Shown: piece by piece, positions 1 through 64,000 of the stretch
How positions within the stretch are numbered: the stretch's first letter is position 1
Layout of the letters: every line of letters starts with the position of its first letter
Assembly: GCA_045537905.1 (NCBI GenBank)
Contig: JAZSQJ010000070.1
Location: 5,628 to 69,627 of the forward strand
Direction of reading: 5' to 3'
From: Eubacteriales bacterium
GTDB lineage: Bacteria > Bacillota > Clostridia > Oscillospirales > CAG-382
Length of the DNA stretch: 64,000 nucleotides
Program-made: the position numbers and the translations under genes
Notes under the pieces: generated by a model
Databases searched by the model: none
What the model was told of the DNA's origin: nothing
What the model saw: only the letters and a program-made list of their open reading frames with translations

Positions 1-434
1 TCCAGCTTGTCTGCTATCTCCTCTACCCTGCCGATAAACTCGGGACCGAACACAAGCATATCTGCCTCTGCCAAGCCAAGACAGTACTTTATCTCGTCAG
101 CCGCATAACGGAAGTTAAGTGGTACAGCCAGGGCACCCGTTTTAAGGATGCCGAAATAGATAGGCAGCCACTCCAGACAGTTCATAAGCAATATTGCAAC
201 CTTGTCACCCTTGCCGATATTACGGGAGAGCAGAAAGTTTGCAAAACGGTTTGCCTTTTCGTTGAACTGTGCCCAGGTTATTTCCTTTCTGAAAGAGGAG
301 GCACCCGTTGCCTCGATAAGGTTATACTCCTTCCAGACAACACGGCGAGGCTGTGCCTCGGGATTAAGCTCCACCAATGCGGAATCCTGACCGTAAAGAT
401 CGCTGTTTTTTTCCAATAATTTTGTTATAGGCAT
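1..434 (-). CDS. AMP-dependent synthetase/ligase (ANL-family acyl-CoA synthetase-like), N-terminal ~144 codons; gene continues past the left edge
   Basis: ATG at 434-432, ten nt downstream of GGAGG (449-445, minus strand). The frame is open to the window edge, so it is missing from the ORF track. Own translation MPITKLLEKNSDLYGQDSALVELNPEAQPRRVVWKEYNLIEATGASSFRKEITWAQFNEKANRFANFLLSRNIGKGDKVAILLMNCLEWLPIYFGILKTGALAVPLNFRY... matches the N-terminal region of adenylate-forming CoA ligases. Confidence 0.8.
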   Translation of the reverse strand, partial: MPITKLLEKNSDLYGQDSALVELNPEAQPRRVVWKEYNLIEATGASSFRKEITWAQFNEKANRFANFLLSRNIGKGDKVAILLMNCLEWLPIYFGILKTGALAVPLNFRYAADEIKYCLGLAEADMLVFGPEFIGRVEEIADKL

Positions 435-458
435 AATGGATATACCTCCTTTGATTTA

Positions 459-495
459 CAAACTAAAACGGGTACTGCGGCATTGGCAGCACCCG
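459..495 (-). terminator. Intrinsic-terminator-like hairpin inside the 5' leader of the ligase gene (candidate attenuator)
   Basis: Minus-strand RNA reads CGGGUGCUGC-CAAUGCC-GCAGUACCCG (10-bp stem including one G.U pair, 7-nt loop) followed by UUUUAGUUUG. It lies between a leader sORF and the ligase RBS. Confidence 0.55.
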
Positions 496-550
496 ATAAA
501 CATCTCATAAAGCTGAAATATGCTTAACCTGTACAAAACGCCAACGCAAA

Positions 551-616
551 TCAAACGCAACAATAATAAGTGCAGTAATAATAAAATGCGTATGCGTAAA
601 TGCGTATATTAAACAT
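551..616 (-). CDS. 21-codon leader sORF MFNIRIYAYAFYYYCTYYCCV (7 Tyr, 3 Cys)
   Basis: ATG 616-614, TGA 553-551; GGAGG at 630-626 with a 9-nt spacer. It sits between a sigma-A-like promoter and a terminator hairpin. Too short for the ORF track; coding status unproven. Confidence 0.35.
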   Translation of the reverse strand: MFNIRIYAYAFYYYCTYYCCV

Positions 617-645
617 ACCCAAAAGCCTCCTTACAGGATATATGC

Positions 646-674
646 ATAATAACACAATTTTTACCCTTTGTAAA
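646..674 (-). promoter_or_regulatory. Sigma-A-type promoter for the ligase leader
   Basis: Minus strand TTTACA (674-669), 17 nt, TATTAT (651-646), with TG at -15/-14 (extended -10). Confidence 0.5.
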
Positions 675-789
675 GGCTTTTCCCTTAAAAAAACACAAAT
701 TAATATAGTATAATTGCGGGGTTTACAAAAAATTCACCAACTTTTACCGTGGCTGTGTATAATATTCTTATGACTTGGAGGTGTTTTAT

Positions 790-1419
790 TTGAAATATAC
801 ACATATAATCTGGGACTTTAACGGCACTATACTGGACGACGTTTTGCCCTGCCTGGACGTGGTTAACGCCCTGCTTGACAGGCGCGGACTTAAAACCGTT
901 AACATTGATACGTATAAAAAGGTGTTTGGCTTCCCTATCAAGGACTATTACAGGGCTGTTGGCTTTGATTTCAGCGTGGAAAGCTATGAGGAGCTGGCTG
1001 ACGAATGGGCAGAGCTATACCGAAATGCTGCCGAAAGCTGCACCCTTTGCGAAGGAGTTGAGAGTGCCCTCGCCCACTTTGCCTCCCTTGGTCTGAAGCA
1101 GATAATACTTTCCGCTACAGAAAAGAATTTGTTAAGGGCACAGCTTGCCCCTTTAGGAATTGAAAGCTATTTTGAGGAGACCCTTGCACTGGATAACCTC
1201 CTTGCCGTAAGCAAGGTGGAGCTGGGCAAGGAATGGATAAAAAGAGAGCGTCCCCAAAAGGCACTGTTTATCGGTGACACCGTACACGACTTTGAAACTG
1301 CAAAAGCAATGGGAGTGGACTGCGTGCTTATCGCCAAAGGACACCAGTGCAAGAAGCGTTTATCCGCTATGGGAGTACCCGTTTTGGATAGTGTTTTGGA
1401 TTTGATAAAGCTGATATAA
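790..1419 (+). CDS. HAD-superfamily hydrolase (phosphoglycolate-phosphatase-like subfamily IA)
   Basis: ORF track 775..1419. The likely start is TTG 790, 7 nt after GGAGG (778-782). Motif I WDFNGTILDD (Asn at the Asp+2 position instead of the usual DxDGT), motif II ILSATEKN, motif IV FIGDTVHD. Confidence 0.8.
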   Translation: MKYTHIIWDFNGTILDDVLPCLDVVNALLDRRGLKTVNIDTYKKVFGFPIKDYYRAVGFDFSVESYEELADEWAELYRNAAESCTLCEGVESALAHFASLGLKQIILSATEKNLLRAQLAPLGIESYFEETLALDNLLAVSKVELGKEWIKRERPQKALFIGDTVHDFETAKAMGVDCVLIAKGHQCKKRLSAMGVPVLDSVLDLIKLI

Positions 1420-1482
1420 AGGTATTATCAAAAGCTTTGAAGATATTATCGTTAAAACCGCAGATAGAATTTAACCGCTGGG

Positions 1483-1514
1483 TTAAGGACCGTCGAGGAC
1501 GCCAGTCCCTACAA
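1483..1514. repeat. 32-bp hairpin motif ttaaggaccgtcgaggacgccagtccctacaa (intact paralogue of the IS481 target site at 43.4/44.7 kb)
   Basis: Nearly identical to the sequence rebuilt from the two flanks of the IS (ttaggaccgtcgaggac + gccggtccctacaa). GGAC(CG)...(CG/CA)GTCC arms can form a short stem. Both copies lie ~65 nt downstream of plus-strand genes. Confidence 0.7.
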
Positions 1515-1585
1515 ATAACTCCTTTAGTATTTTCGTTTTTTGTTGACTGTTTATATATTTGATATTAATATTTAATATGATATTA

Positions 1586-1873
1586 AAAAGTTTAGCGTGG
1601 TACTAACAGTGCCATGCTAAACTACTTCTTAATTCAATATGTTATTTTCTTGCGGTCTACGCCATTTTTACATCGCAGGGATAGGAAAAATTGTTCCGAA
1701 TGGGCGAACAGAACCCGAAGCTGTACTCAGTACTGCGAGTGGTTCTGTTCGTCCATAGCAAAAATTATATAATACAAATAAAGCTAAAGGTGGTACTTCT
1801 GTGCCACCTTTAACTACTTCTTAACTAATTAATTTCAATTTTTGCGCTCGGGACTATTTTTACATCTCTGCTA
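1586..1873. repeat. Composite intergenic repeat: two diverged ~95-bp direct-repeat units, each with a hairpin, bracketing a 95-bp core
   Basis: Units 1586-1680 and 1776-1873 align by eye at roughly 70% identity. Their hairpins are at 1591-1621 and 1785-1812, both followed by ctacttcttaa and ending in atttttacatc. The core 1681-1775 has a perfect 11-bp stem cgaacagaacc/ggttctgttcg (1705-1715 / 1741-1751) around ctgtactcagtactgcgag. The same module is found in the 222-bp elements at 13.4 and 31.4 kb. Confidence 0.6.
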
Positions 1874-2854
1874 GTAGTTAAAGCCCTTAAGCTCGGTAGG
1901 ATTAGCCCACCTGCCGCTTTGCTTCTTTTCTGCATAGTCGCGAAGCTGTTCCGTCCATGCATTGAAGGCATACTGATTAAGGTGGCAGGCAACTGCCGCA
2001 CCTACGTCACTGCAGAACTCGGTACCCAGACAGCCGCCGTCATCTATAAGTGCATAGGCTACGTCGATAAAATCTATGCCGTTTTGGTTGCAGTAATCAA
2101 GAACCCTTGTGTTGAAGGTGTGGATACTGCCGTTATTGAGCTTATGGGTCATATTGTTGCTGGAGCTATGAAGATAGGTGTTGCCCATTACCGCAACGGT
2201 AAGGGTGGGATAGGTGCTTTTAAGCTCGTTTACAAGGGATACGAACAAATTATAGGTCTCGTTAACGCCTGTCATCCCGTCCTTATACATAGCTATATCG
2301 TTAAGTGCCATAAGGGAGAGATAAACCGTTTTTACACCCATTTTGCCTACAGCGTCGGTTATGTTAAGCTTTTCGCCACGGAATACGGGCCACGCACAGT
2401 CTGCCTGAGAGGCGTTTTGGTTTTTGTTGTTATAGAAGCTGAAGCTTGCCGCCGCAAAGAAGGAGGCGTCACCCAGCAGACCGCTGTTTGTAGCACGGTT
2501 GGTGCTTACATAGTTTTTGTAATGAAGCATTATAGAGTTGCCCACGAATACAGAGCCGTTGAAGTAGCTGTCGTTTACGTCTGCCTCAAGCTCGTAGTTG
2601 GTGTAGTAGGCTACCCTTTCGCTATAGCTTTCGGGATAGATGGGGGTGTAAACAGGGGGAGCTACCGACTCTGCAGAGGACTCCTCTACACTGGGGATAT
2701 ATTGACTTTCCTCGCTGAAAGCAGAACCGTTTTCTTCCCCCGATTGCTCCGATATCACCTCGGAGCTACCCGTTTCCAGATTAACGTCAACACAGGAAAC
2801 CAGTGCTGACAGTGTAAATATTATGCTTAAAAATAACGCTATTGTTTTCTTCAT
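1871..2854 (-). CDS. Lipoprotein, SGNH/GDSL-hydrolase-like (function uncertain)
   Basis: Signal peptide with lipobox (LSALVSC); Ser/Glu-rich linker; VFVGNSIM resembles SGNH block I with Asn for Asp. Confidence 0.5.
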   Translation of the reverse strand: MKKTIALFLSIIFTLSALVSCVDVNLETGSSEVISEQSGEENGSAFSEESQYIPSVEESSAESVAPPVYTPIYPESYSERVAYYTNYELEADVNDSYFNGSVFVGNSIMLHYKNYVSTNRATNSGLLGDASFFAAASFSFYNNKNQNASQADCAWPVFRGEKLNITDAVGKMGVKTVYLSLMALNDIAMYKDGMTGVNETYNLFVSLVNELKSTYPTLTVAVMGNTYLHSSSNNMTHKLNNGSIHTFNTRVLDYCNQNGIDFIDVAYALIDDGGCLGTEFCSDVGAAVACHLNQYAFNAWTEQLRDYAEKKQSGRWANPTELKGFNY

Positions 2855-2869
2855 TTCTTTTCCTTTCTT

Positions 2870-4078
2870 TCACTGCATATAGGATATAAATTTTATTGCT
2901 TCTTCAGTTAAAGCTTCTTTAGTATTTTCTGTACCACCGTGGACGCAGATATACAAATGCTCCAGCACCTTGCCTATGTCCTTGCCATCCTTTACACCGA
3001 TAGCCTTTATATCCCCGCCCTTAAGCATAAGCTCAGCCGGATTAATGGGCAGGATACCCTTTTCCAGCTTGTCAAGCCGTGACAGACAATCGGTACAGAA
3101 AGCCTTGCCCTCTGCAACGGACACTGCGTACATAAGCCTTGTGTTCTGTATTCCCCTTCTTCTGGCGGTAAGGGCGAGAGACAAAGCCGTATCGAAGCAG
3201 CTTTCATACATAGCCTCTGCCGCAGACAGCACCTGTAACAGGGTTTTTGTGTCCGGCTTAAGCTTTAATATCAAAGCCCTTGCACCGTCTACACTGCCTC
3301 CAAGATAAGCAAAAAAGTATGCAAGCCTGCAGTCCCCATCCAAGGACCGAAGAGCCTTAAGCAAAGGCTCTGCCTCCTCCGGGCATTCTGCCCCTGTAGC
3401 CGTACACAGAACGGGAAGAAAAGCACCTGCAAGCCTTGGACACCGTTCGGTGACAAAAAAAGCCTTAAGCTCAGCCAAAACACGTTCTGCCGCTATGTTT
3501 TTAATAAGCTCCTTTTGCTCCAGGATAGCGGTGGCGGTGTTTTCCTCAAGGGTAAAGTCAAGCCTGGCGGCAAAACGGAGAGCACGAAGGATACGCAGTG
3601 CATCCTCCTTAAAACGCTGTTCTGCCTTCCCAACGCACCTTATTACCCCTGCCTGTAAATCGGTAATACCGCCGTGGAAGTCCAGCACGCCCTCTGAGGG
3701 GCTGTAGCACAGAGCGTTTACCGTAAAGTCCCTGCGGGCGGTGTCCTCCTCTATACTCCCTACAAACTCCACTCTGTCGGGATGGCGGTTATCCGTATAC
3801 CCACCCTCCTTGCGGAAGCTTGTAAGCTCCACACTGTAGATGCCGTATATAAGGGTTACCGTACCGTGTTTTATGCCCGTGGGGATAACGGTGCAATCCG
3901 AAAACAGCTCCATAACCTTATCAGGCGTGGCAGAGCTGGCTATATCGTAATCGTGAGGGACCTTTCCCAAAAGAGCATCCCTTACACAGCCGCCTACAAA
4001 ATAGGCACGGTATCCTGCCTTCTCAAGCCTTGCCACCACTTCAAGCAGGGGCTTTGGAAAAACGAAAGCCATTTTCAT
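2870..4078 (-). CDS. cca: CCA-adding tRNA nucleotidyltransferase
   Basis: YFVGGCVRDALLGKVPHDYDIA nucleotidyltransferase motif, RRDFTVNA, ERxxxEL head/neck motifs; 402 aa. Confidence 0.9.
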   Translation of the reverse strand: MKMAFVFPKPLLEVVARLEKAGYRAYFVGGCVRDALLGKVPHDYDIASSATPDKVMELFSDCTVIPTGIKHGTVTLIYGIYSVELTSFRKEGGYTDNRHPDRVEFVGSIEEDTARRDFTVNALCYSPSEGVLDFHGGITDLQAGVIRCVGKAEQRFKEDALRILRALRFAARLDFTLEENTATAILEQKELIKNIAAERVLAELKAFFVTERCPRLAGAFLPVLCTATGAECPEEAEPLLKALRSLDGDCRLAYFFAYLGGSVDGARALILKLKPDTKTLLQVLSAAEAMYESCFDTALSLALTARRRGIQNTRLMYAVSVAEGKAFCTDCLSRLDKLEKGILPINPAELMLKGGDIKAIGVKDGKDIGKVLEHLYICVHGGTENTKEALTEEAIKFISYMQ

Positions 4079-4081
4079 AAA

Positions 4082-4564
4082 TCAGATGGGAAGGTCGTAA
4101 TTACCGTGGGGGGTATTGAAGTCGGAGCCGTTTACCGTAAGGCGTACAAGCTCCACACCGAAGCAGGATTTAAGGGTCTTTACGGTGCCGTACATAGAAA
4201 AATACTCCTGGGCAGAGCTACCCGTTGCCTTCTTAAGCTCACCATCAAAATCAATGTGCAGGGTATTACCTTTTATATACCAATTGTTTACACCAACCTT
4301 TACGTCGCCGTAATTCCCCAGCTCGTAAAGGGTGTCTATTATATCCTGGGCGGTACCGTCAAACTCCTTCTCAGCCGTAAGGTAGTTATTAAAATCCTCA
4401 TCGGGATAGTAAAAGGTACCCTTACCGCCGTCTCTGCTGGTAACGATATCGTCGTTAATCTCGGATTTTGTGCCCGAGCTATCGACGTTATTATCACCGC
4501 CTGCACAAGCGGTAAAAATAAGCATTACACTGATAACTAATGCTGACAGTCTTAAAAGCTTCAT
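4082..4564 (-). CDS. GerMN-domain lipoprotein
   Basis: Lipobox IFTAC. C-terminal GTVKTLKSCFGVELVRLTVNGSDF is typical of GerMN (sporulation/germination) domains. Confidence 0.55.
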   Translation of the reverse strand: MKLLRLSALVISVMLIFTACAGGDNNVDSSGTKSEINDDIVTSRDGGKGTFYYPDEDFNNYLTAEKEFDGTAQDIIDTLYELGNYGDVKVGVNNWYIKGNTLHIDFDGELKKATGSSAQEYFSMYGTVKTLKSCFGVELVRLTVNGSDFNTPHGNYDLPI

Positions 4565-4579
4565 AATAAATACCTCCGT

Positions 4580-4978
4580 TTACTTATGGGTCCAAGCCAG
4601 CTCCCAATCCAAAAGGAGACTTACTGCCTTACCCTCTACCTTTATTGCCACGCTAAGACCCTGTCTTATGCTTAGCCATTCCTCCCCGTCAGGGTCATAC
4701 TTAACCACCTTGCATTTTACAGGGTAGAGCAGATAATGCTTCTGACTCCCCTCCCTCTCCCCCGGCTCATACGCCCAAAGGTCGGGACACTTTGCGGCAA
4801 CCACACCAAGCTCCTCCAAAAAAGCAAGGCTTGACCTGTCCATGGCACTTATCTGCTCGTCAAAATTACGGCAAACGGGACACTGACATCTTTGCCTGGT
4901 GTACTGCCCCGTGCTGTATGCACCGTTGGTGGCGGCAATATCTATATCAATTACGTTGTTGCCTGTAGAAAACAGCAT
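4580..4978 (-). CDS. Hypothetical protein (CxCPxC-containing)
   Basis: 132-aa ORF at the head of the same minus-strand gene string; no motif recognised. Confidence 0.4.
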   Translation of the reverse strand: MLFSTGNNVIDIDIAATNGAYSTGQYTRQRCQCPVCRNFDEQISAMDRSSLAFLEELGVVAAKCPDLWAYEPGEREGSQKHYLLYPVKCKVVKYDPDGEEWLSIRQGLSVAIKVEGKAVSLLLDWELAWTHK

Positions 4979-5050
4979 AGCAGCCTCCCGGGTTTTTACT
5001 TAACATATTTTAACATTATTTATTCTTTTTTGCAACACTCTTTTTGCATA

Positions 5051-5079
5051 TTGATTTTATTAAAAAATAGTGTTATAAT
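5051..5079 (+). promoter_or_regulatory. Sigma-A-type promoter of the dockerin phosphoesterase gene
   Basis: TTGATT (5051-5056), 17 nt, TGtTATAAT (5071-5079); AAGGAGG at 5087-5093; ATG at 5103. Confidence 0.6.
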
Positions 5080-5102
5080 ACCAAAAAAGGAGGTTTTGTG
5101 TT

Positions 5103-6692
5103 ATGAAACGCATTTTCACTTTACTGCTTTGTATGACCCTTTGTTTTAGTTTTCTGGCTGTTCCTGCCGTTTTTGAAGCAGGTGCCGCTACCAGCACCAG
5201 CGTTTACGTGATTTGTGCCAACCCCGGCGAAAACTGCGATACGGAAATAGGCATTAGCTGGCACTCTGATTTCGATTGCACCGCTTGCTTCGTGGAATAT
5301 AAGCCTGCCTCTGAAAGCGGCTGGGACAACGTTACCACCGTTGCGGGTACCTATAACGATACCGATTATAAGTATTTTTTAGGTAACACCTTTGCAACCT
5401 CTGCTGCAGAGCCTGTTTTTTCCGAGGAGCATAAGTTTTTGAATTACGGTGCAGACCTTACAGGACTTAAGCCTGCAACCAGATACAAGTACCGCATAGG
5501 CGACGGTAAGGGCAGCTATTCCTCTACCCGTTATTTCAAGACCTCCGGTGCGGAGGAGTACAGCTTTGTTTGGATAAGCGACTTCCATACATACTCCCCT
5601 CTCGGCGGCAGACTTTCTGCGGCAACAAATGCAGTAGCATACGCAGCAAGCCAGTCCACCAACGGTATCGATATGATTTTCAGCACGGGTGATACCGTAG
5701 CATACGGCGGCAGCCACTATTTTTGGAAACAGCTTTATAACGTGAATTGGATAAAAAACTATCTGTATCTTGACCTTAACGGCAACCACGATAATATGAA
5801 CAATACGGATAGCAACAACACCTTCAACTATTTCCGTACCACCCACAACAACCCCGAAAACTGCTTCCTTGGGGACAGCACTACCCCCTACGAGCCCGGT
5901 GTTGTTTATTACACCCTTTATAACGATATTCTTTGGTTCTTCTTTGATAACGAAACTATGAACGCTACCGTCCGTGCACAGCTTCAGGACTGGGCAGGTA
6001 AGGTTATCGAGGAAATGGAAGGCAAATATAAGTATTTGTTTATTTCCGAGCATTATCAGTGGTTTAGCGGCAACACAGGTGCCGACAGCCATTACGGTAA
6101 CTGGTCAGATTTTTGTGACAAGTACGGTGTTGATATTGCCTTTGCAGGTAACAACCACATTTATGCCCGCACCCATAGACTTTACGACGGTGCTGTAGTT
6201 GACGCTGATGCCGACAAGGGTACATATTACATCCAAGCCGCTTCTTCCGACTGCGAAAGAGGTACCACGGGTACGCTTGTAGAGCCTGCAACCTATAACA
6301 ACGATATACTTGCTTACCGTTATAAGAATACGGCTGACCCTGCACGCACCCACGGCGTTTCTCTTATAAGCGTAACGAAAGAGGGCATTACCTTAAAGAT
6401 GTTTGCCTCCGAGAACAAGAGCCAGTCCGCACCTGCCTTTGAGCTTAAGGACGAGGTATTTATTACCCCCAAGCGTGCAGACGTGGATAAGGGCTACGAA
6501 ACAGGTACCAAGGGCGATGCCAACGGCGACGGCAAGGTTAACAACCTTGACGCTACCGAGATACTTAAGTATGACGCAGGCATTACCAACTCTATCCCTT
6601 CCGTTGCAGACGTAAACTCCGACACCAAGGTTAACAACCTTGATGCTACCGAGGTACTTAAGTACGATGCAGGCATTATAAACGGCTTCTAA
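5103..6692 (+). CDS. Secreted calcineurin-like metallophosphoesterase with C-terminal dockerin
   Basis: Signal peptide. Phosphoesterase motifs WISDFH, TGDTVAYGG, LNGNHD, FISEHY, AGNNHIY. The C-terminus has duplicated Ca-binding segments GDANGDGKVNNLDATEILKYDAG and DVNSDTKVNNLDATEVLKYDAG (dockerin type). Confidence 0.8.
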   Translation: MKRIFTLLLCMTLCFSFLAVPAVFEAGAATSTSVYVICANPGENCDTEIGISWHSDFDCTACFVEYKPASESGWDNVTTVAGTYNDTDYKYFLGNTFATSAAEPVFSEEHKFLNYGADLTGLKPATRYKYRIGDGKGSYSSTRYFKTSGAEEYSFVWISDFHTYSPLGGRLSAATNAVAYAASQSTNGIDMIFSTGDTVAYGGSHYFWKQLYNVNWIKNYLYLDLNGNHDNMNNTDSNNTFNYFRTTHNNPENCFLGDSTTPYEPGVVYYTLYNDILWFFFDNETMNATVRAQLQDWAGKVIEEMEGKYKYLFISEHYQWFSGNTGADSHYGNWSDFCDKYGVDIAFAGNNHIYARTHRLYDGAVVDADADKGTYYIQAASSDCERGTTGTLVEPATYNNDILAYRYKNTADPARTHGVSLISVTKEGITLKMFASENKSQSAPAFELKDEVFITPKRADVDKGYETGTKGDANGDGKVNNLDATEILKYDAGITNSIPSVADVNSDTKVNNLDATEVLKYDAGIINGF

Positions 6693-6707
6693 AATTTTAT
6701 AAAATGC

Positions 6708-6741
6708 GTGTCTCCCGTTTTTCGGGAGACACAATTTTTTT
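6708..6741 (+). terminator. Rho-independent terminator
   Basis: gtgtctcccg-ttttt-cgggagacac followed by aattttttt. Confidence 0.8.
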
Positions 6742-6815
6742 GCGTTTTTTTAACAAAAACAGGGACTTTATCCGTATAATAGGTGTAAGGTACCTTAAAA
6801 ACGCAGAAAGGAGGG

Positions 6816-7376
6816 GTGGAAGGAGTGGATATATTGCTTGAGGGAAAATCCATAGAAAATAGCTACCGTCAGTTTTTGCAGGGTGATACAAACGCCTTTG
6901 AGGATATTGTAATAAGCTACAGAAAAGGTCTTATTCTTTTTATAAACCGCTACGTAAACGATTTGGATACGGCTGAGGATCTTGCTGAGGACGTGTTTGT
7001 GCGATTGCTTATCAAAAAGCCACGCTATAAGGGAGATGCCTCCTTCAAAACCTGGTTGTTTTCCATAGGCAGAAATCTTAGCATTGATTATCTACGTAAA
7101 GCCGGGAAAGCCTTACCCTGTAAGGATGTACACAAGGGTGAAACGGCAGATGCGGAGGAGGAGTTTTTGTTATCCGAGAGAAAACGCTTAATATATAAAG
7201 CTCTGGACACCCTTCCCGAGGACGAAAAGCTGCTTATGCATCTGCTTTACATTGAAAATCTGGGATACGAACAAGCAGAAAAGGTATTAAAAATATCTAA
7301 AAACAAGCTTTATCAAATTGCACGAAAAGCAAAGGAAAAGCTTAAAGCAGAGCTGATAAAGGAGGACCTTGTATGA
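6816..7376 (+). CDS. ECF-type sigma-70 family RNA polymerase sigma factor
   Basis: Region 2 (DLAEDVFVRLL...FKTWLFSIGRNLSIDYLRK) and region 4 HTH (LPEDEKLLMHLLYIENLGYEQAEKVLKISKNKLYQIARKAKEKL). The exact start is ambiguous (GTG 6816/6825 or TTG 6834). Confidence 0.85.
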   Translation: MEGVDILLEGKSIENSYRQFLQGDTNAFEDIVISYRKGLILFINRYVNDLDTAEDLAEDVFVRLLIKKPRYKGDASFKTWLFSIGRNLSIDYLRKAGKALPCKDVHKGETADAEEEFLLSERKRLIYKALDTLPEDEKLLMHLLYIENLGYEQAEKVLKISKNKLYQIARKAKEKLKAELIKEDLV

Positions 7377-8437
7377 AGGATGACAGACAGTTTATAAACA
7401 GCGTATACCAAAAACGGAACGAAAAGCTTAAACAGTATAAAAAAACAGCCGTGTTTTCTGTAACCGTATTGCTTGTTTTGGCGGTGATGGCAGCCGCTAC
7501 ATTGATTCCGTTAAACCAAGCCGATAAGGGCGTAGAGCATATCACAAACGAAAGCCTTATTATTGCTCTGCCAAATGAAAGCGTTGAAAGCGAGGAGAGC
7601 GAGGTAACAACGGATAAGCCCCTTGAAAACCTTGTGCTTCTTTCCTGCCCCGTAGAAATACCCGAAGAAGACGTCAAAACAAGCCCTGTAAACAATGAGC
7701 CTTCGTTTGTGATTTTTGGGGATGGCGAATGGGAAGCCGGGGATAACGGTGCTTATTATTATTCACGCAAAATTAAGTTTAACAATGAATTCAAATGCTT
7801 TTTAGGTCTCGAAGCAGACCCGTTAAGCACCTACGTTCATAACGGAAAGCCTTTGTCAGAGCTGTTGAAGCGTGACGGTACCGTATATTTATTCAAGGAC
7901 GGCGAGCATAGGCTTTTTAACGAGTTTCAATTAAGCTTTTCCAAATGGGATGCCTACAACGGAGCACGATTAATAAGAACAAAACTGCAGGAAAAAGCAA
8001 ACAACGGTGACAAAACCGCCGCAGAACAGCTTGAAAAATATAAAGACGCCGATCACGAAACCCTGTTTTACGCCTTGGTGTGGAGCACAGACAAAACCAC
8101 GGAGGAAATATCCGAGTTAAACAGGCAGAGAGCAGAGTTTAACAAAATATGGGAGCAATACGAGGAAAGCGGAAAGGATATTTTGAAAACAAGCTACAAG
8201 GAGGAAATTGAAAAGCTTATCTCCGAGGGATATGACCTTAATTACGTAACGGTTAACGGAACGGTAAAGCTGGTTGGAGCCCTTACCGCAGAACAAGCTG
8301 AACACTTTAACGAAGACGAGCGATTTTATTTTATCCCGGTTAGGGCGATAGGTATCCATAAGGATAAGTGGGATTTGGTATTTCCCGGTTCCGATGAAAT
8401 AATAGAGGTGCCAAGAAATTTTGCGGCAGAACAATAG
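7373..8437 (+). CDS. Single-pass membrane protein translationally coupled to the ECF sigma factor (putative anti-sigma/sensor)
   Basis: ATGA overlap with the sigma gene. About 25 cytoplasmic residues, one TM helix (AVFSVTVLLVLAVMAAATLI) and a ~300-aa extracytoplasmic part with no recognised motif. Confidence 0.45.
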   Translation: MKDDRQFINSVYQKRNEKLKQYKKTAVFSVTVLLVLAVMAAATLIPLNQADKGVEHITNESLIIALPNESVESEESEVTTDKPLENLVLLSCPVEIPEEDVKTSPVNNEPSFVIFGDGEWEAGDNGAYYYSRKIKFNNEFKCFLGLEADPLSTYVHNGKPLSELLKRDGTVYLFKDGEHRLFNEFQLSFSKWDAYNGARLIRTKLQEKANNGDKTAAEQLEKYKDADHETLFYALVWSTDKTTEEISELNRQRAEFNKIWEQYEESGKDILKTSYKEEIEKLISEGYDLNYVTVNGTVKLVGALTAEQAEHFNEDERFYFIPVRAIGIHKDKWDLVFPGSDEIIEVPRNFAAEQ

Positions 8438-8465
8438 AATACTTGTTTAGCAATTTGATCCATAA

Positions 8466-8497
8466 TAAAAAACCGTCCGAGCTCGGACGGTTTTTTA
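8466..8497. terminator. Bidirectional terminator between convergent genes
   Basis: aaaaaa-ccgtccgagctcggacgg-tttttt; perfect palindrome flanked by A and T runs. Confidence 0.8.
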
Positions 8498-9604
8498 TTA
8501 TTCAGTATAAATATAGTATCCTACTCTGTTAGAGCTATCGGTTATCTTGCCGATGTTGGAGGTATCCATATCGCTTACGTAATGCAGATTTTTGCCGCTA
8601 TCCGCCTTTACCTCTTCAAGCACCCGCAGGTCTTTTTCATCGAAAACGAATTTTATAACGGCATTTTGGGGACCGTGAACGGGTGCAAGGTCAGGAGCCT
8701 TGCCGCAGGCGATATCCACCACGGCACGGACAAAGTCCACACCAGTGGAAAGATACACGAGGTCACTGCCTATGCAGTCGCCGCCCATACGGGCGCCTAT
8801 CTCGATAATGCGTGCCTCGCCGTTGTCGCCCAGCCTGAATTCAGAGTGAGAGGCACCGTTTTTTATGTTTAGAGCCGTCAGTGCCTTGAATATCTGCTCT
8901 ATTATGCCCTGCTTAAATTCCTCGGGGATATCGGAGGGTTGCTTATGACCCGTTTCGATAAAGGCGGGTGCACCCGTGGTGTACTTTTTGGTAAGGGCCA
9001 GAAAATGGTGCTTGCCCTGATAGGAAACGCACTCACAGCTATACTCGTCACCCCGAATAAACTCCTCGATTACGGCACTTTTCTCAAAGGACTGGGACAG
9101 AGCGTTTTCCACAGCCCGCCCCAGCTCGGCAAAGCTGTTTACCTTAGTGATACCTCGGCTGCCGCTACGGTCGGTAGGCTTTACTATAAGAGGAAAGGTA
9201 AAGCCCTTTAGCTCCTCCGGGGCAGGTGTTTTGGAAACCTTGGTATATCTGGGCACGGGGACCCCTGCCCTTTCAAAGGCGGCACGCATAGCGTACTTAT
9301 TTGTACAGACGTAGCTGTCCTCGTAGGAGTTGCAGACAAGCCCCATATTCTCTGCCACGTAGTTTACGGTTATTACCGCCAGGTCCGATGCGATAGAGGC
9401 TATGCCGTCTATACCTATTTCCTTGCACTTGTCAAGTATCTGCTCCTTTTCCACTATGCTTATGGGATAAAAGAAGTCTGCAGTTTGCTCCCCTACGTCG
9501 CCGCATTCCCAGGCAAACACATGGGTTTCATACCCCATTTCCTTTGCCTTGAGTATCAGCCTGTTTTGAAAGCTGTTTGCACCTATTATTGCAATTTTCT
9601 TCAT
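8498..9604 (-). CDS. ATP-grasp domain ligase
   Basis: PLIVKPTDRSGSRGI, EEFIRGDEYSCE, EIGARMGGD: ATP-grasp fold motifs. ATGA overlap with the upstream aminotransferase gene. Confidence 0.75.
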   Translation of the reverse strand: MKKIAIIGANSFQNRLILKAKEMGYETHVFAWECGDVGEQTADFFYPISIVEKEQILDKCKEIGIDGIASIASDLAVITVNYVAENMGLVCNSYEDSYVCTNKYAMRAAFERAGVPVPRYTKVSKTPAPEELKGFTFPLIVKPTDRSGSRGITKVNSFAELGRAVENALSQSFEKSAVIEEFIRGDEYSCECVSYQGKHHFLALTKKYTTGAPAFIETGHKQPSDIPEEFKQGIIEQIFKALTALNIKNGASHSEFRLGDNGEARIIEIGARMGGDCIGSDLVYLSTGVDFVRAVVDIACGKAPDLAPVHGPQNAVIKFVFDEKDLRVLEEVKADSGKNLHYVSDMDTSNIGKITDSSNRVGYYIYTE

Positions 9605-10737
9605 ACTATGCCGTAAAACTCCTTAACTGCGGATGTGGCTACGTCTACCTCTGCCTCAGTAAGACCGTAGTACATAGGCAAACGAAGCAGACGCTCGCTT
9701 TCGACGGTGGTATAAACGTCCGCACCGTGGAAGCGGCCGAATTTGATACCTGCGGGGGCACTGTGCAAAGGTATATAATGGAAGGCGCTGGCAACACCGT
9801 GCTCCTTAAGGAAGGCTATAAGCTCCCCACGCTCCTTCAAATCCTTTGCCTTGATATAAAACATATGGGCGTTGTGAACGCACCCCTCAGGTATGGTTGG
9901 CAGCTTAAGCTTGCCCGCTTCCTCCAGAGGAAGCAGTGCATCGTAATAGCGTTGCCACAGGGACAGGCGGTAGTTGTTGACCTCCTCGGCCTTTTCAAGC
10001 TGGGCGTAGAGATACGCCGCATTCATATCGCTGGGCAATTAGGAGGAGCCGTAGTCCACCCAGGTGTATTTATCAACCTGGCCACGGAAGAAACGGCTTC
10101 TATCCGTACCCTTTTCACGGATGATCTCGGCACGCTCTACGTCCTCGTTACCCCTTTGGATAAGCAAAGCACCGCCCTCACCCATACTGTAGTTTTTAGT
10201 TTCGTGGAAGCTGTAGCAGCCAAAGTCACCTATAGCACCAAGAGCCTTACCCTTGTAGCTTGCCATAACGCCCTGCGCCGCATCCTCTACAACGTAAACG
10301 CCGTGCTTTTTGGCTATTGCCATTATAGCATCCATATCGCAGGAAACGCCTGCGTAATGCACGGGAACTATTGCCTTGGTTTTGGGGGTAATTGCCGCCT
10401 CTATCAGCTTTTCGTCTATATTCATAGTATCGGGGCGGATATCAACGAAAACTATTACCGCACCACGCTGTACAAAAGCATCGGCAGTGGAAACGAAGGT
10501 GTAGGAGGGCATTATTACCTCGTCGCCTTCTTTAACGTTGCAAAGCAACGCCGCCATCTCCAAGGCGTGGGTACAGGATGTGGTAAGCAGTGCCTTTCTT
10601 GTGCCTGTTTTTTCCTCTATCCAGGCGTTGCACTTTTTGGTAAAAGCTCCGTCGCCGCAGATTTTACCTGCGGCTATTGCCTCAGCTATATAATCTTTTT
10701 CTTTACCCGTATATGGGGGACGGTTAAAAGGTATCAT
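9601..10737 (-). pseudogene. DegT/DnrJ/EryC1/StrS-family (WecE-like) dTDP-4-amino-4,6-dideoxy-sugar aminotransferase interrupted by one in-frame TAA
   Basis: ORFs 10039..10737 and 9601..10038 are in the same frame and contiguous: ...KYTWVDYGSS-TAA-LPSDMNAAYLYAQLEKAEEVNNYRLSLWQRYYDAL.... In E. coli WecE as I recall it, this stretch reads ...GSSY-L-(P/M)S..., so the stop replaces a Tyr codon. The PLP-Lys motif SFHETKN is in the 5' part. Confidence 0.8.
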
Positions 10738-10749
10738 AGGACGTCTCCG

Positions 10750-11820
10750 TTAATCAGCCTGTGCAGGCTTGTACATTTTTTCGTAATAATCGGCGTAGCT
10801 GCCGCTTTTTACGTTCTTTACCCATTGTTGGTTATTTAAGTACCACTCAACCGTTTCCTTTATTCCCTCCTCAAAGGTGTAAAGGGGTGCCCAGCCCAGG
10901 GTGGTGCTTATCTTAGTGTTATCTATAGCATAACGGCGGTCGTGACCGGGTCTGTCCTTGACGTAGCTTATAAGCTCCTCAGAAGCACCTACCGCCTTAA
11001 TTATAAGCTTAACTATCTCTATATTTGCCTTTTCGTTATTACCGCCTACGTTATACACCTCGCCAAGCTGACCCTTGTGCAATACACAGTCAATGGCACG
11101 GCAGTGGTCCTTAACGTGGAGCCAGTCTCTTATCTGCAGACCGTCGCCGTATACGGGGAGAGACTTGCCCTCCAGACAGTTGCTGAGCATAAGAGGTATA
11201 AGCTTTTCGGGAAATTGGTAGGGGCCGTAGTTATTGGAGCAACGGGTTATGTTTACGGGCAAGCCAAAGGTCTCGTGATAGGCACGCACAAACATATCCG
11301 CCGATGCCTTGGAAGCAGAATAAGGACTGTTTGGACTGAGAGGAGTGGTCTCGGTAAACATACCCGTTTTACCTAAAGCACCGTAAACCTCGTCGGTAGA
11401 AACCTGTAAAAACCTTACGCCCTCCTTATAAGTACGGTTGTACTTATCGTCGGGGTCGGCTGACCAACGTTTTTTTGCCTCGTCCAGCAATATCCTTGTA
11501 CCCTCTACGTTAGTGGATAGGAAGATGTTGGGATATAATATACTGCGGTCCACGTGGCTTTCTGCAGCAAAGTTTACCACATAGTCTATATTTTCACTGT
11601 CGAAAACAGACTTTACCTCATCCTCCTTGCTGATATCGCATTTAATAAAGCGATAATTAGGGTTACCTGCCACGTCTGCAAGGTTTTCAAGGTTGCCCGC
11701 ATAGGTAAGGGCATCGATATTAACTATTCTATAATCGGGGTGGGTCTCCAGCATATATCTGACAAAGTTGCTGCCGATAAAGCCTGCACCGCCTGTAACA
11801 AGAACTGTTTTCACTGTCAA
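10750..11820 (-). CDS. rfbB: dTDP-glucose 4,6-dehydratase
   Basis: TGGAGFIGSNF Rossmann motif, YSASKA (YxxxK); full-length resemblance to RmlB. Confidence 0.92.
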   Translation of the reverse strand: MTVKTVLVTGGAGFIGSNFVRYMLETHPDYRIVNIDALTYAGNLENLADVAGNPNYRFIKCDISKEDEVKSVFDSENIDYVVNFAAESHVDRSILYPNIFLSTNVEGTRILLDEAKKRWSADPDDKYNRTYKEGVRFLQVSTDEVYGALGKTGMFTETTPLSPNSPYSASKASADMFVRAYHETFGLPVNITRCSNNYGPYQFPEKLIPLMLSNCLEGKSLPVYGDGLQIRDWLHVKDHCRAIDCVLHKGQLGEVYNVGGNNEKANIEIVKLIIKAVGASEELISYVKDRPGHDRRYAIDNTKISTTLGWAPLYTFEEGIKETVEWYLNNQQWVKNVKSGSYADYYEKMYKPAQAD

Positions 11821-11834
11821 AAAACTCCTTATTA

Positions 11835-12701
11835 TTAGTCTTCTACAAGGGATAAGATGTACTGTCCGTACTCGGTCATCTTAAGGGACGTACCTACCGC
11901 CTTAAGCTGCTCCTTGTTTATAAGTCCCCTTCTCCAGGCTATCTCCTCAAGGCAGGCTATGTAAAAGCCCTGTCTTGACTGTACAGCCTCCACGTACTCT
12001 GCCGCTTGCAGCAGTCCTTGAGGGGTGCCCGTGTCAAGCCACGCCATGCCTCTGCCCATAAGCTCCACGTTAAGAAGCCCAAGCTCAAGGTAAGCGTTGT
12101 TTACAGAGGTAATCTCTATCTCCCCTCTGGCAGATGGCTTTACGTTAGCGGCTATGTCGCACACACGGCTATCGTAAAAATACAGTCCCGGTACCGCATA
12201 GGAGGACTTAGGCTTTTCCGGCTTTTCCTCTATAGAAATAACACGCTTTTTGCTGTCAAACTCCACAACGCCAAAGGCTCTGGGATCCTTAACGGGGTAG
12301 CCAAAGATGGTTGCACCCTCCTTACGGGCAGATGCCCTTTGCAGGATCCGGGTAAGGTCCTGACCGAAAAACACGTTGTCCCCAAGGATAAGGCATACGT
12401 TGTCACCGCCAATAAAATCCTTGCCGATAATAAAGGCGTCTGCCAAACCTCTGGGTGTTTCCTGCACTGCATAGGACAGCTTTGCACCGAAGGTAGAGCC
12501 GTCGCCCAGAAGTGCCTCGTAGGAAGAAATATCCTCGGGGGTGGAAATAATAAGTATCTCCCTTATACCGCCAAGCAAAAGGGTGGACAAGGGGTAATAT
12601 ATAAGGGGTTTATCATATACAGGCAAAAGCTGTTTGGAAACAGCCTTGGTTAGTGGATAAAGTCTTGTTCCTCTACCGCCCGCAAGCACTATACCTTTCA
12701 T
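11835..12701 (-). CDS. rfbA: Glucose-1-phosphate thymidylyltransferase
   Basis: [18 protein letters not shown]..., [16 protein letters not shown]: RmlA signature. Confidence 0.92.
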
Positions 12702-12859
12702 CTACAAACACTCCTTAAAGACAGGATTTTACAAAAGAATACAGTTTATTATAACAGCATAGCGTTACAATTGCAAGAGAAAATGACGCTTTTTGGAATA
12801 AAACACGCAAAGAAAGCATATATTTTCAACCCATACAATATATCTGCTCTTAAAGGGGT

Positions 12860-13396
12860 ATGCCTATGTCCAAGGACGGCGGTGGTTTGAAAAACCTTGC
12901 GGTTTTATTTGTGCTATGCTTTATACTTTATCTATGGATAAGAAAAAGCTGTCCCGATGCGGAAAACATCGGGGCGTATATCAGGGAGGATTGGTGTATA
13001 TCAATCCTTTGCTCCCTTGCGATTATTGCTTTGAAATGCTTTGTTGTGATGCCTACCACCGTTTGTTTTATTATATTTGGGTATTTACTGCCCACGGCAG
13101 TTGCTTTTTTGATGTGCCTGCTTTGCGTGGCGGTGCTGTTTACTGCATCATATTACAGGGGAAAGAAAAGCGACGGCGCCAAGGTAGGGGGCATACTGAT
13201 AAAAAAGGATAAGGCAGGAGTGTTTTTGACTGCCCTCAGCCTTAACTGCTTACGTTTTTTTGGCTTAGGTGTTACGGGAAGCTTGTTTGGAAAGGTAGGG
13301 GCTCCTTACACAGCGGCGTTGCTTGGTACTATCCTTGGTATACTGCCTACCATTGCCCTTTCCCTATCGCTGACAGGCTTTCTACCTATAGCGTAG
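12860..13396 (+). CDS. Polytopic membrane protein, function unknown
   Basis: 178 aa with 4-5 hydrophobic helices; no motif recognised with confidence. Confidence 0.5.
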   Translation: MPMSKDGGGLKNLAVLFVLCFILYLWIRKSCPDAENIGAYIREDWCISILCSLAIIALKCFVVMPTTVCFIIFGYLLPTAVAFLMCLLCVAVLFTASYYRGKKSDGAKVGGILIKKDKAGVFLTALSLNCLRFFGLGVTGSLFGKVGAPYTAALLGTILGILPTIALSLSLTGFLPIA

Positions 13397-13412
13397 ACCC
13401 TCTAAAACAGAA

Positions 13413-13438
13413 GAAGAGGTGGCATAAGCCACCTCTTC
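13413..13438. repeat. Left copy of the duplicated terminator hairpin flanking element copy A
   Basis: gaagaggtggcataagccacctcttc. Identical over 25 nt to 13661-13685, but not followed by a T-run. Confidence 0.8.
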
Positions 13439-13660
13439 AGACCGCTGACAAAGGCACAGAGCACGAAAAAGAATAAAACATACTCATTCTAAAGTAGAAA
13501 ATTCAGGGAAAATTTTCCTGAATTTTCTGCATTTTATTTGTTTTTTCGTTCAAAACGAACCTCGGCTCACAGTACTTAGTACAGTTTTCCCCTCGGTTCG
13601 TCTTGCCTGCACTCTTTCTCAGCACTCTGCCAGCTTGATGACAAGATTTGTCATCAAGCT
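13439..13660 (+). repeat. 222-bp ORF-less structured intergenic element, copy A (MITE-like)
   Basis: About nine-tenths identical (by eye) to the reverse complement of 31394-31614. Contains a 14-bp stem agaaaattcaggga/ttcctgaattttct (13495-13529) followed by attttatttgtttttt. Also contains a GTACTTAGTAC palindrome (13572-13582) and a terminal 13-bp hairpin agcttgatgacaa-gat-ttgtcatcaagct (13632-13660). Confidence 0.8.
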
Positions 13661-13690
13661 GAAGAGGTGGCATAAGCCACCTCTTTTTTG
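13661..13690 (+). terminator. Right copy of the duplicated hairpin, retaining the T-run (functional terminator of the upstream membrane-protein gene)
   Basis: gaagaggtggc-ataa-gccacctctt followed by ttttttg. Confidence 0.7.
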
Positions 13691-13724
13691 CTTATTTATT
13701 TAATTTAATAAATTCGCAAATCAG

Positions 13725-13997
13725 TTACTGCTTCTGAGCTGCAAAGCACTCACTGCAGTACACGGGTCTGTCATCAGAAGGCTTAAAGGGAACCTTAGCT
13801 TCATTACCGCAGTTAGCGCAAGTGGTAGTGAAGTATTCCTTAGGACCTCTGGCAGCGTTCTTCTTAGCGTCACGGCAAGCCTTGCAACGCTGGGGCTCGT
13901 TCTGGAAGCCACGCTCAGCGTAAAAAGCCTGTTCACCTGCGGAAAATACGAACTCTGCGCCGCATTCTTTGCAAACCAATGTCTTGTCTTCGTACAT
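13725..13997 (-). CDS. Small zinc-ribbon protein (four CxxC pairs; zf-trcl-like)
   Basis: The likely start is ATG 13997 after GAGGT (the ORF track extends to 14051). CKECGAEFVFSAGEQAFYAERGF...RCKACRD...CANCGNE...CSECF. Confidence 0.7.
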   Translation of the reverse strand: MYEDKTLVCKECGAEFVFSAGEQAFYAERGFQNEPQRCKACRDAKKNAARGPKEYFTTTCANCGNEAKVPFKPSDDRPVYCSECFAAQKQ

Positions 13998-14047
13998 AAT
14001 TTTTACCTCGCTTTGGTATAATGTAAATTTTGGGTTACCCCTTATTA

Positions 14048-14614
14048 TCAAACAAGCTTTTTAAGCTTGGCTTTGATCCTTTGTATTGCATTATCAACGC
14101 TTTTTTCGTTTTTGTTCAGCCGTTTAGCTATATCTGCATAAGGGATCTCAGCCAAATACAACTCAAAAACTGCAGCTTCAAACTTAGAAAGTACCGAGAA
14201 AAACCTGTCATATAACTGACCTGTGCTTTCCCTATCCAAGGACTGAAACTCCGGCGTGCTTCTGTCATCAAGACCAGCCAGTGCCTCAACATCCTCGCTG
14301 ATAACCTCGTGCTTACGCTTGCCATACTTTCTTAACCAGGATACAACACTGTTACGGACACAGGTCAGTACGTAGGTTGAAAACCTGGAGCTTACACCGT
14401 CGTAGGTGCGGACGGCACGCAAAAGCCCGATTAACGCCTCTTGCATTAAATCCTCATGCTCAGACTTGGGTACGGATAAGGACATTACATAGCTTGTTAA
14501 CATACCGTTGTACCGCTCCGCTAACAGCTTAAACGCTTCATCGTCGCCGTTTTTGGCAGATGCTACAAGTGCATTTTCCTCAACTATATCTGTAACGCCC
14601 ATCAATACGCCCAT
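14048..14614 (-). CDS. Sigma-70 family sigma factor, SigH-like
   Basis: Region 2 EDLMQEALIGLLRAVRTYD. The C-terminus LSKFEAAVFELYLAEIPYADIAKRLNKNEKSVDNAIQRIKAKLKK closely parallels the B. subtilis SigH region 4 as I recall it. Confidence 0.7.
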   Translation of the reverse strand: MGVLMGVTDIVEENALVASAKNGDDEAFKLLAERYNGMLTSYVMSLSVPKSEHEDLMQEALIGLLRAVRTYDGVSSRFSTYVLTCVRNSVVSWLRKYGKRKHEVISEDVEALAGLDDRSTPEFQSLDRESTGQLYDRFFSVLSKFEAAVFELYLAEIPYADIAKRLNKNEKSVDNAIQRIKAKLKKLV

Positions 14615-14721
14615 TCAAACATTAAATTAAACAGTTACAATTATACTGCTTACAAATAATTATACTACTTTTATACAAAATGTCAAGATATTTTACTAAA
14701 GATTTGTTCCGTTATTATTAA

Positions 14722-15822
14722 CTAAATTTGTATATACTTTTCGGTGATATTATCCATATCCTCAAGCTTTTTAAGGGCATCCTTAGCTAACGCCAGCTGA
14801 CACCTGCCTCGAACCAGGTTATGGGTAGGGTAGCTTGTTTTGAAGTATTTGTCCCCCTCAAGGTAATCCGTAAGGAAACGGACAGACAGCTCCAGTGCCA
14901 TAAGGATAACACCCCAAGGCATATTCTTTATCTCGGTATTCGTTATCTTCCCCATCATCGGCGGCAAAAAGCCTGCCGCAAACGCCCTGTATCTGTCAAG
15001 GTCCAGGGAAACCTTGGAAAGGTCTGCCTCGTCCTCTGCTGCGGTATTTGCCGCAAAACGTACGGCGTCACCAAAGTCGGTCATGGTAAAGCCGGGCATA
15101 ACCGTATCCAGGTCGATAACCGCCAAGGGCTCACCGGTGCGGATATCCAGCATTATGTTGTTACCCTTCGTATCGTTATGAGTAACCCTTACGGGGATTT
15201 TGCCCTGATTATACAAATCTGTAAAACGGTAGGCGTGCTTGTATACCGTGCGGAGATACTCTACCTCCTCGCAAAGCTCAGCCGCTCTGCCGGAAGTATC
15301 CTCGTCGTATGCCTTGAAAAAGGTATCAAAACGCAAAGGTGTGTTGTGAAAATTGGGAATAGTTTCGTATAGGTCGCCGCCGGGAAAATCAGAAAGCATA
15401 GACAAAAAGCGACCAAAGCCTCTGCCAACAGCCTCAAGCATCTTGTTATCGTAAACGTCGTAGGTTGCCGCATTGTAAACAAAGGTCATAACACGCCAAT
15501 ACTCACCGCTTTGGGTAACGTACAGGCAATTGTCGCCGTTTTTGTACAGCCTTATAACCTTCCGCTTAACGTCAGGCTCACCCATTTCCTCCAGCTTACG
15601 CCTTACGTGGGAGGTAACAGCCTGAACGTTTTTTATAATAAGCTCCGGTTTTTTGAAAACGTAGTTGTTTACACGCTGAAATAGGTAAGACCTTATTTTA
15701 CCGTCTACGTCCATATCTACTCTGTATGTATTGTTTATGTGTCCTCTTTTTAAGGGAACAACCTCTTTTACTGTCCCTTTCAAGCCGTAAGCCTGACATA
15801 TTTCGTTAAACACATTATCCAT
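14722..15822 (-). CDS. nahK: N-acetylhexosamine 1-kinase (APH-fold phosphotransferase)
   Basis: RVTHNDTKGNNIMLD, VIDLDTVMPG, DFGDAVRFAANTAAEDEADLSKV and RFLTDYLEGDKYFKTSYPTHNLVR track Bifidobacterium NahK almost motif for motif (from memory). Confidence 0.75.
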   Translation of the reverse strand: MDNVFNEICQAYGLKGTVKEVVPLKRGHINNTYRVDMDVDGKIRSYLFQRVNNYVFKKPELIIKNVQAVTSHVRRKLEEMGEPDVKRKVIRLYKNGDNCLYVTQSGEYWRVMTFVYNAATYDVYDNKMLEAVGRGFGRFLSMLSDFPGGDLYETIPNFHNTPLRFDTFFKAYDEDTSGRAAELCEEVEYLRTVYKHAYRFTDLYNQGKIPVRVTHNDTKGNNIMLDIRTGEPLAVIDLDTVMPGFTMTDFGDAVRFAANTAAEDEADLSKVSLDLDRYRAFAAGFLPPMMGKITNTEIKNMPWGVILMALELSVRFLTDYLEGDKYFKTSYPTHNLVRGRCQLALAKDALKKLEDMDNITEKYIQI

Positions 15823-15884
15823 TATATGCCACCGCCGATTTAATTATTATGATTGGTACAGTATATGCCAAGTGTTACAAACTG

Positions 15885-17768
15885 TTATTGCTGTATTCTC
15901 AAAACCTCGCCCATACCGGGTTGAACGTCTATAAAGCCCTCGTATTCTTTATCAGTGAGCATGGATCTGTACTCACCCTCAAGCGTAAGTCTTGCCGTGT
16001 CGCCCCCGGTGTTGGTGCATACCACTACTCTATCCGCTTCCTCTCCACGCTCGAAAGCAAAGAGGCCGCCCTTTGCCTTAAGAACCTTAAAGGCAGTGGA
16101 CTTGAACACGCTGTCCTTCCTGAGGTTTATCAGCGTTTTGTACCAACTGAATATCTCCTTGTCCTCCCTGCCCCAGGGATAGGGGCAACGGTTAAAGGGG
16201 TCACGGTAGCCTTCCATACCCGCCTCGTCACCGTAATAGATGCAAGGTATACCGGGAAGGGTCATCTGCAGCAGCACTGCCGTCATAAGCCTGTGGCGTG
16301 CCACGATACGGTGAAGGGTATCCATTTTCTTAACCGCAAGCTCTGCATTGGTATAGCCGTCAGAACGCTCACCGCCCATTATGGTAAGGATACGCTCGGT
16401 ATCGTGGGTGCCGAGAATGTTCATCATATATGAGGTTTTGTGTAAGGGATAATGTCTGTATAAGGTATCTACTGTGTCTGCTAAAAAGTCTGCACTGCCG
16501 TGAAGCACGTACTCCACTATGGCACTGCGGAGGGGATAGTTCATTACCGAGTCGAGCTGGGCACCCTGAAAATACTTCTTACGCTCACCGTAAGCCATTT
16601 TGTCAGAGGCGTCCTCCCAAACCTCGCCAACTATATAGGCGTCCTCCTTCTTGCTCTTTATAGCCGCACAAAGCTCGGTAACGAAATCGCTTTCCAGCTC
16701 GTCAACTACGTCAAGACGGAAGCCTGCCGCACCCATTGACATATATTTATCTACTACGCCGCCCACGCCGTTAATAAGCTGTCGGAAAGAATGGTTGCGG
16801 TTTACACGGGGAAGGTTGCCTATACCCCACCAGGACTGATAGTAATCGGGATACTCCTTAAAGTTAAACCAGCTGTAATAGGGGCTTGACTGACCGCCGG
16901 AGTATGCACCGTTGCCGCCGTATTTGCCGTATTTATCAAAGTAAAGGCTATCATCGCCCACGTGGTTAAACACGCCGTCCAGAATAACGCCTATACCCCG
17001 TTCTGCCGCTTGGTCAAACAAATTCTTAAGAGCCTCGTCGCCGCCGAACATCTCGTCAACCTTCATATAGTCGCCCGTGTCGTACTTATGGTTGGAATAC
17101 GCCTTGAACACGGGGCTGAGATAGATACAGGTAACACCAAGCTCTGCCAGGTAGTCCAGCTTCTCGGCAACGCCCCAGAGGGTGCCGCCGAAGAAGGTGT
17201 TGTTAGGCAGAAAATCACCCTGATGCTCTGCGTATTCGGGGACGCCGTTATCCCAATCCGTAAGCATAACGGCGTCATCCCTTACGGGAACTTCCCTACT
17301 GCCCTTGTAAAACCTGTCTACAAACACGTGATAGATTATGCCGCCCTCAAGCCAGGAGGGAGACTTATACTTTTCGTCATATATAAGCATCCTGCCTATA
17401 TATACCTTATCATAGCCTATAGTGCCGCCTGCACGCATATACCACTTGCCCGATGCGGTATGCAGCTCGTACCCGTAAAAGTACAGACCTGCAACGGAGG
17501 GGATGGGAAGGTCAAACCTGTACACGTCAAAGCCCTTGTCAAGCCCAGACCATACACCGTCAACACGCATATCCTCGCCGCCGTCACGGGCAAACAGTAA
17601 CGTTGCCTTAAGCACTGCAAGAGAGCGCCTTGTTTTCAAAACCGGTATCATTTCCTCGCCAATAGCCAAAGCCCTGCTACCGCTTATTTTTCCGTTTTTA
17701 TATGTGATTGATACACAATCCACCGCGTTACCACGGTCGGTTTGTGCATTTAGAACTCTAAGTGCCAC
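15885..17768 (-). CDS. GH13 alpha-glucan hydrolase (neopullulanase/cyclomaltodextrinase-like)
   Basis: All four GH13 regions are intact: VILDGVFNHVG, GFRLDVVDE, VGEVWED, LGTHDTERI. Confidence 0.85.
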   Translation of the reverse strand: MALRVLNAQTDRGNAVDCVSITYKNGKISGSRALAIGEEMIPVLKTRRSLAVLKATLLFARDGGEDMRVDGVWSGLDKGFDVYRFDLPIPSVAGLYFYGYELHTASGKWYMRAGGTIGYDKVYIGRMLIYDEKYKSPSWLEGGIIYHVFVDRFYKGSREVPVRDDAVMLTDWDNGVPEYAEHQGDFLPNNTFFGGTLWGVAEKLDYLAELGVTCIYLSPVFKAYSNHKYDTGDYMKVDEMFGGDEALKNLFDQAAERGIGVILDGVFNHVGDDSLYFDKYGKYGGNGAYSGGQSSPYYSWFNFKEYPDYYQSWWGIGNLPRVNRNHSFRQLINGVGGVVDKYMSMGAAGFRLDVVDELESDFVTELCAAIKSKKEDAYIVGEVWEDASDKMAYGERKKYFQGAQLDSVMNYPLRSAIVEYVLHGSADFLADTVDTLYRHYPLHKTSYMMNILGTHDTERILTIMGGERSDGYTNAELAVKKMDTLHRIVARHRLMTAVLLQMTLPGIPCIYYGDEAGMEGYRDPFNRCPYPWGREDKEIFSWYKTLINLRKDSVFKSTAFKVLKAKGGLFAFERGEEADRVVVCTNTGGDTARLTLEGEYRSMLTDKEYEGFIDVQPGMGEVLRIQQ

Positions 17769-17793
17769 AAAGCGCCCCCGAAATAATTATAGA

Positions 17794-20220
17794 TTATTTT
17801 TTGCCCTTAAGTCTCTGGAGATGCCAGATATCGTTGGCATAGTCCATTATGCTTCTGTCTGCGGCAAACTTGCCTGCCTTTGCTATGTTTACAAGAGACA
17901 TCTTGTTCCACGCTCTGCGGTCCTCGTAGGCTGCAAGCAGCTCGTTATGAGCGTCCTGATAGAAGTCAAAGTCTGCAAGACACATATATGGGTCAGCTAT
18001 GCCATAGGAGAAGAGGAGATAGTTTGCTATATCAGCAAAGGATCTGCCGTTGAAGCCTGTTTGCAGATAGTCTATCGCCTTCTTGAGAGACTCGTTTCTG
18101 TTATAGTAGTAGGAGGAAGCGTAGCCCTTCTTCCAAAGCTCGTCAACCTCTTCTGCGGTGTGACCGAAGATGAAGATGTTGTCCTCGCCTACCTCTTCAC
18201 AAATCTCAACGTTTGCACCGTCAAGGGTACCGATGGTAACGGCGCCGTTTATCATAAACTTCATATTACCCGTACCGCTGGCTTCCTTACCTGCAAGAGA
18301 AATCTGCTCGCTTACGTCGGCAGTAGGAATAAGATGCTCTGCCAGAGTTACGTTATAGTTTTCAAGGAAGAGTACGTTAAGCTTTTCCTTGATCTTGGGA
18401 TTCTTCTGAATATCTGCGCTGATGTAGCAGATAAGACGGATGATGTCCTTAGCCATATAGTAGCCGGGAGCTGCCTTACCGCCGAAAATAAAGGTTCTGG
18501 GTCTGATATTAAGGTCGGGATTTTCCTTAAGTGCACAGTAGATGCTGATGATGTGGATAGCGTTGAGAAGCTGACGCTTATACTCGTGAATACGCTTAAC
18601 CTGTACGTCGAAGATGGAGTCAGGGTCAAGCTCTACACCTGCGGTGCGACGCATATAGTTGGAGAAATCTACCTTATTGTCGTGCTTGATCTTTGCAAGC
18701 TCGTCAAGGATAGGAGCGTCGTCCTGGTACTGAAGGAGCTTAACAAGCTCTGCCGCATTGGTGCGGTAGCCGCTGCCAATGGTGCTGTCCAACAGCTTTG
18801 CAAGACGGGGGTTGGAATAGCAGAGCCATCTGCGGTGAGCTATACCGTTGGTTACGTTAAGGAACCTTTCGGGATACATATCGTTAAAGTCTCTGAAGGT
18901 GTTGGACTTTAATATATCGGTATGCAATGCGGAAACGCCGTTTATCTTATGGCTGCCGATAACGGAAAGGTTTGCCATACGGATCTGACCGTTGTTGATA
19001 ATAGACATTCTGCCAACCTTGTTCCAGTTGCCGGGGAAGCAATTCCAAGCCTCTGCACAGAAACGCTCGTTAATCTCGCGGATAATCATATACAGACGGG
19101 GCAGCTTGAGACGGAAGAGACCCTCGTTCCAGCACTCAAGAGCTTCGGGCATAACGGTATGGTTGGTGTAAGACATAGTTCTTACTACCATATCCCACGC
19201 CTGCTCCCAGGAATAGTTGTGAAGATCCATAAGGATACGCATAAGCTCGGGTATACAAAGAGCAGGATGGGTATCGTTTATATGGATAGCAACCTTTTCG
19301 GGAAGAGTGTTAAGGTTTTTATAGATAGAAATGTGGTCGTGAATAATGTTCTGGAGAGATGCGCTTACAAGGAAATACTGCTGGCTGAGACGGAGCAGCT
19401 TACCCTCGGGATGGTTATCGTTAGGATAAAGCACCTTGGAAATGGTCTGTGCTATGGTGTTTTCCTCAACAGCCTTGATGTACTGCCCCTGAGAGAAAAG
19501 CTCCATATTAAAGTTGCGGATATCCTGTGCCTTCCAGAGACGGAGGGTGGTAATAGCCTCGCTGTCTGCACCGGAAACAAGCATATCGTAGGGAACAGCC
19601 TCTACCTCTTCATAGTTCTCGTGAATAATTTCACAACGGCCGTTGTCCCATTTTTCGGTTATAGTGCCGCCAAAGCGTACAACGCAGGATTTGTCCTGAC
19701 GGGGAACGAGCCATACGTCACCGCCGGGCATCCATATATCGGGAAGCTCTATCTGCTCACCCTCTGCCAGCTTCTGCTTAAACAGACCGTATTCGTAAAG
19801 AATAGAGTAGCCTCTTGCAGGGTATGCAAGGGTGGAGAGAGAGTCCATAAAGCAGGCTGCAAGTCTGCCAAGACCGCCGTTACCCAAACCCGGGTCGGCT
19901 TCCATCTCGTATATCTCGTCAAGCTTAAAGCCGTATTCCTTAAGAACACCTGCATATTCCTTTTCAAGTCCTAAGTTACAAAGGTTTGTGCGCAGGGAGC
20001 AACCCATAAGGAACTCCATACACATATAATAAACCTTCTTTTTGCCCTGTTCCTTGGTCTTTGCATTGAACAGCTTGCGTTTTTGAGCAAGGATGTCACG
20101 CACCGTCATAACGGTAGCCTTATACATCTGCTCCTTAGTTGCTTCTTCAAGGGGTACGCTGAAGTATCTGGACAGCTTATTGTGTATCGCCTCTTGAATG
20201 TCTTTGCGTTTTACGCTCAT
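17794..20220 (-). CDS. glgP: Glycogen/alpha-glucan phosphorylase
   Basis: GNGGLGRLAACF, EASGTGNMKFMINGA (PLP-Lys); 808 aa. Confidence 0.95.
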   Translation of the reverse strand: MSVKRKDIQEAIHNKLSRYFSVPLEEATKEQMYKATVMTVRDILAQKRKLFNAKTKEQGKKKVYYMCMEFLMGCSLRTNLCNLGLEKEYAGVLKEYGFKLDEIYEMEADPGLGNGGLGRLAACFMDSLSTLAYPARGYSILYEYGLFKQKLAEGEQIELPDIWMPGGDVWLVPRQDKSCVVRFGGTITEKWDNGRCEIIHENYEEVEAVPYDMLVSGADSEAITTLRLWKAQDIRNFNMELFSQGQYIKAVEENTIAQTISKVLYPNDNHPEGKLLRLSQQYFLVSASLQNIIHDHISIYKNLNTLPEKVAIHINDTHPALCIPELMRILMDLHNYSWEQAWDMVVRTMSYTNHTVMPEALECWNEGLFRLKLPRLYMIIREINERFCAEAWNCFPGNWNKVGRMSIINNGQIRMANLSVIGSHKINGVSALHTDILKSNTFRDFNDMYPERFLNVTNGIAHRRWLCYSNPRLAKLLDSTIGSGYRTNAAELVKLLQYQDDAPILDELAKIKHDNKVDFSNYMRRTAGVELDPDSIFDVQVKRIHEYKRQLLNAIHIISIYCALKENPDLNIRPRTFIFGGKAAPGYYMAKDIIRLICYISADIQKNPKIKEKLNVLFLENYNVTLAEHLIPTADVSEQISLAGKEASGTGNMKFMINGAVTIGTLDGANVEICEEVGEDNIFIFGHTAEEVDELWKKGYASSYYYNRNESLKKAIDYLQTGFNGRSFADIANYLLFSYGIADPYMCLADFDFYQDAHNELLAAYEDRRAWNKMSLVNIAKAGKFAADRSIMDYANDIWHLQRLKGKK

Positions 20221-20244
20221 ATTGGTTCTCCTTGTATGAAAAAA

Positions 20245-21684
20245 TTAAGCTAAAATATCGTTGTACATATCAATGTAGGTCTGGGCGGATTTATCCCAGG
20301 AAAAATCTACGCTCATAACCCTTTTTACCAGTGCATTCCAGGTTTCCTTGTCACGGTACACACCACAGGCACGCTTCACTGCATTAAGCAGCTCCCACTG
20401 GCTGTACTGGGCAAAGGTAAAGCCGTTGCCGCCGTCAGGCCAGCCGATGTCCTTGATGGAATCGTACAGACCGCCCGTTTCCCTTACTATCGGCACCGTG
20501 CCGTAGCGGGAGGCTATCATCTGGGCAAGACCGCAGGGCTCGCTCTTGGAGGGCATCAAAAACAGGTCTGCACCTGCATATATCTTTTTGGATATATCCT
20601 TGTTGTACATAAGAAGGGTGCTTACCTTGCCCTTGTGGTTTTCTGCCAGGTGCCAGAAATAGTCCTCGTAAGCAAAGTCGCCCTGTCCAAGTATAACAAG
20701 CTGAACGTCGTCACGCAGTATCTCCTCAGCCGCCGCCATAACGAGGTCAACACCCTTATGCCCCGTCAGACGGGTAATCATAGCAACGAGAGGAGTATTT
20801 GCAGACTCGGTAAGACCTACCATATTCTGCAGCTGCTTTTTGTTCTCTGCCTTGCCTGCCATATCCTCTGCGGAATAGGTAGCAAAGGTTGCAGGGTCGT
20901 TGGCGGGATTGTAATAATCCACGTCTATACCGTTGAGTATACCTCTCAGCTTGCCCTTGTTCTGCTCCAGCACGTGATGGAGACCGTTAGAGAAGGTGGG
21001 ACTGAGTATCTCAAGGGCGTAGGTAGGGCTGACCGTGCTGACGGTGTTGGCACATACTATGGCGCCCTTCATAAGATTGATGGCACCGTTGTAGTCCACC
21101 ACTGCCCTGTCCGCCTCGGAAAGCTCAAACACGTCGCCCAGAATCTCGTGTCCGTACACGCCCTGATACGCAATGTTGTGGATAGTAAACACGCTTTCGA
21201 TATTCCTGTAGCCGTCAAGGGCTGAATAACGCTGACGGAGGTATATCACCGTAAGCGCACTTTGCCAGTCGTGAGCGTGGAGGATATCCGGGAAGAAATC
21301 AATAATAGGCAAGGACTCCATTACTGCCTTACAGAAGAAGGCGTAACGCTCGCCGTCGTCAAAGCTACCGTAAAGGGTAGGACGCTTGAAATAATACTCG
21401 TTATCCAATAAGTAATAGGTAACGCCGTTGTGGTTGAGAAGGTGGATACCGAGATACTGGCGACGCCAGGATAGGTTTATATACGTGTCGCCCAGCTTAA
21501 TGAGCTTTGCGCGGAACTCCTCCTTCATGCTGCCGTAAAGGGGCATAATTACACGGACGTCCATACCGCCCTTAGCCGCCTTTTGCAGTGCCGCAGGAAG
21601 GGAGCCTATTACATCACCCAAGCCGCCTGAGGAGGCAAAAGGAACAGCCTCCGATGCGACAAACAGTATTTTCTTTTTTACCAT
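20245..21684 (-). CDS. glgA: Glycogen synthase (GT5, ADP-glucose type)
   Basis: HAHDWQSAL, HNIAYQG, PSKSEPCGLAQM, RETGGL. The N-terminal motif reads PFASSGGLGDV instead of the usual K(T/S)GGL. Confidence 0.9.
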   Translation of the reverse strand: MVKKKILFVASEAVPFASSGGLGDVIGSLPAALQKAAKGGMDVRVIMPLYGSMKEEFRAKLIKLGDTYINLSWRRQYLGIHLLNHNGVTYYLLDNEYYFKRPTLYGSFDDGERYAFFCKAVMESLPIIDFFPDILHAHDWQSALTVIYLRQRYSALDGYRNIESVFTIHNIAYQGVYGHEILGDVFELSEADRAVVDYNGAINLMKGAIVCANTVSTVSPTYALEILSPTFSNGLHHVLEQNKGKLRGILNGIDVDYYNPANDPATFATYSAEDMAGKAENKKQLQNMVGLTESANTPLVAMITRLTGHKGVDLVMAAAEEILRDDVQLVILGQGDFAYEDYFWHLAENHKGKVSTLLMYNKDISKKIYAGADLFLMPSKSEPCGLAQMIASRYGTVPIVRETGGLYDSIKDIGWPDGGNGFTFAQYSQWELLNAVKRACGVYRDKETWNALVKRVMSVDFSWDKSAQTYIDMYNDILA

Positions 21685-21704
21685 AAAGACTACCTCCCCC
21701 TTAA

Positions 21705-22835
21705 TTACACCACGGTGAGCTTATCTATAAAGAAAGGTCTGGTTTCGTGTCCGGAAAGAACTCTGCCATCTCTGATAACAACGTCCTTGTCGGTGATTAC
21801 ACAGTTAAGGTCTGCGTTTTCACCTATAAGGGTGTCCTGCATAATGATAGAGTTACGGATAACCGTGTTTTTGCCAACCTTTACGCCACGGAAAAGGATA
21901 GAGTTTTCTACGGTGCCGTGGATGATACAGCCGTCTGCGATAAGGGAGTTACGAACGTTGCTGCCCTCCTCGTAAACCGTGGGGCTGGAGTTACGGATTT
22001 TGGTGTAAACAGGACGGTTTTTAACGTTGAACAGGCTGTCTCTTGCAGAGGAGCTGAGCAGGTCCATATTACACATATAATAATCGGTAAGAGAGTTGAT
22101 GGATGCAAAATAGCTGTCATAGCGGTAAACTCTGAAGGAGCTTATATCTATGTTCCTGCCGATAATATCCTTGGTAAAGCTGGAATAGCCGTGAGCAGAC
22201 GCATCAAGAATAATGTTTTCAAGATACTTTCTGCGCATAACCATAATGTTAAGGTTAACGTCACAATAGCCGGAAACGATACCGTTACACTCGGATATAT
22301 CGGTTATACGGCCGTCAGCGTTAGACTCAACTACCTCAAAGTGCTTGATATCGGGGGTGATGTACATACGCTTTACAGCCATAGTTATATCCGCACCGCT
22401 GCTTATATGGTCGTTGATAATCTCGTTAAGGTCGATGTTGCAAACCACGTCACAGTCGGAAAGAAGAACGTACTCCTCGGTACAGCAGGACACAAACTCC
22501 AGCATACTCTTAACTGCCTCAAGCCTGGTGTTGTACAGAGAGTTCTGAGCGTTTGCAAAGGCTGTGATATAAGGAGGAAGTATCTTTATACCGCCGCTTC
22601 TGCGTGCCAGGTCCCAGTCCTTACCCGTGCCTATATGGTCCATCAGAGACTGATAGTTATAGTGGGTAACAACGCCAACGTGGGTAATACCTGAGTTTAC
22701 TATGTTGGACAGTGTAAAGTCTATAAGACGGTATCTGCAGCCGAAAGGAACGCTTGCCATAGTTCTTCTTCTGGTAAGCTCACTTACATTATGGTCATGT
22801 ATATTGGAAAAAATAATACCTACTACGCTTGCCAT
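21705..22835 (-). CDS. glgD: Glucose-1-phosphate adenylyltransferase, GlgD (regulatory) subunit
   Basis: GlgC paralogue lacking the GGxGxRL loop (IIFSNIHDHNVSELT); RYRLIDFTLSN; position after glgC. Confidence 0.9.
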   Translation of the reverse strand: MASVVGIIFSNIHDHNVSELTRRRTMASVPFGCRYRLIDFTLSNIVNSGITHVGVVTHYNYQSLMDHIGTGKDWDLARRSGGIKILPPYITAFANAQNSLYNTRLEAVKSMLEFVSCCTEEYVLLSDCDVVCNIDLNEIINDHISSGADITMAVKRMYITPDIKHFEVVESNADGRITDISECNGIVSGYCDVNLNIMVMRRKYLENIILDASAHGYSSFTKDIIGRNIDISSFRVYRYDSYFASINSLTDYYMCNMDLLSSSARDSLFNVKNRPVYTKIRNSSPTVYEEGSNVRNSLIADGCIIHGTVENSILFRGVKVGKNTVIRNSIIMQDTLIGENADLNCVITDKDVVIRDGRVLSGHETRPFFIDKLTVV

Positions 22836-22838
22836 AAA

Positions 22839-24056
22839 TTATTCCCCCTCCTCAGACAAAAGCTCATCAAGGTAAGCAGAGTCAGCACGGACGCCCCCTG
22901 CGATAACGGTGCCGGCCTTTATATCAAGACCGGAGCCTATAAGGGCAATGCCCTTGCCGCTTTCCTTAGAGTCACCTACACGGGCGTTTACGCCAACGGT
23001 GGTGTCGCTATCCATTATAGAATACTCTACGGTAGCGTTTTCGGATATCACACAGTCACGCATAATAATACTGTCCTTAACAACGGCACCCTTGGCAACC
23101 TTTACGCCGCCTGAGAGCACGCTGTTGATAACCGTGCCGTATATCTCACAGCCGCCCGTAATAAGGCTGTTTTCAACGGTCGCACCGTAACCCAGAAAAT
23201 GGGGTGGGTTGGACTGGTGCCTGGAGAAGATACGCCAGCTGGGATTGTTAAGGTTAAGGGAGGGACGGTCACCCAGAAGGTCCATATTAGCCTCCCACAG
23301 AGAGTCGATAGTACCTACGTCCTTCCAATAGCCCTTGAAGGGATAGGCATAAAGGCTTTCCCCTGCGCCCAGCATAGCGGGGATAACGTTTTTACCAAAG
23401 TCCTTATCGCTGTTTTCGTCTGCCTCGTCAGCTATAAGATACTCGTACAGCTTATCCTTGGAGAAAACGTATACACCCATAGACGCCTTGGTGCTCTTGG
23501 GATTCTTGGGCTTTTCCTCAAACTCGTAAACACGCATATCGTCCGTGGTGTTCATTATACCGAAACGGCTTGCCTCGGACAGAGGCACGTCTATTACCGC
23601 AATGGTACAAGCAGCACCCTTACGCTTGTGATACTCAACCATTGCGCTGTAATCCATCTTGTAAATGTGGTCGCCCGATAGCACTACTACGTAGTCGGGG
23701 TCGTATTTATCAAGAAAATGCAGGTTTTGATAAATAGCATTTGCGGTGCCCTTGTACCAATCGGCACGCTTTTGCCCCTGATAAGGAGGCAAAACGGTAA
23801 CACCGCCAAAGGTACGGTCCATATCCCAGGGCTGACCGTTGCCTATGTATTCGTTAAGAGCCAAAGGCTGATACTGGGTAAGAACACCTACCGTATCTAT
23901 GCCCGAATTGATGCAGTTGGAAAGGGTAAAGTCAATAATCCTGTACTTGCTGCCAAAGGATACCGCAGGCTTTGCCACACGCTGAGTAAGCAAATAAAGC
24001 CTACTGCCTTGTCCTCCTGCCAGAAGCATTGCCACACATTCTTTCTTTTTAATCAC
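22839..24056 (-). CDS. glgC: Glucose-1-phosphate adenylyltransferase
   Basis: [40 protein letters not shown]-terminal left-handed beta-helix repeats. Confidence 0.95.
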
Positions 24057-25930
24057 GCCTTCTCATTCCCTTCAATTCTCTTTATTATAGTAAAGCCCAT
24101 AGGCGGTACCAGTATGTTTATACCGTAGCCGCCGTACTGTTTTACAGCTTTTCGTGGTACTTTGTTTGTTACACCGCCGCCGCCGTATTTTACCTCGTCG
24201 CTGCTGAACACCTCACGGTACATACCCTCACTGCTGAGAGGAATATGATACTGCCTTTGAACGGGAGCAAAGTTTATTACAACGGTAAGCTCGCTACCGT
24301 TTTTAGCGATGCGGTTATATAACAGGGTGTTTTCGTTTTTCCTGTCGGAGTCTATCCAGCGGAAGCCTCTGTAGTCTCCGTCCTGCTCCCAAAGCTCAGG
24401 ATTTTCAAGGTAAAACGCATTAAGGTCTGCTACATAGGTCTGGAACTTGGCGTGCATATCGTAGCCCAGCATAAACCACTCCAGAGAGTCGTCAAAGTCC
24501 CATTCCTTAAACTGGGCAAACTCACTGCCCATAAAGGTAAGCTTCTTGCCCGGGTGGGTCATCATATAACCCATATACGCCCTTGCGCAGGCGAATTTTT
24601 GGTAGTAGTCCCCTGCCATCTTGTCTATAAGCGACTTTTTGCCCTGTGCCAGCTCCCCGTGGTGGAGAGGGATAATAAACCTTTCGTCAAAAGCACACAG
24701 GAAGGAATACTTCAAATTTTCGTGTATGTCCTTACGGTAAAAGGGGTCGTAGGTTACGTATTTAAGGGTGTCGGGAGCGAAGCTTGCGTTCCACTTAAGG
24801 TCAAAGCAAAGCCCGTCCTTTTTGGTCATATGGGGATAGTCCGTATTTTCCTCTGCTATAAGCATTACGTCGGGATAATAGTTTTTCATCTCGCCGCCCA
24901 GCTTTTTGAAGAAATGTATAGACTGGACGTTTATACTTGAACCGTCGGGATTAGGGTTCCACTCCCCTGCCTCACGGCCGTAGTCAAGATGCAGCATAGA
25001 GCTTAGTGCCGTTGCACGGAGCCCGTCTATATGATACTTATCCGCCCAGAACATTGCGTTTGATACAAGGAAGCACTGCACCTCGTTCCTAGCTACGTCA
25101 AAGCATCTTGTATCCCAGTTTTTCTGCTCCTTACGGTCCTCGCCCTGATACTCGTACAGGGGTCCGCCGTCAAACTCGTAAAGCCCGTGGGCGTCCTTAG
25201 GAAAATATGCGGGAACCCAGTCCAGTATAACGCCTATACCCACAGAGTGCATTTTGTTAACGAAATACATAAAGTCGTGAGGGGTACCGAAACGGGAGGT
25301 GGGAGCGTAATATCCGCATATCTGATAACCCCAGGAGACATCAAAGGGATGCTCCATTATAGGCAAAAGCTCAATATGAGTGTAACCCATACGCTTAACG
25401 TATGCCGCCAGTCTGTCAGCCAGCTCCCTGTAATTAAGGAAGCCGCCGTCTGCACTCCGTTGCCAGGAGCCAAGATGCACCTCGTATATATTTATGGGTA
25501 CAGCAGGCATCTCACCGTCCTTAAGGCAATTGTACTTCTTCGCTCTGAAGTCCATATAGCCCTTGTCGGTCCACTCAAAGCCATCCAGATTATAAAGACG
25601 GGAGGCTGTACTGCTCATAGTCTCAGAAAAGAACGCATAGGGGTCTGCCTTGAAACGGCGTACACCGTCACGCTCGATTATATATTTATATCTGTCGCCC
25701 TTACCTATAGGAAAGCCCTTGAGAGTTATGCTCCACACATCGCCGTTGTTGGTCATAGGTATGTCCGCCTTCCAGCCGTTGAAATCACCGGCTATATACA
25801 CGGCGTCGGCGTTGGGTGCCCATACTCGGAATGTATATACACCCTTACTCTCCCTGTGTGCGCCCAGATATTCGTATGCTTTATAGTTTGTACCCTGCTT
25901 AAACAGGTACAACGCAAGATCGTTTTCCAT
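24053..25930 (-). CDS. glgB: 1,4-alpha-glucan branching enzyme homologue (GH13_9-like) with substituted catalytic residues
   Basis: Collinear with Bacillus/E. coli GlgB over its whole length ([43 protein letters not shown]). Region I is DWVPAYF (usual DWVPGHF). Region II is [10 protein letters not shown] (usual G(F/L)RVDAVASM). Region III AEENT keeps the Glu. Region IV is [11 protein letters not shown] (usual P(F/L)SHDEVVHGK). The Thr codon ACG at 25012-25010 was confirmed on the DNA. Confidence 0.85.
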
Positions 25931-25947
25931 GTCAAAACACCTCTTTG

Positions 25948-27159
25948 TTAAGACAGTTTATTTATAACGTAGTAACCGTATTTTTGTGCATAAGCCAGTA
26001 TAACCCCGTCAGAGCAACCGCTTATGCTGTCAAAAACGGCAGGTATTATCAGCTTGCCCTTAAGGTCTATCATACCGTAGGTGCCCTCTGCGGTGCGTAC
26101 CGCTGCCAGCCCTTCGCTGAACGCCTTGGCGTCGTCATAGTCGGGATTGCTTATCCACTTGCCGTCAAAGGACATATAGCCGTAGCCCGAAGGCCCCTTG
26201 AGAAGGATGGCTCCGTCAGAATAAGCACAAACCGTAAAGCCTGAGGGCATATCCATAACAGTGCCGTCTGTCCTCAGCATTACCTCAGCTCCCTCGGCAG
26301 TGCGTGCCCTGGTTATACCGTTCTTTACAAAATAGTATCCGATAGCAGAAGCGTTTTCCGTATCTGCACCGAAATAGCTGCTTGTAATTATTGTGCCCTG
26401 TTCGTCAAACAGATACAGACGGTTATCCTCATCAATTGCTATGCAATACCCCTCGGACATACCGTATACATCCTTATACTCGGGTAATACAACGACGTTA
26501 CCGTTGCTACGCTTGCGGAGACCGTAAGCGCCATCCTGCTTAAACACCTCGTAGTCCCTGTCGTAGCCTGCAAGGTATGCCGCCTGCTCACAGTAAATGC
26601 CCTTATCCAGGTTGTAGCTATCGTACTCACAGGGGACAAGGATACCGTTTTTATAATAGGCGTGGCTGCCGTCCTTAACAAACAGAGGCGCGCCGTCCTC
26701 ACTTCTCAGATAGGTCAGTTCCCAGCCGTTTATCACGGAGGAGATATCCTTAAGCCCGCTGTCATACACGGCTTTAACACTGCCCGCCTCGGATTTAATC
26801 AAAAAGCCCATACGGAGAGCCAGGTCAGCCCCGCCAACACTGCCTATACCTGCCATAGAGCAGGATGCAAGATAGGCGCCCTCACCGTATACGCCCGTAA
26901 AGGGGACCGAACCCTCAGGGGCCTTTGGCAAGGAAGCGATAAAGGTAGCCGCCGTTACTGCGGGCTTTTGAGTCTGCGAAGCGTCAGGCTCCTCCTCGGG
27001 AGCTGTGTCGCCGCCGCCGTTACCCCTCGTATCAAGATAAGAGGCGTCCATAAAAGGAAGCTTTCCCACGTGAAAGCCGTAGACCGTAAGTGCCGTACAA
27101 AGGAGCAACAGGATTGCACCAATATATTGTAAAAGTCCTGTAATCAATCTTTTCTTCAT
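25948..27159 (-). CDS. Membrane-anchored WG-repeat protein
   Basis: N-terminal TM helix and repeated (Y/W)G..D..G..(I/V)P..(Y/F)D units (e.g. GTYGMIDLKGKLIIPAVFDSI). Only 17 nt separate it from glgB, which has its own RBS AAGAGGTG. Confidence 0.65.
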   Translation of the reverse strand: MKKRLITGLLQYIGAILLLLCTALTVYGFHVGKLPFMDASYLDTRGNGGGDTAPEEEPDASQTQKPAVTAATFIASLPKAPEGSVPFTGVYGEGAYLASCSMAGIGSVGGADLALRMGFLIKSEAGSVKAVYDSGLKDISSVINGWELTYLRSEDGAPLFVKDGSHAYYKNGILVPCEYDSYNLDKGIYCEQAAYLAGYDRDYEVFKQDGAYGLRKRSNGNVVVLPEYKDVYGMSEGYCIAIDEDNRLYLFDEQGTIITSSYFGADTENASAIGYYFVKNGITRARTAEGAEVMLRTDGTVMDMPSGFTVCAYSDGAILLKGPSGYGYMSFDGKWISNPDYDDAKAFSEGLAAVRTAEGTYGMIDLKGKLIIPAVFDSISGCSDGVILAYAQKYGYYVINKLS

Positions 27160-27167
27160 ATAAAAAT

Positions 27168-27201
27168 ACCGTTAACACTCTATATAAATTCCGTTAACAC
27201 T
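27168..27201. repeat. Two direct copies of (a/t)ccgttaacact spaced 22 bp start to start, immediately upstream of the WG-repeat gene start
   Basis: accgttaacact 27168-27179 and tccgttaacact 27190-27201; each contains the palindrome GTTAAC. Confidence 0.6.
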
Positions 27202-27382
27202 ACGCTGTTTTCCGTCCGCATCTTACGACCGGACACAGTTACAGCATTATTCAGATACTAGTATACACCAAACTGGCGTAATTTGCAATAGTTTTTATAT
27301 GGTAAATTGCTTATATTTCGTCCTTACCGGAGGAAGAAATTATTAAAAATAGTAATTAATTAAACTTTTTTTGAAAAAACTA

Positions 27383-27411
27383 TTTACAACGGACCGTTTT
27401 TGTGGTATTAT
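27383..27411 (+). promoter_or_regulatory. Sigma-A-type promoter of rpsO-pnp
   Basis: TTTACA (27383-27388), 17 nt, TGgTATTAT (27403-27411). Confidence 0.6.
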
Positions 27412-27546
27412 GGCAAAGTTATGGGACAAAGCTCATAACGAGAAATAGTACGGTTGGCTCGGTTTACAGGACACAGGGGCGCTTTGTCGTTCTGCTTCAC
27501 CCACCTTTTGCCAAGCTTTCCCGCATAATTTTACGGAGGTGAAACC
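27412..27546 (+). promoter_or_regulatory. Structured rpsO 5' leader (candidate S15 autoregulatory element)
   Basis: Nested helices: ggcaaag (27412-27418) with cttttgcc (27505-27512), and gacaaagc (27425-27432) with gctttgtc (27481-27488). The RBS GGAGGTG lies directly 3' of the structure. Confidence 0.4.
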
Positions 27547-27813
27547 ATGATATCCAAGGAAACAAAACAGGCTATTATCAACGAGTATGCAATTCACGAA
27601 GGTGACACAGGTTCTCCTGAGGTTCAGATCGCAGTACTCACCAACAGAATCAATTCCCTTACCCAGCACCTTAAGGCCAATCCCCACGACCATCACTCCA
27701 GAAGAGGTCTTCAGCAGATGGTTGGTAAGAGAAAGAAGTTCCTTAACTACCTTATCAAGAACGATATTAGCCGTTACCGTTCCATTATCGAAAGACTTGG
27801 TCTGAGAAAGTAA
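27547..27813 (+). CDS. rpsO: 30S ribosomal protein S15
   Basis: [31 protein letters not shown]...VG.RRK.L.YL: canonical S15; 88 aa. Confidence 0.97.
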
Positions 27814-27829
27814 GAGAGAAGAATTTAGT

Positions 27830-29920
27830 ATGTTTGAAAAGTACAAGGTTTTTGAAACCACCTTTGCCGGCAGACCTTTTATAGTAGAAACCGGCAAAAT
27901 GGCGCAGCTTGCCAACGGCTCCTGCCTTGTTCGCTACGGTGATACTGCTATTCTTGCTACTGCTACCGCTTCCAAGGCTCCCCGTGACGGGATAGATTTT
28001 CTTCCCCTGTCCGTTGACTTTGAAGAAAGGCTTTATTCAGTAGGCAGAATCCCCGGCAGCTGGAACAGACGCGAGGGCCGCCCCGGTCAGAGTGCCATCC
28101 TTACAAGCCGTGTTATCGACCGCCCCATAAGACCTCTTTTCCCCAAGGATCTGAGGAACGACGTTGTTCTTAATCTTATGGTTATGTCTGTTGACCCCGA
28201 CTGCTCTCCCGAAATTGCAGGTATGATAGGTGCGTCCATCGCCCTTTCTATCTCCGACATTCCGTGGAACGGTCCTATCGCAGGCGCTTCTATCGGTTTG
28301 GTAGACGGTGAGCTTGTGGTTAACCCCACGGCTGAACAAAAGGAAAAGAATGAGCTTGAGCTTACCGTTGCTGCCTCTAAGCAGAAGGTAGTAATGATAG
28401 AAGCAGGCGCTAAGGAAGTTGACGACGATAAGGTTTACGAAGGCATTATGCTTGCACATGAGGTTATCAAGCCCATGATCGACTTTATCGACGGCATCGT
28501 TGCTGAAATTGGCAAGGCTAAGTTTGAATATCCCTCCTGCGAGGTTGACCACGATCTGTTTGACAGAATTGAGGCTATGGTTGCAGAGGACGTTAAGGCT
28601 GCCCTTGATACCGACGACAAGAGCGTAAGAGATGCAAGACTTCAGCCCATATACGAGCGTGTTTATGCCGAGCTTGAGGAAGACTATCCCGACAGCAAGG
28701 TTATGATCGACGAGTGTATGTACAAGCTCCAGAAGAAGATCGTTCGTCATTGGCTTCTTACCGAACAGAAGCGTGTTGACGGCAGAAGAATGGACGAGAT
28801 CCGTCCTCTTGCCGCAGAGGTTGGTCTTCTTACCCGTACCCACGGTTCGGGTATGTTTACCAGAGGTCAGACTCAGGTATTCTCTATCGCTACCCTTGCA
28901 CCTATCAGGGAGCAGCAGCTTCTTGACGGTATAGATGCTGAGGATACAAAGCGTTATATGCATCACTATAATATGCCCGGCTTCTCCGTTGGTGAGGCTA
29001 AGGCATCCAGAAGTCCCGGCAGACGTGAGATCGGTCACGGCGCTCTTGCTGAAAGATCTCTTGAGCCCGTTCTTCCTTCCAAGGAGGACTTCCCCTATGC
29101 TATCCGTGTTGTATCTGAGGTTATTTCCTCTAACGGCTCTACCTCTCAGGCATCCGTTTGCGGCTCTACCCTTGCACTTATGGATGCAGGTGTTCCGATC
29201 ACTGCTCCTGTTGCAGGTATCTCCTGCGGTCTTATCACCGAGGGTGAGAGATGGATGACTATGATTGACATTCAGGGCCTTGAGGACTTCTTTGGCGATA
29301 TGGACTTTAAGGTTGCCGGTACCAAGAAGGGTATCACATCTATCCAGATGGACCTTAAGATTGACGGTCTTACACCTGAGATTATCCGTTCCGCGCTGGA
29401 CACCACCCGCAAGGGCAGATTCTATATCATCGACGATGTAATCACTCCCTGCATCGCTGAGCCCAGAGAGGACGTTTCTGAATACGCTCCCAAGATGATC
29501 TCCACCAAGATACCCGTGGACAAGATCCGTGAGGTTATCGGTACCGGTGGTAAGGTTATCCAGAAGATTTGCGCTGATACCGGTGCAAAGATTGATATCG
29601 AGGACGATGGCTCTGTATTCATCGCCGCTGTAGACAAAGAAGCAGGCTACAAGGCGCTTGAAATAGTTAAGGCTATCGCTTTCGACCCCGAGGTTGGTAC
29701 CATTTTCGTGGGCAAGGTTACCAGAATTCTTACCTTCGGTGCTTTCGTTGAGTTTGCACCCGGCAAGGAAGGTCTTGTTCACATCTCCAAGCTCGATAAG
29801 AAGCGTATCGCTAAGTGTGAAGACGTTGTTTCCGTAGGCGACGAGATTAAGGTTAAGGTTATCGAAATCGACGACCAGGGCAGAATAAATCTCTCCCGCA
29901 AGGACGCTCTTGACGACTAG
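27830..29920 (+). CDS. pnp: Polyribonucleotide nucleotidyltransferase (PNPase)
   Basis: Two RNase PH domains, KH (GTGGKVIQKI) and S1 (GKVTRILTFGAFVEF) domains; 696 aa. Confidence 0.97.
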   Translation: MFEKYKVFETTFAGRPFIVETGKMAQLANGSCLVRYGDTAILATATASKAPRDGIDFLPLSVDFEERLYSVGRIPGSWNRREGRPGQSAILTSRVIDRPIRPLFPKDLRNDVVLNLMVMSVDPDCSPEIAGMIGASIALSISDIPWNGPIAGASIGLVDGELVVNPTAEQKEKNELELTVAASKQKVVMIEAGAKEVDDDKVYEGIMLAHEVIKPMIDFIDGIVAEIGKAKFEYPSCEVDHDLFDRIEAMVAEDVKAALDTDDKSVRDARLQPIYERVYAELEEDYPDSKVMIDECMYKLQKKIVRHWLLTEQKRVDGRRMDEIRPLAAEVGLLTRTHGSGMFTRGQTQVFSIATLAPIREQQLLDGIDAEDTKRYMHHYNMPGFSVGEAKASRSPGRREIGHGALAERSLEPVLPSKEDFPYAIRVVSEVISSNGSTSQASVCGSTLALMDAGVPITAPVAGISCGLITEGERWMTMIDIQGLEDFFGDMDFKVAGTKKGITSIQMDLKIDGLTPEIIRSALDTTRKGRFYIIDDVITPCIAEPREDVSEYAPKMISTKIPVDKIREVIGTGGKVIQKICADTGAKIDIEDDGSVFIAAVDKEAGYKALEIVKAIAFDPEVGTIFVGKVTRILTFGAFVEFAPGKEGLVHISKLDKKRIAKCEDVVSVGDEIKVKVIEIDDQGRINLSRKDALDD

Positions 29921-29933
29921 TAAAGAACAAATT

Positions 29934-29968
29934 AAGGAGTTGCGAGAAATCGCAACTCCTTTTGTTTG
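29934..29968 (+). terminator. Rho-independent terminator of pnp
   Basis: aaggagttgcga-gaaa-tcgcaactcctt followed by ttgtttg. Confidence 0.75.
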
Positions 29969-30006
29969 TCATATTTTTTAGACAATTCCCCTAAGCTAAA
30001 AACGCT

Positions 30007-30909
30007 TTAACTATTCCCCATCCAAATACCAAACAATACGCCTAATACAACACACACCGCTATAAACACAAAACATCCTATAAGATTATTTCTGTTTTCC
30101 TTGCGTTGAGCTTCAAGCTTCTCGTTATAACGCTGGTTAAGCTCGGCAATCTTTTCTTCAGCGTTAACAGTGGAATCAAGAGCGGCTAATCTTCTGTAAT
30201 AACCGGATATTACAGACACACGGTTTTCATTTAGTCCGCTTTCCTCTACTGCTTTTATCAAATATTTTAGTATATTGATTTTATAGTTTTTATTTTGCAG
30301 TTTTTCCTCAAGACTTGAAAGAGTGTTACGCATTTCTATTTGCAGAGAATCAAAAAGATTATAGGTTTGCTGCCTGTCATCAGTTGTGCTGGTAACGCCG
30401 TTAACTGTTTTTCTGGTGGTGTTGTAGACAAAGCTACTGCCTCTCATTGCGTTAACATCAGAGAGAATTTGAGTTACGAGCTTATACTGCTCGTCTTCCT
30501 TGCTTACATCAAAGTGATCGTCAATTATGCTTACGCTTTTATTAAGCACCTTGAATGCCGCCTGACGCTTATACAGATCCGAATCTACAAGGGTTTGCTT
30601 TGCCTTACCGAAGGCACTGTAGAAAATTGCCTCGATGTTTGTAGGGTCTTCCTGCTCTGCAAGGTTGTAGTACTTTTCAACCTCTGCCCAGTCTTCCTTT
30701 TCCTTGGCTCTTCTTGCGTTTTGCAGATACTTTTGCACCATTGCAGAATTATCAACGGTAACAGTACCCTTAACGTCAACTGTGCCCTCGATCATCATTT
30801 TCTTTGCTTCCTCAGGGCTGTACTTAGTGCCGCAGTTTTGGCACACGAACATCCCGTCTACCTTAGCAAAATCGTTGCCTGAACACATTTCGCAAACAAT
30901 AGCTTTCAT
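30007..30909 (-). CDS. Tail-anchored zinc-ribbon protein, function unknown
   Basis: N-terminal CEMCSG...CQNCGTKY zinc ribbon, helical middle part and a C-terminal TM helix (LIGCFVFIAVCVVLGVLFGIW). Confidence 0.6.
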   Translation of the reverse strand: MKAIVCEMCSGNDFAKVDGMFVCQNCGTKYSPEEAKKMMIEGTVDVKGTVTVDNSAMVQKYLQNARRAKEKEDWAEVEKYYNLAEQEDPTNIEAIFYSAFGKAKQTLVDSDLYKRQAAFKVLNKSVSIIDDHFDVSKEDEQYKLVTQILSDVNAMRGSSFVYNTTRKTVNGVTSTTDDRQQTYNLFDSLQIEMRNTLSSLEEKLQNKNYKINILKYLIKAVEESGLNENRVSVISGYYRRLAALDSTVNAEEKIAELNQRYNEKLEAQRKENRNNLIGCFVFIAVCVVLGVLFGIWMGNS

Positions 30910-31039
30910 TTTACGGTTTCCTTTCGTTTTTTCGTCCTCGCAGGAACTTTTCTTCCTACGATTATACAGTATATCTTCCTGTTTGTCAACACTAAATAGG
31001 TATTATAATTCTTATATACAAGAATTTGGAGGAAGAATA

Positions 31040-31363
31040 ATGCTTATTTATAACTTAAACGATATAGGAAACCGACTTTTGGAGGCAAGAAAAAAGCTTG
31101 GGTACACCCAAGCAGAGGTAGCAGAGCGGGCAGGGATTTCAGACAGAACCTACGCCGATATAGAAAGAGGCACGGTCAATATGCGCCTTTTGACCTTTTT
31201 ACAGATATGCACCTGTCTTAAAGTTACGCCCAATGATATTGTAACAAAAGAGGAACCGACGGTTGACGAAAAGGTGTTTATTGACGCTTTGGGCGGACTA
31301 ACCAACAAGCAAAAAAACGATGCTTTGAAAATACTGTCTGTTTTTATAGAGTCTATAAAATAA
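31040..31363 (+). CDS. XRE-family helix-turn-helix transcriptional regulator
   Basis: ATG 31040 after GGAGGAAG (the ORF track's 30704 start is an upstream extension). LLEARKKLGYTQAEVAERAGISDRTYADIERG is a classic HTH_3 motif. Confidence 0.85.
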   Translation: MLIYNLNDIGNRLLEARKKLGYTQAEVAERAGISDRTYADIERGTVNMRLLTFLQICTCLKVTPNDIVTKEEPTVDEKVFIDALGGLTNKQKNDALKILSVFIESIK

Positions 31364-31368
31364 AAATC

Positions 31369-31392
31369 AGGAGTTGCAACACTGCAACTCCT
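31369..31392. repeat. Left copy of the duplicated terminator hairpin flanking element copy B
   Basis: aggagttgcaacactgcaactcct. It matches 31616-31639 except for one loop base and is not followed by a T-run. Confidence 0.8.
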
Positions 31393-31393
31393 C

Positions 31394-31614
31394 AGCTTGA
31401 TGACAAACCTTGTCATCAAGCTGGCAGAGCGCTGAGAAAGAGTGCAGACAAGACGAACCGAGGCGATAACTGTACTAAGTACTGTGAGCCGAGGTTCATT
31501 TTGAACGTAAAAACAAATAAAATGCAGAAAATTCAGGGAAGGCATCCCTGAATTTTCTACTTTAATATAATTGTATTTTGTTTTTTTCGTGTTCTGTGCC
31601 TTTGTCAGCGGTCT
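31394..31614 (-). repeat. 221-bp ORF-less structured intergenic element, copy B (inverted relative to copy A)
   Basis: Its reverse complement aligns end to end with 13439-13660. Differences cluster in an AT-rich patch and in hairpin loops (aaatt versus tgcct; gat versus ggt) while the stems are preserved. Confidence 0.8.
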
Positions 31615-31648
31615 GAGGAGTTGCAACACCGCAACTCCTTTCTGTTTT
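31615..31648 (+). terminator. Right copy of the duplicated hairpin with T-rich tail (terminator of the XRE gene)
   Basis: gaggagttgc-aacacc-gcaactcctt followed by tctgtttt. Confidence 0.6.
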
Positions 31649-32228
31649 AATCTAATTTGCACCTTACAACGGTGTACTCGAAGCCGTAGCTGTTTCTTGC
31701 AAAAAAGCTAAGCTCCCCTTCCCCATCAGACAGCTTCTCGTAGGAAACGTCCTCAGTTATAAGAATCTCACTTACCGCATAGGTGTAGCGAGCACCCAAG
31801 GTGTCGGTAAAATATACCGTATCGCCCGTGGATATATTCTTCATAAAATCAAACTGGCCCTCGTTATCACTGCCGCCGATTATCAGACTGCTGTCGTATA
31901 TGCTGCCGTCGAATCTATGGGGATATTTGCTTACGTCCTTTGCACTCCATTTATTTGCAACGGGCAAGCACACGTTATAAGCGGGTATCTCTATAATACC
32001 TACAAAGTCTACACCGTCCAGCTCTATGGAAGGCATAACGGTGTCTCCCTTGCCGTCAGGATATCCGTTTTGGACTTCAGGCATCAGTTCTTTCATTTCC
32101 TCGGTAATAGCCGCCGCCTTGTCTTTGTTGCCGGGAATGGCAATTCTGTTAACCACAAGCAAGGCCAGAGCCGATGCAAACAAAAGAATGCCCAAGATGA
32201 GGATTATCTGCGATACTCTTTTAGTCAT
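31647..32228 (-). CDS. Sortase-fold membrane protein lacking the canonical His/Cys/Arg triad (pseudo-sortase)
   Basis: N-terminal TM anchor. The sortase-like core (IEIPAYNVCLPV..., GDTVYFTDTLGARYTYAV) aligns to SrtA/SrtC. It has IIGGSDNEGQF where sortases have (I/V)AGH..., and ELSFFARNS where they have TLxTC. Confidence 0.6.
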   Translation of the reverse strand: MTKRVSQIILILGILLFASALALLVVNRIAIPGNKDKAAAITEEMKELMPEVQNGYPDGKGDTVMPSIELDGVDFVGIIEIPAYNVCLPVANKWSAKDVSKYPHRFDGSIYDSSLIIGGSDNEGQFDFMKNISTGDTVYFTDTLGARYTYAVSEILITEDVSYEKLSDGEGELSFFARNSYGFEYTVVRCKLD

Positions 32229-33129
32229 TAGCTTTCCTCTTTATGCCAACAGAAAGGAGCATAAGGATTGCGCCTACGGAAAACAATGCCAAAACATAGG
32301 GCCAAACTACTGCCACGTCGCCCGTGGGAGGTGGAGGTATTACCGTCTTAAAGGTGTTGGTTACGATAAAGGCAGTACCTTCCTCGGTAACGCTTACGGT
32401 ATAATTTTCGGCAATGTTTCGTTCTACAACAGTCCACTTGCTGCCATCGTCTGCCGCCTTCCAGCTGTAGGACCAATTGTTTTCTGCAGAAAGGGTTTGC
32501 GTCTCAACCGTCTTCCCATCCTTAAAAATTTCTATTTCTATAGAGGTGGGGCGTTTGTCGGAGCCGGAATCCTTCCACTGCTTTACAACCTTATACTCAA
32601 GCTCATCAGGCTCGGGAACGTGGGTAGTATGCTTGGGAAGAGCCGTTACCTCGTACTGAGGATTGCCGTCTGCATCGGGTCTGGGCAGAGAGGAGAAAAA
32701 GCTTTCAAAGCTGTATATCAAATCGTTCTTTTCGCTCTGTACGCCGTATACAAGATAAAGTCCCTTGCTAAGACCTTCAAAGACAGCCTTACCCTCCTCG
32801 TCGGTCTTGACGGTAGCGGCAGGAGAAATGCCGTCAGCTACTATATAGGAGGTGAGAGTAGTAGCGATAGTACGCCACTCCTCCTGACTTTTTACAACTT
32901 TGACATCAACGGGATAGTCCTTGAAGTCACCGCTGAGGGTATAGGCACCGTCTGCACCTATATCGGCTACACGGAACAGGCTTATTTCAAGACCGTCAAA
33001 CAAAAGCTCCTCTGCCTTATACACAACCGTAAGGGTAGCTGTTTGTTCACCATCCTCAGCAAAGGCAAGGGTGCCGCCCATTTGCAACAGCAACGCCAAG
33101 GTTATTAAAAACACAAGTATTTTTTTCAT
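32221..33129 (-). CDS. Cna-B-domain minor (probable base) pilin with PPPTG-type sorting signal
   Basis: Signal peptide; CnaB-like YKVVKQWKDSGSDKRPTSIEIEIFKDGK...NYTVSVTEEG. C-terminal IPPPPTGD plus a hydrophobic helix plus KRKAND. Confidence 0.75.
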   Translation of the reverse strand: MKKILVFLITLALLLQMGGTLAFAEDGEQTATLTVVYKAEELLFDGLEISLFRVADIGADGAYTLSGDFKDYPVDVKVVKSQEEWRTIATTLTSYIVADGISPAATVKTDEEGKAVFEGLSKGLYLVYGVQSEKNDLIYSFESFFSSLPRPDADGNPQYEVTALPKHTTHVPEPDELEYKVVKQWKDSGSDKRPTSIEIEIFKDGKTVETQTLSAENNWSYSWKAADDGSKWTVVERNIAENYTVSVTEEGTAFIVTNTFKTVIPPPPTGDVAVVWPYVLALFSVGAILMLLSVGIKRKAND

Positions 33130-33132
33130 ATA

Positions 33133-33960
33133 CTAGTCCTCCCTGTCATCTTTTTTCACAGGCTTAAACAATACTATCATCATAAGCACAAAGAGTATGG
33201 GCAGTGCAACGATAGGTGCAACGACCAACACGTCTATAACGTATCCGTCGGTTTTAACGTAAATAACCTTATGCTCAATCGTTTCTATACGGCGTCCCCG
33301 TACCAAAAGACGCTCCGTATTAACGCCGTAAGGCGTGCAAGTGAGCAGGGTGCAATAATCACCGCCTGAGTCTATCTGCAAAAGAGATGCATCGTCAGGC
33401 ATTACTATGCGTATCTGGTCCACCTGATAGGTCAACGTACGGTCGAGGATGGTAACGGTAAAGGTGTCGCCTACTGACAGCTTATCAAGGTCGGTAAACA
33501 GCTTTGCACTGGGCAGACCGCGGTGGGCAGACACAACGGCATGGGTGCCTGTGCCGCCTATAGGCAGGCTTGTTCCCTGCAGATGACCTATGGCTACGGA
33601 CAAAACGCCGTCCGAGGTGCCGTGGTACAAGGGAAGCTCTATACCGATTTTCTTTATTGTTACATAGCCCATCATACCTACGGAGTTAAGATTAAGCACG
33701 TCAAAGTAGCCGTCAACCTGATTATACTCCGTAAGTGGATAGTCCAGACTGCTTAGTTTTTTATTATACTCCTCGGCTTTGTTAAATATGGCGGTGTAGT
33801 CCGCATTATTAAGGGCGTCAAGCATAGACTGATAGTCAACTATAGCCATTGACTGGGTCTTAGAGTTCCAATAATCGCTGAGTGCAGGATACAGCATAAT
33901 TGAAAGCCCTATAAAAAACGCAAGGAGCAACATAAACGTTGGCCATTTTTTTTGTTTCAT
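33133..33960 (-). CDS. Class C (pilin-polymerising) sortase
   Basis: VVSAHRG (His), TLLTCTPYGVNTERLLVRG (Cys and Arg), N- and C-terminal TM helices. Confidence 0.9.
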   Translation of the reverse strand: MKQKKWPTFMLLLAFFIGLSIMLYPALSDYWNSKTQSMAIVDYQSMLDALNNADYTAIFNKAEEYNKKLSSLDYPLTEYNQVDGYFDVLNLNSVGMMGYVTIKKIGIELPLYHGTSDGVLSVAIGHLQGTSLPIGGTGTHAVVSAHRGLPSAKLFTDLDKLSVGDTFTVTILDRTLTYQVDQIRIVMPDDASLLQIDSGGDYCTLLTCTPYGVNTERLLVRGRRIETIEHKVIYVKTDGYVIDVLVVAPIVALPILFVLMMIVLFKPVKKDDRED

Positions 33961-33985
33961 TTACAATAATTACTTCCTTAATTTT

Positions 33986-34058
33986 CGGTGCAGAAGCCGC
34001 TGCCCTACTGTTAAGACATCGGCTTCTGCACCCAAAACCAAAGGCTTTGGGTGCAGAA
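33986..34058 (-). promoter_or_regulatory. Three-segment alternative-hairpin element between the major pilin and sortase genes
   Basis: The middle segment (34020-34036, cggcttctgcacccaaa) can pair with 34046-34058 (tttgggtgcagaa; 13 bp, perfect). It can alternatively pair with 33986-33999 (cggtgcagaagccg; 13 of 14). The two pairings are mutually exclusive. The second helix ends 8 nt upstream of the sortase RBS. Confidence 0.5.
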
Positions 34059-34088
34059 TATATTAGTATTATACCAATAAAATTACGA

Positions 34089-35492
34089 TTAGTCAACAAC
34101 CTTGGACATTCTTACTCTGGTAACGAAGAATATGCCTGCAAGGAGAGCTACAAGACCGCCAACCAGGATGAACATGGTGGTGCCGAAGCCGCCGGTTTCA
34201 GGAAGAACTGCACCGGTCTTGTTGATTACCTGTACACCGCCTTCAATGTAAATCCCTTCGGTAACGGTTGCATCGTTATTAGCAGCGCTGATAGTAACAG
34301 ACTGGCGTGCGGTAAGCTTGTTATAGCCTGCAGGAGCAACAGTTTCTTCAAGATAATAAGTAGCACTGTCGAGACCGGCGATGGTAGCTTTACCGTTAAG
34401 GGTTTCGATTTCAACGCCGGTTTCGCCTGCCTTAGCTACACGGTAAGAACCGTCTTCGATCTTAATAACGGAGATCTCGTTGCCTGCGGTAGCAGCATCG
34501 TAAAGCTTAAACTTAGCGCCGTTAAGAGTTGTGTCAGATTCATTAGTCTTTACAAGATCAAAACTGTAAACATAGGTAGTTGTGGTTGCTTCGTTAGACT
34601 TAAGGTCGCTGTTTTCGCCGTACACAAGGAAGGTCTTGTTGAGGTTGCCTGCACCGCCAACAACAGCATTTTCGTTGATGGTAGCTGTATATTCAACAAC
34701 GATAGCCTTGTTTGCAAGGGTAGCAACATAAGAGTTTTCAAACGAAATCTCAAAATCACAACCGTCGGTAAGATCAGTTGCGGTTACTGTGTAGTTAGCT
34801 TCATCAACAGCAACGCCGTCAACGGTAACAGAGCTAACGCCGGCATAATCAAGACCTGCATCCATTACGTCGTGAAGAACGTAATTCTCAGCACCTGCAA
34901 CAACGTTGATGGTGGTCTTAAAGTTTACGGTAGCAAAGAAATTGTCGTCGTTGGTTTCGCCCCAAGCATCGTCTTCTTTAACTTCCTTGGAAACGTTGGG
35001 GATAAGGTTCTTATCGTCTTTTTCGAAGGAGGTATCAGTGGTGTCGAGCACGCAGAGAGTACCAACGGTGGAGTCTACAAGGTAGTAACCAAGGTCAAGA
35101 CCTGTAAAGGAAACGGTAGTGCCATCAGCTTCTACGCTTTCGGTGGCGGAGATAGAATTGGTCTCAGCGTAAGCGATAGCGGCAGCAGCGATAGCAGCAG
35201 CGTCGGATGCGGAAACGGTTACACCGTTAGCAACGGTAACGATACCGGTATCTTCAGCGTAGCTAAAGTAAGCGCTTTGTGCTTTGAAGAAATCAACCCA
35301 TTCAGAAACAGCAGTGTAGGTATAAGCTTTAGCAGTTGCATTATAGCTAAGGTCTGCTATTTTGTAAATGGAGTAGTCCTGACCAGCAACGGTGTTGTTG
35401 ATGGTAATGGAGCCTTCGCCTTCAGCGGATACGGAGATGCAGCAAGCCATAAGAAGCATTACTGCGCAGAGGATTGCAACGATTCTTTTCAT
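34089..35492 (-). CDS. LPXTG-anchored major pilin (isopeptide-forming fimbrial subunit)
   Basis: Probable start MKRIVAILCAV (35492). E-box YYLEETVAPAGY; candidate pilin-motif lysine in LIPNVSKEV. C-terminal LPETGG plus hydrophobic helix plus RVRMSK. Confidence 0.85.
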   Translation of the reverse strand: MKRIVAILCAVMLLMACCISVSAEGEGSITINNTVAGQDYSIYKIADLSYNATAKAYTYTAVSEWVDFFKAQSAYFSYAEDTGIVTVANGVTVSASDAAAIAAAAIAYAETNSISATESVEADGTTVSFTGLDLGYYLVDSTVGTLCVLDTTDTSFEKDDKNLIPNVSKEVKEDDAWGETNDDNFFATVNFKTTINVVAGAENYVLHDVMDAGLDYAGVSSVTVDGVAVDEANYTVTATDLTDGCDFEISFENSYVATLANKAIVVEYTATINENAVVGGAGNLNKTFLVYGENSDLKSNEATTTTYVYSFDLVKTNESDTTLNGAKFKLYDAATAGNEISVIKIEDGSYRVAKAGETGVEIETLNGKATIAGLDSATYYLEETVAPAGYNKLTARQSVTISAANNDATVTEGIYIEGGVQVINKTGAVLPETGGFGTTMFILVGGLVALLAGIFFVTRVRMSKVVD

Positions 35493-35538
35493 AACATAAT
35501 TCCTTTCTGTTTTTTTGTTTATTTTAGTATGTTGCAAA

Positions 35539-38500
35539 CTAATTGGAACGATTGTTTTTACGCTTATATCTCAGCACACAAGCTCCGCCAAAGGCAAGAA
35601 GCATTACAGCAATGCCGATATAAGGCATAAGGCGTCTTATCAGACTGCCGTTTGTGGAAGGAAGCTCATAACCGCCTGCATTGTAGAAGGTTATGCCTGA
35701 AGCGTTTGTTATTTCCCCACTTGCGGTTAAACCGTTAACACGGTCTTCGCTGTCAGCAATTTTGTAGGCCGTTTGATAGCCGCCCGCAGCAGTCTCGGTA
35801 ACAGTCCATACTGCACCAATGGGCAGGTTTTGGATCTGAACGGTCTGACCGTGAGCAAGACTGATTGTAGCGGCACCGTCAACAAAGGCAACGGAGGTAA
35901 TAACACCGCTTGTATCGGTACAGGAGTAGGTGCCTGTTAAGGGAGTAGCTCCGTTCATAACCCTTACGGTAAACTCAAAGCTTCCCGTAGTATTTTCCAC
36001 ACCCTCTACTTCCTTGGATATGGACAGCACACCGACAAGGGCGTTTTCAAAGCTGAAGGTGCTTACACCGCTACCCGTACCGTTAAGCAACAGGGTAGGT
36101 GTTGCGGTGGTTTTACCCGTAGAAGAATCAACAGAAAAATCAACCTTAAGGATGTAATAATCAGTATCGTAGCCGGGATAGATGTCTGCGCCCTCCTCGT
36201 TAATCAGGAAGTAGGCGCTTGCACTTGTATCCCAAGAGGAGTTAAAGCTGAGTGTGAAGCTTACGGGTGCCGCCGCCGTGCCGTTAACCATAACGGTTTG
36301 AGACATCACAACACCGCCGTCAACGGGTACATAGGCACCGTCAACCAAGCTTACCTGCGTCAATTTCACGGTGTAATCGTGGTCGGCACCGTCGGAATTG
36401 AGCAGAGTTTTGTTACCGTTTACGCTTAGCTCAATCGGATCGACGCTGTTTGTAACCGTAACGACGTGCTTAGTGGAAAGAGCCGCATTACCAACAACGA
36501 CGCCGCCGTTGGTTGACAGGGTCTGGCTAAGGCTTCCATCCCACGCCGTATATGTGCCTGGGTTATTATTAGCACAGCTAAAGGAATAAGCCGTTTTATA
36601 GGTAGTGCTTGTTACCTCGTTAAGCTCTATCTTGGTCTCAGCCAGGATATTGTTGAACTTAACATACTTGTCAGAGCTGAACGTAACCTTACCTGCGGTG
36701 GTCACTGTGTGCATACCGCTTACCAAGGTGCCGTCGGCATTATATAGCTCATAGGGAGTGCCCACCGGGACGGGAACACCGTCAAATTTCAGGTCGAAGG
36801 TAAAGTTTCTTACCGCATTATTGAAGTCATCAAGCTCCTTGTGTATCTCAAGGGAGCTGTAGTAGTTTTCGTTAACCACATTGGTTACGTCAACTATCTG
36901 GATAGTCTGACGTTCATCAATAGTACGCTTAAAGATCTGAACCTCGGTAAGACCTACAACACCGCTGCCGGAGCCGGGAACGGTATTATCGCCCACAACT
37001 ATAGAATCCACGTAAACCTTTACTACAACTATGTTGCCGATAACGGGAGTACCCGTAATGGCATATTTGCGGACGTTGGCGGTAGATTCAATCTGTACGT
37101 GCTGATTTTTAGTAACAGAACCGAGGAGCGTACACTGGGTATAAGATTTTGCGTAACCGACGTACACCTCAATCCTATCGGGAAAGCCGCCGTAGTAACG
37201 ATTCCTTACAGTGGAGTATACGTTTACCTCGCCGACCTCAGCCGCCTCAGGTAAAACGAAATAGATATTAAACGACCCGGTGCTCAAAGGGTTAAAGCCG
37301 CTTGTGGTGACTTCCATAACGTTTGACGTGCCGTTTGTGGAAATAACACCGTCGTTTAGTTTACCTGCGTGGTCTATTGTATGTGCCGTGTATCCGTTTG
37401 CTTCGCCGTAGTCGCTCGTGTTGGGGACTGCCTGGCTACCCAAGGCGTACAAACCGCCGTTGGTTGATGCGGCAACATTTATATGCATAGCTTCCTCGGC
37501 ACCGCTGTTAGCGTGAATATGGTCGCTTTCTATAGCGTAGTAGTGTACTCCACCCACGACAATATCCTCGTTAACGTTACTAGACGGGGGATTTGGTGCA
37601 ATTTCTATAGTGACCGCCGAATACTGTGAGGCGTATTTTTTATCAACAAGCTCCCTGACGAAAAACTCTTTATCAAGGGGAACACCGCCCATTGCAACTT
37701 CATTCGCTTTAATGCGGATAATGCCGTTTGCATCAACAGTTCTACTTTCTATAAACTGAAGAGTCGCTTTGTCATACACCGCATATTCCGTACCGGGCTC
37801 TATAAGAACGGTATTATTATCGGTATCAGAAACACCGTCAATATGTTCAACTATCTGGAAAAGATAGTAGGGGTCGCCGACAACGGTACCGGCTTGAACC
37901 TCTTTGGAAATCTCTATACTGTTTTTAGGCATTGCAGTAAGGTTGAAGTTGATGCTGCACATACTGGAGCCCGAACCGCGCTCCATATAGTAGAAGTCAA
38001 GGGAGTGAACGGTATCTTCTGCAAAAGTACCGTTTACCAAGCTATTTGTGCTCATACCTGCCGCAGTAAGAATTTCAGCAAAGGTAACTACCTTATAGGG
38101 GGTAGATTCAATTTCACCCGTAAAGTCAAGCAGCTTGTAGTAGTAAACCTTACCCTCCCTGAAATTGATGGTACCGCCAACGTGGCTGTGGATACCTGAA
38201 AGGTCCAGGAACAAAACACCGTCAAGATATACCCAAACGTCATCGTCACCGGTGAAATTAAAGGTCATATCGTCCTTATCTGCACCTACAACACCGCCCT
38301 TGGGCTGTGCAAAATCAAAATGTATATCCATACCGAAGAAGAAGTTGCTTTCTTCATCGAAGTCTATGGAAAACAACTTATCAAAGCCGTTTTTTGCCAC
38401 CGTCTTTTCGTAAAGCTGATAAGAAGCGTCGGTGGTAGACGTTACCTTATCGGAATAATATTTAAGAAGCTGATAAGGCAGTACGCCTGCGCTTTCATAT

Positions 38501-40902
38501 CCGCTGAGGAAAGAAGAGGTACCCGTAAGGTTTGTATACATCTTTTCCATAACGTCTGCCAAGTTTTTATAGCACGCAAGACCTGTGGTATTATACAACG
38601 CATAGGCACTTGCAACAGTTCTCTTTATGTAGTTAAGGTTTACATAATTGGAGGTACCCGTAGTACCGTCTGCGTTTGTGTATGTCTGAGGAGACAAAGG
38701 CGTAGTATCCGTTGCAAGATTTGTAAAGGGCATAAAGTTGCCGAAGGGATACATTATAAAGTTAGGCGTTATCTCCTCATCATAAAGCTTAAAGGTATTG
38801 GTTGCACTGTCCCACTGAGCGTGAGTCTCACGGGAGTCAAAATAATAAAGCTGTTTTTCAGGATCGTATTGGAAAAGGCCCGTTATGTTTTGACTGTTCT
38901 TTTGCTCAATATAGCTTAACCTCGTTTCTCTGCCGTTTTTGAACAAATACCCAAGGTCCGTACCGTTAATAAGGGCAGGCGAACCGTTTTTAAGCAAGGG
39001 ATACATAGCGCCCTCGGTAGCCTTTATCGCTGCAAAACCGGGATAAAGCTTATTTATACCTTGAGGATTTCCTGCGCTACCGCAAACGTTAAACTGAGTC
39101 ATATCAAAATCGGAAACGATAAGATCGCCAAAGCCGAAATCGTAGCGTTCATAGTTGAACTCACCGGGAGTTATCGGTGCGGGACGCTGGAAGCCGGGGC
39201 GAGGATAGGCGGTACCGGATGCCTGATCCTGCTGCCACAAGGTGTTAATATGTTCACCGGCTAAGGATCCACCGTAGTCGAACAAATTGATATCAATAAA
39301 ACTCGTGGTATTCGGTGTGGTTATACCGCCGTGGATAAACTTGGAGTTGTCAATAATGCTCTCCTTGGCATAGGTACCAAACAGCAGATAACCAACGCCC
39401 TCGCTTACAGGTGTGGTAGCCGTGCTTTTCGTAGCACTTGCCCAGGTAGGAACAACGGTCGGTGTACCCGATGCGTTATAACTGATAACCGAGTCGCCCC
39501 TCTTTACGTCGGGATCAATAGTAACACCCATCGTCCTGCCGGAGGCATCGGTAAAGAGAGGATGAACCATCAGCAGGTAACCGTTTTCATCCGTATTTGC
39601 TATAGACCTTTTACTTGATCCGTCCTTATGCACGGAATGAACGTAATGGATACCGGTGGTGTAGTTATACTCTATGCGATAGCAATACCAAGAGCTGTAA
39701 TCCAATTGATTAATCCAGGTTTCACCGCTGCTTGCATACATAGCATCCAAAAACGCACCGACGGACTTACCCTTTATAACCATCCCGTAACGCCAGCCAA
39801 CCCAAGCCAGCTCATTTACGTCATACATTGTGTATCTGCCCGTCTCGTCAACGGGTATAACATAGGTTGAAGGAACGGAAACGCCCGCCATAAGCTCGGT
39901 AAGCTTGGAGTAGTTTGTTACAAGATGACGAAGGTTTTCGGGTATCTCGTAATAAATAAGATCAGGAATCCTGTAGGCTTCCATTATTTCAACGAGACGC
40001 TTTTCAAAAGCATCCATATCGTCCTCAAGAAGTGCCATTTCTTCCCACGCCTCATCACATGTGGGAAGCTTATCTATAGCGTCTATAACGAAATCAATCC
40101 GTTCCAGCTCGTCAGCACTGACTGTCTTACGCTCAACCTGAGTTATAAGACCGTAACCCATAACGCTGTCATCTACGCTATAACTGATCTCAGCAACAGC
40201 GTTGTCAACGTCGCCCTCAATAACGGTAAAGCCGCTGTCTTCTACGGATTTTACAACAGCAACTGCATCTGCCTTGCCGTTTTTATCCTTATCAAAGAAA
40301 ACAAGGTCGCCCTTACCGGGTGCGGCACCGTCATACTCTGTATAAAGTCCGTCCTTTTCCCACTCAAGTCTCATTGCATCTACACCTGAGTTATAAGGAA
40401 CCATAATCTCGGTTATATCAGAATAATAAAGGCAGAAGCTAGCAAACAAAGCAGACCAATCACCGTAGGGACTGCCGTGCCACGCACCGTAACGGTTATA
40501 GCCCTGACGGTTGCCCTCAGCGTCGAGTATAAAGTTAAGCTCACTTTCCGTGTAGCCAAGCTGAGTGGTTGCAATGGCAACGATATCATCCGCCAAAACC
40601 CCTGAAAGCTTTACGCCGGAAACAGAAGCGTCCCAATCCACCTGGGTCTCCAGATCCGCCTCCAGGTTTGAATAACAGCTTGCTATATGAGTGTGCTCCT
40701 CTTTCTCACAGCCTTCAGCAAGACAAGCCTCGTTATGGGTATGCTCATCCATACCGCAAAAAGCCTCGTCCGCCATAGTTATACCTATAAGCTTAAGCCA
40801 CCAGAATACACCAAGTACAACGGTGATGGCAAGCATAAGCACCAAAAGCCTTTTAGTGCTTAAGACCTTGTTGCCGTTGTAATCGAAAGTCTTTAATCTC
40901 AT
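35539..40902 (-). CDS. 1787-aa pilus tip adhesin candidate: Cys/His motif, CHAP-like domain, fibro-slime/PA14-like domain, Cna-B/SpaA-like domains, divergent sorting signal
   Basis: Signal-anchor; CGMDEHTHNEAC..C..EEHTHIASC. CHAP-like region aa ~105-252 (YGAWHGSPYGDWSALFASFC ... GDLVFFDKDKNGKADAVAVV...VIEGD). FTGDDDVWVYLDGVLFLDLSGIH (encoded around 38220-38260) is a fibro-slime/PA14 hallmark. E-box-like WTVTETAAGGY. C-terminal YELPSTNGS plus hydrophobic helix plus RYKRKNNRSN. Confidence 0.75.
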   Translation of the reverse strand: MRLKTFDYNGNKVLSTKRLLVLMLAITVVLGVFWWLKLIGITMADEAFCGMDEHTHNEACLAEGCEKEEHTHIASCYSNLEADLETQVDWDASVSGVKLSGVLADDIVAIATTQLGYTESELNFILDAEGNRQGYNRYGAWHGSPYGDWSALFASFCLYYSDITEIMVPYNSGVDAMRLEWEKDGLYTEYDGAAPGKGDLVFFDKDKNGKADAVAVVKSVEDSGFTVIEGDVDNAVAEISYSVDDSVMGYGLITQVERKTVSADELERIDFVIDAIDKLPTCDEAWEEMALLEDDMDAFEKRLVEIMEAYRIPDLIYYEIPENLRHLVTNYSKLTELMAGVSVPSTYVIPVDETGRYTMYDVNELAWVGWRYGMVIKGKSVGAFLDAMYASSGETWINQLDYSSWYCYRIEYNYTTGIHYVHSVHKDGSSKRSIANTDENGYLLMVHPLFTDASGRTMGVTIDPDVKRGDSVISYNASGTPTVVPTWASATKSTATTPVSEGVGYLLFGTYAKESIIDNSKFIHGGITTPNTTSFIDINLFDYGGSLAGEHINTLWQQDQASGTAYPRPGFQRPAPITPGEFNYERYDFGFGDLIVSDFDMTQFNVCGSAGNPQGINKLYPGFAAIKATEGAMYPLLKNGSPALINGTDLGYLFKNGRETRLSYIEQKNSQNITGLFQYDPEKQLYYFDSRETHAQWDSATNTFKLYDEEITPNFIMYPFGNFMPFTNLATDTTPLSPQTYTNADGTTGTSNYVNLNYIKRTVASAYALYNTTGLACYKNLADVMEKMYTNLTGTSSFLSGYESAGVLPYQLLKYYSDKVTSTTDASYQLYEKTVAKNGFDKLFSIDFDEESNFFFGMDIHFDFAQPKGGVVGADKDDMTFNFTGDDDVWVYLDGVLFLDLSGIHSHVGGTINFREGKVYYYKLLDFTGEIESTPYKVVTFAEILTAAGMSTNSLVNGTFAEDTVHSLDFYYMERGSGSSMCSINFNLTAMPKNSIEISKEVQAGTVVGDPYYLFQIVEHIDGVSDTDNNTVLIEPGTEYAVYDKATLQFIESRTVDANGIIRIKANEVAMGGVPLDKEFFVRELVDKKYASQYSAVTIEIAPNPPSSNVNEDIVVGGVHYYAIESDHIHANSGAEEAMHINVAASTNGGLYALGSQAVPNTSDYGEANGYTAHTIDHAGKLNDGVISTNGTSNVMEVTTSGFNPLSTGSFNIYFVLPEAAEVGEVNVYSTVRNRYYGGFPDRIEVYVGYAKSYTQCTLLGSVTKNQHVQIESTANVRKYAITGTPVIGNIVVVKVYVDSIVVGDNTVPGSGSGVVGLTEVQIFKRTIDERQTIQIVDVTNVVNENYYSSLEIHKELDDFNNAVRNFTFDLKFDGVPVPVGTPYELYNADGTLVSGMHTVTTAGKVTFSSDKYVKFNNILAETKIELNEVTSTTYKTAYSFSCANNNPGTYTAWDGSLSQTLSTNGGVVVGNAALSTKHVVTVTNSVDPIELSVNGNKTLLNSDGADHDYTVKLTQVSLVDGAYVPVDGGVVMSQTVMVNGTAAAPVSFTLSFNSSWDTSASAYFLINEEGADIYPGYDTDYYILKVDFSVDSSTGKTTATPTLLLNGTGSGVSTFSFENALVGVLSISKEVEGVENTTGSFEFTVRVMNGATPLTGTYSCTDTSGVITSVAFVDGAATISLAHGQTVQIQNLPIGAVWTVTETAAGGYQTAYKIADSEDRVNGLTASGEITNASGITFYNAGGYELPSTNGSLIRRLMPYIGIAVMLLAFGGACVLRYKRKNNRSN

Positions 40903-40923
40903 AATTACCTCTATATAACGTAT

Positions 40924-41523
40924 TTACCCTAGCCAATCAAATTTTGAAAAGGGCCATATTCTTAAAAATATCTTACCAATCAACTGCTCGTCCGTTATAC
41001 AGCCTATTACGGTGCTGCGGCTGTCAATGGAGGTGTCTCTTTCATCACCCATCATAAAATACTGGCTTTCAGGCACCTGATACGGAAACTCCACGTCACA
41101 CTCACCCAGAGACTTGTTAACTACGTAGGGCTCCTCTATCAGCTCAGAGTTAACGTAAACGTTACCCTCTGCATCTATATCAATAACGTCGCCCGGCGTG
41201 CCTATAATACGCTTGATAAGCACCTTATTCGAAAAGGAAAAGGCACACACGTCGCCAAGCTTTAAGCTTTTGGTTTTAACAAGGACAACCACTTCCCCCT
41301 CGTTAAGGGTTGGGGACATACTGTTGCCCGCAATCTGTACCACGGGAAAAACCAAGGTGGCAATAAGCACCGCAACCGCCGCAACAACTATAAGTCCGTA
41401 GACCGTGCTCTTCAACACCCTCTTGTAGCGTTGCTTATATTTTTCCCTCTTAATTTCCTTTTCCAAAGCCGTTGCCGTTGGTAAGGAAACGTTTTCGATA
41501 TTTTTATCCATTTTGTTCATCAC
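40924..41523 (-). CDS. Type I signal peptidase (S26) encoded in the pilus operon
   Basis: GNSMSPTL (catalytic Ser), LIKRIIGTPGD (Lys box), MMGDERDTSIDSR. Confidence 0.85.
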   Translation of the reverse strand: MMNKMDKNIENVSLPTATALEKEIKREKYKQRYKRVLKSTVYGLIVVAAVAVLIATLVFPVVQIAGNSMSPTLNEGEVVVLVKTKSLKLGDVCAFSFSNKVLIKRIIGTPGDVIDIDAEGNVYVNSELIEEPYVVNKSLGECDVEFPYQVPESQYFMMGDERDTSIDSRSTVIGCITDEQLIGKIFLRIWPFSKFDWLG

Positions 41524-41836
41524 TCGTTTGATCGGCAGTCTGCATAGCGGTGCCTGCCTTTTCTTCCAAAAATTTATTAATACGCATTATGTTCTGGAGA
41601 TATTGAGCCGCTGCAGCATCAACCGCCTCAAAGACGCCGTTTATTTTTAACGCCGCCTCTGCCATCGTGCCTGCTTCCGTCTCCAAAAGCTCTCGCCTCT
41701 TTAGCATTTTGTTTGCCTCGGCAAGCTCTGCTTCCAATCTGTCTGCACGGGAGGTTTGCACCAGCAATAATTCCAACAATTGTTTTCTGTTTAGCTTCTT
41801 AAGCTCTTTTTCTGTCAACAAGCCTCCCCCTTTCAA
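41504..41836 (-). CDS. Small coiled-coil protein, first gene of the pilus operon
   Basis: Heptad-rich LLELLLVQTSRADRLEAELAEANKMLKRRELLETEAG. Overlaps the signal peptidase start by 20 nt. The real start is probably one of the TTG codons at 41821-41816, after GGAGG. Confidence 0.5.
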   Translation of the reverse strand: MKGGGLLTEKELKKLNRKQLLELLLVQTSRADRLEAELAEANKMLKRRELLETEAGTMAEAALKINGVFEAVDAAAAQYLQNIMRINKFLEEKAGTAMQTADQTSDEQNG

Positions 41837-41869
41837 ACGATATTTAGTCCAAATATTACTCCTGCTACT

Positions 41870-41898
41870 AGTATAGCACTTTTCCTAGCATAAATCAA
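41870..41898 (-). promoter_or_regulatory. Sigma-A-type promoter of the pilus operon
   Basis: Minus strand TTGATT (41898-41893), 17 nt, TGcTATACT (41878-41870). Confidence 0.55.
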
Positions 41899-42097
41899 TA
41901 GTAATATGACATTTTTAATGTCTTTTTAATAATTTCATTAAAAACGACAAAAGAGGCCAGGCGGCCCCTCTTGTCTCTTTCCGTATGCGTTTTTTGCCTT
42001 AAGAAGCATATAATACGCTGCGTCGTATATTGCCTCAACATTAAGCGCTACGGCAATTTCTCTTATAAAATCTCTAAGCTTAAGTTTAGCTCCGTAG

Positions 42098-42283
42098 TTA
42101 TTTCATAGAGTTTTCGGCGTTCTGGATCATCTTCTTAACCATCTGACCGCCGATGCTGCCTGCCTGCTTTGCAGTAAGGTCGCCGTTGTAGCCCTGCTTG
42201 AGGTTTACGCCTACGTCGCTTGCAGCTTCCATCTTGAACTTATCCATAGCTTCTCTTGCTTCGGGAACTAAAGTCTTCTTCAT
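42098..42283 (-). CDS. Alpha/beta-type small acid-soluble spore protein
   Basis: EAMDKFKMEAASDVGVNL..GYNGDLTAKQAGSIGGQMVKKMI: SASP signature; 61 aa. Confidence 0.92.
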   Translation of the reverse strand: MKKTLVPEAREAMDKFKMEAASDVGVNLKQGYNGDLTAKQAGSIGGQMVKKMIQNAENSMK

Positions 42284-42341
42284 AATTATTCTCCTTAAAC
42301 TGTTTGTGTTGTTATATCGTCAGAGGCTTTTGCCTCGTTGG

Positions 42342-42370
42342 TATTATGTGATTTAACCGCAAAAATATAC
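42342..42370 (-). promoter_or_regulatory. Forespore (sigma-G/F-type) promoter candidate for the SASP gene
   Basis: Minus strand GTATA (42370-42366), 17 nt, CATAATA (42348-42342). This fits the GHATR-N17/18-CATxHTA consensus as I recall it. Confidence 0.45.
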
Positions 42371-42405
42371 TGGTAATTAATGGAAATTACGTTAATCATT
42401 AATAC

Positions 42406-42434
42406 TTGACCCTTTGTATATATTGTGTTAAAAT
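42406..42434 (+). promoter_or_regulatory. Sigma-A-type promoter of the aldose epimerase gene
   Basis: TTGACC (42406-42411), 17 nt, TGtTAAAAT (42426-42434). Confidence 0.55.
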
Positions 42435-42463
42435 GTTTAGAAACATCAGAAAGGATCAGAGCT

Positions 42464-43315
42464 ATGATTGTAAAAATAAACGACGGCAAGCTTTTTGTGG
42501 AAATAGAAACAAAGGGTGCGGAGCTTATGCGGATAGCTGACGAAAAGGGTACGGACTTTTTGTGGAACGGCGACAGCAGGTTTTGGGGCAGAAGGGCACC
42601 CGTGCTTTTCCCTATCTGCGGCGGAATGAAGGACGACAGCTATCTTCTCGGCGGAAAGAGATACCCTATGACCAAGCACGGCTTTTGCAGAGATGCGGAG
42701 TTTACTTTGGGTGAACACAACGGTAACACAGCAGTGTTTTATATTGAGGACAACGGGGAAAGATTTAAGCTGTTTCCTTTCCGTTTCAGGTTTTCTGTAA
42801 AATACACGGTAAAGGACGGCACGCTGTACGTAGGCTATATCGTTGAAAACAAGGACGAAAAGGATATGTATTTCTCCGTAGGCTCCCACGAAGCCTACGC
42901 CTGCCCCGAGGGGATAGAGGACTACAGGGTAAGGTTTGAAAGGGAAGAAAGGCTGGAAAGCCTTGTTATAGAAAACAACCTTATCCAACCCCACACCGTA
43001 ACAGTAGCTGAAAAGACCGACGTTTTACCATTGAAATACGATTACTTTGCAGTAGACGCCTTGTGTTTCCGTAACCTTAGCTCTAAAAAGCTATGGCTGG
43101 AGGGCAAGGGTCGCAGTATAGAAATAAGCTGGGATGATTTTGAGTTTGTGTTGCTTTGGACAAAGCCTTCCGCTCCCTTCCTTTGCGTGGAGCTTAATTG
43201 CGGTACCGACGATTTTGTAGGTGCAAGTGGCGATATAGAGACGAAAGAAGGCATTATCCGTCTTGAAGCGGGCGGAGTGTTTGAACGCACCCACGGTATG
43301 AAGTTTTTTGCATAA
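42464..43315 (+). CDS. Aldose 1-epimerase family protein (LacX/mutarotase-like)
   Basis: Start ATG 42464 after AAAGGA. APVLFPICGG...YPMTKHGFCRD, FSVGSHEAY: galactose-mutarotase-like fold motifs. Confidence 0.75.
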   Translation: MIVKINDGKLFVEIETKGAELMRIADEKGTDFLWNGDSRFWGRRAPVLFPICGGMKDDSYLLGGKRYPMTKHGFCRDAEFTLGEHNGNTAVFYIEDNGERFKLFPFRFRFSVKYTVKDGTLYVGYIVENKDEKDMYFSVGSHEAYACPEGIEDYRVRFEREERLESLVIENNLIQPHTVTVAEKTDVLPLKYDYFAVDALCFRNLSSKKLWLEGKGRSIEISWDDFEFVLLWTKPSAPFLCVELNCGTDDFVGASGDIETKEGIIRLEAGGVFERTHGMKFFA

Positions 43316-43392
43316 TAATAAACCGTATTCCTTATGTTTTATCTTTATTTTGGGTGCAATTCTTTTGTGCTGCGTTTAGGACCGTCGAGGAC

Positions 43393-44691
43393 TGTATAGT
43401 ATGGTAGGATTGTTTACAGAATGTACGGGAGGATTGTTTACAGTTTTATGATAAAATAGAAGGCAATAAAATACAAAAAAAGGAAGTGTTTTAATGCCGT
43501 GGGAGAATAAAACTGTGGAAAAATTAAGGAAAGAATTCATTCAAAAAGCAATCCAAAAAGAAACGAGCATAAGTGCTTTATGCAGGGAATACGGAATAAG
43601 CAGACCTACCGGGTACAAGTGGATAGAGCGTTTCAAAAGTGGCGAGGGTCTCAGCGACAAATCTCATGAAGCGCTGTTTAAGCCGAGAAAAACGCCCATA
43701 GAAAAAGAAGAACTAATCGTATATACCAGACTGGAGCATCCCACTTGGGGACCCAGGAAGCTCAAACGGTTTCTGTATAACAAGGGATATGACAACCTTC
43801 CTGCTACCAGTACCATAGCAGATATTTTAAGACGCAACGATTTCATATCCCTCGAAGCCTCTGAGGCTCACACTCCGTGGAAAAGGTTTCAAAAGGATAC
43901 CCCTAACGATATGTGGCAAATGGATTTCAAAGGGAATTTCGGTTTGCTTGACGGAACAAGGTGTTTTCCTCTTACCATCTTAGACGATTATTCTCGCTAT
44001 TCACTTTGTGTAAACGCAATGAGTAATGAGCAGTGGATACCAACAAAAGCCTGCTTAGAAGGCGTTTTTAGAGAATACGGGCTGCCTTTTTCCATGCTAT
44101 GCGATAACGGAAACCCTTGGGGTAGTAACTGTGTAGGCTACACCTTGTTCGATGTATGGATGATGCAACTCGACGTGCTGCCAATTCACGGAAGAAGATT
44201 GCATCCTCAAACGCAAGGCAAGGAAGAACGGTTTCACAGGACGCTAAAGGAAGACGTACTCAAAAGAACGGTGTTAAGGGATATGAAACACGCCCAACAG
44301 GAATTTGACAGGTTTAGATATTGCTACAACCATGAAAGACCCCACGAAGCTCTGAATTTAGATGTACCCGCTAAACATTACAAAGCCAGTAAACGCCCAT
44401 ACATAAAAACCCCTAAAGAGCCGGAGTATGATAGCGGGAAGCAATTAAGAAAAGTAAATTACAAGGGCTATATATCTATCAATTGCTACAGGTATTATTT
44501 AGGTGAAAGCTTTATAGATAAGTATCTGGAAATTGTTTCGGAGGATGAGAAAAACCTCAATCTTTGCTATGGCAAATTTGCCATAGCAAAGATTGATACA
44601 GAACAGAAGCTAATTGTTTCTAAAAAGATTTACCGTAGGTAAATGTGTAAACAATCCTCCCGAACAAAGTGTAAACAATCCGTACTTGACA
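43393..44691 (+). mobile_element. IS481-family insertion sequence (1299 bp) with 6-bp target-site duplication
   Basis: TGT...ACA termini and imperfect ~25-bp IRs. GGATTGTTTACA is present twice at each end. The direct repeat GAGGAC lies at 43387-43392 and 44692-44697. Single transposase ORF. Confidence 0.85.
43494..44642 (+). CDS. IS481-family DDE transposase (HTH + rve integrase core)
   Basis: N-terminal HTH (ISALCREYGISRPTGYKW); WQMDFKG, LTILDDYSRY, DNGNPW, HPQTQGKEERFHRTLKE. Confidence 0.9.
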   Translation: MPWENKTVEKLRKEFIQKAIQKETSISALCREYGISRPTGYKWIERFKSGEGLSDKSHEALFKPRKTPIEKEELIVYTRLEHPTWGPRKLKRFLYNKGYDNLPATSTIADILRRNDFISLEASEAHTPWKRFQKDTPNDMWQMDFKGNFGLLDGTRCFPLTILDDYSRYSLCVNAMSNEQWIPTKACLEGVFREYGLPFSMLCDNGNPWGSNCVGYTLFDVWMMQLDVLPIHGRRLHPQTQGKEERFHRTLKEDVLKRTVLRDMKHAQQEFDRFRYCYNHERPHEALNLDVPAKHYKASKRPYIKTPKEPEYDSGKQLRKVNYKGYISINCYRYYLGESFIDKYLEIVSEDEKNLNLCYGKFAIAKIDTEQKLIVSKKIYRR

Positions 44692-44875
44692 GAGGACGCC
44701 GGTCCCTACAAGGTGCTACCCCTTACGCCCCATAAAAACCGTAACGCCGTCCTTAGCTGTACCACGGTGCTATTCGCCACGCCATATTATAACCCATTAC
44801 GGCGTGCAAAGCGTCACGCTCCCATCATAACCCCAAGGCGGTGTGCAAAGGGGCAATTAAATAATCACCTGAGGC

Positions 44876-44916
44876 AAAAGGGCAGGCTGTAAAACCCACG
44901 GTTTTACAGCCTGCCT
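44876..44916 (-). terminator. Rho-independent terminator of the esterase gene
   Basis: Perfect 16-bp stem ggcaggctgtaaaacc / ggttttacagcctgcc, followed on the minus strand by cttttg. Confidence 0.7.
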
Positions 44917-44927
44917 TACGCTTTTAT

Positions 44928-46193
44928 TTACTTCTTCTTTTTCTTACCGATAAGGATTGCCGTTATTGCGGCGCCGACGGCAAGGGCTCCGCCGAGGATG
45001 CCCAGAAGGGCACCTGTAGAGAGACCCTTTTTCTCTGTCTTTTGGGTGCTCTCGTCCCGGGAGGACTCCTCTATCTGCTTATCAAAAACAACCTTTACGC
45101 TGTAGTTTTTGCTTATCTCTGCCAGCTCGATATAAGCGACGCCTTCCTGGGGCACCACCGGTGCAACCTCGGTACCGTCAATGTAAACCTTGCCGTAGGT
45201 GTAGCCCTCGTCGGGAGTAAGCTCAACCCTTACGGTCTCGCCGCCCTTTACGTTGCTTACGCTCTTGCTTACCTCGCCCTCGCCCTCTACCTCGGTGGTA
45301 ACGGAGTATCTAAGGTTTTCAAAGAGCCACTGGAGGAGATAGGGGTCCTTAACGTCGGTCATTGCAGGGGTCCATACGTTATGGGTAACGCCTGCCATCT
45401 CGGTATACTTATAGTCGGTGGCGCCGGCCTTTTTAAGAGCCTCGTCCATATCACGGCTGCCCTGAACGGGTACTGCCGTGTCCTTATCGCCGTGGAACGC
45501 CCATATACGCTTGTCCTTGATACCCTCGGCGTAAGCGGGGTCACCGCCGCCGCACATAGGGATAAGGCCCCCAACTATCTCGGGGTGACGGAGTGCCAGG
45601 TCCCAGGCACCGTAGCCGCCCATGGAGATACCGCCCACAACGGTGTTCTCTACGGTAATGCCCTCCTTGGACTGCAAATCCGTTACCAGCTCGTAAACAA
45701 GCTGCTGGGGCTTGCTGATGGGAATAGAGTCTATACTGTAGCTGCAGGAGCTGTAGTTTGTGTCAACCCACTGGGCACCCTCGGGGCACTGGGGAGCCAC
45801 AACGATAAAGGGGTAATCTGCAAACAGAGTGTCACCCAGGTCGGAAACCATATAGTTTACCATAGTGGTCTGGTCCTTTATTTGCTGTTCGTTATTGTCG
45901 CCCTTACCGCCGCTGCCGTGGAGGAACACCAACAGTATAGCAGGGGTGTCCTTATCCTTCTTAAGGTAGGAGGGAGACTTGTAGATACGGTACTTAAGAG
46001 TGCCGTCGCTGCCTGTAAACTCAGCCGCCTCCATCTTTTCAAGAATAGCGGCTGCGGAAATGTTTCTGGGGTCGTCCTCCTCAAAGGCGCCGTAATCAAT
46101 AGTCTTGCCCGCCGCAAGAGCAGGAATAGAAAACACGCTCAGCGCCATACCTGCGATAGCGGTTACTGCCAAAAGCTTTACTAAACCTTTCAT
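44928..46193 (-). CDS. Secreted/membrane-tethered alpha/beta-hydrolase (esterase)
   Basis: Start MKGLVKLL (46193) after AAAGGAG; signal peptide. Nucleophile elbow GISMGG, HGDKD, VTHNVW; C-terminal TM helix plus KKKKK. Confidence 0.75.
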   Translation of the reverse strand: MKGLVKLLAVTAIAGMALSVFSIPALAAGKTIDYGAFEEDDPRNISAAAILEKMEAAEFTGSDGTLKYRIYKSPSYLKKDKDTPAILLVFLHGSGGKGDNNEQQIKDQTTMVNYMVSDLGDTLFADYPFIVVAPQCPEGAQWVDTNYSSCSYSIDSIPISKPQQLVYELVTDLQSKEGITVENTVVGGISMGGYGAWDLALRHPEIVGGLIPMCGGGDPAYAEGIKDKRIWAFHGDKDTAVPVQGSRDMDEALKKAGATDYKYTEMAGVTHNVWTPAMTDVKDPYLLQWLFENLRYSVTTEVEGEGEVSKSVSNVKGGETVRVELTPDEGYTYGKVYIDGTEVAPVVPQEGVAYIELAEISKNYSVKVVFDKQIEESSRDESTQKTEKKGLSTGALLGILGGALAVGAAITAILIGKKKKK

Positions 46194-46228
46194 AGTACAA
46201 ACTCCTTTTATTTTTTGTTTATAGCTTA

Positions 46229-49200
46229 TTATATACCAAAGTTTTGGATTTGGCAAGGGATAGCTTTATTAATTGACAAAGAATATAAATACGCCCTTTC
46301 TACCTTTATACCCGTAAGCTTTTCGATATACAGGCTGTAGAGGTAAAGCTGGGTGCCGTAACGCTCCGTAAGCACCGCCTCCCCGCCCTCCTTTACGTAG
46401 TCCGTCTTGTAGTCTACCAGGGTGTACGTGCCCTTATCGTTGATAAAGAAGCAGTCTATAACCCCCTGTACCAGCACGGACTCGCCCTCTGCGCCGAAAA
46501 GACGGGCAGGCAACTCCGTAGTAAAGCGTTTTTCCCTGTACACCTTGGGCGACGCCTTTATCTCGGCGTATAAGGGGGAGCCGAAAAAGCCTCTGAGAGC
46601 GTTAAAGTCAAGCCTGTCTCTGTCCTCGGCAGAGATAAAGCCCTTGTCGCACAGTCTTTTTGCCTCTGCCTCCCCATCCCGCTCAGCCTCCTTGTAGTTG
46701 GCAAACTGCAAAAAGGCGTGGGTAGCCGTGCCTATAAGGGCACCCGTGGAGGCACCGCCTCCAAGGAAGTCGGGCTTTCTGTCGGTAACAAGCTCCTCGG
46801 TGTCAAGACCCAGGGTGCCGTCCTCCATCCGCTTTACCCGGGACACGGAATACTTTGCGGTAACAAGCCTTGCAGAGGGGGGGAGCTCCTTCATATCGGG
46901 CAGGGGCGGGCATAGCTCTCCCCTTGCCATAGCGGAGGCGAGAACGGTGGCGGGTATCTCCGCCCCGCCGTCTGCCACCTTAAGCTCGTAGCTGTCGTCA
47001 CCGCCCTGGGCAAGGCAGGGCAAAAACAGGTCTGCCTGCTTTGAAGGCACGTATTTTACCTTGCTGAGATAGTCCTCCAGACTGTCGCTCAAAGCGGCGC
47101 TTATATAAAGCCTTTCCTTGGCACGGGTAAAGGCAACGTAAAACAGACGGTACTCCTCGGCAAGGATACGCTTGTCCTGCTCCCACACGCTAAGGTCAAA
47201 AAGCAGGGTGCTTATACGCCAGCCCTCCTTTTGGTTAGCCAGCTTAACGCTGACCCCCGTGCGGTAGTTGCTTAGCATAGAGTCGCTGTGGTGCATCTTC
47301 TTGATGGTGCCCATGGTGCCCATCACAAAGACCACGGGGTACTCCAGACCCTTGGAGCCGTGGATGGTCAGCAGTGAAACCGCCCCCTCCGCCTTGGCGG
47401 TTGCGGCTTTGGGACTGCGTCCCTCCTGCTCCAGCCTGTTTACGTACTCAACGAAGGCAGACACGCCCCTGTAGCTGTCGCCCGCCATACCCCCCGCAAG
47501 CTCGTACAGCATAAACAGGTTGTCCTTAAAGCGTTTTTCCTTCCCCTCGGGAGCAAACAGAAGCAAATGAGTATCCTCGTACAGGTACCATATAAGGCTG
47601 TGTACGGGCATAGCCAACGCCTTGGTGCGGTACAGACCCAGCCTGTCAAGGAAGGCTTTGCATTTTGCGCCCAGCTCACCCTCCGCCTCTGCACAGCCGC
47701 ACAGGTTGCCGTACAGGCTTATGCCCGTGCCGCCGCAGGCTCTTATCCGCACCAGCTCTGCCGCCGTAAAGCGGAAGATGGGACTGCGGAGTATAGCCGC
47801 CAGGGATATATCGTCCGTGGGGTTGTCTATAACGCGAAGCAGTGACAGGGCAAGCAAAACCTCTGCCTGACTAAGCAGCGTGTCGGCGGTTTTGTTTGCG
47901 GCACAGGGCACGCCCCTCTTTTCCAGGGCCAAGGCAAGCTTTTGCAGGTCTGCCGTCTCCCTGGTGAGTATGGCTATATCCTTAGGCTCGTAGCCCTCGT
48001 AGATGCATTTTACCACCTGCTCTGCCACGTAGTCTGCCTCTTTGTCCTTGTCTGCCCTTTCTATCACCGTAAGGCTGACCTTTTCCTTACCGGTTTTGTC
48101 CTTACCAAACTCCAGCCTCTCCTTGGTGTAGTCCGTGTCCGCACTCTTAAGGGTAAAGGTGCGGTCAAAGAGGTAGTTGCAAAACCGTATAATAGGCTTG
48201 TCACAGCGGAAGTTGTGGGTAAGGTAGATAACCGCCGTGTCCTTCTCCTCCTCTGCGGGAGCAAAGCTGTCACGGTAGCTCATAAATATATCGGGATAAG
48301 CGTCACGGAAGCCGTAGATGCTTTGCTTAAGGTCGCCTACCATAAAACGCCTGCCGCCGCCTATGGCTGTGAATATAGCGTCCTGCAAGGGACTTACGTC
48401 CTGATACTCGTCGATAAACACTTCCTTGTATGCAGAGGCAATACTCTTGCACAGGGAGGTTTTTACGTAGCCCTCCTCGGTCTTTTCAAGAAGCAGCTTC
48501 AGAAACAGCTGTTCTGCATCGGCAAAGTCTATCATACCACGCTCTGCCTTCAAACGGCTGTAATCCTCGTCCAGGCGTTTTACTGCCCTTGCCAGCGACT
48601 CCAGCACCCGTTTCGTGTGCCCGTACTCAGCCATAAGCTCCTCCTCGGTACGGGCAAGTTTTGCCAGAGCAAGACGCTCTGCACGGAAGCGGTTTGAGGC
48701 GGCGGTGTATTCCTCCCCCGTTTTGTTTGGCTTGCGGTAGGAGGGCTTTGTCCTTGCGGCGGCACAGAAGGCGGCGTAGCCCCTGTCTACGGCGGCCTCA
48801 AGCAGCTTGCAGTCCTCCTGCAGGGCAAGGGCGTAGTCACCCTCCTTGTCGCTCTCTGCATAAGCCTCTACCTCGGCTCCGTAGCCTCTCAGCTCTTCTA
48901 TCTTCTCCTTAAGCAGTCCCTTCATAAGAGCGCCTCGGTGGCAATGAAAAAACTCGCCCTGCTTTAAGACCTCCATCTCCTCACGGTGCTTTGCAAGCAT
49001 TTCATCCAGCCAGTCAAGGTAAAAGGGATACTTACGCATACTGCCGTAAAGCCCCGTCATTACCCCTATAAGCCCCTTGTCGTTTTTGAAGGCGGCAAAA
49101 TTATCCAGAAGCAGGTCTGCGTCGGGGTCGTCCCTGTCGCACAGCTCCGTAATAATATTGTCTGCGGCGGCGGCAAGCAGAGTCTCGCACAAGGCCTCGT

Positions 49201-49567
49201 CCCCTACGGCAACGCCCTTGTTAAGCCCCAGCACTGCGGCGTTTTCCTTTACGTGACGGAGACAAAAGCTGTCTATGGTGCCTATGGCGGCACCGGGCAA
49301 AGCGTAAAGCATCTTCCTGTATCGGGGCTCGTCCTTTTCCTTATCAATAAGCTCCTCCAGCAGTCCGCCCAGCTTCCGTCTCAGGTCGGCGGCAGACTCC
49401 TTAGTAAAGGTCACTATCAAAAAATCCTTAAGAGCGTCACCTGCCAACAGCTTTTGGCTTATCCTCTGGGTAAGGACGGTGGTCTTACCGCTGCCTGCGC
49501 CTGCAGACACAAGCACGTCCCTCGTGGCAATATCCATAGCCCTTTGTTGCATAGGTGTATAACTCAT
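46229..49567 (-). CDS. addA: ATP-dependent helicase/nuclease AddA
   Basis: UvrD-type Walker A SAGAGSGKT, DEYQDVS. C-terminal RecB-type nuclease motif GVIDCFF...LVDYKTD. Confidence 0.93.
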   Translation of the reverse strand: MSYTPMQQRAMDIATRDVLVSAGAGSGKTTVLTQRISQKLLAGDALKDFLIVTFTKESAADLRRKLGGLLEELIDKEKDEPRYRKMLYALPGAAIGTIDSFCLRHVKENAAVLGLNKGVAVGDEALCETLLAAAADNIITELCDRDDPDADLLLDNFAAFKNDKGLIGVMTGLYGSMRKYPFYLDWLDEMLAKHREEMEVLKQGEFFHCHRGALMKGLLKEKIEELRGYGAEVEAYAESDKEGDYALALQEDCKLLEAAVDRGYAAFCAAARTKPSYRKPNKTGEEYTAASNRFRAERLALAKLARTEEELMAEYGHTKRVLESLARAVKRLDEDYSRLKAERGMIDFADAEQLFLKLLLEKTEEGYVKTSLCKSIASAYKEVFIDEYQDVSPLQDAIFTAIGGGRRFMVGDLKQSIYGFRDAYPDIFMSYRDSFAPAEEEKDTAVIYLTHNFRCDKPIIRFCNYLFDRTFTLKSADTDYTKERLEFGKDKTGKEKVSLTVIERADKDKEADYVAEQVVKCIYEGYEPKDIAILTRETADLQKLALALEKRGVPCAANKTADTLLSQAEVLLALSLLRVIDNPTDDISLAAILRSPIFRFTAAELVRIRACGGTGISLYGNLCGCAEAEGELGAKCKAFLDRLGLYRTKALAMPVHSLIWYLYEDTHLLLFAPEGKEKRFKDNLFMLYELAGGMAGDSYRGVSAFVEYVNRLEQEGRSPKAATAKAEGAVSLLTIHGSKGLEYPVVFVMGTMGTIKKMHHSDSMLSNYRTGVSVKLANQKEGWRISTLLFDLSVWEQDKRILAEEYRLFYVAFTRAKERLYISAALSDSLEDYLSKVKYVPSKQADLFLPCLAQGGDDSYELKVADGGAEIPATVLASAMARGELCPPLPDMKELPPSARLVTAKYSVSRVKRMEDGTLGLDTEELVTDRKPDFLGGGASTGALIGTATHAFLQFANYKEAERDGEAEAKRLCDKGFISAEDRDRLDFNALRGFFGSPLYAEIKASPKVYREKRFTTELPARLFGAEGESVLVQGVIDCFFINDKGTYTLVDYKTDYVKEGGEAVLTERYGTQLYLYSLYIEKLTGIKVERAYLYSLSINKAIPCQIQNFGI

Positions 49568-49581
49568 TGTCCTTACCTCCT

Positions 49582-52500
49582 TTACTTTTTGTTTTTGCTT
49601 GGCTTACGCACACGGCAAGCCTCGGCAAAGTCACAGTAGTCGCAGTCCATCTCCCTTTTCTTGAAGCATTCTGCGTCCATCTGCCCTGCGGCTATCCTGT
49701 CTGCCGTTTCGGTTATATGTCCGTAAACCGTGGCTTTAAGCTCATCAAAGCCTTTAGTGTCCAGCTTGTTTCTCATACGGCTGAAACGCTCACCCATAGC
49801 CTTTATCACGGCACCGTCCCCGTTGATAAGCCCTTTTTGGGAGGGCGCCTTTCCGTCCTTGGGCAGTCCTATCTCACGGTACAGCACCCCTGCGGGCAGA
49901 GGCTTGCCCTCTCCGTTATCGCAGTAGGCAAAGAGGTAGGAAAACATCTGCAGTCCCTCTCCGTGGGCAAGTCCCTCCACGCTTACAGAGTGCTCACTGC
50001 TCTTGTAGTCTACCACCCTGGCGTACTTTTTGCCGTCGATTACCGCAGTATCAAGGCGGTCGATACTGCCCGATATCTTAACGTCGATACCCCCGCCGCT
50101 TATGAGACGGGGCGGTGACAGGTCTGCGTCCTCTCCCGTGCCTATCCGCACCTCAAAGCCCTGAGGGATAAAGTCGCTTTCCGCAAACTCCTTATCCATA
50201 TCCTCGCATACGAACACCGCCGCATTCTGCAGTCTGCCAAGAAGCTTTTTCAGCCTCTTTGGAACCGTGTCGGGCATAATCTCCTTTATATACGCCTCCG
50301 ACAGGTCCGCCAGCTCCTTTTCTATCTGCGGTCTTTCCACGGGGAGGTATACCCCCGTTTCCACACGCTTTTTTACGTAGTTTTCCACCAGATGGTGCAG
50401 GTAGGTACCGCTGTCCATAGAGGAAAAGCTAAGACGGCGGTCGTCCTTCAGCTTAAGCACGTACTTCATAAGATAGGCAAAGCCGCAGTTGTTGTAGCAG
50501 TCTACCCTGGAATAAGAGATATACATACGGCTGATTTTGTTTTCGTCAATAATCGCCTGCCTGTCCTGCAGGGGCGGCGCCTGTGTAAGCAGCGCCTTTA
50601 TCCCTTCGTCCTTGCAAAGGTGGGCGGTAAGGGCTGCCTTAAGCGCCTTGTTCTTCAGGTAGGGCAAGGCGTCCAGGGCACTCTTGGGGCAAAACATATA
50701 GTCCCGTCCGTCCTCACCGAAGGTACGCCACTCCTTCACGCCGTAGAGCTTGCACATAGCGGAAAACAGAGGGGAGCGACGGGTAACGCCGTCGGATATA
50801 TGGCTTACAAACAGATAGTCTGAGGCAGAAGCGGCACAGTTGTAGAAGAAAAACCGCTCCTCGTTTACCGCCTTGTCCGTCTCTGGCAGTAAGGACACGC
50901 CCTCCTCCTCCAGAAACGCACTTTCCTTAGCGGAGAACACACCGCTTTTTTCGGGCAGGGAGGGAAACTCACCCTCGTTTACACCCAGTATTATCATAGC
51001 CTTAACACCGTCGGCACGCATAAGCCTTGCGTCGCCTACGTCCACCGCATCCGTATAGGAGGGGATAGCGCCTATGGCAGTGCTTTCCAGCATCGCCTCC
51101 AGTATAAGGTGCAGTCCTGCCGCAGTGATGGGTTTTTTACCGATAAGGCTGTCCAGACGCTCCATTATCCCTATAAGACACTCCCAAAGAGAGGCAGTTT
51201 TTGCAGCTCCGTCAGCGTCGCCTGACTCTATAAGCCGCCGTGCCGCCTGCCTTAGCTTGTCGGGCGCTCCGCACTCTACAAGGTGGGCGTATATCAGCCG
51301 TACCGCCTTACCTACCGTAAGCTCCTTGCTCTTAAGCTCCTCTATAAGGGGCATAAGGGACTGGGAAAGCTTTGCCTTTGCCTCGTTTATGCTCCTTAGC
51401 TTTGCCTCGGCATCGGGGCTGAAATCACGCTTGTAGCCCTCCGGGTTCATCAGCCAGGGTTTTTCGTTTATAAGTGCCTTGCCCTTGATATCCCAGGACT
51501 CGGCATAGCGGATAAGCACGTCCGCCTCCCGGTTCTCCAGGACGGAAAAGGTGGTTTTAAGATACTTTTTAAGGGAGGAAAGCTGTATACGCCCCTGTGC
51601 CAGCTCCAACAGTGCCAGCACCGCACCGGACAAGGGCCCCGATGCGGCACTGTCCTTCACACCGAAATACATAGGTATGCCGTAGCCTGCAAGGACCGTA
51701 TCCAGTATGCCTGCGTAGGAGGCAGGGTTGCGGAGCGCTATGGCTATCTCTCCAAAGCCAAGCCCCTTGTCACGGAGGGAGTATATAACGCTTGCCGCAT
51801 ACAACGCCTCCTCGTAGCGGCTTGTGCAGGCAACCAGATCTATGCCCTGCGCCTCTCCGCCGTAAGGCGCCGCCCCGGAAAAGCCCACGCTCTCCCCGTA
51901 TTTTATAGCATCGTTTTTAATGCGGTAATTTGTATCAAAGGTTTTGCTTTCGCTCTCGCCGCTGTAAAGCCTGTCTATGCTTTTGATACAGTTGGCGGTG
52001 CTGTCAAAAAGGCCGCTGCCGTCGTCGCTGTCACCCGTAAAGCTGATATAAAGCTCGGCGGCGTTGTCTGCCATAAGCTTAATAACCTCTAGCTGTTGGG
52101 GGGTGTAGCTGTAGATGCCGTCTATAAACACAGCCTTGCCACGGAAAAAGCCGCCTGCCCCCTCGGTATGTACAAGTCTGGTAAGAAAGTCGTCGTCATC
52201 CAGCCTGTCCTCCCCAAGCAGCCTCTGGTACTCAGCGTAAATAAGGGCGGTTTCCTTAAGCTTTTGCACCAGGCTTGCCTCTACCCCTGCCTTTTTCTCC
52301 ATTCGGCAGGCTATATCCGCAAGCATAGAGGCGGTAATATTAAGCCGTTTAAGGGAGCTTACGGTAGCGGAAAGGTCCTTTAGCGCTCCTCTGCCCAAGG
52401 AGGTAAAGGTTTTAAGCCTGTCTCCCAGGGCGTCCACTGCCGCCGCTATCAGTACGCACCTGCCGGTGCCGTCTACGGTCTTGCTATGTACGCCCCCCAC

Positions 52501-52716
52501 CTCACGGAACACACGGTCGGGCAGTCTTTCAAAATTAAGCACCTCGGTGCCCAGGTCTGCCGCCGCCCGCCTTTCCAAAAGCAGCTCCGTATCCATACTG
52601 TTCTGCTCGGGCACCAAAAAAAGGCAGTCCATACCCATGGACTGCGCCTCTTTCAGACAGCTTATCATATATTCGGTTTTTCCGCTTCCGCTTCTTCCAA
52701 CTATCCTGTGTAGCAT
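49582..52716 (-). CDS. addB: ATP-dependent helicase/nuclease AddB
   Basis: Start MLHRIVGRSGSGKT (52716; the ORF track extension to 52890 overlaps spoIIR). Nuclease motif GSIDRLD...VVDYKSS. C-terminal Cys cluster (CDYCDFAEAC) for the Fe-S centre. Confidence 0.92.
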   Translation of the reverse strand: MLHRIVGRSGSGKTEYMISCLKEAQSMGMDCLFLVPEQNSMDTELLLERRAAADLGTEVLNFERLPDRVFREVGGVHSKTVDGTGRCVLIAAAVDALGDRLKTFTSLGRGALKDLSATVSSLKRLNITASMLADIACRMEKKAGVEASLVQKLKETALIYAEYQRLLGEDRLDDDDFLTRLVHTEGAGGFFRGKAVFIDGIYSYTPQQLEVIKLMADNAAELYISFTGDSDDGSGLFDSTANCIKSIDRLYSGESESKTFDTNYRIKNDAIKYGESVGFSGAAPYGGEAQGIDLVACTSRYEEALYAASVIYSLRDKGLGFGEIAIALRNPASYAGILDTVLAGYGIPMYFGVKDSAASGPLSGAVLALLELAQGRIQLSSLKKYLKTTFSVLENREADVLIRYAESWDIKGKALINEKPWLMNPEGYKRDFSPDAEAKLRSINEAKAKLSQSLMPLIEELKSKELTVGKAVRLIYAHLVECGAPDKLRQAARRLIESGDADGAAKTASLWECLIGIMERLDSLIGKKPITAAGLHLILEAMLESTAIGAIPSYTDAVDVGDARLMRADGVKAMIILGVNEGEFPSLPEKSGVFSAKESAFLEEEGVSLLPETDKAVNEERFFFYNCAASASDYLFVSHISDGVTRRSPLFSAMCKLYGVKEWRTFGEDGRDYMFCPKSALDALPYLKNKALKAALTAHLCKDEGIKALLTQAPPLQDRQAIIDENKISRMYISYSRVDCYNNCGFAYLMKYVLKLKDDRRLSFSSMDSGTYLHHLVENYVKKRVETGVYLPVERPQIEKELADLSEAYIKEIMPDTVPKRLKKLLGRLQNAAVFVCEDMDKEFAESDFIPQGFEVRIGTGEDADLSPPRLISGGGIDVKISGSIDRLDTAVIDGKKYARVVDYKSSEHSVSVEGLAHGEGLQMFSYLFAYCDNGEGKPLPAGVLYREIGLPKDGKAPSQKGLINGDGAVIKAMGERFSRMRNKLDTKGFDELKATVYGHITETADRIAAGQMDAECFKKREMDCDYCDFAEACRVRKPSKNKK

Positions 52717-52735
52717 AATACGCCTCTTTTCTACG

Positions 52736-53302
52736 TCAGCTAAACAGCTCCAGTAGCTTAAAACGGAAGCTGTAGCGTTTTGTTTTGGCATCAAATACCT
52801 GCCCGTCCTTAAGGTATAGCTTTGAGGCAGAGCCGAGACAAAGGGGTGGAAACAGCACGCACCACCAGTTTTGTCCCTCTCCCTCACCAAGCGCTATACG
52901 GAGGGACAGGTACTCCCCCTCAGGCAGTCTCAGGTCGCCGTAGACCCTGGTTGGGTAGTCCTCCCTGCCGAAGGCGTAGCTTGCCCTGTAGGGTACGCCT
53001 TCTGCGGCAAGGACGGCGTTGGCGGTCTCTACCGCCTGCTGTGCCGCCTGCTCTATGCTCTCTACCGCCTCGCCCAGGCTGTCTGCGCCCTCAAAGACCC
53101 CTGCCTTGAGGATAGCGTCCCTTACCTTAAGCTTTACCGCCTGGTCGGTCTCCCCGTCAGAGTTTGCCAGTATATGCAGTCTTACCAGACTGTCGTAGAC
53201 CTCCCCCTCCTCGCCGGGCAGAAAAAGGTCGCAAAACAGTACCGTAAGCAAGCAAAGACTAAGGCAAAGCGCCAGCCTTTTAAGGGTAATTTGTTTTTTC
53301 AT
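52736..53302 (-). CDS. spoIIR: Stage II sporulation protein R
   Basis: Signal sequence; LVRLHILANSDGETDQAVKLKVRDAIL; NWWCVLFPPLC. Confidence 0.9.
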   Translation of the reverse strand: MKKQITLKRLALCLSLCLLTVLFCDLFLPGEEGEVYDSLVRLHILANSDGETDQAVKLKVRDAILKAGVFEGADSLGEAVESIEQAAQQAVETANAVLAAEGVPYRASYAFGREDYPTRVYGDLRLPEGEYLSLRIALGEGEGQNWWCVLFPPLCLGSASKLYLKDGQVFDAKTKRYSFRFKLLELFS

Positions 53303-53390
53303 AGTCCACCGTCGGTGGCTGTTATTATGTAGCCGCCGTTCTCCTTTCTATAAGGAGTATTGACGGCTTTTTTCACGTTTATTCAGTTTT

Positions 53391-54230
53391 TTATAATGCG
53401 CTTACCGTCTGGCAGAACCTGCCCCTTACCGCCTTGGCACACTTTCTTGCCGCCGCCTCCTCGGTAAACACGCCGTACACCGTAGGCCCCTTGCCCGTAA
53501 GACCTACGTATACCGCACCCTTTTCACGCAGAGCCTTCAGGTTACGCTCTACCGCAGGGCACGCCTCCTTAGCCACCCCGAGGAAGCTGTTTGCCGTAAG
53601 AGCCGCCGCAGCCTCTACGTCCCCATCAAGGAACGCCTTGCGGCAAGCCTTGGCGTCCGCAGGGCTTTTCTGCCCCTTATCCAGGGCGGCGTACATCTTA
53701 GGCGTAGACAGGGGAGTGCGGTCAAAGATAAGCACGTAGTACAGCTTAAGGTCGGGTAGCTGCTCCAGCCTGTCTCCAATCCCCTTAGCAAAGGCACTGC
53801 CGCCCCTTATGCAAAAGGGCACGTCTGCACCTAATACGGCGCTCAGTCCGGCAAGGGCGCCCAAGCTGAAGGGTCTGCCGTAGAGACGGTTAAGTCCACG
53901 AAGCACTGCGGCGGCGTCTGCACTGCCGCCCCCAAGACCTGCGCACACGGGTATGCTTTTCTGCAGCTCTATCTCCACGCCCCCCGTCTTGCCCCACTCC
54001 TTAAAAAACAGCTCTGCCGCCTTGTAGGCAAGGTTGCGGCTGTCCGTGGGGATACGGCTGTGACCCGCCTTAAGGCTTATACCCTTTTCCGCCCTTTTAA
54101 GCACCACCGTGTCGCACAGGCTTACGCTTTGCATTACGCTTTGTACGGCGTGGTAGCCGTTTTCCAGGGTCTCGCCCACCTCCAGGCAAAGGTTTAGCTT
54201 GGCAAAGGCTTTTTCCGTTATCTTTATCAT
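53391..54230 (-). CDS. ispE: 4-diphosphocytidyl-2-C-methyl-D-erythritol kinase
   Basis: Start MIKITEKAFAKLNL (54230; ATGA overlap with the upstream gene). GHMP kinase motif PVCAGLGGGSADAAA. Confidence 0.92.
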   Translation of the reverse strand: MIKITEKAFAKLNLCLEVGETLENGYHAVQSVMQSVSLCDTVVLKRAEKGISLKAGHSRIPTDSRNLAYKAAELFFKEWGKTGGVEIELQKSIPVCAGLGGGSADAAAVLRGLNRLYGRPFSLGALAGLSAVLGADVPFCIRGGSAFAKGIGDRLEQLPDLKLYYVLIFDRTPLSTPKMYAALDKGQKSPADAKACRKAFLDGDVEAAAALTANSFLGVAKEACPAVERNLKALREKGAVYVGLTGKGPTVYGVFTEEAAARKCAKAVRGRFCQTVSAL

Positions 54231-55375
54231 ATTTTCAGTATCCTGTTTGTTTTGATATATATTGCCCCTATGGGACAAAGCTCCTGACAGCAGAAGCAGT
54301 GTATACATTTGTCCCTGACTATATGGGGGCGGTTTTTTACCATCTCTATGGTATGAACGGGGCAGTACTCGGCGCATTTGCCGCAGCCCACGCATTTGCT
54401 TTTTTTAACCTTTGGCTTGGGACGGAACAGCTTTATAACCCTGCCGCCGCCCATTTTCTGTACTCTGGCAATCCAGGACACCGCCCCTGCAGAGTGGCTG
54501 TCGGGCATTTTTACGTCTGTCACACGGAAGGTATCGTACTCCTCTTTACTGAGGTTTGTTTGGCTGTAGTCTGCCTTTTCCTCACAAAGACCTCTTCCTA
54601 CTGCGTCCCTTAGCTGGGGTACCCGGGCAGAGGGCAGACCGATAAGGTCGGTACACACAAGGTCCAGAGGAAAGGCGTCCTTACAAACCCCCACGAAGCC
54701 GTACCTTTTGGGTACGCCTGCCGTAGGTCCGTTACCCTCCATACCCAGTATGCCGTCCACGATACTCAGTCCCACAGGCAAAGCAAGGTACAGATCGTTT
54801 AGCATCCCGGTAAAATGGTTTATATCCGTAAATCTGGCGTGAAGCTCAAACTTATGCATACCTGCCACGGTGCCGAAGGTGTTTTTTGCGGCGCCGGAAT
54901 AGGTGGTAAGGGCGTGGGTCTTAAGCTTGCACATATTGATAATAAAGTCCGTTTCCGTAACGGGCTTTATTACCTCAAAGCTTTTGGCAATAAGACCCTC
55001 CTTATAGCTAAGCACAGCCGTCTCCGCCTCGGTATAAAGGCTTACGGGCAGGTCGGCAAGAGCCTCGCTTATACCGCAGCCCCCAAGCTGTGCCTTGGCG
55101 GTAGCCTTGGTGTAGGGTCCGCCGTGGCTTTCCGCCACGGTAACGCTTTTGCCTGCGGCAAGCAGTGCCTTGCACACAGAGCGAAGCATTACGGGATGGG
55201 TGGTAGTGCCCGTATCCAGGGGCTTTTTTGCCACCAGATTAGGCTTTATAAGTATATTGTTCTTGCCCTCCAGCAGCTTTTCTATACCGCCCAGGTCGGC
55301 AAACAGCCTTGCTACAAGGCTGTCCATTGCCTCCTCGGTATACCGGCTTTCTTTATACAGATATACTTTTTCCAT
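54227..55375 (-). CDS. DUF362-domain protein with C-terminal 2x[4Fe-4S] ferredoxin module
   Basis: ILIKPNLV...HP (DUF362-like N-terminus); CVGCGKCAEYCP and CIHCFCCQELCP cluster motifs. Confidence 0.75.
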   Translation of the reverse strand: MEKVYLYKESRYTEEAMDSLVARLFADLGGIEKLLEGKNNILIKPNLVAKKPLDTGTTTHPVMLRSVCKALLAAGKSVTVAESHGGPYTKATAKAQLGGCGISEALADLPVSLYTEAETAVLSYKEGLIAKSFEVIKPVTETDFIINMCKLKTHALTTYSGAAKNTFGTVAGMHKFELHARFTDINHFTGMLNDLYLALPVGLSIVDGILGMEGNGPTAGVPKRYGFVGVCKDAFPLDLVCTDLIGLPSARVPQLRDAVGRGLCEEKADYSQTNLSKEEYDTFRVTDVKMPDSHSAGAVSWIARVQKMGGGRVIKLFRPKPKVKKSKCVGCGKCAEYCPVHTIEMVKNRPHIVRDKCIHCFCCQELCPIGAIYIKTNRILKI

Positions 55376-55383
55376 ATCTCTCC

Positions 55384-58300
55384 TTAAAACAGGCTTATCT
55401 GGTCAGAGTCGGGCAGACCTCCCAGAGCGCCTGCCGCCTCCAACGCCTCCATAACCTTTTTGGTAATGCCCGCCATCCGCTTAAGCTCCTCCTTAGTGGA
55501 GGCTCCGTCCTCGTGCATTGCCTTGTAAATGTTCTCCGCCGCCGTGTCGCCCAGTCCGTTAAGCGCCGCCAGAGGCATACGGATCTTGCCCTTTTCCGGC
55601 ACGAAGGCAAAGGCGGCAGACTTAAACACGTCAACGGGTAAAAACTCTACTCCCCTTGCCAGCATCTCTCTTACAAGATACAGCACGTTAAGGGTATCCT
55701 TGTCCTTGGCAGAGGGCTCCTTGATAGCCTCCAGCTCCTCCTTTGCCCTTTCTGCCGTCTCCTTGTTAAGCATAAGGGCTGCGTCAAAGCCCGTTTGCTT
55801 AACCGTAAAGTACGCCGCATAAAACTCCAGAGGGCGGTGTACCTTAAACCAACCAAGACGAAGTGCGGCTATCATATACGCCGCCGCATGTGCCTTGGGG
55901 AACATATATTTTATCTTCTTACAGCTTTCTATGTACCATTCGGGCACGTTCGCCGCCAGCATTTCCTCCTCGTACTCAGGCTTAACGCCCTTACCCTTAC
56001 GCACGTCCTCCATTATCTTAAAGGCGCTTTGATAGTTAACGCCCTTTTGGATAAGGTACAGCATAATACTGTCACGGGTACCTATTATCTCGGAGATGGT
56101 ACAGGTGCCGTTATTTATAAGGTCCTCGCCGTTGCCCAGCCATATACCCGTACCGTGGGACAGACCCGATATCTGAAGCAGGTCGGAAAAGCACTTGGGA
56201 CGTGCAACCGCCAGCATCTTACGCACGTAGGGAGTACCGCACTCAGGCATACCGAAGGTGCCCGTTTCGCTTCCGATTTGGGCAGGAGTAACGCCAAGGG
56301 GCTTTGTGGACAGAAACAGCTCCATTACCGCCCTGTCGTTCATAGGCACGTCACGGACGTCTATGCCCGTGTAGTCCGTCAGCTTTCTGTATATGGTAGG
56401 TACGTCGTGACCCAGCATATCCAGCTTAAGCAGGGTATCGTGGAGGAAGGAGAAGGCAAAGTGGGTAGTAACCACGCCGCTGGACTCCTTTTCCGCAGGG
56501 TACTGTACGGGGGTAAAATCGTATATCTCGTACTCCTTGGGGATAACCACTATACCGCCGGGGTGCTGTCCCGTGGTACGCTTAACGCCCGTACAGCCTA
56601 CGGCAAGACGCATAGTTTCCGCCTTGCTGAGGGTCTTGCCGTGCTCCTCTGCCCATTTCTTGGCGTAGCCTATGGCGGTTTTGTCTTCTATGCCCGATAC
56701 GGTGCCTGCACGGAAGATGTTTTCCGCACCGAAAAGCACCTCGGTGTACTTATGGCTTTTGCCCTGTATCTCGCCGGAAAAGTTAAGGTCTATATCAGGC
56801 GCCTTGTCGCCCTTGAAGCCAAGGAAGGTTTCAAAGGGGATATCGTGGCCGTCGTTTATCATCTTGGTACCGCAGTCGGGGCAGTCCTTGTCGGGCAGGT
56901 CAAAGCCGCTGCCCACAGAGCCGTCCAGGAAAAAGATGCTTTTTTTACACTTGGGGCAACGGTAGTGGGGCGGGAAAGGGTCAACCTCGGAGATGCCCGA
57001 AAGGGAGGCAACCACCGAGGAGCCTACGGAGCCTCGGGAGCCTACCAGGTAGCCGTTTTCCTCGCTGTTTTTAACCAGCTTAACGGCTATCATATAAAGG
57101 GAAGCGAAGCCGTGCTTGATAATGGAGCTAAGCTCCCTGTCCAGCCTGTCCTTAACCACCTCGGGCAGAGGGGAGCCGAAACGGTTTTCTGCCTCCTCGT
57201 AGCACAGCCTGTTAAGGTCGTCTACCGCACCGGGCAGCTCGGGCGTGAACTGCCCGTCGGGTATAGGCAGTATCTCCTCTATCATATCCGCAATGGCACG
57301 GGTGTTGGTAATTACCACGTCGGTGGCGGTCTGCTTGCCCAGATAGGCAAACTCCTCCAGCATCTCCTCGGTGGTACGGAGGTACAGACCCGAGTCTCTG
57401 TCTGCGCCCTTCATCTTCTTTACGCAAAGCATAACCTTGCGGTACAAATCGTCCTCGGGGTTAAGAAAATGCACGTCCCCCGTAGCAACGCAAAGCTTGT
57501 TTTGCTTTTTGGCAATGGAAACTATCTTGCGGTTAAGGTCGCAAAGAGCTGCCTCGTCCCTTACCTTGCCCTCCTCGATAAGGAAGGCGTTGTTGCAGTT
57601 TGGCATTATCTCAAAATAATCGTAAAAGTCTGCAATCTTAAGTATATCGCCGTACTTTTTATCCTCCAGCACCGCCTGATACAGCTCGCCCCTTTCGCAG
57701 GCGGTGCCTATAAGCAGACCCTCCCTGTGCTGGGCAAGGACCGTTTTAGGTATACGGGGGGTGCGGTGGAAGTAGTTCAAATAGGAATAGCTTATAAGCT
57801 TATACAGATTTTTAAGGCCCGTTTTGTTTTTAACCAGGATGGAGATATGGTAAACCTCCTTGGCTTTCTTGGGGTCAGAGGAGGCACCCATCGCCTCCAG
57901 CATCTCGCCAACGGTGTAAATGCCCTGCTTTTTCAGCTTTTCTATCATACAGCCGAGGATGGCAGACAGCATCTTCGTATCGTCGGTGGCACGGTGGTGG
58001 TCAAAGTCGCCCAGCTCAAAATACTCTGCCAGTACGTCCAGCCTGTGCCTCTTAAGCTCCGTATTAAGGTAGCGGGACAGGGACACCGTATCAAGGTAGG
58101 GGTTTTCGAAGGCAAGGCCGAACTGGGTAGCCACACGGCGTATAAAGCTTATATCAAAGGGAGCGTTGTGGGCAACCAGCATCCTGCCCGAGGCAAAGTC
58201 AAGGAACGCCTTTACAGCCTCCTCCTCCGAGGGGGCGTCCTTAACCATATCGTCGGTGATACCCGTAAGCTCCGTTATATTCTGAGGTATGGGCATAGCG

Positions 58301-59787
58301 GGGTTGACGTAGGTTTCAAACTCCTCTACTACCTTGCCCCCCTTATAAAGCACCGCGCCTATCTGGGTTATACCGCAGGTGGCGGGGCTAAGCCCCGTGG
58401 TCTCTATATCAAAAACGATAAACTCTCCCTCCGAGAGTTTAAAGTTAAAGCTGTCGTTGTAATTGAAAATAGCTCTGGCAGTATCGTCTACCAGGTAGCC
58501 CTCCATACCGTAGATAGGCTTAACGGGAGAGGGACCGCCCCTCTTTTTGCTGGTTGCCGCCATTATCATAGGGTAGGACTGAGCGTTGCCGTGGTCGGTA
58601 ACGGCAATGGCGGGCATATTCCAGCTTTCCGCCACGGAGATAAGCTCGTCGGGAGCGCAAAGGGCGTCGGAGGCGGACATAGTGGTATGCAAGTGCAGCT
58701 CTACCCTGGGGGTGGGATGGGTGTCCAGCCTGGGAACCGTTTTTATTTTGGCTATGGAGTAGAGACGCACGACGTTTTCACCCTCGTACTCGTCAAAGGC
58801 GTATTTGCCCTCCACCATAAGACAGGCGCCTGCCTTGAGGGAGCCTATACTGCCCCCTACCTCCTCGGATACTCTGCATATAACCGAGCCTTGCAGGTCA
58901 GTAAGAAACAGACGGTAGTTTATCTTGGTGCCGTCACGGTTTTCCTTTTCCTCTTTATAAAACAGCTTACCGCAAAAGACGTTCCTTGCGTCCTTTTTAA
59001 GGGCGGCAATAGGTACGGGGGCGCCCCTCATATCTCTGCCGTAAATCAGGTTGGGCTCCGCCAGGTTAAACTGCATACCGCCGCTTATTATAATGCCCTC
59101 CCCGTCTCCTTGGCGGGTTTCCTTATCCACGGTCTCCTCCATAGCGCTGACTGCCTTGGGGGTGTTTCTTGCCTCCTCCAGTCTGCGCTGCTTTTCCTGC
59201 TCTGCCGCCTCCTGCTCTGCCTTTTTTGCCTCTATTCCACGGACTATCTCCTGTAGCTGCCTTTCTATCCTGGCGGCGCTCTCCGTCTGAAAACGCTCCG
59301 ACGCCTTACCTGCAAACAGCACCTTTACCCTGTCGTTAAAGCGGGAGAGGATACAGTCCTCGAAAAACTTCTCTGCCCCTATCTTATAGAGAAAGGTGGT
59401 GCCCAGACCGTCACGCAGGGTGATGGTAAGGCGGTTTTCCTCCATGCTGAAGCGACAGCCGTCAAAAAAGCCTATGGCTATACCCTCGCTGTCGTATCTG
59501 GCAAAAACGGGTATCAGGTCGGGAGCGTGGCAAAGCTCAAAGGGGCAGTCCGCAAAGAAGGGACGTATCTTGGCGTCGTTAAGCTGATACGCCTCCTTTA
59601 TCGCCCTCTCCATATCCAAAAGGACTCCGCTTGCTATATAACAAGAAAAAGATAGAGTGGCTACAAGCTCTCGCTTTTCCGTATCGACTGCCACTCTCAT
59701 ATCTATAAGACGCTCCAGAACAGCCTGCTGCTCCTCGCTAAAGGAACAGCGGGCAAATTTATGTAAAAATGCATCTTTTTTGTTCAT
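55384..59787 (-). CDS. polC: DNA polymerase III alpha subunit, PolC type
   Basis: Start MNKKDAFLHKF (59787) after GGAGAA. PHP HLHTTMS, proofreading exonuclease FIVFDIETTGLS, zinc finger CPKC...CPDCG; ~1467 aa. Confidence 0.97.
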   Translation of the reverse strand: MNKKDAFLHKFARCSFSEEQQAVLERLIDMRVAVDTEKRELVATLSFSCYIASGVLLDMERAIKEAYQLNDAKIRPFFADCPFELCHAPDLIPVFARYDSEGIAIGFFDGCRFSMEENRLTITLRDGLGTTFLYKIGAEKFFEDCILSRFNDRVKVLFAGKASERFQTESAARIERQLQEIVRGIEAKKAEQEAAEQEKQRRLEEARNTPKAVSAMEETVDKETRQGDGEGIIISGGMQFNLAEPNLIYGRDMRGAPVPIAALKKDARNVFCGKLFYKEEKENRDGTKINYRLFLTDLQGSVICRVSEEVGGSIGSLKAGACLMVEGKYAFDEYEGENVVRLYSIAKIKTVPRLDTHPTPRVELHLHTTMSASDALCAPDELISVAESWNMPAIAVTDHGNAQSYPMIMAATSKKRGGPSPVKPIYGMEGYLVDDTARAIFNYNDSFNFKLSEGEFIVFDIETTGLSPATCGITQIGAVLYKGGKVVEEFETYVNPAMPIPQNITELTGITDDMVKDAPSEEEAVKAFLDFASGRMLVAHNAPFDISFIRRVATQFGLAFENPYLDTVSLSRYLNTELKRHRLDVLAEYFELGDFDHHRATDDTKMLSAILGCMIEKLKKQGIYTVGEMLEAMGASSDPKKAKEVYHISILVKNKTGLKNLYKLISYSYLNYFHRTPRIPKTVLAQHREGLLIGTACERGELYQAVLEDKKYGDILKIADFYDYFEIMPNCNNAFLIEEGKVRDEAALCDLNRKIVSIAKKQNKLCVATGDVHFLNPEDDLYRKVMLCVKKMKGADRDSGLYLRTTEEMLEEFAYLGKQTATDVVITNTRAIADMIEEILPIPDGQFTPELPGAVDDLNRLCYEEAENRFGSPLPEVVKDRLDRELSSIIKHGFASLYMIAVKLVKNSEENGYLVGSRGSVGSSVVASLSGISEVDPFPPHYRCPKCKKSIFFLDGSVGSGFDLPDKDCPDCGTKMINDGHDIPFETFLGFKGDKAPDIDLNFSGEIQGKSHKYTEVLFGAENIFRAGTVSGIEDKTAIGYAKKWAEEHGKTLSKAETMRLAVGCTGVKRTTGQHPGGIVVIPKEYEIYDFTPVQYPAEKESSGVVTTHFAFSFLHDTLLKLDMLGHDVPTIYRKLTDYTGIDVRDVPMNDRAVMELFLSTKPLGVTPAQIGSETGTFGMPECGTPYVRKMLAVARPKCFSDLLQISGLSHGTGIWLGNGEDLINNGTCTISEIIGTRDSIMLYLIQKGVNYQSAFKIMEDVRKGKGVKPEYEEEMLAANVPEWYIESCKKIKYMFPKAHAAAYMIAALRLGWFKVHRPLEFYAAYFTVKQTGFDAALMLNKETAERAKEELEAIKEPSAKDKDTLNVLYLVREMLARGVEFLPVDVFKSAAFAFVPEKGKIRMPLAALNGLGDTAAENIYKAMHEDGASTKEELKRMAGITKKVMEALEAAGALGGLPDSDQISLF

Positions 59788-59788
59788 C

Positions 59789-60853
59789 TTATTCTCCGTC
59801 AATCATCTTCATCAATTCATCAATCAGCTCATCTACTACCTTATCCGTATGCACACGGCGGATTACGGTGCCCTTGCGGAACAGCACCGCCTCCTCACCT
59901 GCACCTGCCGCACCGAGGTCAGCCTCTGCCGCCTCACCGGGGCCGTTTACTATACAACCCATAAGGGCAAGGTTTATCTGTTTTTCGCACTTTATGCCGT
60001 CTATTCTTCGTTTTAGCTCCTTTGCCTTGGAGATAAGGTCAAAGCGGGTACGGCCGCAGGTAGGGCAGGAGATAAGGTTGATGCCCTGTCTGAGCCCCAG
60101 GCTTTGCAAAATAGCCTTTGCGGCGGCAACCTCCGCACTCACGTCCTCGGAGAGGGAAACACGCATAGTGTCGCCTATACCGTCGGCAAGGAGAGTGCCT
60201 ATACCCACCGCACTCTTTATAAGGGCGCTGTCGCCGGTGCCCGTTTCGGTAACGCCCAGATGCAAGGGGTAGTCCGTTCTACGGGCAAGGATACGGTTTG
60301 CCTCTATCATAACGGGTACGCTGCTGCTTTTAACTGACAGCACTATGTCTGAAAAGCCGTATTCCTCCAGCATTTCCGCATTGTTAACGGCGCTTTCCGC
60401 AATAGCCTCGGCAGTGGGACCGCCGTACTTGGCAAGAAGCCCCTTTTCCAGACTGCCGCCGTTTATGCCTATGCGGATAGGGATACCCCTGTCCTTACAG
60501 GCCTTTGCCACCTTTTCTATCCTGTGGGCAGAGCCTATGTTGCCCGGATTGATACGGATTTTTGACACGCCAAGGCTTGCCGCCTCCAGCGCCAGCTTGT
60601 AGTCAAAATGTATGTCTGCCACCAGAGGCAGGTCTGTACGGGGCAAAAGATAGTCAAGGGTAGAGAGAGCATCGGCGCTGTTTACCGCCATACGCACTAT
60701 CTGACAGCCCCAGTCCTCCAAGGCCTTAAGCTGGGCAAGGCAAGCCGCCTTGTCCTCAGAAGGGGTGGATAGCATAGATTGTATAGTTACAGGCGCTCCG
60801 CCGCCTATGGCAACGCCACGGGCGTATACCTGCCTTGACCTTCTTTTTTCCAT
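59789..60853 (-). CDS. ispG: 4-hydroxy-3-methylbut-2-en-1-yl diphosphate synthase
   Basis: GGGAPVTIQSM, RINPGNIG, ISCPTCGRT, MGCIVNGPGE. The likely start is ATG 60853 (TAATG junction with rseP). Confidence 0.93.
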   Translation of the reverse strand: MEKRRSRQVYARGVAIGGGAPVTIQSMLSTPSEDKAACLAQLKALEDWGCQIVRMAVNSADALSTLDYLLPRTDLPLVADIHFDYKLALEAASLGVSKIRINPGNIGSAHRIEKVAKACKDRGIPIRIGINGGSLEKGLLAKYGGPTAEAIAESAVNNAEMLEEYGFSDIVLSVKSSSVPVMIEANRILARRTDYPLHLGVTETGTGDSALIKSAVGIGTLLADGIGDTMRVSLSEDVSAEVAAAKAILQSLGLRQGINLISCPTCGRTRFDLISKAKELKRRIDGIKCEKQINLALMGCIVNGPGEAAEADLGAAGAGEEAVLFRKGTVIRRVHTDKVVDELIDELMKMIDGE

Positions 60854-62376
60854 TAAAACAGTCCCCAAATATCCTTAAACATTACAAATATCATAAGTCC
60901 AAATACAAGGAGCATACTTACGGCCATAATCGCGCCCTCTACCTTCTGGGGCAGGGGCTTACGGCGTACCGCCTCGATAGCGTACAGCAAAAATCTGCCG
61001 CCGTCCAGCACGGGCAGGGGCAACAGGTTGCACACGCCAAGGCTGAGGGTTATCATAACGATAAGGGTAAACAGCATTTCCATACTGCCGTCGTCCCCGG
61101 AGTGTATTACCTCGCCTATCTGCTCGCCTATACCAACGGGACCCGACAGCGCCTCTATACCGTACTCACCGCGGAAGGTGTCCACCAGACTGCCTATAGT
61201 CATCTTAAGGGTGGAAAGAGGCTGGTAAAAGGCGTTGTATACCACGGTGCCGAAGGTTTTTTCCTCCTCGGCAACGGTAAAGTCCACCTGACCGTAAAGA
61301 ATGCCCTGCTCACTGCCCTTAAAGAACAGCACCTTTTCTATAATCTGCTCCTTACCGTCACGGAGTACGGTAATATCCACAGGCTCGTCACCGCCACGGA
61401 AGATGCCGTAGGCAAGGTCTGCGTTGACCTTGGTGGAGGTGCCGCCTACCGCCAGTATCTCGTCACCCTCACGGAGGGCGCCGCTTACCTTAAGGGCGGT
61501 TTTTTCCATATTGCCGTTCTTTATTATAAGAGGTGCCTGCTCCGTACCGCCGCGGCGGATGATAAGCACGTTTTCCACCTCGTCCTCGTCGGGCTTGTAG
61601 TCCTTTACCTCAGAGACGGTTTTTACAAGGGAGCCCTTGATAGCGTAGATTATATCGTTTTTCTGCAGTGCCTTTTGTCCCTTGGAGTTTATATAGTCCT
61701 CAGCCAGGCACACAAAGCCGTCCTTTTCCTCAAGAACAAGCTTAGGGAAGGTCTCCTTGGCTACCTTGTACATGGCGGGCATTGCAAACTCCGTATTATT
61801 CTTGCGGACAACAAGGTACTCCGACGCCTTGCCGTGCTTTGCAATAAAGTCTGCCACGGTGCCGTCACAGCTTGCATAAGCACCGTCGGCGGCATAGATA
61901 ATATCGCCCTTTTCAAAGCCCTCTGCGGTCTCACCCACGTAAACCATACGGTCGTCACTGATAGCGTTGCCGCTGAACTGCTTTACGGTGGTGCCAAACA
62001 CGTTGGCTTGGAAAACAACGATTATAGCCATAATAAGCAGACCCAGCACTATGTTTACCAAGGGACCTGCCAGGACGATAATCATACGCTTCCATATAGC
62101 AATAGTGTTAAGGGGCGTTTTACCCTCGTCCTCGGGGGCGGTCTCCTCCCCCGGGTTCTCACCCACCATATCAACGAAGCCCCCTATAGGCAAGGCACGG
62201 AGGGAAAACTTGTTGTACTTACCCTTTTTTTGGTAAACAACGGGTCCCATACCTATAGAGTACTCCCTTATACCCACACCAAAGCCACGGGCGGCTATAT
62301 AATGGCCCAGCTCGTGCAGTGCAATAAGGGCGCCGAAAATTAAAAGCGTAACGATAACAGTGATAATAGTGTTCAT
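60853..62376 (-). CDS. rseP: RIP site-2 zinc metalloprotease RseP/RasP
   Basis: HELGHY, NLLPLPVLDGG, PDZ-like central region; 507 aa, longer than typical. Confidence 0.9.
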   Translation of the reverse strand: MNTIITVIVTLLIFGALIALHELGHYIAARGFGVGIREYSIGMGPVVYQKKGKYNKFSLRALPIGGFVDMVGENPGEETAPEDEGKTPLNTIAIWKRMIIVLAGPLVNIVLGLLIMAIIVVFQANVFGTTVKQFSGNAISDDRMVYVGETAEGFEKGDIIYAADGAYASCDGTVADFIAKHGKASEYLVVRKNNTEFAMPAMYKVAKETFPKLVLEEKDGFVCLAEDYINSKGQKALQKNDIIYAIKGSLVKTVSEVKDYKPDEDEVENVLIIRRGGTEQAPLIIKNGNMEKTALKVSGALREGDEILAVGGTSTKVNADLAYGIFRGGDEPVDITVLRDGKEQIIEKVLFFKGSEQGILYGQVDFTVAEEEKTFGTVVYNAFYQPLSTLKMTIGSLVDTFRGEYGIEALSGPVGIGEQIGEVIHSGDDGSMEMLFTLIVMITLSLGVCNLLPLPVLDGGRFLLYAIEAVRRKPLPQKVEGAIMAVSMLLVFGLMIFVMFKDIWGLF

Positions 62377-62403
62377 TTTTTCTCCATTTTGCTAAAAATG
62401 CGT

Positions 62404-63528
62404 TTATCTGAGTGCCAACTGCAGCGCTCTTTCTCTTGCCTGCCTGTCGGCGTCCTCAATCTGTGTAAGGCTTGGGTTTTTAACGGCGCTATGCTCTGAC
62501 ACCACCCGCAGTACTATATCGGATATGCCCGTAAAGCTAAGCTTGCCCTGAAGGAACAAAGCCACAGCCGCCTCGTTTGCTCCGTTCATCACCGCAGGGG
62601 CGGTGCCGCCTCTGAGAGCGGTCTGCCTTGCCAGAGACAAAAGCGGAAAGCTTTCGTCGTCGTTAGGGTAAAAGCTAAGCCCCTTTACCGACGCAAAATC
62701 CAGCTCCTTCGTAAGAGAGGGCGCCCTGTCGGGGTAGGTCAGAGCGTACTGGATGCAAAGACGCATATCAGGTACACTGAGCTGGGCAATAACGGCGTTG
62801 TCGGGGTAGGTAACCATACTGTGTATAATGCTTTCTCTATGGATTATTACCTCAATATCCTCCGCTGATACACCGAAAAGGTGCATCGCCTCAATAAGCT
62901 CCAGCCCCTTGTTCATCATAGTGGCGCTGTCAACGGTAACCTTTGCGCCCATAGACCAGTTGGGGTGCTTGAGCGCCATAGCAGGCGTTACCGTCTCCAA
63001 AAAGTCCCTCTTTTTGCCAAAGAAGGGTCCGCCCGATGCGGTAAGTATCAGCTTTTTGGGTCTTACACCCCCTGCAAGGCACTGGAAGATGGCAGAATGC
63101 TCGCTATCCACGGGCAGTATGCCCTCCTTCGCCAGGGGCATAACTATCTCGCCCCCTGCCACCAGGGTCTCCTTATTGGCAAGGGCAAGGCGTTTGCCTG
63201 CAAGAAGGCTGTTTACGGTGGGACGGAGCCCACGGATACCCGTAAGGGCGTTAAGCACCGTGTCACAGTCCGTCTCTGCACCAAAGGTGTCAAGCAGGTC
63301 ATCCCCCGTAAGAAGCTTTACCTTGGTGTCGGCAAGGGCTGTTTTAAGCCCGGAATAATGCTTTTCGCCTATATAGGCGTATTTCGGCTTGAAACGGCGG
63401 CACTGCTCCTCAAGGAGCTTTGCGTTACTGCCTGCGGCAAGGGCGCCTACCTCTATACCAAGGTTATCGGCAACCTCCAGGGTCTGGGTGCCTATAGAGC
63501 CCGTTGAGCCAAGTATACAAAGCTTCAT
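62404..63528 (-). CDS. dxr: 1-deoxy-D-xylulose 5-phosphate reductoisomerase
   Basis: Start MKLCILGSTGSIG (63528) after AAAGGAG; LANKE, DSEHSAIFQC, HPNWSMG. Confidence 0.95.
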   Translation of the reverse strand: MKLCILGSTGSIGTQTLEVADNLGIEVGALAAGSNAKLLEEQCRRFKPKYAYIGEKHYSGLKTALADTKVKLLTGDDLLDTFGAETDCDTVLNALTGIRGLRPTVNSLLAGKRLALANKETLVAGGEIVMPLAKEGILPVDSEHSAIFQCLAGGVRPKKLILTASGGPFFGKKRDFLETVTPAMALKHPNWSMGAKVTVDSATMMNKGLELIEAMHLFGVSAEDIEVIIHRESIIHSMVTYPDNAVIAQLSVPDMRLCIQYALTYPDRAPSLTKELDFASVKGLSFYPNDDESFPLLSLARQTALRGGTAPAVMNGANEAAVALFLQGKLSFTGISDIVLRVVSEHSAVKNPSLTQIEDADRQARERALQLALR

Positions 63529-63541
63529 AAACACAGCTCCT

Positions 63542-64000
63542 TTATCTTAAGGCTTTGAAAAAGAGGGAAACGATACCCACACCCGTAAGGGCAAGGGTAA
63601 AATATCCCACCGTTGCGGCAACGGAAAGGAACATAACGCTGTCAAACCTATCCATAACACCGCCGTGACCGGGGAACAGCTTGCCGTAGTCCTTTATGCC
63701 GCAGTCACGCTTGATGGCGGAGGCAACAAGGTCGCCAAGCTGGGCAAGAAGCCCTGCAGGAACGGCAATAATAAGCTTTGCCGCCCAGTTTACCTCCACG
63801 CCCATACCGAAGTCCAGTATAGCGCAGAACGCCCCAAAGCCAACGACCGCACCAAGAACGCCGCATATAAGCCCCTCCACGGTCTTTTTTGGGGAAAGGT
63901 TTGGCGCCAGCTTGCGCTTACCGAAGAACTTACCGCCAAAGATGGCAAAGGTGTCGGTACACCAAGCCGCAACAAACAGAAGCAGGTAATCGTAAGGCTC
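63542..64000 (-). CDS. cdsA: Phosphatidate cytidylyltransferase, C-terminal part; gene continues past the right edge
   Basis: The frame is open to the window edge. Own translation ...WCTDTFAIFGGKFFGKRKLAPNLSPKKTVEGLICG...SAIKRDCGIKDYGKLFPGHGGVMDRFDS carries the CdsA signature. Confidence 0.9.
   Translation of the reverse strand, partial: EPYDYLLLFVAAWCTDTFAIFGGKFFGKRKLAPNLSPKKTVEGLICGVLGAVVGFGAFCAILDFGMGVEVNWAAKLIIAVPAGLLAQLGDLVASAIKRDCGIKDYGKLFPGHGGVMDRFDSVMFLSVAATVGYFTLALTGVGIVSLFFKALR

What the first reader, a model, noticed from the sequence alone, without database searches (positions are those of the whole stretch)
434..674. Promoter, Tyr/Cys-rich 21-codon sORF and terminator in front of an adenylate-forming ligase gene (candidate leader-peptide attenuator)
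The elements read in this order on the minus strand. First, TTTACA-17-TGtTATTAT (674-646). Then GGAGG (630-626), 9 nt and ATG (616), opening MFNIRIYAYAFYYYCTYYCCV* (7 Tyr and 3 Cys in 21 codons). Then a GC-rich 10-bp hairpin (495-469) followed by UUUUAGUUUG. Its only non-Watson-Crick pair is G.U in the minus-strand RNA but A.C on the other strand. About 20 nt further on come the ligase RBS and ATG (434). This is the layout of classical ribosome-mediated attenuators (trp/phe/his leaders). Those are rarely described in Clostridia, where T-boxes dominate. It would couple an acyl/aryl-CoA-ligase-type enzyme to Tyr (or Cys) tRNA charging. I see no T-box or known riboswitch signature in the leader.
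Basis: partly seen in the sequence, partly recalled or inferred. Interest (0 to 1): 0.6.

Follow-up and report, generated by a model that had tools for sequence, protein, structure and literature searches.

The report
Tyrosine-sensing leader-peptide attenuator of ligase gene
A tiny tyrosine-rich reading frame plus a switchable stop signal in front of an acyl-CoA ligase gene is conserved in related gut Clostridia and very probably turns the gene on when tyrosine-charged tRNA runs low; the mechanism is classical, but I found no published tyrosine-specific case, and it ties an unassigned enzyme to tyrosine supply.

Summary
Comparison with related genomes supports its interpretation.

- **Conservation.** The 21-codon ORF, its Shine-Dalgarno site and the terminator recur upstream of the orthologous ligase gene in 11 of 12 genomes of the genus with a close ortholog. 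The frame is preserved, all three stop codons are used, and TAT/TAC vary synonymously.
- **Other lineages.** Three further leaders (G016, STF1_220, UBA1752) differ in sequence but keep a run of Tyr codons followed by a terminator. Cys codons are not conserved.
- **Decisive link.** Three other orthologs (G017, Ruminococcus RGIG1720, MAG028) carry a bona fide T-box instead. All three have the Tyr specifier UAC.
- **Antiterminator.** The invariant GCGUUGGC just after the stop codon pairs with the invariant GCCAAUGC at the end of the terminator's 5' arm and in its loop. The Tyr-codon segment (ACGCA repeats) pairs with GCGUUGGC as the anti-antiterminator.
- **Limits.** This three-state model is computational. 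RNA-seq data were uninformative.
- **Other targets.** Similar Tyr leaders precede aroF-tyrA, a tyrosine phenol-lyase-like gene and a symporter in metagenomes.

Verdict: a real, new member of the classical leader-peptide attenuator class, specific for tyrosine. The ligase probably serves tyrosine supply.

The parts
646..674 (-). Promoter-like site: -35 TTTACA (674-669), 17-nt spacer, TG-extended -10 TATTAT (651-646)
   Evidence: 10 of 12 matches, TG present. CTTTACAA and the TGnTAnnAT block are conserved in all genus leaders.
626..630 (-). Shine-Dalgarno GGAGG of the leader ORF, 9 nt before the ATG
   Evidence: A GGAG(G) at matching distance is present in all 14 leaders.
551..616 (-). Leader ORF, 21 codons plus stop (MFNIRIYAYAFYYYCTYYCCV*). 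The 7 Tyr codons lie at 598-596, 592-590, 583-575 and 568-563.
   Evidence: The frame is kept across the genus, indels are whole codons, TGA/TAG/TAA occupy the same position, and TAT/TAC vary synonymously.
610..618 (-). Segment A (GUAUGUUUA, includes the start codon). In the untranslated RNA it pairs with segment B.
   Evidence: RNAalifold consensus. Helix 1 has 3 pairs with changes on both sides.
587..595 (-). Region 1: GCAUACGCA inside the Tyr-codon stretch, the 5' strand of the anti-antiterminator (1:2)
Evidence: helix 3, 96.6% of cells paired.
554..576 (-). Inner hairpin of the 1:2 structure (ACUGCACU ... GUUGCGUU), made of the last codons of the ORF
   Evidence: helix 5. G-C changes to A-U at one pair in 4 versus 7 sequences. 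These changes are the R/C and A/S differences in the peptide.
540..548 (-). Region 2: UGCGUUGGC, starting 2-3 nt after the stop codon. It pairs either with region 1 or with region 3.
   Evidence: Invariant in 11 genus leaders. Pairings.
518..526 (-). Segment B (UAAGCAUAU). It pairs with segment A (off state) or with segment A' (on state).
   Evidence: helix 1; helix 3.
498..503 (-). Segment A' (AUGUUU), a conserved block just upstream of the terminator and a repeat of the start-codon region
   Evidence: Direct repeat D1, conserved block, helix 3.
480..495 (-). Region 3: terminator 5' arm and loop. GCCAAUGC (487-480) is complementary to region 2.
   Evidence: The loop sequence is invariant in the genus. 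All 8 pairs form in 100% of sequences. UBA1752 has the same pairing with one base missing on each side.
469..495 (-). Intrinsic terminator hairpin (3:4), 10 bp, -17.4 kcal/mol
   Evidence: helix 6: 99% of cells paired, one pair changed on both sides (C-G to U-A) and four changed on one side.
459..468 (-). U-rich tail UUUUAGUUUG
1..449 (-). Ligase Shine-Dalgarno (449-445), ATG (434) and the first 144 codons of a 544-aa AMP-forming acyl-CoA ligase. The gene runs off the window and is complete in the genome contig.
   Evidence: PF00501 plus PF13193; best NCBIfam match PRK06187, below its cut-off; nearest solved relatives are FadD13, feruloyl-CoA and 4-coumarate-CoA ligases.

Best explanation
This is a ribosome-mediated transcription attenuator that senses tyrosyl-tRNA.

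Transcription starts near 639 and the 21-codon leader ORF is translated.

- **Tyr-tRNA plentiful.** The ribosome runs to the stop codon (553-551). Its footprint covers region 2 (UGCGUUGGC, 548-540). The terminator (495-469) then folds and transcription ends at the U-tract, before the ligase gene.
- **Tyr-tRNA scarce.** The ribosome stalls on the Tyr codons (598-563) and so masks region 1. Region 2 is left free to pair with the terminator's 5' arm and loop (GCCAAUGC, 487-480), helped by the B:A' helix. The terminator cannot form and the ligase gene is transcribed.
- **No translation.** Region 1 pairs with region 2, segment A pairs with segment B, and the terminator forms.

Shown here: the elements exist, they are conserved, and the gene is linked to Tyr. 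Inferred: the antiterminator pairing and the ribosome logic.

By inference, the ligase helps supply tyrosine. It may activate a 4-hydroxyphenyl carboxylic acid for conversion to Tyr.
For: **The sORF looks translated and its Tyr run is the conserved part**
- sORF, Shine-Dalgarno site and terminator are conserved upstream of ligase orthologs in 11 of the 12 same-genus genomes that carry a close (88-91% identical) ortholog. G010's only ligase hit is 69% identical and lacks the leader. Three further leaders from other lineages have the same layout.
- The frame is kept, indels are whole codons, three different stop codons occupy the same position, and TAT/TAC vary synonymously.
- Only the Tyr run is common to all four lineages. 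The N-termini, C-termini and Cys codons vary.

**The gene is linked to tRNA-Tyr independently**
- Three other orthologs carry an Rfam T-box above the gathering score, 43-58 nt upstream of the ligase start codon. Each has the specifier UAC, Tyr.
- The same way of reading the specifier gives Leu for leuA, Trp for trpB and Phe for a PaaK-family gene in this genome.
- Among 98 distinct orthologs, the only upstream sORFs that look like leaders are Tyr-rich; the other residue-enriched ORFs are isolated, unconserved hits. No T-box motif turned up beyond the three UAC ones, but Rfam itself was run on only about 35 of the loci.

**Alternative structures**
- Off-state structure: 94.5% of cells paired, 7 pairs changed on both sides, 0 of 500 shuffles as good.
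- With the Tyr run masked and the 3' arm not yet transcribed, the minimum-energy fold pairs region 2 with the terminator 5' arm and loop in all 14 leaders.
- The on state lies within 0-8 kcal/mol of the off state.
- UBA1752 shows a full thermodynamic switch: P(terminator) 0-0.1 when stalled at Tyr codons 1-6, and 0.98 when free or at the stop codon.
- UBA1752's helix is UUUGCGUGGC/GCCAUGCAGA. This is the genus motif with one base missing on each strand.
- Region 2 always starts within -9 to +6 nt of the stop codon.

**Independent Tyr-rich leaders elsewhere**
- Tyr-rich leader plus terminator units precede a DAHP synthase-prephenate dehydrogenase operon, a tyrosine phenol-lyase/tryptophanase-family gene and a symporter in metagenome contigs.
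Against: - There is no experimental evidence. The one metatranscriptome run shows only two low-depth contigs inside the ligase gene and none over the leader. The other runs are of unknown kind.
- Within the genus the 8-bp antiterminator helix is invariant, so it has no covariation support there.
- The region 2:3 complementarity is only modestly better than dinucleotide shuffles in single leaders (p = 0.09, 0.22, 0.043, 0.0005).
- Equilibrium folding keeps the terminator in most stalled states of the genus leaders. The switch must therefore be kinetic.
- Bacillota are classed as 'runaway transcription' species, in which RNA polymerase outpaces ribosomes (PMC13323073). This makes ribosome-coupled attenuation harder, so a polymerase pause would be needed.
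- The genome has a full shikimate operon with tyrA that lacks such a leader. The ligase's role in Tyr supply is therefore not obvious.
Confidence: 0.8

Rival explanations
1. The nascent Tyr-rich peptide acts as an arrest peptide that senses free tyrosine or another small molecule in the ribosome tunnel, in the manner of TnaC. Alternatively the sORF controls the ligase at the level of translation or mRNA stability rather than through codon starvation.
For: The core YAYxYYYY is conserved as peptide as well as codons. Equilibrium folding of the genus leaders does not abolish the terminator when a ribosome is placed on Tyr codons.
Against: - In three lineages the same gene is controlled by a T-box that reads uncharged tRNA-Tyr. 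This points to tRNA charging, not free Tyr.
- The peptide sequence outside the Tyr run is not conserved between lineages.
- The terminator lies 28-43 nt before the ligase start in all leaders. This fits transcriptional control.
Confidence: 0.07
2. The sORF is an independent small-protein gene, for example a Tyr/Cys-rich peptide precursor, with its own terminator. It merely lies upstream of the ligase gene.
For: The ORF has a strong Shine-Dalgarno site, a conserved frame and its own promoter and terminator. The genus peptides end in Cys-rich tails.
Against: - Only 34 nt separate the terminator stem from the ligase start codon, and the promoter scan found no minus-strand site there.
- The Cys residues are not conserved and covary with an RNA helix.
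- There are no peptide-modifying genes nearby.
- The unit is always attached to this ligase, and is replaced by a Tyr T-box elsewhere.
- Similar units precede aroF-tyrA.
Confidence: 0.04
3. The conserved leader is a protein- or ligand-binding element, and the ORF is incidental. It could be a riboswitch-like RNA, or the opposed ACGCA/TGCGT repeats could be a DNA operator for a transcription factor.
For: Several blocks are invariant (UUUGCGUUGGC, GCCAAUGC, AUGUUUA) and the pentamers form an inverted array. Other orthologs have leaders without an sORF, for example L058 with alternative hairpins and L016 with repeated palindromes.
Against: - The invariant blocks are accounted for by mutually exclusive RNA pairings.
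- The stop-codon position, frame and Shine-Dalgarno site are conserved with synonymous variation.
- Unrelated leader sequences in other lineages keep the Tyr run and the same layout.
- No Rfam family matches.
Confidence: 0.05

Closest known systems
Classical leader-peptide attenuators of Proteobacteria (E. coli trpL-trpEDCBA, pheL-pheA, pheM-pheST, hisL, leuL, thrL)
   Same: A short translated ORF has a run of codons for the sensed amino acid. Three overlapping pairings (1:2, 2:3, 3:4) are present. The stop codon is placed so that a terminating ribosome masks region 2. An intrinsic terminator lies just before the structural gene.
   Different: - The sensed residue is tyrosine. I found no published Tyr-specific leader.
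- The host is a Clostridia-class Bacillota, not a proteobacterium.
- The regulated gene is an acyl-CoA ligase, not a biosynthetic operon or an aminoacyl-tRNA synthetase.
- There is no sequence or Rfam similarity.
- An extra pair of alternative helices (A:B and B:A') involves the start-codon region.
Corynebacterium glutamicum aroR leader peptide upstream of aroF (Neshat et al. 2014, as summarised in PMC11802643 and PMC4046766)
   Same: It is a leader peptide with aromatic codons that controls a gene of aromatic amino-acid supply by ribosome stalling.
   Different: AroR has Phe-Tyr-Phe and responds to Phe; Tyr availability is reported not to affect it. Here there are 7-8 Tyr codons and at most 2 Phe. 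The orthologous gene is under a Tyr T-box elsewhere. The phylum and the target gene also differ.
Tyr-specific T-box leaders (B. subtilis tyrS type; Rfam RF00230)
   Same: The physiological signal (uncharged tRNA-Tyr) and the output (antitermination at an intrinsic terminator) are the same. Three orthologs of this very ligase gene carry such a T-box with a UAC specifier.
   Different: The window's leader has no T-box features. It senses through the translating ribosome rather than by direct tRNA binding.
Leader peptides predicted in Firmicutes: His leaders before hisS paralogs and hisZ in Bacilli (Naville & Gautheret 2010, PMC2965389)
   Same: An amino-acid-specific leader peptide replaces a T-box within Firmicutes. 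That paper described this as previously unknown outside Proteobacteria and Actinobacteria.
   Different: The amino acid (His versus Tyr), the class (Bacilli versus Clostridia) and the target genes differ, and the sequences are unrelated.

Membership tests
Ribosome-mediated (leader-peptide) transcription attenuator | Short ORF with a ribosome-binding site inside the 5' leader of the regulated gene | tested here: met
   GGAGG, 9 nt, then ATG. The ORF has 21 codons. Shine-Dalgarno site, start codon and frame are conserved in 14 leaders.
Ribosome-mediated (leader-peptide) transcription attenuator | Cluster of regulatory codons for one amino acid, conserved while the rest of the peptide drifts | tested here: met
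   There are 6-8 Tyr codons in every leader, including runs of 3-4. The N-termini, C-termini and Cys codons vary. This is the only such sORF in the genome.
Ribosome-mediated (leader-peptide) transcription attenuator | Intrinsic terminator between the leader ORF and the structural gene | tested here: met
   A 10-bp G+C-rich hairpin plus U-tract. All 14 leaders have a terminator 28-43 nt before the ligase ATG. Compensatory changes occur in the stem.
Ribosome-mediated (leader-peptide) transcription attenuator | Antiterminator that excludes the terminator, and whose formation depends on where the ribosome sits (regions 1:2, 2:3, 3:4) | tested here: inconclusive
   - The pairings are found in all 14 leaders when the Tyr run is masked.
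- UBA1752 switches fully in equilibrium folding.
- Against: the helix is invariant within the genus, so it shows no covariation. Shuffle p-values are 0.0005-0.22. Genus leaders keep the terminator at equilibrium.
Ribosome-mediated (leader-peptide) transcription attenuator | Readthrough rises when the cognate charged tRNA is scarce | not testable with these tools
   The evidence is indirect only. Orthologs in three lineages are under Tyr (UAC) T-boxes.
Ribosome-mediated (leader-peptide) transcription attenuator | Short terminated leader transcripts and full-length transcripts both exist in vivo | tested here: inconclusive
   One metatranscriptome holds two low-depth contigs inside the ligase gene and none over the leader. 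The data are contigs only and cannot show 3' ends.
T-box leader (RF00230) | Stem I with a specifier loop, plus the T-box antiterminator sequence | tested here: not met
   There is no T-box match in window 300-900 even at E up to 10. The same model scores 96-124 bits on true T-boxes of this genome and of the orthologous loci.
Rfam amino-acid leader families (Trp, Phe, His, Leu, Thr leaders and others) | Match to a curated covariance model | tested here: not met
   The window leader has no hit among 4227 families beyond chance-level matches.

The most novel reading that the evidence does not exclude
The Tyr leader and the Tyr T-boxes mark this widely conserved ligase (63-91% identical across gut Clostridia) as the activating enzyme of an unrecognised tyrosine-salvage route. 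The route would run from 4-hydroxyphenylacetate, or a related 4-hydroxyphenyl acid, to its CoA thioester. Indolepyruvate/arylpyruvate:ferredoxin oxidoreductase would then carboxylate it reductively to 4-hydroxyphenylpyruvate, which is transaminated to Tyr.

This would parallel the PaaK-family ligase that sits behind a Phe (UUC) T-box in the same genome. In three lineages the ligase is co-transcribed with an MFS transporter that could import the acid.

The case would also show that ribosome-coupled transcription attenuation operates in a phylum classed as having runaway transcription.
Probability: 0.3. Interest if true: 0.7.

Novelty: new member of a known kind. Interest (0 to 1): 0.55.

Why it matters
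**Regulation.** Leader-peptide attenuators are textbook regulators, but in the papers I could search none is dedicated to tyrosine. They are also regarded as rare in Firmicutes, where T-boxes do this job and RNA polymerase is thought to outrun ribosomes. Here a Tyr leader peptide and a Tyr T-box control orthologous genes within one bacterial family. That makes it a clean natural experiment on how two tRNA-charging sensors replace each other.

**Function.** The regulator also works as a functional label. An abundant gut and rumen Clostridia enzyme, annotated only as 'long-chain fatty-acid-CoA ligase', is evidently wanted when tyrosine is short. This gives a testable hypothesis: that it salvages 4-hydroxyphenyl acids, which are plentiful in gut contents.

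**Annotation.** The same Tyr-leader design before aroF-tyrA, a tyrosine phenol-lyase-like gene and a symporter suggests an unannotated class of regulators. Such a class could be used to define Tyr regulons in uncultured bacteria.

Tried and rejected
- **Rfam.** Searching the leader at a permissive threshold gave only chance-level hits.
- **RNA evidence.** One metatranscriptome run (X17) holds only two short contigs inside the ligase gene. X22 holds nothing. X11 and X13 are of unknown kind, probably DNA. No 5' or 3' ends can be read.
- **Equilibrium folding with ribosome masks.** I expected it to abolish the terminator in the genus leaders. It did so only in UBA1752 and partly in G009. I therefore turned to co-transcriptional (3'-arm-absent) folds and energy differences.
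- **Covariation of the antiterminator within the genus.** None is possible because both strands are invariant.
- **Metagenome scan with the sORF core.** It returned no further ligase leaders but did uncover other Tyr leaders.
- **A Thr-rich sORF candidate (C34).** It turned out to be the 3' end of a coding gene and was rejected.
- **MVLYIYYYIY upstream of L076.** It is just the promoter's -10 region and was rejected.
- **Source of the aroF-type Tyr leaders.** I looked for them in the window's order. The best DAHP synthase identity is only 62% and no Tyr sORF lies upstream of the top 30 hits, so they come from another order.
- **MFS transporter.** The transporter that follows the ligase in three lineages has no homolog in this genome.
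- **Cys as the sensed residue.** Rejected, because Cys is not conserved.
Full report
**1. The observation**

- The promoter-like site is TTTACA (674-669), a 17-nt spacer, and TG-extended TATTAT (651-646).
- GGAGG lies at 630-626, and 9 nt later comes ATG at 616.
- The ORF (616-551) reads MFNIRIYAYAFYYYCTYYCCV*, with 7 Tyr and 3 Cys.
- A 10-bp hairpin (495-469, 7 G-C pairs, -17.4 kcal/mol) has a single G.U pair that would be A.C on the other strand. It is followed by UUUUAGUUUG.
- The ligase Shine-Dalgarno site is at 449-445 and its ATG at 434.

The ligase gene runs off the window. In the genome contig it is a monocistronic 544-codon gene, with a convergent GNAT gene downstream and a divergent HAD hydrolase gene upstream. 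It has AMP-binding domains. Its best NCBIfam match is the PRK06187 'long-chain-fatty-acid-CoA ligase' subfamily, below that model's cut-off. Its nearest solved relatives are FadD13, FadD5, feruloyl-CoA synthetase and 4-coumarate-CoA ligases.

No Rfam family matches the leader. A genome-wide scan found no other Tyr-enriched short ORF with a Shine-Dalgarno site and a downstream terminator.

**2. Conservation**

The window's genome is a roughly 1.9-Mb MAG. Close relatives are labelled Oscillospiraceae, Eubacteriales or Clostridia and come from goat, sheep and rabbit gut.

The leader DNA is 71-83% identical upstream of the ligase ortholog in 11 of the 12 other genomes of the genus.
- Ten of these, besides the window's own, carry the sORF. 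The peptides include MYNISNFAYAYYYYRAYYCRG, MFDNRVFAYAYYYYRSYYCCG, MFELFVYTYAYYYRSYYCCG and MLDSRIYAYAYYYCYCAYYCRG.
- The exception is G004. It keeps the promoter and a terminator-like hairpin but has lost the sORF, and its ligase gene carries an in-frame TGA.
- G010 has only a 69%-identical ligase without the leader.

Several features indicate that the ORF is translated.
- The ATG and a GGAG(G) at the right distance are always present.
- Length differences are whole codons.
- The stop codon sits at one aligned position but is TGA, TAG or TAA.
- Tyr codons switch between TAT and TAC.

Three further leaders from other lineages have little nucleotide similarity but the same layout: a Shine-Dalgarno site, a 21-22-codon ORF with 6-8 Tyr, and a terminator 28-31 nt before the ligase ATG.
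- G016, another genus of the same family: MAFNYAYAYSYYYYAYSLSAV.
- MAG STF1_220: MLFNCVYAYSYYYYAYFKGAV.
- UBA1752: MLYTAYVYSYYYLGYSEAILRG.

Only the Tyr run is common to all. Cys is absent outside the genus.

**3. The link to tyrosine**

Three other orthologs, 69-73% identical, carry an Rfam T-box above the gathering score. Its 3' end lies 43-58 nt from the ligase start codon.
- G017, 123.7 bits.
- Ruminococcus sp. RGIG1720, 110.9 bits.
- Bacillota MAG028, 110.9 bits.

In all three the specifier position, GAA(A)-NNN-A before the 3' strand of stem I, reads UAC, which is Tyr.

The same way of reading gives sensible results for the four T-boxes of the window's own genome. It gives CUC (Leu) before leuA, UGG (Trp) before trpB and UUC (Phe) before a PaaK-family phenylacetate-CoA ligase. 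This serves as an internal control.

Among 98 distinct ligase orthologs, the only upstream sORFs that look like leaders are Tyr-rich. The few other residue-enriched ORFs are isolated and unconserved. No T-box motif appeared beyond the three UAC ones. Rfam itself was run on only about 35 of the loci, and the rest were screened by a motif pattern.

On a ligase tree, the genus clade, G016 plus STF1_220, UBA1752 and the RGIG1720 T-box all fall in one unresolved clade of 39 rows. The other two T-boxes lie elsewhere. Tyr-sensing leaders of two mechanistic kinds have therefore been attached to this gene several times, or exchanged.

**4. Mechanism**

RNAalifold on the 11 genus leaders gives an 'off' structure.
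- The start-codon region (segment A, 618-610) pairs with segment B (526-518).
- The Tyr-codon stretch GCAUACGCA (region 1, 595-587) pairs with UGCGUUGGC (region 2, 548-540).
- An inner hairpin is made of the last codons of the ORF.
- The terminator forms (regions 3:4).

On this structure 94.5% of cells are paired, 7 pairs change on both sides, and no shuffle out of 500 does as well. The R/C and A/S differences in the peptide tail are exactly the compensatory changes of the inner hairpin. That tail, and its Cys codons, are therefore shaped by RNA pairing rather than by sensing.

This is the last two bases of the terminator's 5' arm plus its loop. The pairing is extended by 3-4 pairs into the 5' arm and supported by a B:A' helix. 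Both strands are invariant in the genus, which is unusual for a terminator loop, and all 8 pairs form in every sequence.

Further folding results:
- With a ribosome footprint placed on the Tyr run and the 3' arm not yet made, the minimum-energy fold pairs region 2 with the terminator 5' arm and loop in all 14 leaders.
- This state lies within 0-8 kcal/mol of the terminator state.
- In UBA1752 the helix is UUUGCGUGGC/GCCAUGCAGA, the genus motif with one base missing on each strand. Equilibrium folding switches there: P(terminator) is 0-0.1 when stalled at Tyr codons 1-6 and 0.98 when free or at the stop codon.
- In G016 and STF1_220, region 2 (GCGGUCU and CGCGGUCU) is the end of the ORF and pairs with the terminator's 5' arm.
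- In every leader region 2 begins between 9 nt before and 6 nt after the first base of the stop codon. This is inside the footprint of a terminating ribosome, as the classical model requires.

Weak points:
- There is no covariation for the 2:3 helix within the genus.
- Shuffle p-values are modest (0.0005-0.22).
- At equilibrium the genus leaders keep the terminator, so the choice must be kinetic.
- No transcript data are available.
- Bacillota are classed as species in which RNA polymerase outruns ribosomes (PMC13323073), so a pause would be needed. The 1:2 hairpin followed by U-rich sequence could provide one, but that is speculation.

**5. Wider context**

It did reveal other Tyr-rich leader plus terminator units.
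- MKNITYAYYYY[WY]YSHK.CRVLAK* and variants precede a DAHP synthase (NF006421, above its cut-off) plus prephenate dehydrogenase operon.
- MQLFSNSYAYYYYGSRFKPAGVFA* precedes a tryptophanase/tyrosine phenol-lyase-family gene.
- MMKHSFAYAYYYYYYLTKR* precedes a sodium:solute symporter.

The first group again places a copy of the terminator's 3' arm at the end of the ORF. These units come from organisms outside the window's order and have no convincing Rfam match. They show that Tyr-codon leaders control undoubted Tyr genes.

Earlier notes of this scan report similar Tyr/Phe leaders in other genomes. I did not check those.

**6. What the ligase may do (inference)**

- The genome has a complete shikimate operon with tyrA.
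- It has an indolepyruvate:ferredoxin oxidoreductase alpha subunit above the family cut-off.
- It has a PaaK-family ligase behind a Phe T-box.
- Rumen bacteria are reported to make Phe from phenylacetate (PMC7356843).

By analogy, the Tyr-controlled ligase may activate 4-hydroxyphenylacetate or a related acid for reductive carboxylation to 4-hydroxyphenylpyruvate. In G016, STF1_220 and UBA1752 an MFS transporter gene follows the ligase, but not in this genome. This function is a hypothesis only.

**7. Comparison with what is known, and verdict**

The mechanism is that of trpL, pheL and hisL. The nearest published aromatic case I found is C. glutamicum aroR-aroF, whose leader has Phe-Tyr-Phe and reportedly does not respond to Tyr. 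Naville and Gautheret (2010) predicted His leader peptides in Bacilli and noted how unusual such systems are in Firmicutes. A 2005 survey lists tyrosine genes as controlled by T-boxes, not attenuators. I found no published Tyr-specific leader peptide.

Verdict: a real feature and a new member of a known kind. Confidence is about 0.8 for Tyr-sensing leader-peptide attenuation and about 0.6 for the specific 2:3 pairing.

Noticed in passing
L204 6350-6720 (minus strand); also L137, L139, L146, L147, L154, L162, L169, L187, L201, L208, L214, L242: Metagenome contigs carry a 23-codon Tyr-rich leader ORF (MKNITYAYYYY[WY]YSHK.CRVLAK* or MKHTYYAYYYYYYSHDCCRVLAK*). It starts about 10 nt after a TTGACA/-10 promoter, so it may be leaderless. 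A terminator follows, then a DAHP synthase, prephenate dehydrogenase and methyltransferase-like operon. The ORF's last codons copy the terminator's 3' arm. The source organism lies outside the window's order.
   Followed up: partly
L171 and L160 (sORF MQLFSNSYAYYYYGSRFKPAGVFA*); L188 534-591 (MMKHSFAYAYYYYYYLTKR*): Two more Tyr-rich leader plus terminator units. One precedes a tryptophanase/tyrosine phenol-lyase-family gene, the other a sodium:solute symporter.
   Followed up: partly
G000 contig C56:23830-24079 (minus strand), outside the window: A T-box with a Phe (UUC) specifier precedes a PaaK-family phenylacetate-CoA ligase and an ACT-domain gene. This suggests Phe-starvation-induced use of phenylacetate in the same organism.
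   Followed up: partly
L012 / L055 (G004, rabbit MAG Lapin-016 bin71), upstream of the ligase ortholog: The promoter and a terminator-like hairpin remain, but the sORF and regions 1-2 are deleted. The ligase gene has an in-frame TGA. The locus looks as if it is decaying in this species.
   Followed up: no
L014 (G024), about 60-100 nt upstream of the ligase ATG: The terminator hairpin has the core GCGCCAATGCCGC, like the window's GCTGCCAATGCCGCAG, but no Tyr sORF precedes it. It may be a remnant of the same attenuator.
   Followed up: no
L058, about 30-110 nt upstream of the ligase ATG: This ortholog has a leader with a strong terminator (CGTGCCGTTTTCC...GGAAAACGGCACG followed by a T-run) and possible alternative hairpins. 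It has no sORF and no Rfam hit, so its sensor is unknown.
   Followed up: no
L112 and L121 (MAGs labelled Spirochaetales / Treponemataceae): Ligase orthologs, 72% identical to the window's, nest inside a Bacillota clade of the ligase tree. This indicates either horizontal transfer or mis-binned contigs.
   Followed up: no
window 685-714 (+) and 775-1419 (+): A divergent promoter-like site (TTAAAA, 18-nt spacer, TATAAT) lies back-to-back with the leader promoter and faces a HAD-family hydrolase gene. The two promoters lie about 10 nt apart, back to back.
   Followed up: no
L057 8033-8280 (+): A Phe (UUC) T-box lies about 2.4 kb downstream of the ligase ortholog in an Acutalibacteraceae MAG. Its target gene was not examined.
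   Followed up: no

Follow-up and report, generated by a model that had tools for sequence, protein, structure and literature searches.

A probable MITE-like DNA transposon of ruminant and gut Clostridia that lies between duplicated terminator hairpins

The window, by which we mean the whole 64-kb stretch of DNA that was analysed, carries two copies of a small element among ordinary chromosomal genes, which include those for a small membrane protein, a zinc-ribbon protein, a sigma factor, RmlA and PNPase. Copy A (13438-13661, plus strand) is 224 bp long, runs from CAGACC to CAAGCTG and sits exactly between two copies of the stem-loop AAGAGGTGGCATAAGCCACCTCTT. In the left hairpin (13414-13437), CAGACC follows directly on the 3' side, the plus-strand T-run is absent and the minus-strand terminator is kept; the right, duplicated hairpin (13662-13685) is followed by the original T-run (13686-13689). 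A G present at both 13413 and 13661 extends the hairpin match to 25 nt. Copy B (31393-31615, minus strand) is 223 bp long and 90% identical to copy A. The hairpin adjoining its CAGACC end (31616-31639) reads AGGAGTTGCGGTGTTGCAACTCCT on the minus strand, while the one adjoining its other end (31369-31392) reads AGGAGTTGCAGTGTTGCAACTCCT, with one difference in the loop, and is followed by GATTTTTA; the two share the form AGGAGTTGC[G/A]GTGTTGCAACTCCT, which is unrelated to the copy A hairpin. A preliminary description of this DNA had already placed a core of about 222 bp exactly between duplicated terminator hairpins, with a T-run on the right only, and had seen it recur in inverted orientation between copies of a different hairpin; both observations hold, within the slightly wider limits given here. 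Outside copies A and B, the element termini had no match in the window, and shuffled sequences likewise gave 0 matches.

The sole ORF in copy A (56 amino acids, minus strand) is not conserved among copies, and the longest ATG-initiated ORF is of 17 amino acids or fewer in most of them, in keeping with the earlier statement that the element encodes no protein. From predicted transcription, the 3' untranslated region (UTR) of the gene at 13725-13997 should span the whole of copy A. Terminator scoring picked out an internal hairpin with its T-run (P3, see below) and, of the outer hairpins, the right one on the plus strand and the left one on the minus strand. Because the outer hairpins and P3 score in this way, termination of both flanking genes is predicted to survive the insertion.

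A consensus fold built on 35 well-aligned copies comprises six main helices, P1 to P6. P1 closes the element by pairing its left end (13438-13454) with a segment just before the terminal hairpin (13606-13629), and P2 pairs an A-run with a T-run. P3 (13494-13530, preceded by an A-run and followed by a T-run, to 13546) is a hypervariable, terminator-like hairpin that is bidirectional, and 11 of its 15 pairs show compensatory changes. The conserved core (13551-13605), which is the part best kept in distant relatives, consists of P4 (CAAAACGAACC paired with GGTTCGTCTTG) around P5, a GTAC-loop-GTAC hairpin. P6 (13631-13661) is a perfect 31-nt hairpin at the right terminus in which three pairs covary.

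The six-helix fold had z scores of -10.8 on the plus strand and -14.3 on the minus strand. Compensatory double changes were found in 19 of 74 pairs, located in P3, P4, P5 and P6; paired cells made up 97.8% of the alignment, compared with 93.3% in shuffles and about 42% when partners were slid, and double-change cells numbered 128 versus 38 in shuffles. The preliminary description had noted three structures and proposed a covariance analysis of the stems: its structures correspond to P3 with the T-run, P5 (the GTAC hairpin) and P6, all of which fall within the six covarying helices. G-U outnumbered A-C on the CAGACC strand in P1-P3 only, with no consistent strand preference in P4-P6; because the bias is confined in this manner, these counts were rejected as a sign of a single functional strand.

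A 17-nt motif occurs four times in the element, in the arrangement direct, inverted, direct, inverted. The first copy, CAGACCGCTGACAAAGG (13438-13454), forms both the left terminal inverted repeat and the 5' strand of P1 and is invariant in the 35 copies; the second, inverted, lies in the 3' strand of P1 and matches the first at 13 to 14 of 17 positions. The remaining two are the arms of P6 (direct, then inverted), each with 11 of 17 matches, and the last of them constitutes the right terminal inverted repeat, such that CAGACCGCTGACAAAGG agrees with the reverse complement of the right terminus at 11 of 17 positions. The chance of a match of at least 11/17 was P ~7e-4. The element thus has terminal inverted repeats of its own, with termini CAG...CTG/TTG, contrary to what had first been supposed.

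In a species-representative genome collection, more than 92 stretches match the 20-nt 5' end of the element. They come from at least 10 assemblies, and all of the matches listed belong to metagenome-assembled genomes (MAGs) of ruminant or gut Clostridia/Oscillospiraceae. Among the matches listed there were 95 occurrences, of which 50 were complete, 36 were cut by the ends of contigs or loci, and 9 lacked a recognisable 3' end nearby; several of these 9 are internally truncated, and an nhmmer scan added further truncated copies. Complete copies measure 221-226 bp, or 245-310 bp when small nested inserts are present. The 5' end had 0 matches in viral contigs, a pattern for the 3' hairpin had 0 matches in metagenome and viral collections, and plasmids and phages gave no meaningful match. 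The element is mobile: copies at different loci of the same genome are up to 99.6% identical and several subfamilies coexist within one genome, which points to recent activity of the family.

A number of side observations concern these loci as assembled. Many copies lie exactly at contig ends. Left and right hairpins are clearly different in L015, L029, L062 and L069 (also L016 and L086), where recombination between copies, or chimeric MAG contigs joined via the repeat, could be responsible. Several copies (L034 5369-5461, L044, L058, L068 and L040) have one or two units of a 36-nt, hairpin-forming mini-repeat, GGGGTCCCCGTTGCGAACGAAGTGAGCAATGGGGTG, nested in them; this mini-repeat also adjoins some terminators, near L053 and L059, and is a further small repeat family of these genomes.

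The duplication seen in the window proved to be general. A locus-specific stem-loop is directly duplicated, with at most one mismatch, in 31 of about 42 scorable complete copies, and in all 31 the offset is zero, with CAG directly adjoining the duplication at one end of the element and the last base of P6 at the other. The duplicated stem-loops are 20-35 bp long and every one is different, while about five copies carry unrelated hairpins on the left and right. Duplication lengths were compared with those of unoccupied terminator-like hairpins in the same DNA, and both had a median of 24 (Mann-Whitney p = 0.39); the length therefore tracks the local hairpin, and no fixed ruler is at work. The duplication begins with A and ends with T, each in 27 of 30 cases. 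A U-tract is present on at least one strand in 28 of 31 targets; six have a T-run only and four an A-run only, and it follows that the element enters terminators in both orientations. Whether other copies would have duplicated host hairpins had been named beforehand as a test, and 31 further copies do, each with its own. Together with the more than 92 stretches, hairpin duplication at dozens of loci bears out the initial view of an ORF-less, non-autonomous element that targets hairpins. A segmental duplication that included the hairpins is ruled out, since the hairpins at dozens of independent loci are unrelated.

Orthologous intergenic sites are occupied in different species, in the same orientation in five pairs (L031/L053, L020/L027, L002/L014, L046/L087 and L034/L053) and in opposite orientations in three (L025/L082, L023/L051 and L022/L029). 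Between species the hairpins at these sites are unrelated, and each genome has its own in perfect duplicate. This is most simply read as insertion that happened repeatedly and independently, into whichever terminator was present; where orientations are opposite, in-situ inversion via the palindromic flanks may be an alternative. Window copy B and L088 likewise have the element at an orthologous intergenic site. An all-against-all comparison of loci yielded only occupied orthologous sites and no empty ones, exact searches with the proteins of three neighbouring genes gave no match in a collection that lacks the genome of the window, and no tandem hairpins of the kind expected as excision footprints were seen. 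A scan for inserts of 0.1-7 kb between duplicated hairpins returned the element family only, plus two false leads: the insert at L073 holds ordinary genes, and an 18-nt "hairpin" direct repeat at 6533-6643 of the window, with 75 bp between its copies, is a dockerin-type coding repeat within ORF 5103-6692.

Departures from this simple layout are few. In four copies (L048, L060, L078 and L080) the loop of one flanking hairpin is inverted, so that the two hairpins share a stem, differ by a flipped loop and are exact reverse complements of each other; the P6 loop also occurs in two orientations among near-identical copies (L007, L013, L023 and L029). Two truncated copies, L022 (95-260) and L041 (5735-5881, minus strand), are broken within the GTAC hairpin P5 and retain the target-hairpin duplication. 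The L041 duplication is 35 nt long, as it includes 13 nt upstream of the hairpin, and TACA microhomology is present at the junction; given this extension and microhomology, a simple later deletion cannot be its origin.

We consider that the element is probably a non-autonomous DNA transposon, MITE-like and about 224 bp long, whose ends would be joined by an enzyme acting in trans at the feet of an extruded hairpin, with duplication of the stem-loop. Its size (221-226 bp), the lack of a transposase gene, the many dispersed copies, the terminal inverted repeats and the presence of a target duplication all agree with the usual description of a MITE, the duplication being atypical in that it is 20-35 bp long and comprises a whole hairpin. 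Neither an autonomous IS with the same ends nor any other transposase or partner with matching ends was found in the 64-kb window and about 560 kb of loci, and scanning for the 17-nt motif outside the known copies gave nothing usable. A PHROG screen of 103 ORFs gave no partner among the 25 of 51 families listed. Multi-copy ORFs considered as candidates reflected orthologous neighbourhoods, and the sole transposase gene of the window (43494-44642) is part of an unrelated IS whose ends are TGT..ACA.

Our preferred reading, which draws on the comparisons below, is that the MITE would be mobilised in trans by an IS1182-like, structure-directed DDE transposase. Such an enzyme would bind the 17-nt motif at the left end, in inverted form near the right end and in the head-to-head pair that makes up P6, and would recognise its target by shape, accepting any stem-loop palindrome and in practice intrinsic terminators. 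[quoted passage not shown] Joining in this way would leave the hairpin copy of each strand single-stranded, and gap repair would then produce one complete hairpin on each side, giving a duplication of exactly the length of the local hairpin. Because the feet of an extruded palindrome lie side by side at any stem length, one joining geometry could yield duplications of variable length, whereas a transposase with a fixed stagger cannot produce duplications of 20-35 bp that always match the stem-loop. P3 as a bidirectional terminator, and the U-run kept by each outer hairpin, would preserve termination of both neighbours; insertions would therefore be nearly neutral, and a high copy number would become possible. 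Ends in ...CA-3' are common to many DDE elements, and the CAG...CTG/TTG termini found here count against a DDE enzyme in this respect.

The closest likeness is to IS1272 and TnSha1 of staphylococci (IS1182 family, DDE), which target terminator hairpins by structure, with any sequence and in both orientations; these targets vary in size and are mostly Rho-independent terminators just downstream of genes (PMC4923244, PMC5678879). The element shares with them a stem-loop target of any sequence or size, breakpoints at the feet of the hairpin and insertion in both orientations, and it resembles IS1272L and TnSha1 in that one end carries the terminal inverted repeat more than once (PMC4923244, PMC5678879). 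Unlike IS1272, which is 1.9 kb long, encodes its own transposase and deletes the hairpin without any duplication, the element is 224 bp long and duplicates the hairpin completely, and its hosts are Oscillospiraceae-type Clostridia rather than staphylococci. In terms of the IS1182 family, therefore, structure-specific, sequence-independent insertion in both orientations is found in the element, and the known outcomes of insertion (deletion of the hairpin, as in IS1272, or a 4-bp duplication, as in ISPse1 and MITEPye1) are not. It is by target choice that we liken the element to IS1272, and membership of the candidate enzyme in the IS1182 family is what this likeness would suggest. Direct repeats of 0-60 bp are given for that family in IS reviews.

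Duplication of a whole stem-loop has been drawn as a possibility. In pathway b of Fig. 13 of Wan et al. 2017 (PMC5678879), 3' ends are joined at the 5' feet of a cruciform and the entire stem-loop is duplicated; it was put forward there as a hypothetical alternative to the stem-loop deletion seen for IS1272, with no natural example. The prediction of pathway b (PMC5678879) matches 31 junction pairs here and appears to be the rule for the whole element family. Hence the assertion in the preliminary description that such a duplication is not what known DDE families leave was too strong, given hairpin targeting by IS1272 and TnSha1 and the existence of pathway b (PMC4923244, PMC5678879). The family would supply dozens of natural examples for what had been no more than a hypothetical pathway for IS1272. 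As far as the searched literature shows, a family of transposons that target structure and duplicate a complete terminator hairpin, whatever its length, appears to be undescribed in nature; if confirmed, it would be the first known natural family of transposable elements in which the secondary structure of the DNA, and no fixed stagger, determines the target duplication.

Other known systems agree with the element less well. Classical bacterial MITEs, namely Correia, RUP, ERIC and MITEPye1 (IS1182 family), are likewise small, non-coding, multicopy and intergenic, with terminal inverted repeats, long stem-loops and often regulatory signals; unlike here, their duplications are 2-10 bp and of fixed length. 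To our knowledge, no classical bacterial MITE has been reported to duplicate a complete hairpin of variable length. The target duplication of MITEPye1 is 4 bp (PMC11578231). Unusually long duplications in the same size range occur in a subgroup of the IS1202 family (27-28 bp for IS1202 and ISSeq2; 16-17 bp for others; PMC10132070). That family differs in having a duplication length fixed for each IS, 5'-TGT...ACA-3' ends and no reported target structure (PMC10132070), and it is ruled out by the CAG...CTG/TTG ends and by the spread of 20-35 bp within one family of elements. Group IIC introns are described (PMC1702495) as homing just after intrinsic-terminator stem-loops that are recognised as structures, a targeting like that seen here. 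Unlike the element, they are ribozyme retroelements of 0.6-2 kb with a single insertion orientation, and they leave the hairpin unduplicated; they were rejected because no Rfam or group II match was found, both orientations occur and the hairpin is duplicated. REP, BIME and REPIN repeats were set aside, as the flanking hairpins are locus-specific and mutually unrelated and do not represent one repeated unit. PATEs derived from IS200/IS605 insert 3' of a fixed tetra- or pentanucleotide without target duplication; they too were rejected, since long duplications are present here and the only shared feature of the targets is the A...T at the feet of the hairpin.

The truncated copies that are nevertheless duplicated, and the flipped loops in the flanks and in P6, are not predicted by cut-and-paste transposition with simple gap filling. 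L022, L041 and the loop flips give a hint of a copying or fold-back step, which they fit better than simple cut-and-paste. There is accordingly a modest chance that the enzyme or mechanism is new: a transposase or integrase that reads hairpin geometry only, or replicative copy-in from the hairpin feet through hairpin-ended intermediates. If true, this would be a new class of structure-guided, sequence-independent DNA insertion, and its copy-in version would explain both the truncated-but-duplicated copies and the flip/flop loops.

Copy-in as a specific route, which we regard as unlikely, would start from nicks at the 3' feet whose 3'-OH ends prime a copy of the element, made on a DNA or RNA template as in target-primed synthesis or template switching; synthesis would begin at the CAGACC end and finally jump back to before the hairpin, of which two copies would thus be made. 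The CAGACC end is retained in every internally truncated copy, as this route would have it, but that polarity is biased because the loci were retrieved by their 5' end. L022 and L041, broken in P5 and still duplicated (L041 with its 35 nt and TACA microhomology), speak for it, although they are the only truncated copies with a duplication and the others look like later deletions. Flip/flop loops in the flanking hairpins and in P6 are what fold-back or hairpin-ended intermediates would be expected to leave, and P6, as a perfect hairpin at the very 3' terminus, could self-prime. Against this, the mid-element terminator P3 is predicted on both strands and disfavours a full-length RNA intermediate, and no signal of a reverse transcriptase or group II ribozyme was found.

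It is quite improbable, in our estimation, that the element is in the first place a functional RNA module, such as a 3'-UTR structure or a small RNA, in which covariation would reflect selection for RNA function and spread and duplication would be secondary. The compensatory changes in P3, P4, P5 and P6 are compatible with this, as are the retention of the P4/P5 core in very distant relatives, even alone at the tip of a hairpin (L098), the excess of G-U over A-C in P1-P3 on the CAGACC strand, and the position of copy A wholly within a predicted 3' UTR. The window gave 0 matches to Rfam 15 at the gathering score, however, and a sensitive scan of 13300-13800 reached at best 21.8 bits against a threshold of 56 bits, so that known RNA families were rejected; no conserved promoter was seen in the element. 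Since both orientations of insertion occur, the same strand is not consistently transcribed, and the exact junctions and duplicated hairpins would be left unexplained. A role as RNA is compatible with mobility, and the two are not exclusive. The earlier suggestion of an RNA module that spreads by terminator capture nonetheless found no support, in view of the same lack of an Rfam family and a conserved promoter, of the terminator that lies mid-element on both strands and of the occurrence of both orientations relative to transcription.

We find it very doubtful that P6 is recombined with a terminator hairpin folded on the lagging-strand template by a recombinase or nuclease that recognises structure in folded single-stranded DNA, be it like the integron enzyme IntI or of the HUH type known from IS200/IS605 and IS91. 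The target is indeed set by fold and not by sequence, the strong covarying structure suggests a single-stranded form, and the layout of target hairpin, element and own terminal hairpin is the one that a single-strand exchange of the attC x attC type would leave. Conservative or single-strand recombination, however, makes no second full hairpin, which 31 copies have; apart from A...T the targets hold no conserved core site such as R boxes or a target tetranucleotide, genes for an integrase or an HUH enzyme were not seen, and the strand comparison of G-U and A-C showed no consistent preference in P4-P6. An integron cassette was likewise rejected as the identity of the element. The slimmest chance falls to a casposase-like, Cas1-type integrase that would attack both borders of a palindromic unit and so duplicate it: Cas1-Cas2 is drawn to palindromic or cruciform DNA and CRISPR spacer acquisition likewise duplicates a whole palindromic unit around the insert, but casposon and CRISPR duplications are fixed by the enzyme or the repeat whereas here length follows each hairpin, neither a cas1 gene nor a CRISPR repeat turned up in the window, and the element loci gave no evidence of casposons.

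Returning to the MITE-like transposon that we favour, its mode of insertion would amount to a near-harmless colonisation of compact genomes, in which the element lands only in terminators, restores one on each side and brings a spare. The duplicated terminators may alter 3' UTRs. The repeats also break MAG assemblies, as seen from copies at contig ends and contigs with mismatched flanks. An enzyme that inserts DNA at hairpins of whatever sequence could find use as a tool.

Diverged relatives of the element were also encountered. One, with approximate limits ~1590-1866 of the window (minus strand), has the P4/P5 core and an internal terminator-like hairpin together with different ends, and shows no simple hairpin duplication. 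It lies directly after the stop codon of ORF 1871-2854 and is flanked by GATGTAAAAAT direct repeats, and a unit of about 95 nt (5' part, hairpin and T-run) is repeated, in diverged form, on both sides of it. Further diverged relatives lie at L038 1645-1793 and L067 1115-1239, both on the minus strand. A degenerate scan for the core revealed GC-rich, distant relatives in other metagenomes (L093 4433-4660 and L094 ~6195-6420, the latter on the minus strand) that are built in the same way, with CAGTCTGTCGAAAAAGG ends, a terminator inside, the GTAC core and a hairpin at the terminus. L093, too, is bracketed by duplicated copies of a local hairpin, and its terminal inverted repeats agree at 12 of 17 positions by manual count. 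At L098 (8166-8229), the core occurs by itself and forms the tip of a long terminator-like hairpin that lies downstream of a pgk-like gene.

A separate hairpin-directed insertion, the second in the window, is a 1.3-kb IS at 43393-44691 (plus strand) that encodes a transposase with HTH_32, rve and rve_3 domains (ORF 43494-44642) and whose ends, TGT...ACA, each contain two GGATTGTTTACA repeats. Its insertion site is the loop of a REP-like palindrome, GGACCGTC-GAGGAC-GCCGGTCC, of which exactly the 6-nt loop is duplicated (43387-43392 and 44692-44697); in this the insertion resembles pathway c of the IS1272 model. The same REP-like palindrome is present uninterrupted at 1487-1508 of the window as GGACCGTCGAGGACGCCAGTCC, the equivalent of an empty site for the target of this IS.

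Follow-up and report, generated by a model that had tools for sequence, protein, structure and literature searches.

A glycogen operon that opens with a branching-enzyme gene whose product has lost essential catalytic residues raises the question of what that product does. We addressed it in DNA from a Eubacteriales bacterium (Clostridia), using the whole stretch of 64,000 nucleotides that was analysed (the window), in which the variant glgB is the first gene of a glgBCDAP operon (Table 1). As the preliminary description had stated, its open reading frame is uninterrupted for 625 aa and overlaps glgC by 4 nt. The remaining genes of the glycogen pathway (glgC, glgD, glgA, and glgP) are intact alongside it.

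Table 1. Coordinates of the variant glgB, its sites and domains, and neighbouring genes in the window.
Feature	Position	Strand	Remarks and evidence
Variant glgB (625-aa GH13_9 branching-enzyme orthologue, triad-less)	24053..25930	-	Translation, Pfam/NCBIfam, phmmer, AF2
Tyr242 in place of region I His (DWVPAYF)	25205..25207	-	Codon TAT; alignment and codon
Region II core R305-A306-T307	25010..25018	-	Arg kept; nucleophile Asp to Thr (ACG, 25010-25012)
Glu360, general acid/base (AEENT)	24851..24853	-	Kept; codon GAG; alignment and spacing
Loop KWNASFAP (aa 379-386)	24773..24796	-	Family-invariant KWNMGWMN expected
Region IV His424 and Gly425	24656..24661	-	His kept; transition-state Asp to Gly (GGG, 24656-24658)
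CBM48 domain, aa 22-99	25634..25867	-	Intact; Pfam PF02922, E=8e-20
C-terminal all-beta alpha-amylase domain, aa 525-617	24080..24358	-	Intact; Pfam PF02806
Shine-Dalgarno AAGAGGTG 5' of the glgB ATG	25938..25945	-	
glgC, ADP-glucose pyrophosphorylase	22839..24056	-	Intact; GTG start shares 4 nt (GTGA) with the glgB stop
glgD, non-catalytic GlgC paralogue, regulatory subunit	21705..22835	-	TIGR02092, 354 bits (cut-off 237)
glgA, glycogen synthase (GT5)	20245..21684	-	Intact
glgP, alpha-glucan phosphorylase	17794..20220	-	PLP-Lys motif EASGTGNMK present
GH13 neopullulanase/cyclomaltodextrinase-like hydrolase	15885..17768	-	Motifs DGVFNH, GFRLDVVDE, GEVW, HDTER intact
Membrane-anchored WG-repeat protein	25948..27159	-	Ends 17 nt before glgB; syntenic in all relatives; fast-evolving

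The product scored 734.4 bits against the NCBIfam GlgB model NF008967 (cut-off 577) and 667 against TIGR01515 (cut-off 464), and its earlier reading as a true GlgB, collinear with branching enzymes, was upheld. It has the CBM48, (beta/alpha)8, and C-terminal beta domains of GH13_9 GlgB proteins, scores above the equivalog cut-off, and carries the region III Glu. Missing are the nucleophile Asp (GxRxD), the region IV Asp (HD), and the region I His (DxxxxH). A phmmer alignment to Cyanothece BE1 (5gqw) ran without gaps across all four catalytic regions and recovered no Asp/His/Asp triad, leaving T307, Y242, and G425 in register. The AF2 model (pLDDT 86.9, pTM 0.91) has the fold of a branching enzyme, with Foldseek TM scores of 0.94 against Cyanothece BE1 and 0.83-0.92 against the GlgB proteins of E. 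coli, Rhodothermus, and M. tuberculosis. Confidence is low precisely in the altered loops (190-200, 240-270, and 425-430), and for this reason the shape of the cleft cannot be taken from this model.

Alignment and codons confirmed the three substitutions that had been read from the sequence (His to Tyr at 242, nucleophile Asp to Thr at 307, down to the ACG codon, and transition-state Asp to Gly at 425) as well as the change of the KWNMGWM motif to KWNASFA, which extends over the full KWNMGWMN loop. The acid/base Glu had also been described as the sole survivor of the active site. This proved wrong, as four further -1 subsite residues (Arg305, His424, Tyr202, and Asp237) persist too. We assigned the acid/base to Glu360, the first Glu of AEENT, because it lies 53 residues from the nucleophile position, as in other family members (we take the nucleophile and acid/base to be D405 and E458 in E. 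coli and D434 and E487 in cceBE1). The residues at positions 242, 307, and 425 are His, Asp, and Asp in all of the other close homologues (118/118) and in every other full-length GlgB homologue from the 102 fetched loci. Because this combination is otherwise universal among the homologues compared, chance is ruled out as an explanation for the loss of the triad. Furthermore, 22 of 235 family-conserved columns are altered in the variant, versus 1-3 in its nearest canonical orthologues.

The gene order around the variant is the same as at canonical glgB loci: pnp-rpsO, the WG-repeat gene, glgB, glgC, glgD, glgA, glgP, and the genes for GH13, APH, and sigma proteins. A paralogous origin was rejected on this synteny, which makes the gene orthologous to the canonical glgB of sister species. 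The syntenic canonical Clostridia GlgB proteins (74% identical) are also its nearest relatives outside the triad-less clade. A survey of orthologues found the same substitutions across a clade of 10 cluster members that fall into four sublineages (87-92% identical), all of 625 aa, all with Y242/T307, and with G or A but never D at position 425; one member (P0129) is identical to the product in the window. The carriers of the clade proteins are uncultured MAGs. The sister lineage P0002 (76% identical) has Phe242/Gly307 and grouped with the clade at a bootstrap of 1.0 with the motif windows included or excluded. Because P0002 carries these residues, the nucleophile was probably lost in a single event in the ancestry of P0002 and the Y242/T307 clade. 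Independent convergence of P0002 was rejected on the tree and on 11 shared derived states, both of which indicate common ancestry. Deviations at conserved columns rise stepwise from P0002 (11) to P0001 (18) and the variant (22). A scan of metagenome contigs returned no nearer relatives, the best match being 55% identical.

Tajima tests revealed acceleration of glgB in the variant lineage (76 versus 29 unique changes, p = 4.5e-6) and of none of its neighbouring genes, glgC included. On the glgB stem branch, 34 changes (5.5%) fell at sites invariant in four canonical orthologues, against 0.4-1.6% by the same measure in seven neighbouring genes. The stem changes were concentrated in the active-site motif windows (OR 4.7, p = 3e-5). 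Substitutions were raised outside these windows as well (5.9%), which could reflect adaptive remodelling toward a non-glucan-binding role. Only three stem changes, all of them conservative, fell in residues 1-110.

Selection on the gene, as previously suggested, was upheld by the comparisons within the triad-less clade. Its pairs had dN of 0.065-0.081, dS of at least 1.8 (saturated), and dN/dS of about 0.04, and canonical orthologue pairs had dN/dS of 0.036-0.087 (estimates based on pN, pS, and NG86, with dS saturated for several pairs). Purifying selection was detected in every within-clade pair (Fisher p < 1e-130), and the terminal branches of the clade evolved at the rates of canonical orthologues. 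Because dN/dS after the loss equals that of canonical orthologues, the variant is not a decaying pseudogene. New residues were also held through synonymous codon changes, such as G425 (GGG/GGT/GGC), H314 (CAT/CAC), and P386 (CCC/CCG). Each within-clade pair differs at 5-9 family-conserved columns, versus a mean of 1.5 and a maximum of 5 in 78 canonical pairs of equal divergence. The drifting positions are 198 (V/A), 309 (L/I), 311 (S/P/A), 384 (F/W), 423 (H/Y), 425 (G/A), 428 (A/V), and 429 (Q/H). Scaled to change elsewhere in the protein, this drift is 4-8 times as fast as in canonical pairs.

We also identified triad-less proteins elsewhere in the family. Among the 150 nearest representatives of clusters formed at 50% identity, 44-46 are missing at least one triad residue, a share of about 30% that overstates the frequency of triad-less GlgB because clustering at this identity over-represents fast-evolving sequences. 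Among them, P0135, the P0224/P0399/P0400/P0401/P0402 clade, P0141, and some 40 further representatives are full-length and triad-less, with the erosion pattern of the variant. Their origin is independent, as their identity is 40-50% to the variant and likewise 40-50% to its canonical relatives. The substituted residues are unlike those of the variant, and many of the proteins also lack the acid/base Glu and the Arg. The variant clade, with 14 of 99 universal columns changed versus a median of 23 in the other triad-less lineages, is a younger and less eroded case. The triad-less state holds throughout the variant clade and has arisen repeatedly, this clade being one case.

The genomic setting recurs as well. 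In three other triad-less lineages that were sampled, glgC is the next gene downstream, and two of them were shown to head glgBCDA operons in other Clostridia. P0135, P0224, and P0400 are first genes of such operons, P0141 directly precedes glgC, and P0213 lies outside any glg operon. All three residues are gone in the P0224 clade, whose members still measure 632-648 aa at 44-74% mutual identity. Rates in the old dead-GlgB clade are similar for GlgD (65% identity) and the dead GlgB (60%). Across 42 triad-less representatives, conserved columns are kept at 96% in CBM48 versus 21-45% in the catalytic centre, and E360 is kept in only 45%. In these lineages it is the catalytic centre that erodes, and CBM48, the C domain, the barrel core, and region VII persist.

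On balance, we think it fairly probable that the variant is a non-catalytic, glucan-binding pseudo-branching enzyme, the GlgB orthologue of its operon, under normal purifying selection. The essential residues are replaced, the loss is fixed in four sublineages and in P0002, and purifying selection followed, as in a pseudoenzyme. Neither alpha-1,4 cleavage nor alpha-1,6 branching is predicted because the covalent glucosyl-enzyme intermediate cannot form, a presumed catalytic death that rests on the double-displacement mechanism of GH13 enzymes. The whole clade is without the nucleophile and transition-state Asp residues and the region I His, probably through a single event. A glgB-specific burst of substitutions centred on the active site gave way to constraint (dN/dS of about 0.04), with the old active-site positions still drifting and CBM48, the C domain, the barrel core, and region VII maintained. 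The conservation pattern and the operon position point to a non-catalytic role, which could be the binding of alpha-1,4-glucan via CBM48, surface sites, and a residual cleft (Tyr202, Arg305, Glu360, and His424). The protein would work inside the glycogen machinery, co-translated with GlgC, GlgD, and GlgA, and might organise or solubilise nascent chains or partner GlgA, GlgP, or a second branching enzyme.

Of the three scenarios in the preliminary description (a non-catalytic glucan-binding protein, storage of linear glucan, or branching by another enzyme), the first, a pseudo-branching enzyme, has the strongest support. The intact GH13 gene at the end of the operon had been offered as a source of branching. 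All four of its catalytic motifs are those of a neopullulanase/cyclomaltodextrinase-type hydrolase, not a branching enzyme. Pfam and NCBIfam searches of 34 of the 47 larger open reading frames found no second GH13_9 or GH57 gene in the window, and when the window and the flanking regions at loci L001, L012, and L103-L108 were searched by tblastn with canonical GlgB, the known copy alone was returned. The stored glucan may be linear or may be branched by an enzyme encoded elsewhere in the genome, of which 64 kb is visible. More tentatively, dead GlgB proteins at the operon head of many Clostridia could form an unrecognised, recurrent bacterial class of CBM48-based glucan-binding organisers or partners of GlgCD-GlgA; in cells without a second branching enzyme, the reserve would then be an essentially unbranched, amylose- or granulose-like alpha-1,4-glucan that is mobilised slowly.

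Because the acid/base Glu persists together with most residues of the -1 subsite, residual or altered chemistry is conceivable: the variant could be a weak hydrolase, an inverting transferase, or a glycosynthase-like enzyme that acts on an activated donor (for example beta-glucose-1-phosphate) and needs no covalent intermediate. Many replacements are identical across the four sublineages, some despite synonymous changes, and could mark a newly tuned site. We consider such an enzyme unlikely, since the remodelled positions still drift within the clade well beyond canonical pairs and independent triad-less lineages have unrelated replacements, often without the Glu. To our knowledge, there is also no natural nucleophile-less GH13 enzyme. 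Recruitment to a function unrelated to glucan, as in the plant protein MKIP1 (AtBE1) in plastid intron splicing, would fit the location of P0213 and the pattern shared with that protein, whose two triad Asp residues are substituted and whose alpha-amylase domains are described as evolutionarily constrained (PMC13172542). It seems quite unlikely for a gene that is still the translationally coupled first gene of glgBCDAP, as its counterparts in three independent lineages still precede glgC, and for a collinear 625-aa protein that has gained no region and kept CBM48 best.

Slow decay would leave the frame open if stops or frameshifts in this first gene, with its 4-nt overlap, were polar on glgC, glgD, glgA, and glgP, and the progressive loss of catalytic residues from P0002 through P0001 to the variant is what decay would produce. 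Polarity penalises stops and would leave missense changes free, but dN/dS is about 0.04 (dS saturated); the matching terminal-branch rates and the full-length, anciently diverged P0224 clade also make this explanation very unlikely. Every source is a metagenome assembly, as would be expected of a sequencing, assembly, or binning artefact. However, ten distinct sequences share the residue states, and each substitution needs a specific codon change. Assembly error is excluded because the same states recur on separate contigs from NCBI, ENA, JGI, and Logan, which derive from many independent samples and assemblers, and we give an artefact practically no weight.

Public records name the triad-less proteins '1,4-alpha-glucan branching protein GlgB'. 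Since they also score above the GlgB equivalog cut-offs, glycogen branching predicted from genomes would be wrong for these lineages of gut Clostridia. A dead enzyme kept repeatedly and for long at the head of the glycogen operon would imply a non-catalytic role for branching enzymes in alpha-glucan synthesis. Such retention also makes it conceivable that unbranched glucan is stored on purpose by some gut anaerobes. Furthermore, P0002, P0001, the variant, and the P0224 clade form a graded series of natural variants on which the order of events in pseudoenzyme evolution can be tested directly.

The variant shares full-length collinearity and the CBM48, (beta/alpha)8, and C-domain architecture with the canonical GlgB proteins of E. 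coli, Cyanothece (BE1), and Rhodothermus and, with syntenic canonical orthologues, the first place in glgBCDAP. What sets it apart from canonical GlgB is the absence of the nucleophile and transition-state Asp residues, the region I His, and the invariant KWNMGWMN loop. The surface glucan-binding sites of E. coli GlgB are conserved in Enterobacteria only (PMC10254366). Within the literature library searched, there was no report of an inactive bacterial GlgB or GlgB pseudoenzyme, nor any for FdBE2. The nearest precedent is MKIP1, a full-length plant class III branching-enzyme homologue that reportedly has no branching activity, partners MatK in plastid splicing, and did not regain activity when the triad was restored (PMC13172542). 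The two proteins have each lost both triad Asp residues and kept the Glu (T307/G425/E360 in the variant, H558/N682 in AtMKIP1) (PMC13172542). However, MKIP1 is eukaryotic, deeply diverged, and extended by a region of its own, whereas the variant is a recently derived bacterial GH13_9 protein without insertion. The variant also stays in the glycogen operon, and it does not descend from plant class III, its nearest relatives being the canonical Clostridia GlgB proteins.

Plant ISA2 is a non-catalytic GH13_11 isoamylase subunit in alpha-glucan metabolism, a paralogue that partners the catalytic ISA1. The variant is likewise a GH13 pseudoenzyme candidate in this metabolism, but here the orthologue itself is dead, and no catalytic second branching enzyme that could serve as an ISA1-like partner was found in the window or the fetched flanks. 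GlgD, also a non-catalytic paralogue, is the regulatory subunit kept in Firmicute glg operons (PMC10395257). It occurs in all glgBCDAP operons, with GlgC as its partner, whereas the dead GlgB is sporadic and lineage-specific. The role proposed for the variant would nonetheless resemble that of GlgD for GlgC and of ISA2 for ISA1.

The product of the window glgB has the domains of a branching enzyme (CBM48, alpha-amylase catalytic domain, alpha-amylase C domain) and scores 734 bits against the NCBIfam GlgB equivalog NF008967 (cut-off 577). A good Shine-Dalgarno sequence lies upstream; the uninterrupted frame and the 4-nt overlap of its stop with the GTG start of glgC, both noted in the preliminary description, are borne out. 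The phmmer alignment to Cyanothece BE1 (5gqw) runs without gaps across the catalytic regions, pairing DWVPAYF with DWVPGHF, GLRATALSS with GIRVDAVAS, AEENT with AEEST and HHGE with SHDE. Together with the codons at positions 242, 307 and 425 (see table), this confirms the claimed replacement of the region-I His, the nucleophile Asp and the transition-state Asp. An AlphaFold2 model (pLDDT 86.9, pTM 0.91) gives TM 0.83-0.94 against solved GlgBs, with low confidence in the altered loops only. The acid/base is Glu360, because its spacing of 53 from the nucleophile position equals that in E. coli and cceBE1, where we take the pairs to be D405/E458 and D434/E487. The preliminary description was right that this Glu survives but wrong that it alone does: Arg305, His424, Tyr202 and Asp237 are also retained. 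H/D/D occupies the three altered positions in 118/118 other close homologues and likewise in every other full-length GlgB homologue (102 fetched loci). The protein lacks residues that GH13 double displacement requires, is nonetheless maintained, and is very probably unable to branch glucan.

The minus-strand gene order is WG-repeat protein, glgB, glgC, glgD, glgA, glgP, GH13 and APH-fold kinase. GlgC, GlgD, GlgA and GlgP each score above the cut-off of their equivalog or subfamily model and have retained the signature motifs. The GH13 protein is of the neopullulanase/cyclomaltodextrinase type and has lost none of its four catalytic motifs. The 64-kb window yielded no second GH13_9 gene and no GH57 gene. 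GlgA reads SSGGLGDV instead of the usual KxGGL motif across the whole group, a feature unrelated to the GlgB change since triad-less and canonical species share it. The WG-repeat gene, which precedes glgB in every related locus, is evolving very rapidly: its identity between the window and the related locus L001 is 60%, against 87-98% for neighbouring genes. The APH-fold gene, located after the GH13 gene in each related locus and without an NCBIfam match, could encode a sugar or maltose kinase linked to the operon.

Features of the window and their coordinates
Feature	Position	Strand	Details
Dockerin protein	5103-6692	+	529 aa; purple-acid-phosphatase N-terminal domain, C-terminal type I dockerin
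APH-fold kinase-like gene	14722-15822	-	PF01636
GlgA	20245-21684	-
Triad-less glgB	24053-25930	-	625-aa ORF
Gly425 codon	24656-24658	-	GGG
Thr307 codon	25010-25012	-	ACG
Tyr242 codon	25205-25207	-	TAT
WG-repeat protein	25948-27159	-	PF14903; 403 aa; N-terminal membrane anchor; ends 17 nt upstream of glgB
Sortase-dependent pilus/adhesin cluster	32221-40902	-	Cna-B protein, sortase, SpaA-type pilin, 1787-aa DUF7601 protein
Transposase (IS element)	43494-44642	+	HTH and rve integrase-core domains; adjoins aldose 1-epimerase gene
Housekeeping block	46229-63534	-	addA, addB, GHMP kinase, polC, ispG, rseP (M50 protease), dxr; seemingly ordinary

Synteny from pnp-rpsO to a sigma factor is identical between the window and loci of related MAGs. 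It breaks beyond pnp, as L001 has spoIIGA-sigE-like genes where the window has the pilus/adhesin cluster. Elsewhere, the dockerin protein suggests that the organism may have a scaffold system of the cellulosome type. The replacements seen in the window recur at L001/L011 (a goat-caecum MAG) and L012, and canonical GlgBs of 66-74% identity occupy the syntenic loci L006, L008, L009, L010 and L013. The window glgB is therefore the orthologue of the canonical syntenic gene. The 90% cluster to which its product belongs comprises ten proteins from four sublineages (87-92% identity between sublineages), all of 625 aa with Tyr242 and Thr307, and with Gly at position 425 except for one Ala; the substitutions are thus clade-wide. 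An NCBI entry in the cluster table (P0129, on a 74,359-bp contig) is identical to the window protein.

In Tajima tests with two outgroups, glgB is the only gene accelerated in the triad-less lineage (e.g., 76 versus 29 unique changes, p = 4.5e-6). This lineage is not accelerated in glgC, glgD, glgA, glgP, the GH13 gene or pnp, and the APH and WG genes gave no more than isolated marginal signals (p 0.02-0.05). On the stem branch leading to the triad-less clade, glgB changed at 34 sites invariant among four canonical orthologues (5.5%); the equivalent share in seven neighbouring genes is 0.4-1.6%. A comparison of three triad-less with five canonical sequences gives 36 sites of this kind; the active-site motif windows, 96 residues in all, contain 18 of them (OR 4.7, p = 3e-5). 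The N-terminal CBM48 region (aa 1-110) has three changes, all conservative. The window protein departs from consensus at 22/235 columns of at least 90% conservation, its nearest canonical orthologues at 1-3.

The homologue P0002 (76% identical) has Phe242 and Gly307, keeps the region-IV Asp and shares 11 of the 36 derived states. It is sister to the clade (bootstrap 1.0), also when the active-site windows are excluded, and the codons, running from CAT through TAT to TTT, are consistent with His-to-Tyr in the common ancestor followed by Tyr-to-Phe in P0002. A single loss of the nucleophile and the region-I His, predating the split into four or five lineages, is therefore the most probable history.

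After the loss, terminal-branch counts of triad-less glgB match those of canonical orthologues. Within-clade dN is 0.065-0.081 with dS 1.8 or saturated, hence a dN/dS of about 0.04 (canonical pairs, 0.036-0.087). The preliminary suggestion of selection holds: the gene is almost certainly under purifying selection, and on the protein itself, since polarity could counter stops but not missense changes. Pairwise comparisons inside the clade show 5-9 differences at family-conserved columns, which fall in region II, region IV and the KWN loop; 78 canonical pairs of equal divergence differ at a mean of 1.5 (maximum 5). The overall pattern, as read from these comparisons, is that of a dead, still-drifting catalytic centre within an otherwise constrained protein. 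The main preliminary inference is supported.

We also searched 1.84 billion 50%-identity cluster representatives (filter-only phmmer) and aligned the 150 best hits with MAFFT. The canonical Y-D-H-R-D-E-H-D pattern is present in 100, and 44-46 are missing one or more of the nucleophile, acid/base and transition-state Asp (42 of them of at least 590 aa), although 50% clustering inflates the share of fast-evolving sequences and at 90% only 2/120 nearest clusters are non-canonical. Replacement residues vary widely. These proteins arose independently, being about equally distant (40-50%) from the window protein and its canonical relatives. P0135 (Cys/Gly/Asn; loci L105/L106) is the sole non-canonical member among 119 relatives of at most 67% identity and heads an operon with glgC, glgD and glgA. 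P0224, P0399, P0400, P0401 and P0402 make up an old clade (mutual identity 44-74%, 632-648 aa) that has lost all three catalytic residues and changed the Arg to Lys. P0224 (L107) and P0400 (L109) each head the same operon type, with identities between the two loci of 60% for GlgB, 86% for GlgC, 65% for GlgD and 74% for GlgA. P0141 (L108) has glgC after it; P0213 (763 aa; L103/L104) lies outside any glg operon, adjoining DUF624 and MscS channel genes. Across the 42 representatives, universally conserved CBM48 columns are kept at 96% and region VII at 83-98%, but H242, D307, E360 and D425 at only 24-45%; the columns altered in the window protein are those most often lost in the others. The window case appears to be one instance of a recurrent, unannotated phenomenon.

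On balance, these features favor a non-catalytic, glucan-binding role within glycogen metabolism. The protein may use its CBM48, surface sites and what remains of the cleft to bind alpha-1,4-glucan, and its partners would be either the co-translated GlgCD-GlgA machinery or a second branching enzyme. Such a second enzyme, which might supply branching in trans, is plausible because gut Clostridia often have two or three glgB homologues (PMC10395257) and the PDB holds Faecalibacterium duncaniae 'FdBE2' structures (21jh and 21kg, released 2025-12-31). The latter, for which no paper was found in the literature searched, imply that more than one GH13 branching enzyme is possible in Oscillospiraceae. 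If there were no second enzyme, the GlgA product would be a linear, amylose-like glucan, degradable by GlgP and the neopullulanase-like GH13 without a debranching step.

GlgD of the same operon is a functional analogue of the window GlgB, as is plant ISA2. The closest precedent, with a residue pattern in common, is the plant class III branching enzyme MKIP1/AtBE1, which has two triad aspartates replaced, lacks branching activity and was recruited to plastid splicing (PMC13172542). Unlike MKIP1/AtBE1, the window protein belongs to another lineage, has no inserted region and sits in another context. Public records label the triad-less proteins GlgB, and the literature searched yielded no description of a triad-less GlgB from bacteria. 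The window GlgB is a bacterial version of a known type, the pseudoenzyme that descends from a branching enzyme, and as a bacterial variant it is new.

Follow-up and report, generated by a model that had tools for sequence, protein, structure and literature searches.

Insertion sequences of the IS1182 family use palindromes or hairpins as targets and are flanked by direct repeats of variable length, for which ISfinder gives 0-60 bp. Palindromic targets are reportedly mentioned in the review of Siguier et al. from 2015. Two staphylococcal members of the family, IS1272 and TnSha1, target hairpins without sequence specificity, often terminators and in both orientations; the hairpin is deleted or replaced, and no duplication has been reported (PMC4923244, PMC5678879). 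According to the cruciform model of Wan et al. 2017, an attack at the 3′ feet deletes the stem-loop, while an attack at the 5′ feet ("pathway b") would duplicate it, a possibility that was drawn in that paper and is undocumented there (PMC5678879). The transposition mechanism of IS1182 was listed as unknown in a 2018 review (PMC6199540). No description of IS1182-derived MITEs was found in the open literature.

The element studied here, copy B, is located in a window of 64,000 nt, the whole stretch of DNA that was analysed, which is contig C43 of an assembly of 1.88 Mb in 89 contigs. We read copy B, with a probability of about 0.85, as a MITE derived from an insertion sequence (IS) of the IS1182 family and mobilised in trans by a DDE transposase of the IS1182 type, with attack at the two 5′ feet of an extruded hairpin or cruciform. 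As described in the initial annotation, copy B sits between two copies of the hairpin terminator of an XRE gene, with the T-rich tail on the right. The coordinates of its features are given in Table 1.

Table 1 Features of the copy B locus, with the second copy of the element and the pnp terminator from the same window.
Feature	Position	Strand	Remarks
Copy A, same element	13438..13661	-	Flanking duplicated hairpin AAGAGGTGGCATAAGCCACCTCTT at 13414-13437 and 13662-13685
Unoccupied pnp terminator hairpin, similar arms	29934..29961	+	pnp identity confirmed by domain search
XRE-family HTH regulator gene, terminator hit by the insertion	31040..31363	+	Pfam HTH_3, E=2e-12
Left hairpin AGGAGTTGCAACACTGCAACTCCT	31369-31392		24-nt target-site duplication, 1 mismatch
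MITE copy B, termini CAGCTTGATGACAAACC... and ...CCTTTGTCAGCGGTCTG	31393..31615	+	223 bp, ORF-less
Terminal perfect palindrome, 31 nt, 14-bp stem	31393..31423		Back-to-back pair of end motifs; similar to the right end of the IS
Third end-like motif CAGAGCGCTGAGAAAG	31425..31440	+	Family consensus CAGAGTGCTGAGAAAG; 66 genomic occurrences
Internal hairpin, 14-16 bp, between an A-run and a T-rich run	31524..31560		Terminator-like on both strands
Terminus CAGACCGCTGACAAAG (read inward)	31600..31615	-	Same as the left end of the IS of the IS1182 family (16/16)
Right hairpin AGGAGTTGCAACACCGCAACTCCT	31616-31639		T-tail TTCTGTTTT kept for the XRE transcript
Convergent downstream gene, weak sortase-like match	31647..32228	-	Sortase, 25.4 bits, just below the cut-off

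The XRE gene product has 107 aa, and the stop codon lies 5 nt upstream of the left hairpin. The target, a perfect hairpin, is a bidirectional terminator, shared by the XRE gene and the convergent gene downstream. In its left copy, the T-tail of the + strand was lost and the T-run of the - strand was kept, leaving it terminator-like on the - strand (tail GATTTTTATT). The two hairpins are identical at 23 of 24 positions, and their single difference is found in the loop (T at 31383, C at 31630). An ORF of 170 aa (31150..31662, - strand), which runs antisense to the XRE gene and through copy B, was considered as a gene and dismissed as an accident, because the open frame runs through in only 2 of 43 copies of the element.

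Copy A, the second copy in the window, has the opposite strand and ~91% alignment identity to the 223 bp of copy B. The hairpin duplicated around it is unrelated to that of copy B. The hairpin at the pnp terminator, for which the same 9-bp arms had been pointed out, is indeed present, but the 9-mer with its complement occurs 25 times in the genome against ~14 expected, so that the shared arms are weak evidence.

An empty allele of the copy B site was detected in metagenomic data. Contigs (Logan) from four gut or faecal metagenome runs (X1-X4) were compared with positions 30900-32140. In run X1, a contig of 511 nt joins 31368 to 31616, and 247 nt, comprising the element and one hairpin, are missing. 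The contig showed no mismatches over 146 nt on the left and two mismatches over 365 nt on the right. This unoccupied allele holds a single hairpin, with the loop as in the right-hand copy (31616-31639). The two hairpins around copy B are therefore a target-site duplication, a better term than the "captured hairpin" used at first, and the insertion is polymorphic in nature. The proposal that a mobile element had duplicated a whole palindromic terminator is thus borne out by the single hairpin of the X1 allele. Among the 12 other genomes of the genus, the empty site of copy B was not found. One of these genomes, that of a near-identical strain (G012; L095, contig C22, positions 1-220 against 31616-31700), has a right flank that is 99% identical from the first base after the hairpin. 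Upstream, it carries a different hairpin and unrelated DNA, and the break in synteny falls exactly at the hairpin.

The element is abundant in its own genome. In a BLAST search of the 1.88-Mb assembly, the 223-bp core found 46 full-length copies and ~35 that are truncated at contig ends, and the copy number of the MITE in the genome was estimated at ~65-75. The same whole hairpin was present on both sides in 34 of the 42 fully flanked copies. These duplicated hairpins measure 17-37 bp, and their sequence is different at each site. When ends were paired across contigs, ~61 of 64 genuine left ends had a right-end partner with the same hairpin. Unlike flanking hairpins were seen at the other 8 of the 42 in-contig copies, and for every such odd hairpin the matching partner was located beside a contig-truncated copy. 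On this basis, we tentatively attribute the unlike flanks to wrong joins made through the repeat, or to copies having recombined with each other. Composite transposons were considered for these eight copies and set aside, because the partners at contig-cut copies make mis-assembly or recombination the simpler explanation. The MITE is recently mobile. Thirteen copies in this genome are 98-99% identical to the consensus, a degree of sequence identity that suggests a recent burst.

The boundaries of the duplications are always mirror images about the centre of the palindrome. The cut offsets were (0,0) at nine sites, (-1,+1) at six and (+1,-1) at four, with 19 of 27 lying within +/-1 nt of the stem foot. 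Where the palindrome continues into A/T pairs, the cuts are 3-5 bp inside, on both sides. The junctions are constant, as the initial annotation had stated, but their position was off by one base: the C and the G belong to the element, and its invariant termini are CAG...CTG.

Insertion is orientation-independent, as previously proposed. Relative to the T-tract, the 34 copies were split 5 vs 7, and the other 22 were uninformative (A and T runs flanked 11 of these on both sides, and the remaining 11 had no such runs). The first duplicated base was A in 33 of 42 copies, compared with 45% among the 589 perfect palindromes of the genome, ~8% of which are occupied by the MITE. A preference for hairpins beginning with GA(A/G)GAG, which the initial annotation had put forward for testing, was not supported: few of the 34 duplicated hairpins start with (A/G)GAG (judged by eye, uncounted), and only the bias for A at the first base holds. 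Two families of REP-like palindromes were also noticed in the genome, with ~28 and ~34 copies (GGCTGTAAAAAAC...GTTTTTTACAGCC and GGGGTTGTCTCAAAT...ATTTGAGACAACCCC). Both are frequent landing sites of the MITE, for example in the flanks at C24:14165, C64:25636, C41:66 and C18:9554.

The MITE has a length of 223-226 bp. A variant of 257-261 bp carries a palindromic insert of 36 nt (ATACCACCCCACAAAAATATATTTTTGTGGGGACCCCGG) that replaces CTA at approximately position 85 (C62:56-140, C80:40110-40369 and 12 more copies). The family consensus of the third end-like motif matches the right terminus at 12/16 positions, as an imperfect inverted repeat, and the motif itself shows long-range pairing with alignment columns 243-262. 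The loop of the internal hairpin is a landing site in its own right, with two other insertion sequences found there in at least four copies (C3:38555-38806, C85:1-198, C33:1-139 and C34:28219-28357). They have the ends TGAAC/TGAAG...GTAGACAC, and one of them has an rve-like C-terminus (...YYFNYIKPLRKLKRKPPGQF). Their other sites (C18, C21) share CCTG-N3-ATTTT, and they look site-specific.

Folded as single-stranded DNA, positions 31360-31650 reached -79.8 kcal/mol, compared with -31.4 +/- 3.7 kcal/mol for shuffled sequences (z = -13), thus the structure is not due to chance. Across 43 copies, compensatory double changes had occurred at 6 of 14 base pairs in the stem of the terminal palindrome, and at 3 in the internal hairpin. 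These genome-wide changes uphold the selection on structure that had been proposed from two copies. They indicate that pairing was kept, and the constraint may be a requirement of the DNA or the transposase rather than of an RNA. A strong predicted fold and compensatory changes in two stems are also what a structured non-coding RNA gene with its own terminators would display; such a gene, or else a local duplication by replication slippage, would make copy B something other than mobile DNA. As the sole explanation, we consider either origin extremely improbable. The flanking hairpins differ at all of more than 40 sites, an empty allele exists, and the assembly is broken at the copies, as it would be at a dispersed repeat. 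A scan of 31200-31800 against Rfam at E<=1 gave no family match, only sub-threshold chance matches. Single changes in the stems were G.T (G.U) in nine cases vs A.C in five, a difference that is not significant; no strand was favoured, and the asymmetry that would indicate an RNA was not seen.

A candidate partner IS was found in the same genome. The end of contig C75 encodes the C-terminal 235 aa of an IS1182-type transposase (PF13751, 90 bits), which is the only IS4/IS5/IS1182-type DDE match in this genome. The N-terminal half (PF05598) was not found in the genome, and the IS is cut by the contig end. The DNA of the fragment ends with ...GGGTTTGTCAGTAATCTG, followed by TG and a 34-nt hairpin, which the IS end TTTGTCAGTAATCTG abuts. 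This 34-nt hairpin at the right end of the IS (C75:20460-20504) recurs reverse-complemented at C69:35979-36012, where it adjoins a MITE terminus equal to the left end of the IS. Either the IS is flanked by this duplication and C69 was joined wrongly, or MITE and IS formed a composite that moved as a unit.

A full IS of 1,597 bp, with 96% amino acid identity to the C75 fragment, is present in a genome of the same genus (G011, JAZNUB010000049), and a second full copy in a genome of a different family. The IS protein of 492 aa (L003) was assigned to the IS1182 family by NF033551 (transpos_IS1182, 457 bits, cut-off 270), and it matched PF05598 with 83 bits and PF13751 with 87 bits. The 1,597-bp IS ends with CAGACCGCTGACAAAG and CAGATTACTGACAAAC, and has terminal inverted repeats and a size within 1.3-2 kb, as in the IS1182 family. 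Its left end is identical to the MITE terminus at 31600-31615 (16/16), and its right end, CAGATTACTGACAAACC when read inward, agrees at ~14/17 positions with CAGCTTGATGACAAACC, the MITE terminus on the opposite side. Both ends of the MITE and both ends of the IS have the core CAG-N5-TGACAAA in common. Beyond the terminal 16-17 nt, a comparison by eye revealed no similarity between MITE and IS. The MITE is not a simple internal deletion of this IS. It may have arisen by end capture, or its source may be a variant IS outside the assemblies.

The match of the ends to a DDE-type IS also bears on a different origin, namely a single-strand (HUH/Y1) element like those of IS200/IS605-PATE or REP/RAYT, or a product of site-specific recombination that merely lies beside hairpins. 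The copies would suit it in being hairpin-rich, in having a terminal palindrome and in always lying against palindromes. Such systems make no target duplication, whereas the empty site in run X1 proves that a whole hairpin was duplicated. Furthermore, a search of this genome for the HUH Y1 transposase (PF01797) gave no match. An HUH/Y1 origin is thus hardly credible.

The distribution of MITE and IS overlaps in part. Every one of the 13 congeneric genomes contains the MITE, G004 with no more than one weak, partial match, and it was absent from 48 genomes of other genera of the same family and order. The best-matching IS was present in only 2 of the 13. In the metagenomes, the whole IS was covered at ~95% identity in X1 and X2 (depth 20-27). 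X3 and X4 contain hardly any of this IS but a great abundance of the MITE, which therefore persists without it in some communities. The summed depth of MITE words (31393-31615) in X3 and X4 reached ~1,000-5,000, compared with a depth of 3-11 for the host locus.

This partial co-occurrence speaks against the assignment of the partner, as does the fact that the IS of the own genome is a contig-end fragment. The same kind of MITE could have been moved by a different transposase, either that of a second IS1182-type element or that of an IS absent from the assemblies. The second element encodes a protein of 484 aa, 37-39% identical, and occurs in four congeners (G001, G003, G007 and G008). In one of them (L007, G001:C19, 698-2460) it ends directly at the terminal palindrome of a MITE copy, a palindrome that looks like the landing hairpin of the 484-aa element. 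The presence of the MITE throughout the genus and in X3 and X4, without the best-matching IS in most of these, would fit such a helper as well. However, MAG assemblies commonly drop IS copies, which makes absence weak evidence, and the ends of the 484-aa element (CAGACTGTCGAAAAAG / CAGCCTGTCGAAAAAG) fit those of the MITE at only 12/16 and 10/16 positions and are without the TGACAAA core, against 16/16 and ~14/17 for the first IS. We regard a different transposase as unlikely, and favour mobilisation in trans by the IS with the matching ends.

To see the MITE in the context of its family, 80 loci encoding relatives of the transposase were examined. In isolate genomes, whole-hairpin direct repeats were found at 21 of 22 full-length copies, each with a different hairpin. 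These were 9/9 copies in Clostridium carboxidivorans P7 (NZ_CP011803), 4/5 in Cohnella cholangitidis, 4/4 in Paenibacillus curdlanolyticus, 2/2 in Pristimantibacillus and 2/2 in Clostridium sp. FAM 1755. Whole-hairpin duplication is thus a trait of this branch of IS1182, and not of the MITE alone. Among the 15 full-length IS copies from short contigs of MAGs, a duplicated hairpin was found at 4 and unlike hairpins at the other 11 (L014, L016, L018, L024-L026, L032-L034, L036, L004), probably a result of chimeric assembly across a multi-copy IS.

We propose that an IS1182-type DDE transposase, supplied in trans, would bind the CAG-N5-TGACAAA ends of the MITE. The two 3′ ends of the element would then be joined to the target at both 5′ feet of a hairpin-forming palindrome, which probably takes the form of an extruded cruciform or of a fold in single-stranded DNA. 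Because the attack points mirror each other across the palindrome, the stagger would correspond to the whole hairpin, and gap repair would leave one complete hairpin on each side. With such a stagger, it would be the shape of the target, not its sequence, that decides where the element inserts and how many base pairs are duplicated (17-37 bp).

The insertion is probably nearly harmless, with termination retained. After insertion, each transcript would pass from a tail-less hairpin to the bidirectional terminator-like hairpin of the element and then to the tailed copy, and the convergent transcript would meet the mirror image of this series. The cost would be a 3′ extension of up to 247 nt.

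The enzyme may even recognise DNA structure on both partners. In such a hairpin-hairpin synapsis, a DDE transposase with an RNase H fold would cut a four-way junction symmetrically, in a resolvase-like manner. The idea is based on the end of the element, a perfect hairpin of two end motifs, and on the left end of the IS, which also folds into a terminal hairpin; we put it forward tentatively, as rather doubtful. If it were true, this branch of IS1182 would be a natural integrase that is sequence-independent and guided by structure, with a stagger programmable by stem length (17-37 bp), and the MITE would act as a mobile cassette with a bidirectional terminator, keeping termination intact at any insertion site.

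Copy B and its empty allele provide a clean natural case in which DNA shape, rather than sequence, determines the target of a DDE transposon and the length of the duplication that it leaves. At ~70 copies, the MITE is one of the main reasons why the assembly of this 1.9-Mb genome, from a gut Clostridia member, breaks into contigs, and many contigs end inside a copy. It marks synteny breaks between strains, and may lengthen the 3′ UTRs of many genes. For this genome, the analysis adds a candidate for the partner IS, an empty allele at the copy B site, the finding that the cuts are mirror-symmetric, and the result of 21 out of 22 from isolate genomes.

This is not a new kind of system, and the behaviour of the MITE is a habit of a known transposon family, IS1182. 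The MITE can be likened to spacer integration by CRISPR Cas1-Cas2 and to casposons, where a staggered attack at both borders of a palindromic repeat duplicates the whole repeat. This is an analogy only: Cas1 is an unrelated enzyme, and the repeat there has one fixed sequence and a length set by a ruler mechanism. Other systems for comparison are the REP/BIME-type repeats and other bacterial MITEs (Correia, RUP, ERIC, bcr1), which are likewise short, structured, intergenic and high-copy, and lie at gene ends. Those repeats have short fixed duplications (e.g. TA) or none, and a sequence is recognised. To our knowledge, none of them duplicates a whole hairpin of variable length.

The MITE shares with the full-length IS1182 elements of Clostridia and Paenibacillaceae the CAG-N5-TGA(C/T)AA ends and the whole-hairpin duplications of variable length, and their transposase is 50-62% identical to that of the partner. 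Unlike these elements, which are autonomous, 1.55-1.6 kb long and present in few copies per genome, the MITE is non-coding, reaches ~70 copies in a 1.9-Mb genome and bears a palindrome at its end and a terminator-like hairpin inside. With IS1272 and TnSha1, it has in common the transposase family, hairpin targets without a common primary sequence and insertion in either orientation. It differs from them in being a 223-bp MITE rather than an autonomous IS, and in duplicating the whole hairpin (5′ feet), whereas in IS1272 and TnSha1 the hairpin is reported to be deleted or replaced (3′ feet), a contrast that counts against our reading. The present MITE and its full-length relatives are examples of "pathway b".
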